From: Geosiphon pyriformis uo1
Taxonomy: Eukaryota > Fungi > Glomeromycota
Length of the DNA: 64,000 bases
Reading direction: 5' to 3'
NCBI GenBank assembly: GCA_016748015.1
Contig: JAAOMT010000299.1
Coordinates: 1-64,000, forward strand
Of this stretch, positions 1 to 64,000 are shown piece by piece (positions within the stretch are counted from its first letter, which is position 1; each line of letters starts with the position of its first letter). The notes under the pieces were generated by a model. It saw only the letters and a program-made list of their open reading frames with translations. It did no database searches and was not told where the DNA came from. A program made the position numbers and the translations under genes.

Positions 1-393
1 AGAATCATGGAAATTTGTCCCGATTATCGATAATTATAAAGAACCAGATATTTGCTTTATGTTTCTAGTTTTCGTTTTTTTCTTGGTTCATTATAAGTTG
101 GGGTTAATGTTCGTTTATTATTTATTATTTTTTGTTCTTGGTAAATTTCATAAATAATTTTTTCTTTATCTAGATACTTCTGGAGAGTTTGGGTATTGTT
201 GATTTTAAAAACATATGGAGCAATTTTTTCTCCTTGGGCTTTTTTTAGTATGCTTCTAATAGTGCTGTAATTCTTTGGTTCCATTGTGGACTTAATGTAT
301 ATTAGTTTCATATTATATTTTTTATATAGAGATAATTCTATATTAATCATATTATGGTTTATATGCATTACATTTTGGTATGATAAAGCGAGG

Positions 394-3300
394 ACAGCAT
401 TATCACACAACAACTCATGGATCAATTAAGTTGCCAAGTTGATTGTGCTGCCAGTGCCAGAATTATTACTGCTAATGAAGTAACTAAGACTCTTATTAGT
501 GAAATTGATGACATTTTTTTTTGAAGTTAACAGCATTATCACACCAATCAAAGTTCTAGTAATAGAAGTTATGTAGTATCAAGCTCTTATTGGTAACAAC
601 TGGCTGTTCAAAACTAATATTATATTTAACTGAAACACCCAAGAGCTCCAGCTAACATTTAATGGTCAGCATATTCAAGTATCTGTTATCTGTAAACACT
701 TTAAAGCTTTTTCAAAAGAGCAATTATTGATTGAATTGAAGAAAAAAAAACAAAAATCTATCTGGAAAGCCTATCAAGTTTTGTAAGCTAAAAACAAATA
801 CAATAAACTACTACCAATACTTACTTGAAATAAAAAAGAAAAAGAAAAAAAGAAAACAAACTTTAAACCACCATTACCACAGAAAAAACAGCCAACAGTT
901 GAAATATTTTATACTTAATACTAATACCAAGAAAACACTTATTTTATATTCCACTTAGATATATTAATTATAACAAGAAACTTTTATTTATAAAAGCTTA
1001 AATCTTGCCAAAAAAAAATACAAAATGCATATTTGTTATTATTGTAAAGTGTATTATTAAGAATACTTTAGATATCCAAAATAACAGAAAAAATAAAACA
1101 ATAAATTTTGTTTAGTTTATAGAAAAACTTTACTGAATAAAAAATTATAAAATGACATTACTGGTTAAAAAAAACATGTAATACATTATGCCAATACATA
1201 ATTCTTATTAGCAACTGAGTAAGGAAAAAAATGTCTTTTAATATCATGTAAAACAAAGTTCTGTTATATTTAAATAATTATCCACATAACAAAGACAAAA
1301 TTTAGTAAATAACAAGTGCCAAAGTTAAAAGCACTTTACTTAATAAGATATTGACAATCAAAAACAATCTACCAGAATTTGTTAAAACTATTTTTATTCC
1401 AAATCCAAATATTTTTATTAATATTATAAGTAACCTAGAACAATTTCATAAATATTACTAAGATTTAATATCTATACAAAAAGAACAAGAATAATATTTA
1501 GAGTAATTAAATACTAAATTCTATAAATATTGTCTAATTTTCAGTGATTTTAAATATTGTAATAATTGTGATCTCATTTACAATCCACTACTGTGCATAA
1601 TCTATTCAATTTTCAAAAAAAAACTCCAATTAGCAATTGTACTTCAAAATTAGAATTGAAACTTAATTTCAATTCAAATTCTGACAATGATAACAATAAT
1701 AATTCCAATATTATTTACAATAGCAATAACAATAACAGCAATTCTAACTTTAATAAAAACTCTAAACAATATATTGTGTTTCTAAATCTCTTAATAGAGC
1801 AAAAACTTAAATAGTTTAGCAATAACAATAAAATATTATGTCAAAATGTATACATAATACTAATATAGAGTTTAATCTTAAATATTTTGAGAAAACTGCT
1901 ATCAAATTGAAACTCTATTTATGCACCAACATAGATTTAAAATTAACACTGAAAATTTTAGCAATGACAATAATACAATTAATATTTAGATCTAATTTAG
2001 CAAAAAAGAGATTAATATTAGAAAAGAAATAATTAATGCAGAATATATAAGAAATATTATTGCAATATTACAAAATAAGTCGAAAAAAACATATACAATT
2101 AAACCAAATGAAAAAATAGCACAGACAATATTTTTGTTTCTGATAAAAATAACTTAATTAATATTAATAAAAATAAAAGAAAAATTAGAGATAACAACAG
2201 AAAAAATAAATGAATTTAAATCTATAAATAGAATAAAAATACCAATCAATATAATAAAAAAAAAACAATTAATTAGGAAGAAATTATCTTTATTTATTAA
2301 TTAATTTTTATCTTATTATATAACCAATATATATTAGTTATTAAGAAAAAAGTAAAAGATTAACTCCAGATTTTTGAAGTAAATCTTATCATTTGTAAGT
2401 CAAAAAAAATTGCTGTTACCAATTTCTACATATTAGCCAAAAACCATAAACACATTAAGATTCTAATACACAATACAATTAAAGATCCAATAGAAATACC
2501 AAATAGAACTATTATTAAATACTTAAGTATTAAAGTTAAAAATCAAGTACCAACTATCATTCTAGATTTTTTACAACTATATAAATATGTAGATATTATA
2601 TTACAAGCCATTTTTAAACAAAAAAAATACTATTTGTTATAACCAAAACAATTGAAGCAAATAAACTTGGGAAACTTAGACTTACTTTAACATATGCAAA
2701 TTAAGCTACTACTTAATAATTTTACTAATATTTTTGTAAGTAAAAATAAATTTGGCAAAACTAATATTATTGAACACCAAATCAAAACTGGAAATACAAT
2801 GTCAATTAAATAAAAAACATACTAAGTACTATCTGTTAGTTATAAAATTATTCATTAAGAAATCAACTATATATTAAACAATAAATTAATTCAATTATTA
2901 ATGAGTTTATAGTTATTACTATTAATATTTGTCTGAAAAAAAATGGAAAAATCCATTTTTGTATAGATTATAGAAAACCTAACAGTATTACTTGTGGAAA
3001 CAAATATCTAATTTTATAAATTCAAAAATTATTTAATGTTTTTAAAAAAAAAATGGTTTTTTATATTGAACTTAGACAGTAAATACTAACAAGTAGCTAT
3101 AAATTCAGCTGATAAAAAGAAAACAGTATTTACTACTAAAGAAAAAAATTTTGAATTTAATGTTATGTTTTTTGGCTTAACCAATGTTTTAGCCATTTTT
3201 CAACAGTTAATAGAAATTGTTTATACTGAATTATTATAGAAATCAGTAATAGTTTACTTAGATAATACTAACATGTTTTCCAAAATATTTAATAATTATT

Positions 3301-3896
3301 TTCATCATCTTTAACAAGTGTTTAAGAGATTAAAAAAAGCAAAATTAAAGTTAAATACCACAAAATGCTTCTTTGAAAAAACAGAATTCAAGTTTTTAGA
3401 ACATATTGTAAGCAAAAATAACATAAAAACAAATTCAAACAAGATTGAAATAGTCAAAAACTTTTCAGTTTTAACCAATTTAACTGAATTAAAAACATTC
3501 TTGAAATTTGCTAAATATTATTGCTACTTTATTCAGAATTTTTTCAAACTGACTCAACTATTACATCAGCTTTAAGCAAAAAACACCAAATATGAATAGA
3601 TTAAAAAACAATAAAAAGCTTTTGATACATTAAGAAAAAAGCTTATTTAAGCTCTAATATTAATTTATTTAAATTATAATAAACTATTTATTATTACAAC
3701 AAATACATTAGACCAAAAATTAAGAACAGTACTATTACAAAAAAAATTAAATAGACAAGAATATTTAGTAGCATATGTTAGCTAAAGTTTGAGTTCAGCT
3801 GAAAAAAACTATAACATCTTAGTATTGGATTATTTAGCTATTTATTAAATTATTATTAAAAGAAAAAAATACTTGAGTCAAAAGTTTAATGTATAT
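394..3896 (+). pseudogene. Relic A: heavily decayed Ty3/Gypsy pol (protease - Cys-rich - dUTPase - RT - RNase H)
   Basis: Collinear with element B internal pieces (25480-26157, 36010-38990). Starts in protease (..SIITQQLMDQL). ORF 1838-2032 is a decayed dUTPase and ORF 3318-3575 is RT (FKRLKKAKLKLN..KCFF). Many stops. Confidence 0.9.
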
Positions 3897-4312
3897 TATT
3901 ATGATTAAAACTTATACTTCTTATTAATTATTACATGTATTAGCCATTGATGTCATATAAATTAGCCACTCTATTTTTAAAAAATGATCATTGATCTGAT
4001 CAATAACCTGACTGTTGACCTGATCATTGACCACTTTTGATAGCTATATAAGTGATGAATCTCTTGGCTGTAAAAAAGCATGTAGAAATCAAGAAAATCA
4101 AATAAATAAAATAACAACTTTCATCTCAATCATTCTTTTATTGCTAATTTCCCTTTCCCTACCTTCAAATATCTGAACATCTTAGAATAAAAGATATTTG
4201 TTGGCCTTTACTCATCCTTTTCCTGAAATGTGTAATTATAGCATTTAAAGATTATTAAATAAAATATGACTAAAAAACACATCTGATACCTGATATTGAA
4301 TTCTAAGAGTAT
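3897..4312. repeat. Probable truncated LTR of another related family
   Basis: Relic A coding stops abruptly at ..QKFNVY. The following sequence starts tattatg (possibly decayed TGTTACG), shares 'catataaattagcca' with LTR B and contains TATATAAG. Confidence 0.4.
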
Positions 4313-6225
4313 TGTTACTCATAAAATATAGAGAGTATATTAGCATATAAATTAGCCAATCAGAGGTAGCCATAATAAATGTGGAATTCCAGAATTCTTC
4401 TCAAGAGAAATTGCAAGATTCCAGAAATTTCAGGATTCTCATATAAGGAATCACAGAATTCCAGAATTCCAGGATTCCTCTCAAAAAGAATTGCAGGATT
4501 CCAAGAATTCCAGAATTCCAGGATTCCTCTCAAAAAGAATTGCAGAATTCCAAAAATTCCTGGATTTCTGGTGTGAAGAATTAAGAAATTGAGGAATCTT
4601 AATTATGTATATATAGCAGTAATATGAGAAGTAGAAAAGACAGACCTCCCAGTTTAGATTTAATCTAAGCAACCTTCCAACATCACAAATATTAATAAAT
4701 AATTATTTATTATTTCTAATTTCACTCTTCACTATCAACACTTCATGTTGATAACAAGTAATACTTAACCATACTAGAATAATAGCTTTTGATTATGGCT
4801 ATTGACAGAATACTAACTTGTAAATTGTCTTGGCTTATTTTTTTTATTTTCTTTTTATTTTCTTTTCTTTATGTTGTTACAGGTGATTCTTTGGAGTGTC
4901 GAGTGAATAACAAACCCATAACTTAGTGCTCAAGGCAATTGATGATGATGATAATCTGAAGGTATTTTATCTAAAGGTTTTCCAATTGAGTTCTTTGTAT
5001 AATGGACAGAGATTCAATAGTAACAGTTTATTAGTAGTTTTCTGGCACCGTAGTTTTGCCAATTGCTTGCTCAGCTTGATAGTTGATGATTTTCCTGGTA
5101 TGATATCCTTCATAAATATATACTAGTGTGGTTTCCTGACGTCAGTTCTTCTATAAGTTCTTCAAGAGTAAGTGTTGTTTAAGCAAGTTTATTCCTCCAT
5201 AAGTCCTCCAAGAGTAAGTATTTTTTGTAAGCTTTATTCCTCTGTAAGTCCTCCAAAAGTAAATCCTTGAATCAAGTTAGTAGACAACAAAAAAAATAAA
5301 GAAAGATAAAAGAGAAAATAAGAAATAAGCCAAGGCAATTTGCAAGTTAGTATTCCATCAATAGCCATGATCAAAAGCTATTGTTCCAGTATGGTTAAGT
5401 ATTAGTTACCATCAACATGAAGTGTTGATAGTGGAGAATAAATTTGATATAGTGAATAATTATTTATTTGAGGATTGTAGTAATTAAGCTAAAAATTTTT
5501 GGTGGTGATTTTCTTTTTTTTTTTAATTTTAATAATTATAATTTTGCAAATCTAATTGATTCTATGAGTCTAATTGACTCCATGAATTAATTGACTCTAA
5601 GTCCTATTGACTAATTTTTTAACTTCTGATACTACTGCTATATATACATCTTTGAGATTCCTCAATTCCTAGAATTCTGCAATTCCTTTGAGAGGAATTC
5701 TGGAATTCTGGAATCCTGCGATTCCTCGTGTGAGAATTCTGCAATTCCTGGAATCTTACAATTCCTCTAAGAGGAATTCTGGAATTCCACATTTACTATG
5801 TCTACCTATAATTGGCTAATTTATATGCTAATATACTTCCTATATTTTATGAGTAATAATGTTATTTCTGTGATTTTATTGTTGTGTACTAATTGATTGA
5901 AAGAAAATAACATGTGGAGTACTGATGTCAAAATAACTGGTAAAAAACCCAGGAATAAAAGTAGAACACTCAATTGAGGATAGCTTACCAGAAGAAATAC
6001 CAGTCATCATGCTAAGAAAAAAATTGATAAAACTACAGTTCAGAAAGCTATGGATAAACACTATTGAATTTCTGTCTATTATACAAAGAACCCAATTAAA
6101 ACCTTCAGATAACAATATCTTTAAATACAAACAACCTCCAGATAAAATCATTAACCAAAACATCCACCAAGCACCAAGTTATGGATTTGTTATTGGATTT
6201 AAGACCCCAAATAATTTCTGTAATA
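4313..6225 (+). repeat. 5' LTR of element B (interrupted at 4875-5858)
   Basis: Starts TGTTAC and ends TAATA (decayed TAACA). Aligns with 53050-53811 once the insert is removed. Has internal GGAATTCC/GAATTCCAG tandem repeats at about 4380-4570. Confidence 0.9.
4875..5858 (-). mobile_element. Solo LTR of a B-related family, inverted inside the B 5' LTR
   Basis: TGTTAC...GTAATA ends, ATGT duplicated at 4871-4874 and 5859-5862, single ATGT at the empty site in the 3' LTR (about 53444). Much of about 5290-5858 is the reverse complement of 4313-4870. Confidence 0.88.
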
Positions 6226-6226
6226 T

Positions 6227-6243
6227 TTAGTGCTTCCTGTGAG
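6227..6243 (+). promoter_or_regulatory. Primer-binding site of element B (decayed TGGTGCTTCC..)
   Basis: tt-TAGTGCTTCCTGTGAG directly follows the LTR end. Confidence 0.7.
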
Positions 6244-6279
6244 ATATAATCCTACAGAAAACCAACACCAACAACAATC

Positions 6280-6906
6280 TAAACAGTAACAGAATCCAAA
6301 GAAATAGGAACAAACTATATGGGATTTGCAAAATTCTTATTCCAACATTATTACACCCATCTCAGATTAACAAATAATAGTTGGCCAACAGAATCAGCTT
6401 TCAATTACTATGTTAACAAGAGAATCATATACCATTTAGGAGACCAAGGAGATCCAAAATCTGTCTTTAACAACTTCTTTAGTGAATTGCTCCAAAGCAT
6501 CACCTTTCCACAAAACTACTTATTTGTACCCCTAATTACAGAAATAAACAGGGAAATTGAAAAATACACCAAACAGAGATTTTTTATCACTTTTGCCAAC
6601 AAAAGAAAAGAAAGATTACAAACACCAGCAGGAACACCAAAGCAAATCCAATTATCCACTTGGAAAAAACAAAAATTTGATTCACCTGCTAATCCATCAT
6701 ATCATTACACCCAGAAGCACTATTAATATTATAAGCACAGCTACAACAAGCATAACAATGCTATTAAACAGAATCCCATTCTAAAGTAAACAAAAGAAAG
6801 CAGAGTTATTAGAAACATACAGCAATTATTTTGAGAGATTTAAATCACAATCTTTAATGCCATCAGGAATTCAATCACCACCACCACAACCAGATTTCAG
6901 AGCTGT
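6280..6906 (+). pseudogene. gag: Element B gag N-terminal region (part 1)
   Basis: ORF 6319-6726 (..WPTESAFNYYVNKRI..) is homologous to the C-family N-terminus (CPAESALTYYINARI). Confidence 0.8.
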
Positions 6907-7780
6907 TGTTACAGGATGGTTTTCTTGTTATATTTAATTGCCAATATCCCATTTTAATTGCAATCAGTCTTTCGTGAGTTCCTCAATTCTATTTGTGTAA
7001 TAATGTTACTGTTATACTGAAGGCTTTCTTTTTTAATGTCGCGATATAAGTTATTCTTCAATTTCTGATTGTTGTGTGTGTTTATGTACTCCTTCTCAGA
7101 GGCTGAACTGAAATCTACTCGCTGTCTGGGATCTTCTCTGAGGCTATCCTTGCAATTGCCTAATGTGTTTCTCTAATCTAGAAACACAAAAGATTAATGG
7201 CCTTTAGCACTTTTCCTAATTCTTACAATAAAGCTTTTATCAATTAGTAACAACGTGAATAATCTTGATCAAGAATTATTTTTCCAAGGGATTCAGTTGA
7301 TGAATGATAGTTTCATTCAATAAATAATACAAGTAAGTTTCTTAATACTTTGGGTTGTGATAATTCAGTTTTAAATATTCTTTTTCATTTCTTTTTGATT
7401 TAAAGATTTCTTAGGATATTTAATTTGAAAGTATGATTTAAAGTGGAGTTTGTTGGATAAAATTGGATCTATTGCTTGATAAATTATGATTTTTATTACT
7501 TGATTCTCTTTTCTCAATATTAAAATTACTGTATATATACATGTTTGTAGTTCTACAAGAAAACACATTGTAATACTTTTTTTTGATATTTCAACCTGGT
7601 GTTTGCTGCTATCACCAGTTGGTGTTGGCTGCTATTGTGAACTGGTGCTTGCCACTATCGCAAGATGGTATTTGCTACCATGTTAATCATTACCTTTCTA
7701 AGATTATTACTGTGCTATATTATGATTGTATAGTTTATATTATTTTTATGATTCTTTTGCTAAATTTTTAAACCATAACA
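6907..7780 (-). repeat. 3' LTR of C1
   Basis: TGTTA...TAACA, direct repeat of 22871-23744, adjacent to the PPT. Confidence 0.95.
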
Positions 7781-7799
7781 TTATTTCTTCTTTTTAAGA

Positions 7800-8462
7800 T
7801 TAAGCTCTATCAAAATTGAAGTTAATTTCTTCATTAAATTTTAAGTTACTATAGTGGTTCAATACTGTGTTATTAATTTGTTGTTGTAATTCTTGAAATT
7901 GTGAGTTGGTAAGTTGTCCAATACTGTTGGTTGTTATTATGTTCATGGTTGGGTCTAAAAATAGTTTGTGACAGTTTTCAAATGCTTTGAAAATTCTATA
8001 AACTGTTTTTGAATGGAATGTAGTGTTGGTTTTTCCAATAAAAGGTTCTAATAGTTGGATAGTTGTTTTGTCAAACACTCTAGTTGAGTCTTTTAAGTAT
8101 AATGTTTGTATGTTCAAGTGCTTTCTTAGTTAATAATAACAGTAGTTAATTGGAAATTTCGTTTTCAAGTTGCTAAATGTGTTTGGTGTTAATTCACTTA
8201 TTTTTATTTCTTCCATTATTAATGTATTGCCCAATGCTATCTCTAATTTTTCAATAACTTTGCTGATAAATTTGTTGTTATGTTTGGCAATATTATATGG
8301 TTCAAAATTATGTTTTTTTCTTGTTTTTGGATTTTCTATTGTTCTTTTTATGTATGTTATTTTGGAGCTATTAACTGTGATTTTCAGATCAGATTTCAAT
8401 TGTTGTAAGCTTTCAACTAATTGTTGAGTTATATTGTTGATGTTTTCTGGAATAAGTATCAT
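7800..8462 (-). pseudogene. C1 ORF3 (env-position ORF, unknown function, one internal stop)
   Basis: ORFs 8130-8462 and 7800-8117 are in the same frame and homologous to 27178-27840 and 39998-40651. Confidence 0.8.
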
Positions 8463-8555
8463 TGTTTTAATTTTGACTGCTATTTTGGAATCTTTTGCAT
8501 GCGTTTTTATGGTTGTTAAATCATTTTTGCTGTGATCTAAGATTAATTATCTTTT

Positions 8556-9926
8556 TCAATAATGTTCAATTAAAACTATTAGTTCTAAATCTCGTGGAAT
8601 TTGTTCTGGTAGAATTAAAGGTAATTGTGTTCCAATTCTGGGTGTCTTTGTTGTTATTACTGGTTTACTATAATAAAATTTCAGCCAGTTATCATGTGCT
8701 GCTTTTCTTAATATTTTATCATCTAGTATTAGCTTGTATGCTCCATTTCCAAGTATTTTGTGAATATAAAATGGTCCATTCCACTTGTGATCAAATTTTT
8801 CACTCCATTGTTTTTCCATTTTTGTATGATGCAACAATACTTTATCTCCAATTTTGTAGCTAATTATATTATCTGGTAACTGGTTATTATGTCTCACTTT
8901 TTGTTGTTCTTGTGATTGTTCAATATTTTGTGCTGCTTTTCTTCTTTTGTTTTCTAAAGTTCCCATTAATTTGTATGTTCTTTTAAGTAGTGTTTCCTGG
9001 AATGTTGCTTCTGTAATAGTGTCACTTGGATAAGTTGGGATAGTAAGTTCAACTGGTAATGTGGCTTTTCTTCTATAAACTAGTTCAAATGATGTGAATT
9101 GTGTAGTATCTTGTTTTACTGTTCTATATGCTAGTAGTACTGCTGGTATAAACAAATCCCATTCTTTTTTATGTTTGTTACTAATTTTTGCCAGTGATTC
9201 GCACAATGTGCGATTAAATTTTTCAACTAATCCATTTGTTTAAGGGTGGTATGATAATGACAGTGGTTGCTTGATTCCAAATTTTTGGCTAAGTTCTTTT
9301 AAGGTGCTGTTTATGAAGTGTGTGCCTTGATCTGATAACAATTCTTGTGGACATCCATGCTGGCAAATTAAGTTTTCATGTATGAATTGAGCTATGGAAA
9401 TAGCATCAACTGTTTTAATAGCTCTAGCTTCTGGCCATTTGGTGAGATAATCCACGACTACTGCAATATAACAGTTGTTTTTTGTTGTTATTGATAAGGG
9501 TCCAACTAAATCAATTCCAATTCTGTCAAATGGCTGTCCAACTTTTATTGGTCTTAATAATTCCATTGGTTTTGCTCCTCCTCTTCATTGACATGGATCA
9601 CAATTTTTTATGTATTGAATTATGTCTGAACTCATTTTTGGCCAATAGTAATGGCTAGTTGCACGTTGGATGGTTGCTGTTTTTCCAAAGTGGCCTGAAT
9701 AAATATCTGAGTGCATGTTAAATAAGATAGTTTCTTTTTCATTCATAGTTATAACTCTTAATAGATTATCTGAATTTTGTCAATTCCAGTAATAAAGTAT
9801 GTGATTTTGAATAAAATAGTGTTTTGCTAATTTTTGGAGCTTAATTAGCTCTTTTACTGACATTTCTTTGTCTATTTGTAATGTTTCCAAATATTGGCTG
9901 AGGTTTTTGTAAAGGTGGTTGTTCAT
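8556..9926 (-). pseudogene. C1 integrase (separate ORF)
   Basis: HHCC zinc finger, PFDRIGIDLVGPL, SDQGTHF, YHP, GPF motif KWNGPFYI. Own ATG at 9926. Confidence 0.92.
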
Positions 9927-9955
9927 TGTTGTTGTGGCAGGTGGGTTGGTAATTT

Positions 9956-11368
9956 TTATGTGTGTCTCATTCTTGACAAACAGTTAGCATTAGCATTTTT
10001 GGTACCTTCTTTGTATTTAATAATATAATTGTATGGTGCTAACGTTTGTGACCATCTGGCATATTTTTTTTTTAGTGCTTTCTTATTATTTAACCAGACC
10101 AGATCTCTATGATCTGTGGTAATCTCAAAGAGTTGGTACTGTAAATATGTGTCAAAGTGAACACAACTCCAGACTACTGCTAAGTATTCAAGTTCATGTG
10201 CTGCATAGTTTTGCTCTGCCGTACTGAAATTTCTGCTGGCATAAGCAATTACACGTTCTCTTCCATTATTATCTTTTTGTGACAGAATGGCTCCAAGTCC
10301 AGTTCCAGAGGCATCTGTGGCCAAAATAAATTTCTTGTTGAAATTTAGATAGATCATTATTGGTGATTCAATAAGCTTTTGTCTAAGGTACTTGAAAGCT
10401 TTTTGTTGTGCTTCAGTCCATTCAAACTTCACATTTTTGGATAGTAGGTAATTAAGGGGTTTGGCAATGTTTGAAAAGTTTTCTATAAAGTGGCAGTAGT
10501 AAAATGTGAGTCCTAAAAAGCTTCTAACTTCTGAAACGTTTCGAGGTACTGGAAAATTTTTCACTTTGTCTATTTTTAATGGATTTGGTTTTATTCTATC
10601 TTTTCCAACTATGTGTCTTAAAAATGCTAGCTCATTTTTCCCAAAGAAACATTTTTCTAGATTTAGTTTAAGTCCAGCATATCTCAATCTCTCAAAAACT
10701 TGTTGTAAATGTTGGAGATGATCCGTGAATTTTGACGAGAAAACATTTGTATCATCCAAGTAGACAACAACAGATTGCCACAGGATTCTGGAGTAAATTA
10801 CGTCCATTAGTCTTTGGAATGTTGCAGGAGAGTTTGTTAATCCAAATGGCATTACATTGAACTCATAATTGCCATTTTGTGTTGTGAATGCTGTTTTATG
10901 CCTGTTTTTTGAGTCCATTTCTATTTGCCAGTACCCATTGGTCAAGTCTAGTGTAGAAAACCATTTTGCTCCTCCAAAAACGTTGAAGATTTTGTTAATT
11001 AATAGTATTGGGTATGAGTTTTTGGTTGTTTTGCTGTTTAGTTTGCGATAGTTGACGCAAAATCTAATTTTTCCATTCTTTTTCCTTACTAAAACAACTG
11101 GTAAGGACCATGGGCTCATTAATAGTTGTATTATTTTTTTTTTTAACATGCTTTGGACTTCTTCTCTGATAAAATTATGCTCCATTGGTAGAATACAATA
11201 AGCGCATTGTTTTTCAGGTCTGGCGTCTCCAGTGGGGATTTGGTGTTGAACCAAGTTGGTTTTTCCAAATTTGCTATTTCGTGAAAATATATTAGAGTAT
11301 TTTAAAATTAATGCTTTTAATTGTTGCTGTTGGTCAGGATCCATTGTTCTAATGTTTAATTTGGTCAA
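9956..11368 (-). CDS. pol: C1 reverse transcriptase + RNase H (end of Gag-Pol)
   Basis: SPW-PVVLV, RFCVNYRKLN, MPFGLTNSPATFQ, YLDD, ATDAS, TDH. Ends ..LSRMRHT-stop. Confidence 0.96.
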   Translation of the reverse strand: MTKLNIRTMDPDQQQQLKALILKYSNIFSRNSKFGKTNLVQHQIPTGDARPEKQCAYCILPMEHNFIREEVQSMLKKKIIQLLMSPWSLPVVLVRKKNGKIRFCVNYRKLNSKTTKNSYPILLINKIFNVFGGAKWFSTLDLTNGYWQIEMDSKNRHKTAFTTQNGNYEFNVMPFGLTNSPATFQRLMDVIYSRILWQSVVVYLDDTNVFSSKFTDHLQHLQQVFERLRYAGLKLNLEKCFFGKNELAFLRHIVGKDRIKPNPLKIDKVKNFPVPRNVSEVRSFLGLTFYYCHFIENFSNIAKPLNYLLSKNVKFEWTEAQQKAFKYLRQKLIESPIMIYLNFNKKFILATDASGTGLGAILSQKDNNGRERVIAYASRNFSTAEQNYAAHELEYLAVVWSCVHFDTYLQYQLFEITTDHRDLVWLNNKKALKKKYARWSQTLAPYNYIIKYKEGTKNANANCLSRMRHT

Positions 11369-12036
11369 TTCTTCTGTTGTAAATTAATAGCATTCCAACA
11401 GTTGTTGCCAATTTATTGAAGTGAGTTCACAGTAGAAGGTGATTTCTGGGAAATTTAGAATTTTTTATGGTGTTGACACGTTTTCTAGCTCCGTTCTGAG
11501 GTATCCAATGATGGTATCTTCTGGAATGTAAACAAGTTCTTCTGTGGTGTTTGCAATAGGAATTTTTATTCATTGAGCTTTATCAGCTGGAATAAAAAGA
11601 TTAGTAAGTTCTATGAAAAACTGTTAGCAAGTTTTTATATAAGGCTCAAATATTAGATCTTTTTCTTTAATTGTTTTTTTATTCTTATTTCTGATTTTCT
11701 ATATGGTAGAAGCATGATGAATTGCTCAGTTTTAATTACTTCGCCTTTTTTCTTTATTGTTTCAGTGAAATTTGCTTCAATTCCTTTTTCTATCGATCTA
11801 AAACCAAAAGTTCCTCTCATTGTTTGTGACAATTCTTCACAATTTTCCACTGGCACAAATTTCCCAATTTTTACCAATGGTAGAAAAATTGCTTGTGCAA
11901 TCTTTTCCTTAGATTCAATAGTATAAGGCTTTTTTAAATTGTTCTGTAGCAAAACCATCAAATTTCCAGTGTATCCAGAGTCAATTACTCCTCCTTGAAT
12001 GCTTATTCCTTTTTTCACGAGACTTGATTGCGACGC
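11369..12036 (-). pseudogene. dut: C1 dUTPase C-terminal part and dUTPase-like domain
   Basis: GGVIDSGYTG, KIAQ, RGTFGF. Continues at 19156 beyond C2. Confidence 0.9.
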
Positions 12037-12406
12037 TGTTACGGTTTAAGAATTTAGCAAAAAGAATCATAAAAATAATACAAACTATTCAATCATAATA
12101 TAGCACAGTAATAATCTTAGAAAGGTAATGATTAACATAGTAGCAAACACCATCTCGCGATAGTGGCAAGCACCAGTTNNNNNNNNNNNNNNNNNNNNTT
12201 TCAGTTCAGCCTCTGAGAAGGAGTACATAAACACACACAACAATCAAGAATTAAAGAATAACTTACATCGCAACAGTAAAAAGAAAGCCTTCAGTGTAAC
12301 AGTGACATTATCACACAAATAGAATTGAGGAACTCACGAAAGACTGATTGCAATTAAAGCGGGATATCAGCAATTAAATATAACAAGAAAACCATCCCGT
12401 AACATT

Positions 12407-12423
12407 TGGTGAACCCTACGAGG
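12407..12423 (+). promoter_or_regulatory. PBS of C2 (TGGTGAACCCTACGAGG)
   Basis: 2 nt after LTR end TAACA; repeated at about 18193. Confidence 0.85.
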
Positions 12424-13913
12424 AAAGAAAATCAAAAAAGAAATAATAATTAGCAATAATTCATTGCTAAAAAGGAAAAGACAAAAGTGGCGACAAAAAC
12501 CCCTAATCTTACTGTTCTTGAATTCTGCCGTGCTATTTACACACAAAATCAAAGTGATCTTGGATTACCAGAAGGGTGTTGTCCAGCAGAATCTGCCCTC
12601 ACTTATTATATCAANNNNNNNNNNNNNNNNNNNNACATATATTGCAAGACTAACAGATTTCTTAGGAGAGGAAGAAGAAACGGACGTGCACACATGGCTC
12701 AGAGAAGCACAAAAAGCCATCCAGGCAAATAACTGGAACAACCAAAGAGCAATTCAAACATTACCTTTCTTCCTGAAAGGCACAGCTGACTCGTGGTATC
12801 AAAGCCTGGAAACAAAACCCATGAGCTTCGCCGAATTTAAAAATGCACTCCTGGAGTATTTTAGCGACCCAAACGCTGTAATCCAACTACAGAACGAATT
12901 CAATACTATCAAGCAAAATACCAGTAAAACTGTCACCCAATACCTTGCTCGATTCAATTGAATTCGCCGTCAGATTGAAGCGATTGAACAAGGATACTAC
13001 ACTGATCCTCAGGTTTTAAATCAGTTTATTAGAGGATTAAAAAGCAGCATTTTAGNNNNNNNNNNNNNNNNNNNNGCCACCCTAGACTGGACCACCCAAG
13101 AGCTTCTGATCAATTATAATGGCCACCAGGCCAAAATTCCAGCCACCTGTGGCCATTTCCAAAAACCCAGCGCCAACCAAAGACCTACCTTCGAATTTGA
13201 GGAAAATCCAGCACTACCAGCCATCGAAACCTATCAGCTCTCTTGGGCTGATGACCAAAGAACAGAACTACCAGCCGTACCAACATGGACCAGCGAAGAA
13301 AGATCCGAATGGAACCAGGTAAGTTCACGAAGAAACCACAAGTGACGCAGACCAAAGCTAGAATGCTCGGTTTGCAAGAAGAAACTCTCGTCTATGACTG
13401 CGTGCAGTGCACCGGACAAAGACCCAAGAAACCCCACCCACTACTATTGTAACCATTATAACAAAGAAAAATACGGTTACCCAGAAAGACACGGAAAATG
13501 GGACGAGGAACCGTGCCTCGCTTGTGGAGAACTGTTACCAAGAGGGTGCAACTGGAACGACTTACCAGGCAGAGGAGGAACGTGTGACACAACTTGCCAA
13601 TACACGATCCTTATCTGTGACTGGGTAAGAGGAGGAACGCCGTTCGAAGCAGCGTTCAACAGAGCGTTAAAAAGACTACAGCACTACTCACACGACGAGG
13701 ACGAGTTGTACAACACCGCACAAGCCAAAGTAAGAGGAGGAACCGCCGAAGAAATACGACATTGGAAAGAGTCAGCCGAAGTAGCCGACGAAGTCGCTAG
13801 CTACAACATGTTCGACCCAGTGGACGAATTCCAGGACTACTACCAACAACTATGCCCCACTCGACAAGAGCAAGAACAATACCTCGCCCAAATNNNNNNN
13901 NNNNNNNNNNNNN

Positions 13914-15309
13914 AAGCACAAAAAGCCATCCAGGCAAATAACTGGAACAACCAAAGAGCAATTCAAACATTACCTTTCTTCCTGAAAGGCACAGCTGACT
14001 CGTGGTATCAAAGCCTGGAAACAAAACCCATGAGCTTCGCCGAATTTAAAAATGCACTCCTGGAGTATTTTAGCGACCCAAACGCTGTAATCCAACTACA
14101 GAACGAATTCAATACTATCAAGCAAAATACCAGTAAAACTGTCACCCAATACCTTGCTCGATTCAATTGAATTCGCCGTCAGATTGAAGCGATTGAACAA
14201 GGATACTACACTGATCCTCAGGTTTTAAATCAGTTTATTAGAGGATTAAAAAGCAGCATTTTAGGAAAAGTACGCCCTGCCCACCCTAATTCCTTACCAG
14301 AAGCCGTTACGCTCGCCAGAGCCCTTGAATCGGCTGAGAAAGAAGCTAACCATAGTCAAATGGTTAACATGGTAATGGAGGAAAATAAGACAGAAACATT
14401 AGAGAAAAGAGTAACACGATTAGGGGAGGAACTCTCTAAGAAAATAGAAAGTTACCTCATCCCGGATCCGAGAAAAAATACATACCAACCACCCCAAAGA
14501 CGCAGCCAGGAAGTCAGTGACAGTCGAAATAATCGCCCGTCGCACCAGGAATTCAGAACAGAAACACGCACCTGCCATTTTTGCAAATGCGTAGGACATT
14601 TGATTAGTCAATGTCGAACGCGAATGATGCAGGAAGCACGTGAAAATAATTACTACGCGCCACCCCAAATGCCCAGAAACCAGTACACGCCAATACCACG
14701 CCAATATCCCACTACATATCAAAATCAAGGAGCTTACCAGCAACAGCCCATGATAGCCAACCCAAATTGGCATCCCGAGGCCTGAAATCAGCCCATGTAG
14801 AACCAGAACGTGTTGGTCCAGAGGAATCCAAACCGCGCCAAAACCAATCAGCAAACCAATCCAAACTACCAAAATTATCAACAAACTTACCTTAATATAC
14901 CGGAAAACCTGATCATCGGAAACAATGACGGTAGAAACATAAACAGAACCAAGAATTCCTCCAAATTGAGCCAGACAATACCACCAGCAGTTGTCACCGA
15001 AGATAGCAGCCTCGCAGCTATTTTTCCTTTTGAATTAGAGGAAAACAAGGCTATGTTCAGTGGAGCAGCATTGGATGAAAAACGCCCAATCACTGCTATG
15101 TATACGGAAGCCACTGTAAACAATACCCCAATCAAACTTATCTTAGACAGCGGATCCGCTGAAAGCATCGTAACGCTTCAACTAGTAAACCAACTGGGTT
15201 TCAAAGTTGATCATGCCGCGACGTCCCAAATCATAACAGCCGATGGAAGTACAAAGCTGCCTTATGGCGAAATCGACTCATTCCCTTTCGAAATTAACGG
15301 CATAGTAAT
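13914..15309 (+). pseudogene. gag: C2 Gag capsid - CCHC zinc knuckle - aspartic protease
   Basis: Retrotrans_gag-like FFLKGTADSWY, CHFCKCVGHLISQC, IKLILDSGSA, all in one frame with a few stops. Confidence 0.9.
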
Positions 15310-15333
15310 NNNNNNNNNNNNNNNNNNNNGTCT

Positions 15334-16921
15334 ATGACTGCGTGCAGTGCACCGGACAAAGACCCAAGAAACCCCACCCACTACTATTGTAACCATTATA
15401 ACAAAGAAAAATACGGTTACCCAGAAAGACACGGAAAATGGGACGAGGAACCGTGCCTCGCTTGTGGAGAACTGTTACCAAGAGGGTGCAACTGGAACGA
15501 CTTACCAGGCAGAGGAGGAACGTGTGACACAACTTGCCAATACACGATCCTCATCTGTGACTGGGTAAGAGGAGGAACGCCGTTCGAAGCAGCGTTCAAC
15601 AGAGCGTTAAAAAGACTACAGCACTACTCACACGACGAGGACGAGTTGTACAACACCGCACAAGCCAAAGTAAGAGGAGGAACCGCCGAAGAAATACGAC
15701 ATTGGAAAGAGTCAGCCGAAGTAGCCGACGAAGTCGCTAGCTACAACATGTTCGACCCAGTGGACGAATTCCAGGACTACTACCAACAACTATGCCCCAC
15801 TCGACAAGAGCAAGAACAATACCTCGCCCAAATCAACACTTACCTCTGCGAAAACTGTCTCATCCCGTGCCAAAGTCAGTGCTGTGAAGAGTGTCAAGAC
15901 AAAAGGGACTTAGAAAGAAAAATGGAAATTGAGAATCAGCAGTCTCAAAATCAATCAATAAATCAACAAGACTCACCTGATGGTCCTGAGTCAGAAAAAT
16001 TTGTAGCCTATACTGATCTAGAACAGGTGACTGACATCCGATACTTTGACAACGGGCACTTAGGAATAATACCCGAAAGAGCCCATCCAACTGACGCCGG
16101 ATTCGATCTACGTTATCCGGAAGACCAATCCACAACATTACCACCCAGGAGCATCACCAAAATTGACCTAAAATTAGTGGTTGAAATTCCACCAGGAATA
16201 ATGGTTCAAATGGCATTGCGATCAAGCCTTGCGAAAAAAGGAATAAGCGTTCAAGGAGGAGTAATTGACTCCGGATACACTGGAAATTTGATGGTTTTGC
16301 TACAGAACAATTCAGAAAAGCCTTATACCATTGAATCTAAGGAAAAGATTGCACAAGCAATTTTCCTACCATTGGTAAAAATTGGGAAATTTGTGTCAGT
16401 GGAAAATCGTGAGGAATTGTCACAAACAACAAGAGGAACTTTTGGTTTCGGATCGACAGGAAAAGGAATTGAAGCAAATTTTGCTGAAACAATAGAGGAA
16501 AAAGGCGAAGTAATTAAAAATGAGCGGTCCATCACACTCCTACCATATGGAAAATCAGAAATAAGAATAAAAAGGACAATTAAAGAAAAAGACCTAATAT
16601 TTGAGCCCTACCCAGAAACTTGCCAACAGTTTCTCATAGGACTTACTAACCTTTTTATTCCAGCTGATAAAGCTCAATGGATAAAAATTCCTATCGCAAA
16701 CACCACAGAAGAACCCGTCTACATTCCGGAAGATACCATCATTGGATACCTCGGAACGGAGCTAGAAAATGCGTCAACACCACAAGAAATTCTAAATTTC
16801 TCAGAAATCGCCCTCTACTGTGAATTCACTTCAATAAATTGGCAACAACCGGTAGAATGCTATCAATTTACACCAGAAGAATTGGCCAAATTAAACATTG
16901 GAACAATGGATCCCGACCAAC
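15334..16921 (+). CDS. dut: C2 Pol fragment: Cys-rich domain + dUTPase + dUTPase-like domain
   Basis: All five dUTPase motifs: AGFDL, RSSLA, GVIDSGYTG, IAQ, RGTFGFGSTG. Multiple CxxC upstream. Confidence 0.92.
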
Positions 16922-17180
16922 NNNNNNNNNNNNNNNNNNNNGGATAAAAATTCCTATCGCAAACACCACAGAAGAACCCGTCTACATTCCGGAAGATACC
17001 ATCATTGGATACCTCGGAACAGAGCTAGAAAACGCGTCAACACCACAAGAAATTCTAAATTTCCCAGAAATCGCTCTCTACTGTGAACTCACTTCAACAA
17101 ATTAATAACACAGTATTGAACCACTATAGTAACTTAGAATTTAATGAAGAAATTAACTTTGATTTCGACGGAGCTCAATC

Positions 17181-17197
17181 TTGAAAGGAGGAGATAA
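17181..17197 (+). promoter_or_regulatory. Polypurine tract (C family)
   Basis: GAAAGGAGGAGATAA immediately before the LTR start TGTTA at 17198. Confidence 0.85.
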
Positions 17198-19155
17198 TGT
17201 TATGGTTTAAGAATTTAGCAAAAAGAATCATAAAAATAATACAAACTATTCAATCATAATATAGCACAGTAATAATCTTAGAAAGGTAATGATTAACATA
17301 GTAGCAAACACCATCTCGCGATAGTGGCAAGCAACAGTTCACAATAGCAGCCAACACCAACTGGTAATAGCAGCAAGCACCAGGTTGAAATATCAAAAAG
17401 AAAGTATTTTCTCGTAGAACTACAAACATGTATATATACAGTAGTTTTAATATTGGGAAAGAATCAATTAAGTAATAAAAATCATAACTTATCAAATCAT
17501 ACTTTCAAATTAAATATCTCAAGAAACCTTTAAAAATCAAAAAGAAATGAAAAAGAATAATTAAAACGGAACTATCACAACCCAAAGTATTAAGAAACTT
17601 ACTTGTATTATTTATTGAATGAAACTATCATTCATCAACTGAATCTCTTGGAAGAATAATCCTTGATCAAGATTATTCACGTTGTTACTAATTGATAAAA
17701 GCTTTATTGTGAGAATTAGAAAAGTGCTAAAGACCATTAACATTCTGTGTTTCTAGATTANNNNNNNNNNNNNNNNNNNNAAAAACAATCACAAGACCAG
17801 TCACTGGAACAAGCAGCCAGTCCAGAAACCAAGAAACTCGTGATCAAGAGGAAGAACCGGATATAAGGGAAGCCACTTTTAGGAACGCTCAAGGAAATAT
17901 CATCCCACCTCCTCTTAGACCAATAAACCCACCAGCAGAAAACGGCAACGAAATGACCACACCATACATTGCAAGACTAACAGATTTCTTAGGAGAGGAA
18001 GAAGAAACGGACGTGCACACATGGCTCAGAGAAGCACAAAAAGCCATCCAGGCAAATAACTGGAACAACCAAAGAGCAATTCAAACATTACCTTTCTTCC
18101 TGAAAGGCACAGCTGACTCGTGGTATCAAAGCCTGGAAACAAAACCCATGAGCTTCGCCGAATNNNNNNNNNNNNNNNNNNNNCATAACATTTGGTGAAC
18201 CCTACGAGGAAAGAAAATCAAAAAGGAAATAATAATTAGCAATAATTCATTGCTAAAAAGGAAAAAACAAAAGTGGCGACAAAAACCCCTAATCTTACTG
18301 TTCTTGAATTCTGCCGTGCTATTTACACACAAAAATCAAAGTGATCTTGGATTACCAGAAGGGTGTTGTCCAGCAGAATCTGCCCTCACTTATTATATCA
18401 ACGCCAGAATAAATTATCATATAGAAAAGGAAGAAGAACCACACGACGCAAAACTTAGATTGTATAGAGAATTATCACAATATACTACAAAAGAAGTAGC
18501 AGTAATAGCCGCAACTATTGTCAAAATCCATCGAGAAATTGAGCAATATGCCAACAAAAATTTTCCAATATCCACAGGAAACACTAGGGAACGCGCCAAC
18601 AAAACCAAAGAAAATTTAGAAACTAATCAGGAAAGTAACCAGCAAAAACTAGAAACACCAGCTCAAANNNNNNNNNNNNNNNNNNNNTTTAAAACGGAAC
18701 TATCACAACCCAAAGTATTAAGAAACTTACTTGTATTATTTATTGAATGAAACTATCATTCATCAACTGAATCTCTTGGAAGAATAATCCTTGATCAAGA
18801 TTATTCACGTTGTTACTAATTGATAAAAGCTTTATTGTGAGAATTAGAAAAGTGCTAAAGACCATTAACATTCTGTGTTTCTAGATTAGAGAAACACATC
18901 AGGCAATTACAAGGATAGCCTCAGAGAAGACCCCAGACAGTGGGTAGATTTCAGTTCAGCCTCTGAGAAGGAGTACATAAACACACACAACAATCAAGAA
19001 TTAAAGAATAACTTACATCGCAACAGTAAAAAGAAAGCCTTCAGTGTAACAAGTGATATTATCACACAAATAGAATTGAGGAACTCACGAAAGACTGATT
19101 GCAATTAAAGCAGAATATCAGCAATTAAATATAACAAGAAAACCATCCCGTAACA

Positions 19156-22100
19156 ACGCTATTTGAACCATTATTCCTGGCGGAATTTCAACTGCTATTT
19201 TTAGGTCGATTTTGGTGATACTCTTAGGTGGTAATGTTGTGGATTGGTCTTTCAGATAACGTAGATCGAATCTGGCATCAGTTGGATGGGCTCTTTCAGA
19301 TATTATTCTTAAGTGCCCATTGCAAAGTATCGGATGTCGGTCACCTGTTCTAGGTCAGTATAGGCTACAAATTTTTCTGACTCAGGACTGTTAGGTAAGT
19401 TTTGTTGATTTATTGATTGATTTTGAGACTGCTGATTCTCAATTTCCATTTTTTTTTCTAAGTTCCTTTCATCTTGACACTCTTCACAGCACTGATTTTG
19501 GCACAGGATAAGACAGTTTTCGCAGAGGTAAGTGTTGATTTGGGCAAGGTATTGTTCTTGCTCTTGTCAAGTGGGGCATAGTTGTTGGTAGTAGTCCTGA
19601 AATTTGTCTACTGGGTTGAACATGTTGTAGCTGGTGACTTCGTTGGCTATTTCGGCTGACTCTTTCCAATGTCGTATTTCTTCAGTGGTTCCTTCTTTTA
19701 CTTTGGCTTGTATGGTGTTGTACAACTTGTTCTCATTGTGTGGGTAGTGCTGTAGTTTTTTTAATGCTCTGTTGAATACTGCTTCAAACGGCGTTTCTTC
19801 TCTTACCCAGTTACAGATAAGGATTGTGTATTGGTAAGTTGTGTTACATGTTTCTCCTCTGTCTAGTATGTCGTTCCAGTTGCACCCTCTTGGTAATGGT
19901 TCTCCACAAGCAAGGCACAGTTTTTCGTCCCATTTTCCGTGTCTTTCTGGGTAACCATATTTTTCTTTGTTACAATGGTTACAATAATAATAGGTAAAGT
20001 TTTTTGGGTCTTCGTCTGGTGCGCTGTACACAGTTATAGACAAGAGTTTCTTCTTGCAAACTGAGCATTCTAGCTTTGGTGTGCATTGCTGGTGGTTTCT
20101 TTGTGAACTTACTTGGTTTTATTTGGATTTTTCTTTGCTGGTCCACATTAATATGGCTGGTAGTCCTGTTCTTTGGTTATCAGCCCAAGAGAGCTAATAG
20201 GTTTTGATGACTGGTAGTGCTGAATTTTCCTCAAATTTGAAGGTAGGTTTTTGGTTGGCACTGGGTTTTTGGAAGTGGCCACAGGTGGCTGGAATTTTGG
20301 CCTGGTGGCTATTATAATTGATCAGAAGCTCTTGGGTGGTCCAGTTTAGGGTGGCATTGGCTTTTGTTAGCCAGTTATTCCCTATTAACGCTTGATATTG
20401 TGTAGCGTCCATTACTGATACTTTTGTAGGTATTACTATGCTGTTAATTTCAAAAGGGAATGAGTCAATTTTGCCATGAAACAGCTTTGTACTTCCATTG
20501 GCTGTTATGATTTGGAATGTCACAGCATAATCAACTTTGAAACCCAGTTGGTTTACTAGTTGAAGTGTTATGATGCTTCCAGTAGATCTGCTGTTTAAGA
20601 TAAGTTTGATTGGGGTATTGTTTACAGTAACTTCCGTATACATAGCAATGATTGGGCATTTTTCGTCCAATGCTGTTCCACTGAACATAGCCTTGTTTTC
20701 CTCTAATTTAAAAAGAAAAATAGCTGCGAGGCTGCTATCTTCAGTGGCAACTGCTGGTGGTATTGTCTGGCTCAATTTGTTGGAGAAATTTTTGGTTCTG
20801 TTTATGTTTCTACCATCATTGTTTCCAATGATTAAATTTTTCGGTATATTAAGGTAAGTTTGTTGATAATTTTGGTAGTTTGGATTGGTTTGCTGATTGG
20901 TTCCAGCGTGGTTTGGATTCCTCTGGACCAATGTGTTCTGGTTCTATATGGGCTGATTTTGGGCCTTGGAACGCCAATTCAGGTTGGTTATCATGAGCTG
21001 TTACTGGTACGCTCTTTGATTTTGATACGTGGTGGAATATTGGCATGGTATTGGCGTGTACTGGTTTCTGGACATTTGGGGTGGTGCGTAATAATTATTT
21101 TTGCATGCTTCCTGCATCATTTGTGTTCAACATTGACTAATCAAATGTCCTACATGTTTGCAAAAATGACAGGCACGCATTTCTGTTCTGAATTCCTGGC
21201 ATGACGAGCGATTATTTCAACTGTTGCTGACTTTCTGGCTGTGTCTTTGGGGTGGTTAATATGTATTTCTTCTCAGATCCAAGATGAGGTAACTTTCTAT
21301 TTTCTTAGAAAGTTCCTCCCCTAATTGCATTACTCTTTTCTCTAATGTTTCTGTCTTATTTTCCTCCATTACCATGTTAACCATTTGACTATGGTTAGCT
21401 TCTTTCTCAGCCAATTCAAGGGCTTTGGTGAGTGTAATGGCTTCTGGTAAGAAATTAGGGTGAGCAGAGCATACTCTTCTTAAAATGCTACTTTTTAATC
21501 CTCTAATAAACTGATTTAAAACCTGAGGATTAGTGTAGTATCCTTGTTCAATTGCTTCAATCTGATGGCGAATTTGATTGAATCGAGCAAGGTATTGGGT
21601 GACAGTTTCACCAGTATTTTGCTTAATAGTATTGAATTCGTTCTGTAGTTGAATTATGGCATTTGGGTCACTAAAATACTCCAGGAGTGCATTTTTAAAT
21701 TCAGCAAAGCTCGTGGGTTTTGTTTCCAGGCTTTAATACCACGAGTTGGCTGTGCCTTTCAGGAAAAAAAGTAATGTTTAAATTGCTCTTTGGTTGTTCC
21801 AGTTATTTGCCTAGATGGCTTTTTGTGCTTCTTTGAACCACATGTGCATATCTGTTTCTTTTTCTTCTCCTGAGAAATCTGTTAGTCTTACAATGTATGG
21901 TGTGATCATTTTGTCATCATTTTCTGCTGGTGGGCTTATTGGTCTAAGAGGAAATGAGATGATATTTTCTTAAGCGTTCCTAAAGGTGGCTTCCTTTATA
22001 TCTGGTTCTTCCTCTTGATCACGAGTTTCTTGGTTTCTGGACTGGCTGCTTGTTCCAGTAACTGGTCTTGTGATTGTTTTTTCGCTGGTCTCTTTTTCGG

Positions 22101-22788
22101 ATTCTGATTCAGACTGCTCTTCACAGTTTTCAAAACTCATTCCAAATTTTGGCTAAAAAAGAGGGTTTTGGAATAGTGATAAATATTCTCCTGTAATTGG
22201 TATGTCTTTCCAGTTATGTTGTTTAATTTTATCAGTATAATTAAGAGTTCTTGGCATTTGTGGAGTTGATGTTGATAATGATGCAGCTCCTAATGGAATT
22301 TGTATTTTATTTTCTGGTGAAAAATAGTATGATTTATCTTTTGGTGAATAAATACGTTGTTTTTTTATTGATTGAGTGACAGTTTTTTTTGGTGTTTGAG
22401 CAAGTGTTCCTAGTTTTTGCTGGTTACTTTCCTGATTAGTTTCTGAATTTTCTTTGGTTTTGTTGGCGTGTTCTCTAGTGTTTCCTGTGGATATTGGAAA
22501 ATTTTTGTTGGTGTATTGCTCAATTTTTTAATGGATTTTGACAATAGTTGTGGCTATTACTGCTACTTCTTTTGTAATATATTGTGATAATTTTCTATAC
22601 AATCCAAGTTTTGCATCATGTGGTTCTTCTTCCTTTCCTATATGATAATTTATTCTGGCATTGATATAATAAGTGAAGGCAGATTCTGCTGGACAACACT
22701 CTTCTGGTAATTCAAGATCACTTTGATTTTGTGTGTAAATAGCATGGCAAAATTCAAGAACAGTAAGATTAGGGGTTTTTGTCACCAC
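19156..22788 (-). pseudogene. gag: C1 gag - protease - Cys-rich - dUTPase N-terminal part
   Basis: ORFs 22528-22788, 20194-20931 and 19567-20043 match the C2 proteins. Confidence 0.92.
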
Positions 22789-22870
22789 TTTTGTCTCTTC
22801 CTTTTTAGCAATGAATTATTGCTAATTATTATTTCCTTTTTGATTTTCTTTCCTTGTAGGAAGCACTAAA

Positions 22871-23744
22871 TGTTATAAGATGGTTTTCTTGTTATATTTA
22901 ATTGCCGATATCCTGTTTTAATTACAATCAGTCTTTCGTGAGTTCCTCAATTCTATTTGTGTGATAATGTTATTGTTATACTGAAGACTTTTTTTTTTAA
23001 TGTCGCAATGTAAGTTATTCTTCAATTCCTGATTGTTGTGTGTGTTTATGTACTCCTTTTCAGAGGCTGAACTGAAATCTACTCACTGTTTGGGGTCTTC
23101 TCTGAGGCTATCCTTGCAATTGTCTGATGTGTTTCTCTAATCTAGAAACACAGAAGGTTAATGGCCTTTAGTGCTTTTCCTAATTCTTACAATAAAGCTT
23201 TTATCAATTAGTAACAACGTGAATAATCTTGATCAAGAATTATTTTTCCAAGGGATTCAGTTGATGAATGATAGTTTCATTCAATAAATAATACAAGTAA
23301 GTTTCTTAATACTTTGGGTTGTAATAATTCAGTTTTAAATATTCTTTTTCATTTCTTTTTGATTTAAAGGTTTCTTAGGATATTTAATTTGAAAGTATGA
23401 TTTAAAGTGGAGTTTGTTGAATAAAATTGGATCTATTGCTTGATAAATTATGATTTTTATTACTTGATTCTCTTTTCTCAATATTAAAACTACTGTATAT
23501 ATACATGTTTGTAGTTCTACAAGAAAACACATTGTAATACTTTTTTTTGATATTTCAACCTGGTGTTTGCTGCTATCATCAGTTGGTGTTGACTGCTATT
23601 GTGAACTGGTGCTTGTCACTATCGTGAAATGGTGTTTGCTACTATGTTAATCATTACCTTTCTAAGATTATTACTATGCTATATTATGATTGTATAGTTT
23701 ATATTGTTTTTATGATTCTTTTGCTAAATTCTTAAACCATAACA
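22871..23744 (-). repeat. 5' LTR of C1
   Basis: Direct repeat of 6907-7780, followed on the minus strand by PBS TAGTGCTTCCTACAAGG. Confidence 0.95.
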
Positions 23745-26157
23745 CCATTAGTCCTTGGGAAATAACTGACTCTGAGAAAGAGAAGAGTAATGATCAGGAA
23801 ACTAGCAAACAAAACCCAATTCTAGAAAATTCAGAAATTAAAACTCTGGTTAATCAAACTCCAGAAAATCAAAATGATCAAAACTCCGATGTAATTAATT
23901 AACAAAACTTATCTCCAATAATTGAGATCAATTCACCACTTATCCCACCAATTGCTGAACAGCAACAACAGCTACAATCACTATCCCAACAACAAATCCA
24001 GCAGCAACCACAACAACAACCAATGACCTATGCTCCAATTGCCAAAATAGAAAAATTTACTGGCAAAGAGAATGACATCCAAGTATGACTCAATAATGTA
24101 GAAAAAGCCATCATAACCAATAGATAGAACAATGACAGAGCCTTTCAAGCAATTTTCTATTTTCTATAAGATACTGCTGACTCATGGTATTAGAATTTAG
24201 CCACTAAACCTCAAACATTCTAGGAATTTAAAATTGCATTCTTGGAATATTTCAGTAATAATAACAGTATTAATTGTCTAGTCAACGCCTTTACTACAAT
24301 TAAATAGGGAAAAACTGAAGCAGTTACCACTTACTTGAGACACTTCCACAGGAACTTGTGCCAAATTCAAGCAATTCAAGCTGACTATTTTACAGTGCCA
24401 CAGATTCTAAACCAGTTCATCCATGGACTGCACAGTAGTCTTTTCTAATGTGTATGCCCAATGCATCCACAAACTCTCCAAGACACAGTCACTAATACAA
24501 AAAATTTTGAATTGGCAGAACTTGAAGCAAACTATGCTCAAGCTGTTAACCTAGTCATGAATAGATCATCTGACTTGGATTCCAAATTAAAACAACTCAG
24601 TGATTCAATTAATCAGAAATTGGAAGGATACTTAGTTGACAATCACACAATTTATCAACCACTACAATGATGCAATAATTCAGGAAACACAAATTATTTC
24701 CAAAATCAGTTGCATCCATCATCATCTTCAAATCAGCCATAGCAACAAAAGATGCATGTCTGCCATAACTGTAGTAAACAAGGCCATATTAGAGCTGACT
24801 GCTGATTTTATAGTAATAATTCACAATTGGGAAATCAATATCAAAACCCTGATCACTGGTTTCAAGCTCCAAGTTATCAACCCAGCTCAGCACCATATCA
24901 ACTGAATTACCTACCTATAATGCAACAGCCAATATATTAACCACCAATTTATCAGCCCTCAGTATCTGTCATTTATCAAACACAGTCCCAACCCATCTAT
25001 CAGTCACAGTCTCAAATAATCTATCAACTCCAACAAATTCAAACACCACCACAAAACTTATCTCAAAATGGAACCCAAAGGCCAAAACTGACACAACAAA
25101 GCTGGAGATTGTCGATAATAGTCTATCAACCAATCTTTAGTTCTTTTATGCATCTATCTGGATTATGACAACAGAATTTGAACACTGGATACACCCAAAA
25201 CCTGAGTTCCCAGAACTATTTAAGTCTCTTGGTTACCCCAGAAAACATCTTATCTGATAACGTAGATATTCACCAAACACAGCCACTTACCAGTAACATT
25301 CTACCAGCCACCAGTACCGAAGACAAATCACTAGTCACTATATTCCCTTTTGATCTTGACAAAATTACACCAGTCCTATTATTTAGTGGAGTCACTCTTA
25401 ACACCAAACCAATTACAGCCATGTATATCAATGCTAAAGTCAATGATCAACCTATCAAGCTTATCTTTGATAGTGAGTTAGCAGGCAGCATAATCACATA
25501 ACAACTCATGAACCAATTAGATTGCCGAGTTGATCATGCTGCCAGTGCCAAGATTATTATGGCTAATAGAGCTACAAAAACTTCTATTGGCAAGATCGAT
25601 GACTTCTCTTTTAAAGTCAATGGCATCATTATAACAATTAAAGTTCTAATAATGAAAGCCACTCAATACTAGGCACTCATTGGCAATGATTGGCTGTCTA
25701 AAACAAATGCAACTCTTGATTGGACTACACAAGAGCTTTAACTGAGCCAGAATGGTTGACACACATGTGTACCAGCCATGTGTGATTATTTCAAAATAAC
25801 TACCACATCAGCACCACTAATTGAGCTTAAAAAAGAAAAAGAAAACCCTATTTGGAAAACATATTAAGTTTTATGGGCTGACAATGAGCACAATAAATTA
25901 CTACCAGTGCCTTTATAAGATTACTAAGAAAAGGGAAAGCAAAGAGAGGAACCTACATGGAATAACGATCAAACTTGGAGAACCAACAATGATCAGGATA
26001 AACTATTAACAACCTAGGAATGAAAAAAAGATAATATTAAAGGGAAAGGAAAAGAAAAAAAAGAAAATTCAACACCAAACCCCATTTACTCTATATATAC
26101 TTACATACCACCACAACCAAACTATTATTAACCAAAGCTTATATACAGCAATTGCAG
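23745..26157 (+). pseudogene. gag: Element B gag - CCHC - protease (part 2)
   Basis: MTYAPIAKIEKF capsid start, CHNCSKQGHIRADC knuckle, AMYINAKVNDQPIKLIFDS. Confidence 0.88.
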
Positions 26158-27143
26158 TGTTACTGAAGGTTTTTGGTCTCTTTTCTGTAATGTTGTTGAT
26201 ACTTATTTGCTGTGAATTCACGTTTTCTGGGTGTGGTTGAACCTCCAGTAACTGAATTTTTAACTTTAAATTATCTCCTATAATTTGAACTTGCTGGGCT
26301 TATGAGTGGAATGGCCAATTCCGTGCCAGTTGCTTTATGTAGTTATGTTGTAGTAAACGTCAACTCTTTTCCAGGAATTGCTCGTCTGGAAGCTCACTAA
26401 AAATGTGTAGTTACTTTGCTGTGAAAGTCAACTCTTCTACAGGAATCTCATCTGTAGGCTACCCTAATGATTGTAATAAGAAAATAAAAGAAAAATAAAA
26501 GAAATGTAAAAGAAATAGAATTCTGTCAAGGGAAACGTTTTCTATTCAGGCCTGGAGTCACTAACAGTTTACTGAAATTGGTAGCTAATTAATTTCGAAA
26601 TGTTAGTTGGGTTTTGGGGATTTTTCCAAGTGCAATAATTAAAGAATTTGGTTTTTCGAATTTATTTGATATTTATTTCTTTTTGTGTGTATAGGAATGG
26701 TTCTAAGAGATAAATCTAAAGTAAGATACATTTTCTCAAAGAGAGAAGCTTTTCTTTTATACAACTTGTCATAACACTATTCTATGAACTTGAACTTTGC
26801 TATTTTCTACAATTTTGCTGAACTAAAGATACATTTTGGCGAACTACAAGTTATTTCTGCAAACTTATTAGATATTTTGGTGATCTATCAATTATTTCGG
26901 CGAATTTCTATAAATTTCGGCAAACTTTTGAATGTTACATAGTTTGGGGTATTGCATGATTGATCATCGCAATTAGGTTACATTTGTGTTGTGTACAATT
27001 TGGGTTATTAATTAAATGATAATTTCAGACATTTTTTGCTAATGTAATAAGTAATCATTTGAAACAATAATATATGCTAATTAATGATAGAAATTATAAG
27101 ATAGTTTCATGCTAAATGATATCTCTAATTTCGTCTAGTAACA
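26158..27143 (-). repeat. 3' LTR of D1
   Basis: Direct repeat of 35024-36009. Confidence 0.95.
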
Positions 27144-27177
27144 TAACCTTCTCTTCAAGACTGAGCTCCATCGAAGT

Positions 27178-27831
27178 TCAAGTACTGTCTGTTATTTCCA
27201 GATAATAATCCAAAATTATTGAAGAAATTTGGTCTGAAAATTGTTGAAATTTCAGTTCTGTGAGCTTTTCAATGTATTGAATCTTCAAAAGTTGAAAAAT
27301 TGGGTTTTGTAGTATGTTTTCACAGGTGTGGAATAGGTTATAAAGTCTAAGAGCAGCTCTAAGCCTGTAGTGACTGTTTGTTGATCCAGCTGTTGTCTTG
27401 AATTCATTGTGGAGTTGTTTCTGAATAGCTTCTTTTGTGAGGTTTGCTGTTGTAAGTTCCAGTTTCCATTCGTAGAGTGTTTTTCCAATGTGAAAGTATC
27501 TATAAATTGGAGGATATTCAGTGTTTTTCTCATTGAGACACAGTTGAAGTTTTTGTTGAATTGTAGCATTTGGTGGAATACTAATCAGAGTGAGCATTAG
27601 GTTTTCTCTTAAAGCAAGCTTTAAAAGTTCTGGCAGGTGAATTCCAGTATAACTTCTTGTGTTCTTTTTATATGGGTAATATTTTCGTGAATTTGGGGCT
27701 AAATTTGTAACTACTTCTGTTTGGGTATAATTTATGTGGTTTCCAGTAACAGTAATGGATAATTTGGGTATTGTTTTTAAAGCTAACATTAGTTTTTGGG
27801 ATAATTGTTGAATGTTTTGAGGAATAGTCAT
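27178..27831 (-). CDS. D1 ORF3, open env-position ORF of unknown function
   Basis: About 217 uninterrupted codons between integrase and PPT, with homologs in B, C1, E1 and D2. Confidence 0.82.
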   Translation of the reverse strand: MTIPQNIQQLSQKLMLALKTIPKLSITVTGNHINYTQTEVVTNLAPNSRKYYPYKKNTRSYTGIHLPELLKLALRENLMLTLISIPPNATIQQKLQLCLNEKNTEYPPIYRYFHIGKTLYEWKLELTTANLTKEAIQKQLHNEFKTTAGSTNSHYRLRAALRLYNLFHTCENILQNPIFQLLKIQYIEKLTELKFQQFSDQISSIILDYYLEITDST

Positions 27832-27947
27832 TATAAGCAATTGAAAAAAATAAAAATTATTTTTGGTGTATGGGTTTTTATGTTATTTTTGTTTTTGTTT
27901 TTGTGAGATTGTTTCTAAATTATAAGAGAATAACTAGTAAAATTAAA

Positions 27948-29333
27948 TTAAGTGTTCAGATTGGAAGGTTGTTCAATGACAACTATTGGTTCTAAGTTTT
28001 GGAGAATATCTTCGGGACTGACCAAAGTGGAATGTGTACCAATTTGTGGAATTAATGGTTCAGGATTGTTTCTGAAATGATAGTGTTTCAAATGATCTCC
28101 ATGTGCAACTTTTGCTAGGATTTTGTCATCAAGTCTTAGCTTGTATGATCCGTTGCCTAGGACTTCATGGATAAAGAATGGTCCATCCCATTTATTTTCA
28201 AATTTTCCACTCTATTGTTTTTTAGCTTTAGTTCTGTGTAAGAAAACTTTATTTCCAATTTTCAATTTATTGGTGACTGAAGGCAATTTGTCATTATGCT
28301 GTTCTTTTTGTTGAGCTTGGGAGTGTTCAATATGAGTGGCTGCTATTCGTCGTTTTTCTTCCAATGTGTTAAGCAGAGTGTAGGCTCTTTGCTGAAGCAT
28401 TTCTTGGAAATTGTTTTCATTGATTGGTTGTGCTGGGTATGTTTCCACTGTGAAACTAATTGGTAACATTGCTGTCCTTCCATAAGTTAAATCAAATAGT
28501 GTGTGTTTTGTGGTATCTTGTTTTAATGTCCTATATGCTAATAACACTGATGGAATAAAAAGATCCCATTTTTGCTCAAAATTGGTTGAGACTTTGGTTA
28601 ATGACTCACACAATGTTCTGTTAAAACATTCCACAAATCTGTTTGTTTGTGGATGGTAGGGCAAAGACAGAGGTCTTTTGACATTGAATCATTCACAAAT
28701 TTCTTGTATCAGGTTGTTCACAAAGTGTGTTCCCTAATCGGATAAATGTTCAATTGGACATCTATGTCTACAAATGATGTCTTTGTAGATGAAATTTGCT
28801 ACTGATTTTGTATCTGCTCATTGAATGGCTCTGGCTTCAGGCCATTTAGTAAGATAGTCTACAGCTACTGCAATATAACGGTTTTCTTGAGTGGTGATAG
28901 ATAGTGGTCCGACTAAATTGATACCAATTCTGTCAAAAGACTGTTTAACTTTGATTGGATTTAAAGGTTCTGTAGGGCAAGTTCCTTCTCTTCTTTAACA
29001 ACTATCACAAGATTTGATATATTTGTGAATGTTTTTTCTTATTTGAGGCCAAAAGTAGTATTCTAGTGTTTTTTGGGTGGTGCTATCTTTTCTGAAGTGT
29101 GCTGATAAAGAATCTGAGTGCATATTGTATAAAATGGTCTCTTTTTCCTGTTTTTGTATTAATCTGAGTAGTTTGGTTGGGTTTTTGAAATTTCAATGAT
29201 AGATAATATTGTTGTGTAGAAAATATTGTTTGGCTTGTTGTTGTAACTGATGTTTTTCGTCTGGGGACCAATCTGTTGGGATTGTTAATGTCTCTAAATA
29301 TTGTTTGAGATTGTTGTAGTTTTCGGAGTTCAT
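27948..29333 (-). pseudogene. D1 integrase (separate ORF)
   Basis: Starts MNSENY. PYHPQTN, WDLFIPSVLLAYRT, GPF motif, LEPIVVIEQ C-terminus. Confidence 0.9.
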
Positions 29334-29358
29334 TGTTTGTTGTTTTGATGCTGTTAAT

Positions 29359-32300
29359 TCAAATGGGTGTTGGTTTTGTTTTCCAATTTTGCTTCATTCT
29401 TGAGAGACAATCAACATTGGTGTGGAGTTTTCCTAGTTTGTGGTGTACGATGTATTGGTAATTAGCTAAAAATCCTGTCCATCGAGTTTGTTTTGCATTC
29501 AGCTGGGTGTTTTTGTTTTGAAGCCATTTAAGTCCAATATTATCAGTGATAATATCGAATTCTTTGGGTTTGAAATAAAGGTTGAAGTGATATAGAGCCC
29601 AGATTACTGCTGCGGTTTTTAATTCTGTTGTAGGGTAGTTCTTTTCAGCTGGCTTTAATGTTCTACTAGCATAAGCAATTACTTGCTCATTTCCATTGTC
29701 ATCTAACTGTGATAGGATGGCACCAAAGGCAGTATAAGAGGCGTCAGTTGCTAACCAGAATCAGTTGCTGAAATCTGGGTAGGCAAGGATTGGAGCTGTT
29801 GTGAGTTTTTCTTTAAGTATCTCGAAGGCATTTTGGTGTTCTTCTGTCCATTTGTATTCGACATTTTTAGTAGTGAGCTGGTTGAGGGGTTTTGCAATTT
29901 CTGAGAATTCTTTGATGAATTTTCGGTAATAGGATGCTAATCCAATAAATCCTCTTAATTCTGTGGTATTTTATGGAGTCTTGAAGTTCTTGACAGTACT
30001 GATTTTTCCAGGGTCTGGTTTAATTCCATCTTTGCTAACAATGTGACCAAGAAAAGCTAAACTTGTTTTTCCGAAGTAGTATTTTTCAATGTTCAGTTTC
30101 AATCCTGTTTTCCGTAATCATTGAAAAACTTCTCGCAGGTGAATTAAATGTAGCTCGAAAGATGGTGAATAAACATCAGTGTCATCAAGATAAACTACTA
30201 CAGATTTCCAAAGGAGGCCTTTGTAAACAACATCTATGAGTCTTTGGAATGTTGCTGGTGCATTGCATAATCCGAAAGGCATTACGTTGAACTTGTAATT
30301 TCCTTCTTGAGTGGTGAATGCTGTTTTGGGGTGGTCTTTGAGATCCATAGCAACTTGCCAGTATCCACTTTCTAAATCTAATGTTGAAAAGTATTTGGAC
30401 TTTCTAAGAGCATCTAACATGTCATCAATTTAAGGAAGAGGGTAGACATCCCCAATGGTGACACTGTTGAGTTGTCGGTAATCAACACAAAATTATATCT
30501 TTCCATTTTTCTTTTTAACTAGGACCACAGATAAGGCCCATGGGCTTATTGATGGTTGAATAAGCCCATTGTTAAGCATCCGTTGTACTTCTTCTCGGAT
30601 AAATTGGTGACTTTCTGGGACAACTCGGTAGACTTGTTGTCGCCTTGGTTTGGCATCTCCTGTATAGATTTGGTGTTAAACCAGTTCTTCCTAAGTCATT
30701 GTTGTTTTCGGCAAAGATGTCAGCAAATTCTGCAATTAGCTCTTTGAGCTGGATCTGTTGTTGTGGTTCAAATTGTCCCATGTTGATTTGAGATAGTTTT
30801 TCCATGACAACATGGTAGTTTTTGGAGCTGGGGTTTGGGTTGGTTTTTGGTATTGAATGTCCAATAATTTCAGAGAAATCAGGAACTATTTGGGATAATT
30901 CTTGTTGAAATATATTACTGTGAATAACTCCAATTTCTAAATTATTTAATAAAATTATGGGGTAATTATTGGGGTTGTAAAAAGTAACTCAGACTTTCTT
31001 TGTTCCTTCTGGAATATAAATGTTTAGGATCAAAATATTATGTTCCAAGCAAACTTGTTTATTGGACTCAAAAATTTGTTGTGTGGTTGTTGGCTTTAGG
31101 CAGGTGTAGATTTCCGGATGTTCTCCAAAGGGTGAGATAGTAATCAGTTATGGAAGTCTGAGAATCTGGTAAGATTCATTCTGTGTGTTAAGAGCTATAT
31201 TAACTGGAACTGTGAATTGTCCAGTTGAACCAAAACCTTGAGTTCCTCTATCGCTTTTTTCTAATTGTTCTCTTTGATTGACTAGTTGCAAACCCGAAAT
31301 GTTGATTAAGGGTAGGTAAATAGCTTGGACAATTTTTTCAGCATGTTCAATCTTGAATGGTTTGTTAGTTTCATTTTGAAGCATCACTGTTATGTCTCCA
31401 GTATATCCGGCATCAATTATTTCTCCTCTGACATTGATTTTTTTGCTTGCCAGAGAGGACTGAAAGGCAATTTAAACCATTGCTCCTGGTGGGATTTCGA
31501 GTGCAATTTTGAGGTTGATTTTTGTGAGAGATTTGGGTTTGAGAACAAGAGTATCCTTGCCTGGATATCTTAGGTTATATCCAGCATCAATTTCGTGTGC
31601 TTTTTCCGGTTTTATTCCTTGTCCATTGTTGTTGAAGTATTTAAGTTGTAAGACAGGCTGATTTTTGATAAGGTAGATGGGTGTTGTTTCAATTTCTTCC
31701 GTTTCTTCAGGTTTTCCGAATTCAATTTCATTCTCATCATTTTCGCTGAGCAAGAAGATACTAAGAGCATAGTATTCAGGACACCATTGTTCATTACAAG
31801 GCATAATGCATTTTTCACATAGCCTAATGTTCATTTGCTCTAATTGTTGAATTTGAGCTTCTTGGGTCGGGTAGATGTGACTTGCAATTTGGTGGTAGGC
31901 TTCTACTTCATCTTCGTAATCGAATCCAGCTAATTCCATAGTGTATTCAATGTATTCTGCTTTCTTCATTTGACAAACATCTTCTTTGGTAGCTCCATTA
32001 ATTAATGCCATTGCTAAGTCAAAAATCATCTTGGCATCATGAGGGTAGTAATAAAGTTTGTTGAGAGCACTGTTGTATGCTGCATTAAAGGGTGTTCCTC
32101 TTTTTACTTTTTCTGAAATTGATAAAGCATATTGGCAGGTCTGATCGCAGACACCTCCTCTCATTGCTACATCAATTCAATTGCATTTTTCTGGTAGCAT
32201 ATCTGCATAAATCAAACAAGGGGTGTTGTCCCATTTTCCACTCCTTTTTATTAGATGGCTCCATCACTCTCTGTGGCAAGCCTTGCAGTAATAACAAGTA

Positions 32301-34981
32301 TGATTCTCATATTCTTCTTCAGGTGAAATGCAGGCTCCTATTGACGATAGTTTCTTGTGGCAGTCCTTACATTTAAGGGGAATATAAGGGCATTGTTTCC
32401 TTGGTTTGGGTTTTAAATAAGATATATTCCATTCAGAGGTTTTGGGTTTAGTGTGTGGGGTAAAATGTTCTTGTTCTGTTTCATCGGCCCAGTTGGACGT
32501 TGATCCAAGAGCCATGAATGTTTTAATTATTGGTTTTTTTTCTTCTGGTTCAAATTCAAAAGCCGGGGCTTTTTCAGAGTGTTTGTTGAATGTTCTACAA
32601 ATGGCAGGTACCCGGGCGTGTTGTCCTTGGTAGGAGATTGTTAACTCTTGTGTTTCTTAATTCAGATTAGCATTGGCTTCTTGAAGCCAATCATTTCCAA
32701 CGAGAGCTTGGTACTGGGGTATGTCTATTACAAGAACTTTGACTGAAATGGTGATTCCATCAAGAGTGAATGGAAAATTGTCAATTTCTCCTACTGGGGT
32801 CTTTTTCATGCCATCAGCAGTGACAATTACTGTTTAAGCTGGTCGGTCGACATTTCTTTTCAACTGTTGCATTAACTGGTAAGTGATAATGCTTCCGGTG
32901 GATCCACTGTCTAGGATCAAGCAAATTGGCTTTCCTTTTACTTCAGCTTCTGTGTACATTGCAGTCATGGCTTTTTGCTCATTAGCTGCTGCATTGCTAA
33001 GCAAGAATGGTGATTCATTTGCTTCAAATTCGAAAGGAAAGATATCAGAGAGATTGGTGTTTTCAGCAATTTGGGCTGGTGGAATAGTGGTGTGGTTATG
33101 AGAAGGGTTTTGTTGTTGTTGTGCTGTAGCTCTACCTTCCGAGAGTTCAGTATGGTGGAAATCCTGTTCTTCCGGCATTGTTAAATAACTGGGTTGAGTG
33201 TGGTAGTGGTTGGGTCTTGGTTGAGTGGTATTTCAGGGAACCAATTGGTTGTTCAAACTGATTCTACTGTTGTTTACTTGGTATTGGTTTTGTGGTGTGA
33301 ATTGATTTTGTGTAATCAGTCTTTGAGCAGGTACTTGATAATGTTGTATGGGTGGTTGTTGGTATTGCTGTTGAATTGGTTGTGGGGTGGGCTGATAATA
33401 GTTATTTTGGTATTGGGGTTTTGGTGGATAGTAAGCTGGTGGTGATGGTTGATAATAAGATTGCTGTGGTGGAAAGTAACATTAATTACCCCTATTTTGT
33501 TGGTCTCGTTATAGCTTTCTGCAATCTCTTTTCCAGTGGCCAAAGATTCCACAGTAATGGCAATTCTGGGGCTGGTTATTGGAAAGTGGTGCAAAGTTAT
33601 TTTGATTTCGTTTTTGGGGTGGTTGATATCTTTGTTGTTGTTGGTTGGTAAAATAGTTTTCGATCTTCTTTATGAGTTAGTCAATTTTTTCCTCAGCTGC
33701 TGAGCTGGTTTCTCCGATTACCAAATTTACAAGTTTTGTATGATTGGCCTCTTTCATGGCCATTTCGTATCTTTTCACATGCTGTATAGCAGAGTTTAAA
33801 TCTTCTGGCATGTGTGGGCGAACCTTTTTAATTAGTTTATCTTTTAGACCAGTGATAAATTGATCCAAGATTTGAGCATCGGAATAATAATCATTTGTTT
33901 CGAGTTGGTGAATCCATCTGAGAAGTTTGTTGAATTTCTCAATATAAGTCATAACAAATTCGGAGGGTTCTTGTTTGATATTTCGAAAACAATTGCGAAG
34001 AGTGATGGAGGTATTATTGTCGGTGAACTGTTCAAGGAAGGCTGCTTTGAAAGCGTTCCAATCATTGAATGGGGTGGCCAGATTTTCAAACCATTCTCCT
34101 GCTGTTCCTTTGAGAAAGTATGGAATTGTTCTTAACATTCTGGTAACATTCCATCCATTTGCATCTCCAGCTTTAGTAACTTGGTCGAGCCATTCTTGAG
34201 GACTGGTCTCAATGTCTTCTTCATTAAAGTCAGGGATTTTTGTGATATATGTTGTCATTTCGTCTTCTTCGTTTTCACTGTCTATTGGTTTTTCTTCAGT
34301 TATTTCAGAGTTGTTTTCTTCATTTGCTGCTGTCTCAGAGTGTTCACTTTGATTTTTAGCTAGAAAATCAAGGAGATTGGAACTAGTTTGAAGGAGTTCT
34401 TGTTGTCTGGTGAGACTTTTGAGTAATGTAAAATCTTCTGGTCTTGTAAATTGATTCAAGGGTGAATTAGGTATTTGTGCTTGTGCAAGTGAAGCTGGAA
34501 AAGGTGTAATAGTAAGTGGAAGTTTTGAGCTGGTTCCTTGTTCAGGTGTTTGTAGATGTTTGAATGATATTTTGGGAGTATTGGGTGTTGTGTGAACAGA
34601 TTGGTTATCTTTTTGTCTTTTGTTGCTACTGGTTTCAGGTTCAGATTCGAGTTCAAAGGCAAATTGTGTGTTTGCAGGATATTTTTCTTTACAGAATCGA
34701 ATGATATTATAATTGAGTTCCTCAAAATAAGTAGCACAAGCTTCAGCACTAATGTTTTTTGATTCAGTGTTGGAATAGTGTAGTATGTTCTCAAGAAGAT
34801 CTCTTTTAACTGTTGTAATGTTATAGTTCCCAAAGAGGTAGTCGTTAATTTGATTTTCGATGTATTGAAAAAGTGTTTTCTTGAAAGCTATGATTCCGTC
34901 GCATATTTCAAATTGTTGTTTGCAGTGTGTGTAAATTGATTGATAGTACTCTAAGGTTGTGATGTCTGAGGTGGTCACCAC
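29359..34981 (-). pseudogene. pol: D1 Gag-Pol (leader-CA-CCHC-PR-Cys-rich-dUTPase-RT-RH)
   Basis: ORFs 33677-34981 (gag), 32834-33178 (LDSGS), 31148-32164 (dUTPase) and 30118-30420 (YLDD). Confidence 0.93.
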
Positions 34982-35023
34982 TTTGAATTTGTTGCTGTGT
35001 TATTTCCATGGGAGAGCACCAAA

Positions 35024-36009
35024 TGTTACTGAAGGTTTTTGGTCTCTTTTCTGTAATGTTGTTGATACTTATTTGCTGTGAATTCACGTTTTCTGGGTGT
35101 GGTTGAACCTTCAGTAACTGAATTTTTAACTTCAAATTATCTCCTATAATTTGAACTTGCTGGGCTTATGAGTAGAATGGCCAATTCCGTGCCAGTTGGT
35201 TTATGTAGTTACATTGTAGTAAATGTCAACTTTTTTCCAGGAATTGCTCGTCTGGAAGCTCACTAAAAATGTGTAGTTACTTTGCTGTGAAAGTCAACTC
35301 TTCTACAGGAATTTCGTCTGTAGGCTACCCTAATGATTGTAATAAGAAAATAAAAGAAAAATAAAAGAAATGTAAAAGAAATAGAATTCTGTCAAGAGAA
35401 ACGTTTTCTATCCAGGCCTGGAGTCACTAACAGTTTACTGAAATTGGTAGCTAATCAATTTCGAAATGTTAGTTGGGTTTTGGGGATTTTTCCAAGTGCA
35501 ATAATTAAAGAATTTGGTTTTTCGAATTTATTTGATATTTATTTTTTTTTGTGTATATAGGAATGGTTCTAAGAGATAAATCTAAAGTAAGATACATTTT
35601 CTCAAAGAGAGAAGCTCTTCTTTTATACAACTTGTCATAACACTATTCTATGAACTTGAACTTTGCTATTTTCTACAATTTCGCTGAACTAAAAATACAT
35701 TTTGGCGAACTACAAGTTATTTCTGCAAACTTATTAGATATTTCGGTGATCTATCAATTATTTCGGTGAATTTCTATAAATTTCAGCGAACTTTTGAATG
35801 TTACATAGTTTGGGGTATTGCATAATTGATCATTGCAATTAGGTTACATTTGTGTTGTGTACAATTTGGGTTATTAATTAAATGATAATTTCAGACATTC
35901 TTTGCTAATGTAATAAGTGATAATTTGAAATGATAATATATGCTAATTAATGATAGGAATTATAAGATAGTTTCATGCTAAATGATATCTCTAATTTCGT
36001 CTGGTAATA
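35024..36009 (-). repeat. 5' LTR of D1
   Basis: Direct repeat of 26158-27143, with the PBS adjacent at about 35005-35021. Confidence 0.95.
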
Positions 36010-38991
36010 GTGGCAAGAAATTGTCATCAATGGGTGTATACTGTGGTAACAATAAGAAATACCAAATGGCAACCAAGTTTTACTGTCACCCATGTGTCAT
36101 AGAACGTTTTGGAAGACCAAAACAAGTAGAAAAATGGGATAATGAACTCTGCTTGGCTTGTAAAGAAACTCTTTTAGACAAAAGAATGTGAAATGACATT
36201 CCTGGACAAAGAAGAATGTGTGACAAATTGTGTCAGTACATAATTCTTATAAGTGACTGGGTTAGAAAAAAAATGCTCATAGATGCTGTCTGGAGATGAG
36301 CAGTCAAATGCTTGGACAGATGTCCACACAATAATAATAAAATTTGGTGAATGGCTCTTGCCAAAATTGAAAAAATGTCACCAGAAGAAATAAAAAAAAT
36401 AGAGAACAATCTATCAGAACCTATAGAACTTGACTGAGACCCAGAGCCAGTCATAAATCTACTGAACCCAGAACAATTTTATGAACACTATCAGGAATTA
36501 GCACCAACTAAAAAGAAACAAAACCAACAGTTGGAAGAAATCAACACTCAACTATGTAATCATTGTTTAATTCCCTGTGACTTTTAATATTGTAATAAGT
36601 GTGACTTCATTTACAATTCATTACCATACATAATCTACACAATTCCAGAGGAAAACAAACCAATCAGCCACTTTGCATCAGAATCGGAATCAACTTTCAA
36701 TTCCAATTCAAACTCTAACAATGATGACAATAAAAATAATGGTTCCAGTTCTGTTTAAAATAGCAACAAAAATTACGATAATTTGGACTCTGATTCAAAC
36801 CTGAAACATATATTGTGCTTCCTAACCTCTTTAAGAAGCAGAAACTTAAATGGTTTAATGATAACAATAAAGATATTATATCAGAATGTGCGCATGATAC
36901 TGATGCCAGGTTTGATCTAAGATATTCAGGAAAGAACACTATCAAATTGGAACCACATTTATGCATATGCATTGATCTCAAAGTAGCATTAGAAATCCCA
37001 GCAACAACAATGGTTCAACTAGCATTTAGAAGTAGTTTAGTGAAAAGAGGAATTAACATCAGAAGAGGAATAATTAATGCAGAATATGTAGAAAATATTA
37101 TTGCAATACTACAAAATGATTCAGAAAAGACCTATGTTATAGAGCCAAATGAAAAGATAGCACAGGCAATATTCCTGTCTCTGGTTAAAATAGCTTAATT
37201 AGTATCAGTAAGAAACAGGGAAAAATTAGGAATTACAGCTAGAGAGATACAGGAATTCGGATCCACAAATAAAATAGATATACCAATCAATATGGCAGAG
37301 GAAGAGATTATTGACAAAGAAAAAATTATCTCCACTTGTCAACCAATTTCCATTCTACTATATGACTGGTACATAGTAACTATAAAAAGAAAAGTGAAGA
37401 ATTATGTTCAAATGTTTGAGGCAGAAGCACAACTTTGTGAATCAGGAGAGATTAGATTAATTAATTTATACATACCAGTCAAGAATCATAGTCACATTAA
37501 AATCCCTATTTACAACAACATGGAAAACATCATGGAGATACCAGAAGGAACCACTATTGGATACTTAACCACTGAAATTGAAGAACAACCACTAAACCCC
37601 ATTCCAGACTTTCCACAATTGTGTAGATATGTGAATATTATATTACAAACAATATATGAATAAGAAGAATGTTATCTGCTCCAACCAAAACAATTAGAAC
37701 AGATGAACTTGGGAAACTTAGACTCACTATAATGTATGCAACTCAAGATGCTACTTAATAATTTCAATGACATCTTTGCCAGCAAAAACAAATTTGGCAA
37801 AACTGACATCATCCAACATCAAATTAAGACTGGAGATGCAATGCCAATTAAACAGAGAGCATACAGAGTACCACCAGCTAGCCATGAGATCATTTGTCAA
37901 AAAATTAATTGGATGTTTGACAATGGACTAATTCAGTCATCAATGAGCCCATGGTCATCACCAGTGGTATTAATCCATAAAAAAAATAGGAAAATTTGCT
38001 TTTGTGTGGATTACCAAAAACTAAATGGAGTGACCAAAGGAGATAACTACCCAACTCCAAAAATCCAAAAATTGTTCAATGTTTTTGGAGGAAAAAAATG
38101 GTTCTTGACACTAGATTTAGACAGTAATTACTGACAAGTAGCCATAAAACCAGAAGACAAAGAGAAAACAGCTTTTACAACTTAAGAAGAAAACTTTGAA
38201 TTTGAAATAATGCCATTTGGCTTGATGAATGCTCTAGCCACTTTTCAGCAACTTATGAAAATTGTTTATACTGGGCTACTATGAAAATCAGTAGTCATAT
38301 ACTTAGATAACACCAATGTATTTTCAAAAACATTCAATGATCATCTACATCATCTTCAACAAGTGTTTAAAAGACTAAAAAAAGCTGGATTAAAGCTAAA
38401 TGCAATCAAATGCTTCTTTGGAAAAACAGAACTCAAGTTTTTGGGACATGTAATAAGCAAAGATGGTATTAAAATGGATCCAGATAAGATTGCAATAGTA
38501 AAAAACTTTTCAGTACCAACCAACTTAACAGAACTAAGAGCATTTTTGGGATTTGCAGATTACTATTGCTGCTTTATCAAAGACTTCTCGAAATTAGCTC
38601 AGCCACTTTATTATTTACAAACCAAGAATGTGAAGTACAAATAGACAGAAGCCCAACAAGAAGCTTTTGACATATTAAGAAAAAAGCTTATCCAAGCTCT
38701 AGTATTGATGTATCCAGATTACAACAAACTATTTATTATTACTACTAATGCATTAGGCCAAACATTGGAAGCAGTACTATTACAGAGAGAACCAGATGGA
38801 AGAAAGCATCCAGTAGCTTATGCCAGTAAAAGCTTAAGTCCAGCTGAAAAGAACTATGGAACTTCAGCACTAAAACACTTAGCTATCTATTGGGCTGTCA
38901 TCAAATGGAAAGAATACTTGAGTCAGAAGTTTGACATATATACTGACCACAAAGAATTGACTTCAAGCCAGAAACAAAAATTTGGAAACAA
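36010..38991 (+). pseudogene. pol: Element B Cys-rich - dUTPase - RT - RNase H (part 3)
   Basis: ORFs 36815-37198 (dUTPase), 37736-38134 and 38363-38644 (RT), 38705- (RNase H). Confidence 0.92.
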
Positions 38992-39997
38992 TGTTACCAG
39001 AGGTTTTTGGTCTCTTTTCTTGAATGTTGTAAATGTTGATTTGTTGTGAATTCACGTTTTCAGGAAGTAGTTGGACCTCCAGTAACTGAATTTATCTTTA
39101 AATTATCTCCTATAATTTGAACTGCTGGGCTTATTAGTGGAATGGCCAATTTCTTGCCAGTTACTTTATGTAGTTATGTTGTAGTAAACATCAACTCTTT
39201 CCCAGGAATTGCTCATCTGGAAGCTCACTAAAAATGTGTAGTTACTTTGCTGTGAAAGTCAACTCTTCTACAGAAATCTTGTCTGTAAGCTACCCAATTG
39301 ATTATGACAAGAAAAAAAAAATAAAATAAAAGAAATATAAAATGAATAGAATTTTATCAAAGAAAACGTTTTCTATCCAGACCTGGAGTCACTAACAGTT
39401 TATTGAAATTGGTAGCTAATCAATTTCAAAACGTTAGTTGTGTTGAGAGAATTTCAAGTGTAATAATTTGAGGATTTGGTTTTCGAATATTTAATTTTTA
39501 TTTGATTTTGTAAAAGGTGATTTGTTTTAATTAAGATATCTAAAGTAAGATACTATGGTAAAATACTATGAGAAGATACATTTTCTTGAAAAAAGAAGCT
39601 CTTCTTTTATACAACTTGTTGTAGTACTAGTCTTTGAACTTGCACTTTTCTTTTTGCTAGAATTTGGGTGAACTAAAGATACATTTCGGTGAATTTACAA
39701 GTTATTTCACTGAACTATTGATTATTTCGGCAAATTTTTATTAATTTCGGCGAATTTTGACTATGTTAAATGGTTCAGGGTATTGTGTAATTTGATTATC
39801 TTAATTTCTAGAATACAAATCGGATTATTGATTGAGTAATGATATTTGATAATTTGATTAAATAATAAGTAATAATCAAAATGATAATGATTTATGCTAA
39901 TTAATAATAAGAATTATAAGGGTAATTTCATGTTAATTAATAGCTAAAATTCTACTGGTAACATAATCTCCTCCTTAAGACTGAGCTCTGTCGAAGT

Positions 39998-40651
39998 TCA
40001 AGCATTATCTGTGATGTTAAGATAGTGGTCCAAGATAATTGAAGTGATCTGATCTGAAAATTGTTGAAATTTCAGTTCTGTGAGTTTTCCAATGTATTGA
40101 ATCTTCATTGGATGGAGTATTAGGTTTTGTAAGACGTTTTCACAAGTGTTGAATAAATCATAGAGTCTAAATGCTGCTCTAAGTTTGTAGCGAGTGTTTG
40201 TTGATCCAGCTGCTGTCTTGAATTCATTGTGAATTTGTTTTTGTATAGCTTCAGGAGTGATGTTGGTTGCTTTAAGTTCCAGTTTTCGTTCATAAAGTGT
40301 TTTTCCAATATGAAAATATCTATATATAAGAGTATGTTCATTGTTCTGTTTATTGAGGAATAGTAGAAGTTTTTGTTGTATTGTGACATTTGGTGAAATG
40401 TCAATAGGGACAATTAAAAAGTTTTCTTTTAGTGCTTGCTTTAAAAGTTCTGGTAACCTATTTTCAGAGTGACTTCTTGTTTTTCTTCTATAAGAGTAAT
40501 AGTTCTGAAAATTATTTACTATTGGGGCTGTGGTTTTTTTCTGAATGTAATTAATTTGACTTCTATTAATTGTTATGGACAAGTCAGGAAGTGTTTTCAA
40601 AGCTAACATTAGTTTTTGGGATATTTGTTGAATATTTCGGGGAATAATCAT
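39998..40651 (-). CDS. E1 ORF3, open, unknown function
   Basis: 217 aa, clearly homologous to D1 ORF3 (YRYFHIGKTLYE..NEFKT..LRAA). Confidence 0.82.
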   Translation of the reverse strand: MIIPRNIQQISQKLMLALKTLPDLSITINRSQINYIQKKTTAPIVNNFQNYYSYRRKTRSHSENRLPELLKQALKENFLIVPIDISPNVTIQQKLLLFLNKQNNEHTLIYRYFHIGKTLYERKLELKATNITPEAIQKQIHNEFKTAAGSTNTRYKLRAAFRLYDLFNTCENVLQNLILHPMKIQYIGKLTELKFQQFSDQITSIILDHYLNITDNA

Positions 40652-40838
40652 GATAAAAATGACTAATTAATAACAAAGTTTGAAAAAAATAAAGAAAATT
40701 GTTTTTGGGTATAGGGTTTTTATTTGTTTTTGGGTTTAAATGTTTTTTTGTAATTATTAACTATTTTTGATTTATGTTTTGTGGGTTATATATAAAAAAT
40801 TATTGTAAAATTATGTTAAATTAAGTGTTTAAGTTTGG

Positions 40839-43800
40839 CTATTGTTCTATTATAATTATTGGTTCTAAATTTCGGGAAATATCTTTAGGATTAACTAAAG
40901 AGGAATGTGTATCAATTTGTGGAATTAATAGTTCAGGATTGTTTCTGGAATGATAGTGTTTCAATCTATTTCCATGTGCAACTTTTGCTAGTACTTTGTT
41001 ATCAATTCTTGGAAGAGAGTAGGCATCTCCAATTGTAACACTATTCAGTTGTCTATAATCAACACAGAATCTAATTTTTCTGTTTTTCTTTTTAACTAAA
41101 ACTACTGATAAAGCCCAAAAACTTCTTGATGGTTGAATCAATCCGTTATTGAGCATTTTCTGGATTTCTTCTCTGATGAATTGGTGGCTGGCAGGTGGCA
41201 CTTAATAAGCTTGTTGTCTTTTTGGTGGAGTATCTTCTGTGTGGATCTGATGTTAGACAATATCCGTTTTTCCAAGGTCATTGTTGTCTTTTGCAAATAT
41301 ATCTGCAAATTCAGCTATCAATTGTTTCAATTGTCTTTGTTGTTGGGGTTCTAAGAGACCCATGTTGATTTAAGAGAGTTTCTCTTCCAACAGATGGTAG
41401 TTTTCAGTAGTAGGGGTGATGTTTGGATTTAGAAGTAATATATGTCTTATAATTTCGATGAAATTAGAGACAATTTGAAGATTTTCATCTTGGAAAATAT
41501 TGCTGTGTATGATTCCAATTTCTAATTTATTTAATAAGACAATAGGGTAATTATTGGGGTTGTAAAATATAACTTGAAATTTTTTTATTCCTTTAGAAAT
41601 GTAAATGTTTGGGATTGAAATTTCATGCTTCAAACAGATTTGTTCATTGGATTCAAAGATTTGTTGAGTAGTGGTGGGTTTTGAGCAGGTGTAAATTTCA
41701 TGATGTTTACCAAAAAGTAAAATGGTAATTGGTTGGAGAAGTTGAAGAATCTGGTAGGATTTATTTTGTGCATTGAGAGCTATGTTTACTGGCACTGTAA
41801 ATCGTTCAGTTGAACCAAAACTTTGAGTTCTTCTTTTACTTTTTCTCAATTGTTCTCTGTTCTTTACTGATTGTAAATCCGAAATGTTGATTAAAAGTAG
41901 GTAAATTGCTTGGGCAATTTTCTCAGCATGTTCAATCCTAAATAGTTTGTTTGTCTCATTCTGTAATATAATAGTAATGTCTCCAGTATATTCTGCATCT
42001 ATGACTCCTTCTTTAATGTTGATTCCTTTGCTTGCCAATGATGATCTGGATGCAATTTGAACCATTGCTCTTAGTGGTATTTTAAGAGCAATTTTGAGGT
42101 TGATTTTTGTCAAGAATTTTGGTTGGAGAACCAAAGTATCTTTTTCTGGGTATCTTAGATCATATTCAGCATCAATTTCGTGTGTTTTTTCTGGTCTGAT
42201 TCCTTGGCCATGGTTGTCAAAATATTTAAGTTGTAGAGGTGGTTGATTTTTAAGAAGATAGATGAAGATGGTTGGTAGTTCTTCTACTAGTTCAGATACT
42301 TCAAATTCGATTTCATTTTCATTATTCTCATCTGGCAGGGGAATGCTAAAAGTATAGCATTCTAAACACCATTTGTCATTACAAGACATAATACATTCTT
42401 CATACAATTGAATGTTTATTTGTTCTAATCATTGAATTTGAGCTTTTTGGGTCAGATATGTGTGGCTTGCAATTTGGTGGTAGGTTTCTACTTCATTTTC
42501 ATAATCAAATCCAGCTAATTCTATAGTATACTCAATATATTTAGCTTCTTTCATTTGGCAGACATCTTTTTGGGTGGCTCCATTGATTAATGCCATTGCT
42601 AAGTCAAAAATCATTTCAGCATCATGAGGGTAGTGGTAAAGTTTATTGAGAACACTGTTGTATGCTGCATCAAATGGTGTTTCTCTTCTGACTTTTTCTG
42701 AAATTTATAAAGCATATTAACAGGTTCGATCACATACTCCTTCTCTTATTGCAACATCAATCTAGTTGCATTCTTCTGGTAGTATATCTCCATATGTGAG
42801 GCAAGGTGTTTTGTCTCATTTTCTACTTCTTTTGGAATATCCAAATCGTTCTCTATGGCATGTTTTGCAAAAGTAACAGGTATGAGTTTCATATTCCTCT
42901 TCTGGAGAAATATATGCTCTTATAGATAAAAGCTTCTTTTTGCAATCTTTGCATTTTAGTGGAATGTATAATGGTTCTTTTTGTGGTTCTGGTGTAGAAT
43001 ATCTAACTTTCTTCCATCCTCTTTATTCTTCAAAAATCTCTTGTTCTGTTTCCTCAGCCCAATTGGATGTTGATTCAAGAGCCATGTAAGTTTCAGTGAG
43101 TGGCATTTCTTTCCCCTTTTCAAATTCAAATACTGGGGCTTTTTTTGATTGTTTGTTGAAAGTATTATAAGTAGCAGGTACTATAGTGTATTGTTCTTGG
43201 TATGAAATTTTTAGTTCCTGAGTTTCCCAGTCTAAGTTTGCATTGGCCTTAAGAAGCCAATTATTTTCGACTAGGGCTTGTTATTGGAATGCATCCATGA
43301 TTAGGACTTTGACTAGAATGGTAATTTCATCAACAGTGAATGAGAAATTGTCAATTTCTTCTACTGGTGTCTTTTTTATACCATTTGCTATAACAATTAC
43401 AGTTTGGGCTGGTCTGTTAACAGTTCTTTGAAGCTGTTGCATTAATTAATAAGTAATAATACTTCCAGCTGATCCACTATTCAGGATTAATTGGATGGGC
43501 TTTCCTTCTACTGTAGCTTCAGTGTACATAGCAGTGATAGCTTTTTGCTTATTGACTGCTGCATTGCTAAGCAAGAATGGTGATTTATTTGCTTCAAATT
43601 CGAATGGGAATATATCTAAAAGGTTGGCATTTTGGGCAATTTGGGCTGGTGAAATAGTATTGTTGAAAGGATTTGATGTTGGTGCTGCAACTTCACCTTT
43701 AGAAAATGCAGTTTGCTGAAAATTTGATCTTTCAGGCATTGTAAGGTAACTGGGTTGAGTGTGATAGTGATTGGGTTTTTGCTAACCAGAATTTTGGGGA

Positions 43801-45581
43801 ACCAACTGGTTATTTGGGTTGATTCTGTTGTTGTTATTCTGAAATTGATTTTGGGATGTGAATTGGTTATGTTGAACTAATTTTTTGGCTGGTACTTAAT
43901 ATTGTTGAGTGGGTGGTGTCTAATATTGCTGAATAGGTAAAGATTGCTGATATTGTTGCTGCATTAATTGTGGAGCTGGTTGATAATAACTGTTTTGATT
44001 TTGTGGTCTTGGTGAATAATAAGTTGGTGGTAGAGATTGGTAATAAGATTGTTGTGGTGAAGAGTAATGTTGATTACTCTTATTTTGTTGGTTTTTTTGC
44101 AATTTTCTGCAATCTCATTTCTAGTGTCCTGGAATTCCACAATAATGACAATTTTGAGGTTGGTTGTTGGAGGGTAATCCAAAGTTGTTTTGATTGCGTC
44201 ATTGTGGTAATTGATATCTTTGTAGTTGCTGCTGTTGTTGTTGTTAATTGGTGAAATAGTTTTCAACTTTTTTTGTGAGTTGGTCTATTTTCTTTTCAGC
44301 TGCTGAGCTGGTTTTTCCAATAGCTAAATTGACAAGTTTGGTGTAGTTTGCTTCTTCCATAGCTATTTCATAATTCTTTGTATGTCTAATGGCAGTTGCT
44401 AAGTTTGCTGGTACATGTGGATGGACTTTCTTAATCAATTTGTCTTTTAATTCTGCTATAAACTGATCCAAAATCTGAGCATTGAAATAGTAGTCATTGG
44501 TTTCCAATTGTCGAATTTGTTGAAAAAGTTTGTTGAATCTTTCAAAATAGGTCATAACAGTTTCAGATGTTTTTTGTTTGATATTGCGAAAGCAATTGTA
44601 AAGTGTAATAGAGGTGTTGTTGTCTGTGAATTGTTGTAAGAAAGCATTTTTGAATGCTTGCCAGTTTTCAAATGGTTTTTCTAAGTTTTCAAACCATTTT
44701 TCTGCAGTTCCTTGAAGAAAGTATGGGATTGCTTTGAGCATTCTTGCTGCAATCCAACCATTTGCATCTCCTGCTTTTTGAACTTTGTCAAGCCATTCTT
44801 AAGAACTGGTATTATTATCTTCACCAATAAACTCTGGGATTTTTGCAATGTAAGCAGTTGCCATTTCTTTTTCGTTTTCTGTGGTTTCTCCTTGTTCTGA
44901 TTCAGTTTCTTTACTTTCCAAGTTTTCTGAATGATTACTTTCGTTTTCTTGTAAGTATTCAATGATATTGGTGCTTGTTGATATGGGTTCCTGCTGTTAA
45001 GTAGGATTTCTAGGTGACTGATAATCTTCTGGTCTGGAGAAATGGTTGAGTGGTGAATTTGGTGTTTGTGGTTGAACAAGTGAAATTGGAAATAGTGTAA
45101 TAGAAAGTGCTAATTTGACACTGGTTCTTTGTTCAGGTGTTTGCAAGTGTTTGGCAGTTGTCTTTGGTAGTATTGGAGTATTTGGGGTGGTTCTTGAGTA
45201 TTGTTTTACTTTTTGTTTGCCTTTGTTGTTTGTCTTTGTTTCTGATTCAAAGTCAAAAGAGTATTTAGACTGTACTGGATATGTTTCTTCACAGTACTTA
45301 ATAATGTTAAAATTGAGTTCTTGGAAGTAGGTAGCAAGTGTTTCACTGTTAAGGTCTTTAGTTCTCAACTGTGAATAGTGCACTAAATTATTATAAAGAT
45401 TGCTTCTAACTTTTGAAATGTTGTAATTTCTAAGAAGATAATTGTTGATATGGTTTTTAATATATTAGTATACTGATTTCTTAACAACTTCAATTCCATC
45501 TGGGATATTGAATTTTTACTTACAATAGGTGTAAATTGACTAATAATACTCTAGAGTTGCTGTGTTTGGTGTGGTCACCAC
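40839..45581 (-). pseudogene. gag: E1 gag - protease - Cys-rich - dUTPase - truncated RT/IN fusion
   Basis: ORFs 44244-45383, 43446-43739, 41370-42407 and 40839-41201. Confidence 0.9.
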
Positions 45582-46743
45582 TTTGAAGTTGTTATTGCTG
45601 TGTTATTTCCATGGGAGAACACCAAATGTTACCAAAGATTTTTGGTTTCTTTTTTTGAATGTTGTAAATGTTGATTGTTGTGAATTCATGTTTTCAGGAA
45701 GTAGTTAGACCTCCAGTAACTGAATTTATCTTTAAATTATCTCCTATAATTTGAACTGCTGGGCTTATTAGTAGAATAGCCAATTCCTTGTCAGTTACTT
45801 TATGTAGTTACATTGTAGTAAACATCAATTTTTTCCCAAGAATTGCTCATCTGGAAGCTTACTAAAAATGTGTAGTTACTTTGCTGTAAAAGTCAACTCT
45901 TCTACAGAAATCTCGTCTATAGACTATCCAATTGATTATGATAAAAAAATAAAAGAAAAATAAAAAAAATGTAAAAGGAATAGAATTTTATCAAGGGAAA
46001 TGTTTTCTATCCAGGTCTGGAGTCACTAACAGTTTATTGAAATTGGTAGCTAATTAATTTCAAAACATTAGTTGTGTTGAGAGAATTTCAAGTGTAATAA
46101 TTTGAGGATTTGGTTTTCGAATATTTAATTTTTATTTGATTTTGTAAAAGATGATTTGTTTCAATTAAGATATCTAAAATAAGGTACTATGGTAAAATAC
46201 TATGAGAAGATACATTTTCTTGAAGAGAGAAGCTCTTCTTTTATACAATTTGTTGTAGTACTAGTCTTTGAACTTGCACTTTTCTTTTTGCTAGAATTTG
46301 GGTGAACTAAAGATACATTTCAGCAAATTTACAAGTTATTTCATTGAACTATTGATTATTTCGGCAAATTTTTATTAATTTCGGCGAATTTTGACTATGT
46401 TAAATGGTTCAGGGTATTGTGTAATTTGATTATCTTAATTTTTAGAGTACAAATCGGATTATTGATTGAGTAATGATATTTGATAATTTGATTAAATAAT
46501 AAGTAATAATCGAAATGATAATGATCTATGCTAATTAATAATAAGAATTATAAGGGTAATTTCATGTTAATTAATAGCTAAAATTCTACTGGTAACAATG
46601 ATTGCCATGCCAGATGGAAAATAGAACTTTCACCATTTAATTATACAGTACATTTTAAAAAAGGAAAAAAAAATGGAATGCTGATGGATTATCAAGAATG
46701 AGACAAATCTAAAAACATTTTAAATCCAAAAATATAACAAAAG

Positions 46744-48127
46744 ATGAATATACAAAAATACCAACAGTTCTAACATTATATAAATACTCAATTGTTCAAA
46801 GAGAAATTATCTTAAAAGAAACAAAACAACATAAAACAACAATCAAAATATTTTATTAACCATCAAAATATACTTTACTGGAAGAACAAAAAAAAATCCA
46901 GATCAACCAACCAGAGTAATTACAGAACCAAAGAAAGAGACAATATTATTCAACATGCATTCAGATCCAACAGTAAGACATTTTTATAAAGAAACAACCA
47001 TAGAAAGAATCAGAAAAAGATACTATTGGCTATTAATATATCCAGACATCATACAATATGTTCAAAATTGTAATACTTGTTAAAAAAGAGGAGGAACAAA
47101 ACCCAGTGAACCATTGAAACCAATTAAAGTAGAACAACTATTTGATTATATTGGAATTGACTTAGTCAGACCATTAACAATTACTAGCAGAGGCAACAGA
47201 TATATTGCAGTGACCATGAATTATCTTACAAAATGGCCAGAAGCAAAAGCCATTCAAAGAGCAGATGCAGAATCTATTGTCAAATTTGTTCATCAAAACT
47301 TGATCTGTTGACACAAATGTCCAAAAAAATTGTTATTGGATCAAAGAACTCACTTTGTAAATAGAACATTAACAGAATTAAGTCAAAGATTTGGAATAAA
47401 AAGACCATTATTATTACCATACCATCCACAAACAAATGGGCTAGTTGAAAGGTTTAACAGAACATTGTGTAAAGCCATTGCCAAAATTAGCCAAAAAAAC
47501 CAGAATGAATGGAACTTGATTATACCATCAGTATTATTTGCTTATTGGACAATGAAGCAAGACACTACACAAACAACACCATTTAAATTAGTATATAGTA
47601 GAACAGCAACATTACCAGTTGAGATAGAAGTTAAAACATATCCAACAGAACCAATAATAGAAGGGAATTTTCAAAGAACATTGTTGAAAAAAACATATGA
47701 CTTAATGAAGACACTAGAAAACACACAACAAAGAGCAGTTGATAACATCCAAAAGTCACAAGAAAGACAAAAAAAAAGACACAATAACCAATTACCAGAG
47801 AAACCAGTTGAATTCAAGATTGAAGACAAAGTACTTCTATATCATACTAAAATGGAAAAACAATGGAATGGAAAATTTGACCCCAAATGGAACAGATTAT
47901 TTCACATAGAAGAAATTCTTGGAAATGGAGCTTATAAATTAAGGTTGAACAACAAAATCTTAACCAAAGCAGTACATAGTGATCGACTGAAATAATATCA
48001 CCATATAGCATTATTATCTATCAATAATATTCCATAATTAGGAGTACAATGAATACTAGTCCAACCAGATGAGATTTTACGAGATCTAAAACCAATAATA
48101 ATCATTGAACCAAACACATCAAATTGA
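46744..48127 (+). pseudogene. Element B integrase (separate ORF after Pol stop at 46710-46712)
   Basis: ORFs 47114-47311 and 47330-47995: FDYIGIDLV, PYHPQTNGLVERFNRTL. Confidence 0.9.
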
Positions 48128-48454
48128 ACAAAAATAAAAAATATAAACAGACATAATAGACAGAATAAAAAACATTAGAAAAATAGAAATTACCAACAAC
48201 ATTCACTAGCACAACAACTCTTTCAATTAATTTAACAATGGGATATGAAAATTACCATTAATTAACAAACCATTAGATACAGAGATACCAGGAAAATACT
48301 TCAATACAAAGTACAGTGAACTTTCTTTATAATTACATCTTTTGGTCAGCACATTTGTGGTAACTATAGAGAGATGAGACTATAAAAAATGATTAATATC
48401 TTATCACATAATCTATATATTACATGCATAATATAATAACTAATTATATATATT

Positions 48455-49975
48455 TTATTTAAAAAAGCTATCTATTTGTAACTGTTTTTTTTCTTCTTGA
48501 ACTTTGAGAACAGTATTACAAATTAATGTTCTTAAAGTTTTAAAAAAGCCTGAATTAACTTTTTCACTATACTGCTCTTTACAATAGTGCAATGTATCTT
48601 CAAATGCTGTTTTACCTTGATATGTAGATAGCAAAGACAAAAATTCATTTTCATTTTCACTTTCTAAATCTTTATTTGCATTCCATAATTTCATTTTCTG
48701 AGACATAAGTGAATAATAATTAAAACTTGTTAATATTAATGAAGTCTATTGCCAATAGCTTGTTAATATTAATGTGCTCAATAAGAACTTGTACTTTTTG
48801 TAGAAGTTCTTGTTCAATATCTAATGGATAGGTTGGCATTTGATTATTATTTAGAATTCCCATATGACACTAACTGTTTTGGATTATAGTTGTTGTTACC
48901 ACTGATCATACATCAATTAGAAAGTCAACCACATTTTTTAATGTTACTGTTAATATTAAAATCTTGCCATCATACTGATTAATAAGATAGAAAAAAAACA
49001 ACTTTCAGTATTGTGTCTTAAAGGATGCAATAATTCCTGCATCTAATAGTTGCAAATGGAATATTGTATTAGGTATCTAATCATAATATTAGATAATATG
49101 GAAGATTTTCTACCATAGAGACCAGTATTATCAAGCAATAGCAAAATTTTTTTTTTCTTGTGATGCATTTTTTTATTTAATAAATTAAGCCATTTACTAA
49201 AAATATCGGTTTGCATTTATGCTTTTGTATTGTAACAATAAGTGATTGGAAGTATATTTATATTAATATTGTGAAAACATCGTGGCTTTGTGGCTTTGCC
49301 AATAATTAAAGACTGCAACTTGATGCTGTTTGTTGCATTACAAGCAAAAAGTATGGTAATTTAACTCTTATCATGCTTGGTGTCAGAGGTAGATCTTGTT
49401 GCCAAAGTTGTATTTGGTGGCATTCTAAAGAATAATGCTGTCTTATCGGCATTGTAAACATTATTTAGATCATATTTGCTGATAATCTCATGCAGTTTTT
49501 CTTGTTTTTCTGGTAAAATTTCCAAGGAGACATTGTTTGCTTTATTATGCATCTTAATATGATGCAAATTATGACATTTCTTAAACTTTTCTAACCAACT
49601 ATCTGATGCTTTAAAGTTATTTTCTTCTAGAAACTTTTCAGCAAACTTGAGAGCTTTCATTTGTAAAATTTTTCTAGTAAGAATGCAGTTAATAGCTAGT
49701 GCTTCAAGCATCTATTCTTTCAGTGCATTATTTATCTTCGGAAACATTTCTTTCCTGTTCTTTGTCAATTGACCAGAGTTGTCAGATACATTTTTTTCAA
49801 TCCATTAGTCTGATTTTATAAGTATCTTTGTTATAGTAGAGTGGTCAACTTTTAGATTAAATATTTTGATAAGTCTATTTGCTGAGTAGTTAAGATGTTT
49901 TAGTTTGTACTTGCAGAGAGCCTTTTTAGTCTCCAAGGAGATTGTTGCTTGCTTTTGGTTCACGTTTTTTAGCAT
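48455..49975 (-). pseudogene. pogo/Tigger CENP-B-like DDD transposase
   Basis: N-terminal HTH, FKASDSWLEKFKK, YNADKTALFFR, LLLDN, LQLLDAGII, C-terminal PIP-like QLQIDSFF. Contains stops. Confidence 0.9.
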
Positions 49976-50238
49976 GTTAATAAGAACATATTTTTTATTG
50001 CATTTTGCTTTTATAATGCATTGATGTATCTGTTATGTCTCAAACATTATTTTGCCTTATATCTAATTGGACATGTGAGATGTCTTATGTCATATGAGAT
50101 GCCTCAGATTATAAAAAGCAGCCAAATTATAAAAATGAAGATTTTAATCCAACTGTAGGATTCTAAATGCAAATGACAGATTCTCAGTAAAAAGAAACTT
50201 AATTTTGATAATGCATTGTGATACTTTTTGTCTCTTAC

Positions 50239-50351
50239 CCCCAACTGATGATCAATAATGAAAACTGTTAATTTGATTCTCTGCATACTTATATAATCAT
50301 GTAAAAGATAGCACAATGTCATGTTGTCAAGCTCTCCAAACACAGCAATGC
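50239..50351 (-). pseudogene. Captured exon of a PP-loop ATPase (TilS-like)
   Basis: GIAVFGELDNMTLCYLL..LTVFIIDHQL resembles a decayed xIAVSGGxDSMAL..DH motif. Bounded by AG and GTAAGA. Confidence 0.6.
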
Positions 50352-50529
50352 CTATATCAATTGGAATATCAATATAAAATACTTTGCATAATGTTAAGGA
50401 TATTAAAATGAAAGTCAACTGCAGTTTTTTAAAAAATGTTCTGATCATCATAAGTCATGAAATTCAATATATAATATATATAGACATGTAATAGCTTCTG
50501 AATTAATGTGGCTATATATTGTTTTTAAG

Positions 50530-51290
50530 GAAAATTCATCTGTTGAAGGTTACTTAGAATGAGCCCAAAATGAAACAGATCTCACATTCAGGTTAAAGTA
50601 TAAACAAGTCTTTTTTTATTTACAAGTAATTATTAACTTTTGTACTGGAGTTCATTTCAATAGGTCTTCATTAAAACTTGTGGCTAGACAAATGTTTATA
50701 CCAATTTGGTCTGCTTGGTGCCATCTTATTTACCAATTAATTAAAATTGCTGATAAAAAACAATAGCTACAATTGAAACCTGAAGTTTGCAAGCTGATTC
50801 AAGAAAGAATTGTAATTTTTCGATCTAAACTTTCAAATCAACATCAAGGCCATAATACAATACTTGAAGAAATTAACAAAATGCTCAAATTGTTGATTCC
50901 TTCTACACCTTCACAACAGTATTGGAAAATTGCAACATGTAACTGTATCAAATTTGAGAGATTGCATACTAACTTTTTTAATGTTATTGGATATTTTAAA
51001 AGTGAAATATACAGATCTCATACACATCCTAGTTTTATTGCTAAATCAAATTAATTTTGAGTTCAAATAAGAAAGACACAGTTTGTAAATCCAAATGTTT
51101 CTAATCATGTTTTTTGTGATATTGGCCATGAATGAATATTAAGCAAACAAATGAAAAAATTTAGTAAAATTACACAAATAAAAAGAATAAACTTTTTTAA
51201 AGCAAGGCAAATTAAGAAAACATTGTTAGGTACTTAAAAACCAATTCCAATAACAAGTAAAGAAGCAGATCATCAAAAAATGTAAATCTG
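50530..51290 (+). pseudogene. Captured fragment of an unknown protein-coding sequence
   Basis: Long, nearly open frame with a few stops, including ORF 50773-51054. No family assigned. Confidence 0.4.
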
Positions 51291-52541
51291 TTAATAAAAT
51301 TACAACTATTACTTATTATTAACTCTAATACCTTTTTTAAGTAATCATGTTTTCGAAGCTTATCAAGTTAATTGTGTAACAACTTAATAAATATCTTTTA
51401 AGAAGTTAGAAATATATTGTATTGTGTACAGTTTTGTTTATGTTGGGTTGGATGCATTACCATTTATAATTGGCATTTTTAAAACATAATATGTTGAGTT
51501 TAGGTCCAAATTTCTATTTTGTGTAATTATGTTTGGATTATGAAAAGCATTTAACATGGATTTATTTGCCCCAAAAAAGTTGATTTTTAATACATCTTTA
51601 AAACTATCAGTCAAACTTTTGCTTACTAATACTAAATATTGGTCAAATGATGAATATGATTGCTAGTATGGAGCTCTTTTTTAATTATAGATACCAAAGT
51701 TGGTATAAAAATGTATTTATTGGGTATATATTGGAATCCTTATGCTCTGAGTTTTATTACTGGTCACATTTCTCTTCCTAAGAAAAAATAAATTCGAACT
51801 CTGTTTCCAGTTGATTTGCTTGAGCAATGTTTCATTAACAAACTTGTTCCCAAAGAATCCCATTGAACTATTATTCTTACTTGTAGGTCTGTTAATTTCT
51901 TCTTCCAATATGGAAAAAAAGTAATCTCATTAGCCAAAGTTTGATCCAGAGTAATTTCATTAATACTTGCAGCAACAGTTTCTAAAGCACTACCAGCCTC
52001 TAAAGCACCACCAGTCTCCAAAACACCAAGAGCAGCAGTACTGTATCATATGTTAACTATTATTAAAACTTACATAATACCTGCAAACAACAAGTCAGAT
52101 ATAATAGTTCTGTTATTGTCTTTTGATAGCAGTGGCAGCTTATAAAGAAGAAAAGTAATTGAATATTGTAATATTCCAGAAATTTTGTTTAGTGTTTTAC
52201 AATTATTTCCAGAAACTTTTCTAATTTTTTTTACTATCATAAAAAGAATAATTTCTATTGACAAATCGAGAAATCTCCCTGACTGTACATGTTTAATTAA
52301 ATATGAGATGACATCTGATGTTCATATCTAATATTATATAATTATAGTGTGACTATAGAGAGTGAAAATTACTTATATTCTGCTATTATATTTGTGAAGA
52401 TAAGAACTATAAGGAGATATATATAGTAAAAGTGACTATAAGAAGATAATATTATATATAAATGGTTTTGGTTTTTAAAAAAATGTGATTATAAGAAAAT
52501 AGTGACTATAACCAAAGAGACTATAAAAAGAGTTCACTGTA

Positions 52542-53035
52542 CAGAAAAAAGCAGAAAATGCTGTTGACAAAATAATTCTGAAAGTAAAATTGGCAATAGA
52601 AGAGCCAACAAGTGTCACCACATATCAAGAAGTGACTAAAAAAACTTGGTTGTGATAGATACAACAATTTTCAAGAAACTTTTGTTACTTTTACTTGGGA
52701 CAACATCTGAATATTCAGAACTTATATATAGATAAAACAAAATGATTATTTGATACAACAATATTACAACAACTTGAAAAATTTGTGGGAAAGAACAATC
52801 TAACAACACAAGCAAGAGCCATTTATCGATTACATGCTGGATTTCAAGACCAACCAGAAATTTTACTTAATCCAATAATAGATGACATTACTATTAATCA
52901 GATGGAAAAAATAACCAATGCCTAATTTGAAGAGTTACAAAACAAGATAACACAAATAATTCTTGAAAAAAAAGTTCAAAAAATACTCAACAACAAAGAA
53001 CTAGAATTAGGAAATCTCAATAGAGCTCAATATTA
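52542..53035 (+). pseudogene. Element B ORF3 (distal part; proximal part about 48180-48313)
   Basis: QQLEKFVGKNNLTTQARAIYRLHAGFQD..EKITNA-FEELQNKI aligns with C1 ORF3 QLLEPFIGKTNTTFHSKTVYRIFKAF..QLTNSQFQELQQQI. Confidence 0.75.
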
Positions 53036-53049
53036 AAAAAAAAAAATAA

Positions 53050-53811
53050 TGTTATTTATAAAATATAAGAAATATATTAGCATATAAATTAGCCAATCAG
53101 AAGTAGCTGTAGTAAATATGGAATTCCAGGATTCCTCTCAAGAGAAATTGCAGAATTCCAGAAATTAAGAAATCTCAATTATGTATATATAGCAGTAGTG
53201 TGAAAAGTAGAAAAGACAGACCTCCCAGTTTAAATTTGATCTCAATCTTTTAACATCACAAATATTAATAAATAATTATTTACTATCTTCAATTTTACTC
53301 TTCACTATCAACACTTCATGTTGATAATAAGTAATACTTAACTATACTGGAACAATAACTCTTGATCATGGCTATTGACAAGATACTAACTTGTAAATTG
53401 CCTTGGCTTATTTTTTTTATTTTCTTTTGTTTTTTTTTTCTTTATGTCATTTCTGTAATTTTATTGTTGCATACTAATTGATTGAAAGAGAATAATGCAT
53501 AGAGTACTGACATTAAAGTGACTGGTAAAAGACCCAGAAATAAGAGTAGAACACTCAATTGAAGATAGCTTACCAGAAAGAATACCAGTTATTATGCTAA
53601 GAAAAAAATTGACAAAACTGCGGTTTCAAAAAGCTATGGATAAACACTATTGAATCTCTGTCTATTATACAAAGAACACAATTAAAATCTTTAGATAACA
53701 ATATTTTCAGATACAAACAACCTCCAAATAAAATTATCAACCAAAACATCCACCAAGCACCAAGTTATGGGTTTGTTATTGAATTTGAGGCCCCAAATAA
53801 TTCCCATAACA
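53050..53811 (+). repeat. 3' LTR of element B
   Basis: TGTTA...TAACA, homologous to 4313-6225. Confidence 0.9.
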
Positions 53812-54385
53812 TTAATTAATTTTTTTTAATTAGTAATATTAATTTTTTATGATTAATATAAACATTAAACTTTTAGTGTAAATATTTTTTTATTTAATTA
53901 TAGTTTAGTAGATTGCTAAATATTCTAGTGTTAAAATTTTATAGTTTTTTTTTGTAGAATTTAAATTCCTATTAATATATGTTACTAAATGTTTTTTTTA
54001 TAAGTCCTAATCCAAAAACATTAATGGTAATCATAAATTTATTATTATTATTTAAATATATTAGAATTAAAATTTGTATAAGTTTTTGTTTTAACATTTT
54101 AAAAACTTGTTATTGTATTTTTGTCTACTTGTATCAAGTATTTTTGGTCTAAAATTAGTGAAATAATTGTGTAATTACTGAGAAGTTTTGTATAAATTGT
54201 TGATAATATTTAGCTAATTTTAAGAAGTTTTTAAGTTCTGTTAGATTTTTTGATAGAAAGTTCTTTACTTTTTTAATTTTATCTGAATTTGTTTTAATGT
54301 TTTTTTTTTAACTATGTGTTCCAAAAATTTAAGCTCTGTTTTTCTGAAAAAATATTTGTTTATATTTAACTTTAATTTAGCATGT
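53812..54385 (-). pseudogene. Very old RT/RNase H relic
   Basis: Reverse strand reads AKLKLNINKYFFRKTELKFLEHI.. and KFNVYINHK, homologous to B RT/RH. Confidence 0.75.
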
Positions 54386-54462
54386 TGTTACCTGAGTAGA
54401 GAAACTGATCCAAAGTTATGAAGAAATGTGACCAGAACATAACATAACACAGAATAGCATAC
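54386..54462. repeat. End of another LTR (TGTTACC..), interrupted by D2
   Basis: A TGTTA terminus breaks the RT relic; only 77 bp are visible. Confidence 0.45.
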
Positions 54463-55467
54463 TGTTACTGAAGGTTTTTGGTCTCTTTTTTTAAATGTTG
54501 TTGATGCCTGTTTGTTGTGAATTCACGTTTTCTGAATGTGGTTGAACCTCCAATAACTGAATTTATTTTCAAATTATCTCCTATAATTTGAATAGCTGGG
54601 CTTATAAGTGAAATGGCCAATTCCTTGCCAGTTACTTTATGTAGTTACATTGTAGTAAACATCAACTTTTTCTCAGGAATTGCTTATCTGGAAGCTCACT
54701 GAAATGTATAGTTACTTTGCTGTAAAAGTTAACTCTTCTACAGGAATCTTGTTTGTAGGCTACCTTAATGATTGTAATAAGAAAATAAAAGAAAAATAAA
54801 AGAAATGTAAAAGAAATAGAATTTTGTCAAGAGAAACGTTTTCTATCCAGGCCTGGAGTCATTAACAGTTTACTGAAATTGGTAGCTAATCAATTTCGAA
54901 ATGTTAGTTGGGTTTTGGAGATTTTCCAAGTACAATAATTAAAGAATTTGGTTTTTTCGAATTATTTAATATTTATTTTTTGTGTGTATAGGAACAGTTT
55001 TTAAGAGATAAATCTAAAGTAAGATACATTTTCTCGAAGAGAAAAGCTCTTCTTTTATACAACTTGTCATAACACTATTCTATGAACTTGAACTTTGCTA
55101 TTTTCTACAATTTTGCTAAACTAAAGATACATTTCAGTGAACTACAAGTTATTTCTGCAAACTATTAGATATTTCAGTGAACTATCAATTATTTTGGCAA
55201 ATTTCTACAAATTTTGGCAAACTTTTAAATGTTACATAGTTTGGAGTATTGCATGATTGATCATCGCAATTAGGTTACATTTGTGTTGTGTACAATTTGG
55301 GTTATTAATTAAATTTTGAACATTTTTGCTAATGTAATAAGTGATTATTTAAAACAATAATATATGCTAATTAATGATAGAAATTATAAGATAATTTCAT
55401 GCTAAATAATCTCTTTAATTTTGTCTGGTAACATAACCTCTTCCTCAAGACTGAGCTCCATCGAAGT

Positions 55468-56413
55468 CCAAGTACTGTTTGTCATTTCCAGATAATAATC
55501 CAAAATTATTGAAGAAATTTGGTCTGAAAATTGTTGAAATTTCAGTTCTGTGAGCTTTCCAATGTATTGAATCTTCAAAGGTTGAAAAATTGGGTTTTGT
55601 AGTACATTTTTACAGGTGTGGAATAGGTTATAAAGTCTAAAAGCAGCTTTGAGCCTGTAGCAACTGTTTGTTGATCCAGCTGTTGTCTTGAATTCGTTGT
55701 AGAGTTGTTTCTGAATAGCTTCTTTTGTGAGGTTTGCTGTTGTAAGTTCCAGTTTCCATTCGTAGAGTGTTTTTCCAATGTGAAAATATCTATAGATTGG
55801 AGAATATTCAGTGTTTTCCTCATTGAGACACAGTTGAAGTCTTTATTGAATTGTAGTATTTGGTGGAATACTAATTAGAGTGAGCATTAGGTTTTCTCTT
55901 AAAGCAAGCTTTAAAAGTTCTGGCAGGTGAATTCCAGTATAACTTCTTGTGTTCTTTTTATATGGGTGATATTTTCGTGAATTTGGGGCTAAATTTGTAA
56001 CTACTTCTGTTTGGGTATAATTAATGTGGTTTTCAATAACAGTAATAGATAATTTGGGTATTGTTTTTAAAGCTAACATTAGTTTTTGGGATAATTGTTG
56101 AATGTTTTGAGAAATAGTCATTATAAGCAATTTGAAATAAAAGAAAATTATTTTTGGTGTATGGGTTTTTATGTTATTTTTGTTTTGTTTTTGTGAGATT
56201 GTTTCTAANNNNNNNNNNNNNNNNNNNNGTATAACTTCTTGTGTTCTTTTTATATGGGTGATATTTTCGTGAATTTGGGGCTAAATTTGTAACTACTTCT
56301 GTTTGGGTATAATTAATGTGGTTTTCAATAACAGTAATAGATAATTTGGGTATTGTTTTTAAAGCTAACATTAGTTTTTGGGATAATTGTTGAATGTTTT
56401 GAGAAATAGTCAT
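55468..56413 (-). pseudogene. D2 ORF3 (stop, and partial duplication around an N gap)
   Basis: Near-identical to D1 ORF3. Confidence 0.8.
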
Positions 56414-56529
56414 TATAAGCAATTTGAAATAAAAGAAAATTATTTTTGGTGTATGGGTTTTTATGTTATTTTTGTTTTGTTTTTGTGAGATTGTTTCTAA
56501 ATTATAAGAGAATAACTAGTAGAATTAAA

Positions 56530-57915
56530 TTAAGTGTTCAGGTTGGAAGGTTGTTCAATGATGACTATTGGTTCTAAGTTTTAGGAAATATCTTCGGAAT
56601 TGACTAAAGGGGAATGTGTACTAATTTGTGGAATTAATGGTTTAGAATTGTTTCTAGAATGATAGTGTTTCAAACGATCTCCATGTGCAACTTTTGCTAG
56701 GATTTTGTCATCAAGTTTTAGCTTGTATAATCTATTGCCTAGGACTTCATGGATAAAGAATGGTCCATCCCATTTATTTTCAAATTTTCCATTCTATTGT
56801 TTTTCAGCTTTAGTTCTGTGTAAGAGAACTTTGTTTTCAATTTTAAATTCATTGGTGACTGGAAGCAATTTGTTATCATGCCGTTTTTTTTGTTGAGCTT
56901 GGAAGTGTTCAATATAGGTGGCTGCTATTCGTCGTTTTCCTTCCAATGTGCTAAGCAGAGTATAGGCTCTTCACTGAAGCATTTTTTGGAAATTGTTTTC
57001 ATTAATTGGTTGTGCTGGATATGTTTCCACTGTGAAACTAATTAGTAACGTTGCCATCTTTCCGTAAGTTAAATCAAATGGTGTGTGTTTCATGGTATTT
57101 TGTTTTAGTGTCCTATATGCTAATAACATTGATGGAATAAAGAGATCCCATTCTTGCTCAAAATTGGTTGAGACTTTGGCTAATGATTCACACAATGTTC
57201 TGTTAAAACATTCCACAAGTCTGTTTGTTTGTGGATGGTAGGGTGAAGACAGAGGTCTTTTAACATTGAATCATTCGCAAATTTCTTGTATCATGTTGTT
57301 CACAAAGTGTGTTCCCTGATCGGATAAAAGTTCAATTGGACATCTATGTCTACAAATAATGTCTTCGTAGATGAAATTTGCTATGGATTTCGCATCTGCT
57401 CGTTGAATGGCTCTGGCTTCAGGCCATTTAGTAAGATAGTCTACAGCTACTGCAATATAATGGTTTCCTTGAGTGGTGATAAATAGTGATCTGACTAAAT
57501 TAATACCAACTCAGTCAAAGGGTTGTCCAACTTTGATTGGATTTAATGGTTCAGTAGGGTGTGTTCCTCCTCTTCTTTGACAACTATTACAAGATTCAAC
57601 ATATTCGTGAATGTCTTTTCTCATTCAAGACAAAAAGTAGTATTCCAGTGTTCTTTGAATGGTGCTATCTTTTCCGAAGTGTGCTGATGAAGGATCTGAG
57701 TGCATGTTGTATAATATGGTCTCTTTTTTCTGTTCTTGTATTAATCTGAGTGGGTTGTTTGGATTTTTGAAATTTCGATGATAAATAATGTTGTTGTGTA
57801 GAAAATATTGTTTGGTTTGTTGTTGTAGTTGATGTTTTTTATCTGGAGACCAATCTGTTGGGATTGTTAATGTTTTCAAATATTGTTTGAGATTGTTGTA
57901 GTTTTCCGAATTCAT
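56530..57915 (-). pseudogene. D2 integrase (separate ORF)
   Basis: MNSENY start, HHCC, core and GPF motifs as in D1. Confidence 0.9.
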
Positions 57916-57966
57916 TGTTTGTTGGCTCTTTTGGTTGGTTTGGTTGAGTGTTGGTTTTTGTGTTTT

Positions 57967-60900
57967 CTAATCTTGTCTCATTCTGGAGAGACAGTCAACA
58001 TTGGTGTGAAGTTTTTCTGGTTTGTAATATACTATGTATTGATAGTTTGCTAGAAATCCTGTCCATTGGGTTTGTTTTGCATTCAGCTGAGTATTTTTGT
58101 TTTGAAGCCATTTGAGTCCAATATTATCAGTGATAATATCAAATTTTTTAGGCCTGAGATAAAAGTTGAAGTGATGTAGGGTCCAGATTACTGCTGCGGT
58201 TTCTAATTCTGTTGTGGGGTAGTTCTTTTTGGCTGGTTTTAATGTTCTACTAGCATAAGTAATTACTTGCTCATTTTCATTGTCATCTAACTGTGATAGG
58301 ATGGCACCAAAGGCAGTATGAGAGGCGTTAGTTGCTAACCAGAATTGGTTGCTGAAATCTGGGTAGGCGAGAATTGGAGCTGTTGTGAGTTTTTCTTTAA
58401 GTATCTCGAAGGCATTTTGATGTTCTTCTTTTTATTTGTATTCGACATTTTTAGTAGTGAGCTGGTTGAGGGGTTTTGCAATTTCTGAGAATCTTTTAAT
58501 GAATTTCCGGTAATAGGATGCTAATCCAATAAATCCTCTTAATTCAGTGGTATTTCGTGGAGTTTTGAAGTTCTTGACAGTACTGATTTTTCTGGGGTCT
58601 GTTTTAATTCCATTTTTGCTAACAATGTGACCAAGAAAAACTAAACTTGTTTTTCCGAAGTAGCATTTTTCAATATTCAGTTTCAATCCTGTTTTCCGTA
58701 ATCGTTGAAAAACTTCTTGCAGGTGAATTAAATGTAACTTGAAAGATAGTGAATAAACATCAGTGTCATCAAGATAAACTACTACAGATTTCCAAAGGAG
58801 GCCTTTGTAAACAACATCCATGAGTCTTTGGAATGTTGCTGGTGCATTGTATAATCTGAAAGACATTACATTGAACTCGTAATTTTCTTCTTGAGTGGTG
58901 AATGCTGTTTTGGGGTGGTCTTTGGGATCCATAGCAACTTGCCAGTATCCACTCTCTAAATCTAATGTCGAAAAGTATTTGGACTTTCCAAGAGCATCCA
59001 ACATGTTATCAATTCGGGAAAGAGGGTAGGCATCTCCAATGATGACACTGTTGAGTTGTCGATAATCAACACAAAATCAGATCTTTCCATTTTTTTTTTA
59101 ACTAGGACCACAGATAAGGCCCATGGGCTCATTGATGGTTGAATAAGCCCATTGTTAAGCATCCGTTGTACTTCTTCTCAGATAAATTGGTAACTTTCTG
59201 GAGCAACTCGGTAGGCTTGTTGTTGCCTTGGTTTGGCATCTTCTGTATAGATTTGGTATTGAACCAAATTAGTTCTTCCTAAGTCATTGTTGTTTTTGGC
59301 AAAGATGTCAGCAAATTCTACAATTAGCTCTGTGAGCTGGTTTTGTTGTTGTGGTTCAAGTTGTCCTATGTTGATTTGAGATAGTTTTTCCATGACAACA
59401 TGGTAGTTTTCAGAGCTAGGATTTGGGTTGATTTTTGGTAGTAAATATCCAATGATTTTCGAAAAATTGGGAACTGTCTGGGGTAGTTCTTGTTGAAAGA
59501 TGTTACTGTGAATGACTCCAATTTCTAAGTTATTTAATAGAACTATGGAATAATTGTTGGGATTGTAAAAAGTAACTCAGACTTTTTTTGTTCTTTCTGA
59601 AATATAAATGTTTGGAATTGAAATGTTATGTTCCAAGCAGACTTGTTCATTGGACTCAAAAATTTGTTGTGTGGTTGTTGGCTTTGGGCAGGTGTAGATT
59701 TCCAGATGTTCTCCAAAGGGTGAGATGATAATCGGTTGTAGAAGTCTGAGAATCTAGTGGGATTTGTTCTGTGTGTTAAGAGCTATATTAACTGGAACTG
59801 TGAATTGTCCAGTTGAACCAAAATCTTGGGTTCCTCTGTTGCTTTTTCCTAATTGTTCTCTTTGATTAACTAGTTGCAAACCTGAAATGTTGATTAGGGG
59901 TAGGTAAATAGCTTGGGCAATTTTTTCAGCATGTTTAATCTTGAATGGTTTATCAGTTTCATTTTGAAGCATCACTGTAATGTCTTCAGTATATCCAGCA
60001 TCGATTACTCCTCCTCTGACATTGATTCCTTTGCTTGCCAAAGAAAACCGGGAGGCAATTTGAACCATTGCTCCTGGTGGAATTTCGAGTGCAATTTTGA
60101 GGTTAATTTTTGTGAGAGATTTGGGTTTGAGAACAAAAGTATCCTTGTCTGGATATCTTAGGTCATATTCAGCATCAATTTCGTGTGCTTTTTTGGGTTT
60201 TATTCCTTGTCCATTGTTGTTGAAGTATTTAAGTTGTACAGCAAGCTGATTTTTGATAAGGTAGATAGGTGTGGTTTCAATTTCTTCCATTGTTTTAGGT
60301 TCTCCAAATTCAATTTTGTTCTCATCATTTTTGCTGGGCAAGAGGATACTAAGAGCGTAGCATTCAGAACACCACTGTTCATCACAAGGCATAATGCATT
60401 CTTCATATAGCCTAATGTTCATTTGCTCTAACCATTGAATTTGAGCTTCTTTGGTCGGATATGTGTGGCTTGCAGTTTGGTGGTAGGTTTCTACTTTATC
60501 TTCATAATCAAATCCAGCTAATTCCATGGTATACTCAATATATTCAGCTTCTTTTATTTGGCGGACATCTTTTTGGGTGGCTCCATTGATCAATGCCATT
60601 GCTAGGTCAAAAATCATTTCAGCATCATGAGGGTAGTGGTAAAGTTTATTGAGAGCACTGTTGTATGCTGCATCAAATGATGTTCCTTTTCTGATTTTTT
60701 CCGAAATTGATAGAGCATATTGACAGGTTTGATCACATACTCCTTCTCTCATTGCTATATCAATCCAATTGTATTCTTCTGATAGCATTTCTTCACATGT
60801 AAGGCAAGGTGTATTGTCTCATTTTTCACTTCTTTTTGAAGATCCAAATCGTTCTCTATGGCATGCTTTGCAAAAGTAACAGGTACAAGTTTCATATTCC

Positions 60901-63581
60901 TCTTCTGAAGAAATACATGCTCCCATTGATGAAAGTTTTTTGTTGCAATCTTTGTATTTGAATAGAATATAGAGTGGTTGTTTCCATGGTTCTGGTGTAG
61001 AATATCTAACTTTCTTCCATCCCCTTGATTCTTCAAAAATCTCTTGTTCAGTTTTTTCAGCCCAATTGGTTGTTGATCCAAGAGCCATGTAGGTTTCAGT
61101 AAGTGGCATTTCTTTCTTCTCTTCAAATTCAAATACTGGAGCTTTTTCTGAGTATTTGTTAAAGATACCACAGATTGCAGGTACTATGGTATTTTGTCCT
61201 TGGTATGAGATTTTAAGTTCTTGAGTTTCCCAGTTCAGGTTTGCATTGGCCTTGAAAAGCCAGTCATTTCCAACTAGAGCTTGGTATTGGGGTGTATCCA
61301 TAACAAGAACTTTAACTGGAATGGTGATTCCATCAATTGAAAAAGGGAAATCATCAATTTTTCCTACTGGAGTCTTCTTCATACCATCAACTGTGACAAT
61401 AACTGTTTGAGCTGGTCTGTCTACGTTTTGTTTGAGTTGTTGCATTAGCTGGTAAGTAATGATACTTCCAGCTGATCCACTATCTAAGATTAAGCGAATG
61501 GGTTTTCCTTTTACTGTAGCTTCTGTGTACATAGCAGTAATTGCTTTCTGTTCATTGACTACTGCATTACTAAGCAGAAATGGTGATTCATTTGCTCCAA
61601 ATTCAAATAGAAATATATCTGACAGATTAGCATTTTGGGCAATTTGAGCTGGTGGAATTGTGTGGTTGGAAGGGTTTGATCTTAGCGCTGCAACTTCATT
61701 TTCAGAGAGTGCAGTTTGTTGAAAATTCGATTCCTCTGGTATTGTAAGATAACTGGGTTGAGTATGATAGTGATTGGGTCTTTGCTGGCCCGAATTTTGG
61801 GGAACCAACTGGTTATTTGGATTGATTCTGTTGTGGTTATTCTGCAATTGATTTTGGTGTGTGAATTGGTTGTGTTAAACCAATCTTCTTGCTGATACTT
61901 GATATTGTTAAGTGGGTGGTGTCTGATATGGCTGAATTGGTAAAGATTGCTGATATTGTTGCTGCATTAATTGTGGAGCTGGTAGATAGTAGTTTTGATT
62001 TTGTGGTCTTGGTGAATAATAGGTTGATGGTGGAGATTGGTAATAGGATTGTTGTGGTAAAGAGTAATGTTGATTACTCCTGTTTTGTTGGTCTCTTTGC
62101 AATTTCCTACAATTTCGTTTCCAGTGTTCTGGAATTCCACAATAATGACAATTTTGAGATTGGTTGTTGGATGTTAATCCAAAATTGTTTTGGTTGTGTT
62201 GTTGTGGTGGTTGATATCTTTGTGGTTGTTGCTGCTGTTGTTGTTGGTTTGTAAAATAGCTTTCAACTTTCTTTGTGAGTTGGTCTATCTTTTCTTCAGC
62301 TGCTGAGCTGGTTTCTTCAATTGCAAGGTTTACAAGCTTGGTGTGATTTGCTTTTTCTATTGCCATTTCATAGCTCTTTGTATGTCTAATAGCAATTGCT
62401 AAGTCTGCTGGAGCATGTGGACAGACTTTCTTAATCAGTTTGTCTTTTAATCCTGCTATAAACTGATCCAGGATTTGAGCATCAGAATAGTAGTCATTGG
62501 TTTCCAATTGTTGGATTCGTCTAAGAAGTTTGTTAAATCTTCTAAGATAGGTCATAACAGATTTAGATGTTTCTTGTTTGATATTGCAAAAGCAGTTTTT
62601 GAGAGTGATAGAGGTATTGTTGTCGGTGAATTGTTGTAGAAAAGCATCTTTGAATGCTTGCCAGTTTTTGAATGGTTCTTTTAAATTTTCAAACCATTCT
62701 TCTGCTGTTCCTTGGAGAAAGTAGAGAATTGCTTTGAGCATTCTCGCTACAATCCAACCATTTGCATCTCCTGCTTTTTGAATCTTGTCAAGCCATTCTT
62801 GAGGACTGGTATCATTGTCTTCTCTAGTGAATTCTGGGATTTTTGCAATGTAAGCAGTTGTCATTTCTTTCTCGTTTTCTGTAATTTCTTCTGGTTCTGA
62901 TTCAGTTTCTTTACTTTCCAAGCTTTCTGAGTGATTACTTTCGTTTTCCTGTAAGTAATCAATGATATTGGCACTTGTTGATATTGGTTTCTGCTGTTGT
63001 GTAGGATTTCTAGGTGACTGAAAATCTTCTGGTCTGGAGAAACAGCTAAGTGGTGAACTTGGTGTTTGTGGTTGAACAAGTGAAATTAGAAATGGTGTAA
63101 TAGAAAGTGGTAATTTGACACTGGTTTCTTGTTTAGGTGTTTGCAAGTGTTTGGCAGTTGTTTTTTGTAGTGTTGAAGTGTTTGGAGTGGTTCTTGAGTA
63201 TTGCTTCAATCTTTGTTTGCCTTTGTTGCTTGTTTTTGTTTCTGATTCAAAGTCAAAAGAGTATTTAGACTGTACTAGGTATTTTTCTTCACAATACTTA
63301 ATAATGTTAAAATTAAGTTCTTGGAAGTAGGTAGCAAGTGTTTCACTGTTCAGGTCTTCTGTTCCCAATTGTGAATAGTGCACTAAATTATTGTAGAGAT
63401 TGCTTCTAACTTCTGAAATGTTGTAGTTTTCAAAAAAATAATTGTTGATACAGTTTTCAATGTATTGGTATACTGATTTCTTTACAACTTCAATTCCGTC
63501 TGGAATGTTGAATCTTTGTTTGCAGTGGGTGTAAATTGACTGGTAATACTCTAGAGTTGCTGTGTCTAGTGTGGTTGCCAC
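57967..63581 (-). pseudogene. pol: D2 Gag-Pol
   Basis: ORFs 61908-63581 (gag, CHYCGIPEHWKRNC), 60819-61847 (LDSGSAG), 59754-60788 (dUTPase) and 58432-59004 (YLDD). Confidence 0.94.
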
Positions 63582-64000
63582 TTTGAATTTGTTGTTGCTG
63601 TGTTATTTCCGTGGGAGAGCACCAAATGTTACCAGAGGTTTTTGGTCTCTTTTCTTAAATGTTGTTGATGCCTGTTTGTTATGAATTCACGTTTTCTGAA
63701 TGTGGTTGAACCTCCAATAACTGAATTTATCTTCAAATTATCTCCTATAATTTGAACAGCTGGGCTTATAAGTGGAATAACCAATTCCTTGCCAGTTACT
63801 TTATGTAGTTACATTGTAGTAAACGTCAACTCTTTCTCAGGAATTGCTTGTCTGGAAGCTCACTGAAATGTATAGTTACTTTGCTGTAAAAGTCAACTCT
63901 TCTACAGAAATCTTGTCTGTAGGCTACCCTAATGATTGTAATAAGAAAATAAAAGAAAAATAAAAAAAATGTAAAAGAAATAGAATTTTGTCAAGAGAAA

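Follow-up and report, generated by a model that had tools for sequence, protein, structure and literature searches.

Ty3/Gypsy elements of Geosiphon pyriformis and other Glomeromycotina with integrase and a third ORF behind the Pol stop, possibly translated by reinitiation

Is the integrase (IN) of the element at positions 26158-36009 (minus strand) of a 64,000-nucleotide stretch of the Geosiphon pyriformis genome, here called the window, a gene of its own, or has an ordinary Gypsy element simply fallen apart? In the canonical Ty3/Gypsy organization IN is the C-terminal part of pol (according to the available text of PMC3248453). We found a three-gene layout that is conserved, is under selection in all its parts and is accompanied by 4-bp CpG-centred target duplications. 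With modest confidence, we read this element, D1, as a dead copy from a Glomeromycotina Ty3/Gypsy lineage in which IN and ORF3 are separate genes that would be translated by terminating and restarting ribosomes.

D1 is a decayed Ty3/Gypsy LTR element. Its direct LTRs (26158-27143 and 35024-36009, 96.85% identical across 984 nt) have TG...CA ends, the outer CA having decayed to TA, and they enclose a PBS-like sequence and a PPT; ARAGORN found no tRNA genes within the 64 kb. Pfam matches to RVT_1, RT_RNaseH and Ty3_capsid identify the RT as Ty3/Gypsy-type, and RT identity to fused Gypsy-type loci is 46-57%. The domain order by Pfam and reading frame is Gag(CCHC)-PR-Cys-rich-dUTPase-RT-RH, followed in a different frame by IN and after it by ORF3, and so includes the PR-RT-RH-IN order of Ty3/Gypsy elements (Table 1). 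The original prediction described D1 as uninterrupted, which is correct in that it carries no nested insertion, but it is not intact: it has 22 premature stops (11 in ORF1, 5 in RT-RH and 6 in IN). Near 30680 it also carries a frameshift of its own; D2 and the copy at 38992-46597 are both in frame there. In the latter copy most of RT-RH-IN is missing (RT residues 1-89 abut IN residues 412-481), which makes it uninformative on the Pol-IN junction. The LTRs of families B, C and D had been called unalignable; the LTR of element B indeed does not align with that of D1, whereas that of the 38992-46597 copy does, at about 76%.

Table 1. Features of D1 and the Pol-IN junctions of other elements in the window
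Feature	Position	Strand	Basis
Left 4-bp target-site duplication, GCAG	26154..26157	.	partner GTGG
3' LTR of D1	26158..27143	-	96.85% identity to 5' LTR; termini
Polypurine tract	27147..27156	-	sequence; 3 nt ahead of 3' LTR
ORF3, 217 aa, own ATG	27178..27831	-	homologues; dN/dS; AF2 model
IN-ORF3 spacer, 116 nt, AT-rich	27832..27947	-	sequence
Free-standing IN, own ATG: H2C2 zinc finger, rve core, SH3-like end; 6 premature stops	27948..29333	-	Pfam; Met1 conservation
Pol-IN spacer of D1, 49 nt from conserved stop position	29334..29382	-	84% A+C, unstructured
RT + RNase H, end of Gag-Pol	29359..30675	-	Pfam; junction comparison
dUTPase domain between Cys region and RT	31220..31609	-	PF00692 E 1.3e-17
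Cys-rich domain (CxxC pairs), predicted metal-binding	31775..32419	-	alignment; dN/dS 0.12-0.14
Aspartic protease (DSG)	32681..32950	-	Pfam
Gag capsid + CCHC knuckle, from first in-frame Met (codon 242)	33515..34258	-	Pfam; Met position
GTG-initiated 241-codon leader (putative start), in frame with Gag, ATG-depleted in all frames	34259..34981	-	selection; ATG counts
Primer-binding-site-like sequence (TGG)	35006..35021	-	sequence; 2 nt past 5' LTR
5' LTR of D1	35024..36009	-	LTR comparison; termini
Right 4-bp target-site duplication, GTGG	36010..36013	.	partner GCAG
Element B Pol stop (TAA) + 29-nt spacer to IN ATG, phase 2	9927..9958	-	junction comparison
Element E Pol stop (TAA) + 31-nt spacer to IN ATG, phase 1	46710..46743	+	junction comparison
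D2 Pol stop (TAG) + 51-nt spacer to IN ATG, phase 0	57916..57969	-	junction comparison

A Pol stop four codons past the RNase H end is present in three window copies, D2 (TAG), B (TAA) and E (TAA). D1, which had been thought to display the whole plan with B and D2 repeating it, has TGG at this conserved position (29385-29383) and now stops at 29361-29359, so that the stop at this position is seen in D2, B and also E but not in D1 itself. The spacers that follow (51, 29, 31 and 49 nt in D2, B, E and D1, respectively) are A/C-rich, have folding energies near 0 and represent all three phases, and the families sharing the junction stop are only about 55% identical in RT.

The same split extends well beyond the window. 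An identical Met start (Met1) occurs in 101 of 120 IN homologues, and among the best 120 longer proteins just two exceed 40% identity, both of them fused gene models without the RH C-terminus and IN N-terminus. We surveyed the junction in 80 metagenome loci, 26 of which have a readable RH end: Pol stops before a downstream IN in 18, the two are fused in six and IN comes first in two. In the split elements, as represented by window copies, homologues and metagenome loci, IN is thus not the C-terminal part of the pol ORF. Pol-IN gaps in these loci run from -8 to 727 nt and include AUGA/UAAUG overlaps (-1 with TAATG in L015, -4 with ATGA in L060, and -8 in L028); long gaps of 365, 521 and 727 nt also occur, that of L003 contains seven ATGs, and the near-identical L006 and L041 differ by one nucleotide in the spacer. 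ORF1, IN and ORF3 are all unbroken in L011 and L060. Named relatives come from Rhizophagus irregularis, R. clarus, Cetraspora pellucida and Gigaspora margarita. The proposal that the Pol/IN/ORF3 plan is ancestral and not a product of decay is thus borne out by the stop common to D2, B and E, by Met1 and by the 18 split loci, and the plan reaches more broadly than had been supposed. The chromodomain PF00385 is absent from the D1 IN and from the 120 stand-alone INs, and viral contigs gave just three weak IN matches.

ORF3 of D1 has 198 homologues, and all 120 among the matches listed are from G. pyriformis; in many annotated copies from this species its TGA is a Trp codon and the frame continues through the PPT into the LTR. 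Comparison of D1 with the 38992-46597 copy gives a dN/dS of 0.21. Across the relatives ORF3 forms a family of 467 clusters (140-240 aa) with an all-helical model (pLDDT 96.9); the D1 protein has a helical core (AF2, pLDDT 77). Homology between Geosiphon ORF3 and the clade-wide family is weak: three copies outrank 205 decoys and D2 does not. IN-ORF3 gaps in ten loci span -29 to 129, the seven positive gaps having no intervening ATG. Foldseek searches of PDB and BFVD returned no match, the best VIA Z scores were 5.1 and 5.2, sequence searches of PDB returned nothing credible and a Pfam search returned no env match. ORF3 is a conserved, predicted helical family without a known fold. A Pfam hint to DUF1016_N (E 0.03-0.08), and feature matches to a RegA-like repressor and a closterovirus coat (0.92, fewer than 170 shared features), are leads only.

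At the other end of the element, a GTG at 34981 (context CAAAGTGG) is common to D1, D2, the 38992-46597 copy and B. The leader behind it has a dN/dS of 0.11-0.14 over its first 110 codons and holds 2, 0 and 1 ATGs in any frame where 8.6, 6.5 and 6.9 are expected, 0 of 300 shuffles being as low in each case. Because the leader is under purifying selection and depleted of AUG in all frames, translation likely starts at the GUG, as the original prediction had it. The Cys-rich domain has no Pfam or PDB match and no match in any metagenome locus, and was seen only in Geosiphon-type copies; the complete LTR-bounded relative L021 starts ORF1 with ATG and is without dUTPase. Judged by sequence, the GUG leader and Cys domain are Geosiphon-specific, and the full GUG-leader-Gag-PR-Cys-dUTPase plan, once assigned to the whole clade, belongs to the Geosiphon sub-lineage only. 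The dUTPase (PF00692 E 4e-26 in a less decayed nested copy) is present in D1 as claimed; the available text of PMC2864245 and PMC6431247 already places dUTPase between PR and RT in Gypsy elements from fungi, rotifers and planarians. No support was obtained for a further, degenerate dUTPase following the first one (hhalign probability 0.1%).

All four complete insertions duplicate a 4-bp NCGN target site, and CpG decay of a single such site could yield both GCAG and GTGG of D1. In an RT-RH tree the split elements form one clade (97, an SH-aLRT value from a quick tree with 4 short split rows and 14 redundant fused rows left out); another tree places the short split rows L042 and L018 elsewhere. 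In the IN tree, which carries a long-branch warning, they are not one clade: six fused elements stand among 31 split rows (three changes). All were quick trees restricted to Gypsy-type rows and lacked a Copia, Bel or retrovirus outgroup. Plant Pol proteins P0268 (Prunus), P0280 and P0282 share a supported group with the split elements (96 for RT-RH, 99 for IN), and the split elements are not nested within the plant rows in quick RT-RH or IN trees made without a reference set.

How, then, would IN and ORF3 be made? At least two downstream cistrons need non-canonical expression, as anticipated, IN and ORF3 being separate ORFs behind a Pol stop, and termination-reinitiation appears the likeliest route for both. 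The 5' LTR would drive a full-length RNA; some ribosomes would start at the GUG and make leader-Gag-Pol while others would continue scanning through the AUG-poor leader as far as the Met at about codon 240. Past the Pol stop, ribosomes would reinitiate at the IN AUG through AUGA/UAAUG overlaps or a short, unstructured, AUG-free spacer, and a second, similar restart would yield ORF3. In one subclade the restart point may be served by a conserved RNA structure: in ten loci a covarying fold of only 42 nt with invariant loop letters ends between a few and about 20 nt short of the IN ATG. Both sides change in 6 of its 10 pairs, and L049 and L007 are held-out matches. The window does not contain this fold (best E 0.058, away from the junctions), and it had no match among viral contigs; Rfam matched no family in 20 loci and gave nothing meaningful in the window. 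Free IN would have to reach the particle untethered to Gag, probably through RNA or Gag binding, with the small, basic, helical ORF3 protein a candidate helper; the dUTPase would limit uracil in the cDNA and IN would insert at NCGN sites.

Precedents for such a restart combine UAAUG/AUGA overlaps with nearby RNA structure, as here (in the accessible part of PMC10275272; see also PMC2699510): they are the coupled termination-reinitiation systems of the non-LTR element SART1, of calicivirus and influenza B TURBS and of hypovirus CHV1. The present case differs in being an LTR element with two successive junctions, in gaps that range from overlap to hundreds of nucleotides and in having no TURBS core. 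The calicivirus core is TGGGA (UGGGA in RNA), upstream of the stop-start; the 150 nt ahead of the IN ATG contain it in one of 19 loci and in none of the three window copies. The missing core, the gaps of 365, 521 and 727 nt and the ATGs of L003 are points against simple reinitiation. Also weighing against the overall reading are the lack of the RNA fold in the window, the fused elements among the split rows of the IN tree and the weak homology of the Geosiphon ORF3.

The same three-gene element could instead express IN and ORF3 from subgenomic RNAs, made from an internal promoter or by splicing from the 5' LTR, as is the case for foamy-virus Pol or env genes. This would fit the long stretches between genes in L003, L017 and L021, one of which carries a TATA-like run, the strong IN ATG context (of 19 loci, 17 have a purine at -3 and 15 a G at +4) and a pyrimidine tract plus TAG ahead of ORF3 in D1 and D2. 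However, element B has no AG between stop and ATG, the acceptor-like site before ORF3 is lost in the 38992-46597 copy and overlapping stop-start signals recur in several branches, and we consider this route rather unlikely. Less probable still is that IN, at least in the stem-loop subclade, arises by internal ribosome entry or from a self-cleaved RNA; the covarying structure just upstream of its ATG, without an Rfam match, invites the idea, but the structure is short and is missing from the window elements with their A/C-rich spacers of near-zero folding energy. That readthrough, a frameshift or a small intron joins Pol and IN into an ordinary Pol in the living element is very improbable: the D2 spacer is in frame behind its TAG, D1 has TGG at the stop position and two annotated fungal gene models are fused, but all three phases and widely differing spacer lengths contradict it, Met1 is conserved and both fused models have the RH end deleted. 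Mutational decay of an ordinary Gypsy element, suggested by the 22 premature stops and the frameshift of D1, is scarcely credible, since decay stops are copy-private and mostly derived from CAA, CGA or TGG while the junction stop is common to divergent families, and the intact loci L060 and L011 refute it.

Reinitiation thus remains our preferred reading, and among known elements the nearest named branch is that of the plant non-chromoviral Athila/Tat-type elements, a putative label for the grouped plant rows. They have the same LTR-PBS-Gag-PR-RT-RH-IN-PPT-LTR order; unlike them, D1-type elements encode IN in an ORF of its own that begins with its own Met, followed by a conserved ORF3 without a Pfam env match, and they show 4-bp CpG-centred target duplications and, in Geosiphon, the GUG leader and Cys-rich domain. 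The additional archaeal-type RNase H of Tat-type elements was found neither in D1 nor in the extensions past RH in L011 and L021. Gmr1-like Gypsy elements are IN-first and Ginger transposases are a stand-alone use of Gypsy-type IN; both thus resemble D1-type elements in the unusual placement or independence of IN. The IN-first loci L051, L063, L069 and L072, however, keep IN within Pol and branch apart, and unlike in Ginger the stand-alone INs described here are not part of DNA transposons but follow RT-RH within a pair of LTRs (D1, L021). The available portion of PMC13468544 cites a fungal origin for Tat. Fungal Gypsy elements with a dUTPase (PosPlaTy3-5, Phanerochaete elements and Tuber Tmt1) carry it in Pol, as does D1, and in PosPlaTy3-5 it lies between PR and RT (PMC2864245; PMC6431247); one of these papers deals with elements that contain a chromodomain and describes dUTPase as a Pol domain, whereas the D1 IN is separate and has no chromodomain.

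Full-text literature searches listed no paper on a Gypsy lineage in which IN has an ORF to itself; the available portions of PMC2864245, PMC11952901, PMC6431247, PMC3248453, bioRxiv 2021.03.30.436303, PMC13468544, PMC2774666, PMC13465315 and PMC10508981 do not mention one. New here are the NCGN duplications at all four complete insertions and the covarying RNA structure before the IN AUG in one subclade. More tentatively, the elements may make up an undescribed, widespread tricistronic Glomeromycotina clade akin to the source of plant Athila/Tat, with a restart-made free IN, an accessory protein of new fold, a new RNA element in one branch, untethered IN packaging and selective insertion at CpG sites.

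LTR retroelements normally bring IN into the particle within the Gag-Pol polyprotein, and a large natural clade with free IN makes the control of IN amount and packaging a testable question. Such a clade further supplies numerous natural, intact versions of a polycistronic junction in eukaryotes (with overlaps, short spacers or a covarying RNA motif), a protein family of 467 clusters with no known fold and an IN that appears to prefer NCGN sites in genomes carrying CpG methylation. Gene catalogues of mycorrhizal fungi are inflated and confused by these ORFs, which appear, for example, as ORF3-like 'hypothetical proteins' of G. pyriformis, as stand-alone 'DDE integrases' of Rhizophagus and, in one case, as an IN labelled as coming from an Acidobacteria MAG.

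The window consists of nested, CpG-depleted LTR retrotransposons, from a genome that is most likely that of Geosiphon pyriformis, whose LTR content is put at 41.2% (PMC11952901). The Ty3/Gypsy element D1 had been described as uninterrupted and as showing the whole plan. Pfam searches, with frames read through and X placed at stops, recover the domain order (Gag, CCHC, protease, dUTPase, RT and RNase H, then H2C2-rve-SH3 in a different frame) and find no family for the 217-aa ORF after the integrase (IN), but D1 carries 22 premature stops and a frameshift near 30680 that is absent from its relatives D2 and the 38992-46597 copy. D1 is a dead copy and, because of these lesions, is by itself no proof of any plan. 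Between D1 and D2, synonymous sites diverge by about 0.55-0.73 over the stretch running from the leader through the Cys domain and by 0.06-0.25 over that from dUTPase to ORF3, and the 5' half of D2 is nearer to the 38992-46597 copy; this mosaicism suggests recombination between subfamilies.

Coordinates of elements and minor features in the window and in metagenome loci (L-numbers)
Feature	Coordinates	Strand	Observation
D1	26158-36009	-	LTRs (35024-36009, 26158-27143) 96.85% identical; PBS-like TGG 2 nt past 5' LTR; PPT ahead of 3' LTR
D2	54463-64000		Mosaic with D1; LTRs 90% identical to those of D1
B	6907-23744		Contains nested B-like copy
Nested B-like copy	12037-19155		Least CpG-decayed sequence of window
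E	23745-48130	+	Broken up by B-family, D1 and 38992-46597 insertions
D1 relative	38992-46597		Internal deletion (RT residue ~89 abuts IN residue ~412); LTRs and ORF3 retained
Other-family remnant	52560-53811	+	Distant ORF3-like frame, PPT-like run, then LTR-like repeat
Same LTR-like repeat	4313-6227
3' end of ORF3	27178-27143 and relatives		Commonly runs across PPT, stops within 3' LTR
Ten 20-N gaps	12179-18687, 55937-56500		Duplicated flanks; assembly joins, not biology
Gap flanks	around 56209-56228		272 nt duplicated at 100%
C-terminal extension after RNase H	L011:3497-4438		314 aa
C-terminal extension after RNase H	L021:4945-6702		586 aa
Restriction-endonuclease-like ORF	L016:509-1234		Mrr_cat_2 (E 5.5e-9); overlaps IN start by ATGA
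Two hairpins	L021:7290-7432		T-loop-like heptaloops, ahead of IN ATG
CTGCRTAAGGA	L021:7290-7432, L055:28-40, L067:117-129		Common to three loci, ahead of IN ATG

The separation of RNase H from IN is real. RNase H ends with SRMRxx and a stop at one common codon in D2, B and the plus-strand E, while D1 has TGG at this conserved stop and terminates 8 codons further on. The spacers to the IN ATG (51, 29, 31 and 49 nt in D2, B, E and D1) differ in phase, with each of the three represented; their A+C content is 74-94%, and they show no folding. Stops due to decay are seldom shared between copies, and most of them go back to CAA, CGA or TGG codons. Among the best 120 IN homologues of similar length, each scoring at least 363 bits, the Met equivalent to D1's IN start is the N-terminus in 101, and stand-alone homologues are named from Rhizophagus irregularis and R. 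clarus. In a control search of longer proteins, 2 of 120 exceeded 40% identity, both fungal gene models without the RNase H C-terminus and IN N-terminus, and the rest reached at most 241 bits.

Among 80 metagenome loci the RNase H end was readable by pattern in 26: 18 stop ahead of a downstream IN (L010 being a near-copy of L011, and the IN start located in 14), six are fused and two are IN-first elements. Pol-IN gaps in these loci are -8, -4 (ATGA), -1 (TAATG), 27-163, 365, 521 and 727 nt. L021 is LTR-bounded, and in L060 a Gag-PR-dUTPase-RT-RH frame of 1577 codons runs without a break and is followed by IN and then an ORF3. The stop shared by D2, B and E, the private decay stops and the intact split of L060 bear out, for the RNase H/IN split, the claim that the plan is not a decay product. 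The extensions of L011 and L021, which hold no Pfam family, sit in branches with structured spacers. A stand-alone IN of a split-element family labelled as coming from an Acidobacteria MAG (P0553) is probably misbinned fungal DNA.

D1's ORF3 has 198 homologues; every one of the 120 listed is a gene model of G. pyriformis, with identity reaching 93%, which is the ground for taking this fungus as the probable source of the DNA. ORFs downstream of IN in seven loci resemble one another, and a profile of 10 ORF3 sequences retrieved 467 clusters at 50% identity; named family members come from Gigaspora margarita and R. irregularis. A second ORF3 profile, made from 146 of those hits, matches behind IN in 12 loci, four of them not seeds, and has no match in the fused loci. 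The clade-wide profile matches Geosiphon ORF3 weakly, three window copies outranking 205 decoys and D2 not. Comparison with the 38992-46597 copy shows D1's ORF3 to be under purifying selection, at a dN/dS of 0.21; with D2, which is nearly identical, the ratio is 0.64. AF2 models give an all-helical domain (pLDDT 96.9 for protein P0362, 77 for D1) with no clear fold match, and conserved Arg, Tyr and Lys suggest that it may bind nucleic acid. Where ORF3 runs on into the 3' LTR, its ends are LEEEV-like in G. pyriformis models, L008 and L012.

IN-ORF3 gaps in 10 loci range from overlaps (-29, -8, -4) to 129 nt, with no ATG between. Since AUGA/UAAUG overlaps recur and short AUG-free spacers occur at both junctions, termination-reinitiation, known from SART1 and RNA viruses (PMC10275272), is on balance the favoured candidate for making IN and ORF3. 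The long ATG-containing spacers leave room for production from subgenomic RNAs, which is less likely, and for internal entry of ribosomes, which is improbable. Readthrough or frameshifting to join Pol and IN is excluded because the junction phase varies. The expression mechanism may differ among branches.

In one subclade a 42-nt RNA structure ends just upstream of the IN ATG. Across the 7 aligned sequences, from which the structure was itself derived, pairing holds in 97% of cells and both partners have changed in 6 of the 10 pairs; its covariation score was reached by 0 of 500 shuffles, a test inflated by relatedness, and pairing drops to 23-49% in slid controls. The model finds held-out matches in L049 (E 1.6e-12) and L007 (0.005) and also matches the near-copy L010; it has no match in the window, and the structure has none in Rfam.

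At the other end of the element, similarity among copies starts at AAAGTGG, the upstream stop closing the ORF1 frame lies 6-7 codons before GTG in D-family copies and roughly 10 before it in B, and in three leaders no in-frame Met occurs until codons 242, 240 and 240. These contain 2, 0 and 1 ATGs in any frame against 8.6, 6.5 and 6.9 expected from dinucleotide shuffles, counts as low occurring in 0 of 300 shuffles for each; the following block of the same length has 13-17. The B leader has more, but the nested copy, in which decay is less advanced, lacks the first four of them, and this is the outcome to be expected from CpG decay. Leader dN/dS over the first 110 codons is 0.11-0.14, a rough value with synonymous sites near saturation. 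Such a pattern is what a near-cognate start with leaky scanning would be expected to leave, and the dN/dS and ATG depletion fit the predicted GUG start; AAG/TG at this position, read as a splice acceptor, is a possible alternative. ORF1 of L021 opens with ATG, and therefore, among the elements sampled, the GUG leader is confined to the Geosiphon branch, as is the Cys domain. The original prediction of a clade-wide plan thus holds for the Pol/IN/ORF3 split, found in metagenome loci, but not for leader and Cys domain. A dUTPase at D1's position has precedents in further elements of fungi, rotifers and planarians (PMC2864245, PMC6431247).

A quick RT-RH tree, from which 4 split rows had been dropped as short and 14 fused ones as redundant, places the 17 remaining split rows together on one side of a branch (SH-aLRT 97), within a group of support 96 shared with L039, P0246, P0258 and plant Pol proteins; in a tree that kept the short split rows, L042 and L018 fall elsewhere. 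In the IN tree, which needs 3 changes and carries a long-branch warning, all 31 split rows share a group, supported at 99, with 6 fused ones. Because the first tree unites split rows and the second includes fused ones, a single origin is plausible, with re-fusion or more than one split as possible alternatives. A fungal origin of plant Tat, for which PMC13468544 cites Wang et al. 2021, would fit the neighbours found in these trees and poses the chief threat to the novelty of the split lineage. A literature search whose reach stopped short of Wang et al. 2021 found no description of the layout. Set against Ty3/Gypsy, the split elements are a variant whose three-gene layout is nearly certain and was probably undescribed.

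Four insertions had both ends placeable. Their 4-bp duplications are ACGC/ACGC, GCAG/GTGG, ACAA/ATGA and CTGT/CCAT, the last three reconcilable only through a central CG decayed differently on each side. The Drosophila elements ZAM and tirant have 4-bp targets centred on CG. Because the CG dinucleotide accounts for only 0.9% of the window, and for 3.9% where decay is least advanced, CG centres at all four sites are unlikely to have arisen by chance (about 2e-6 if independent, n=4).
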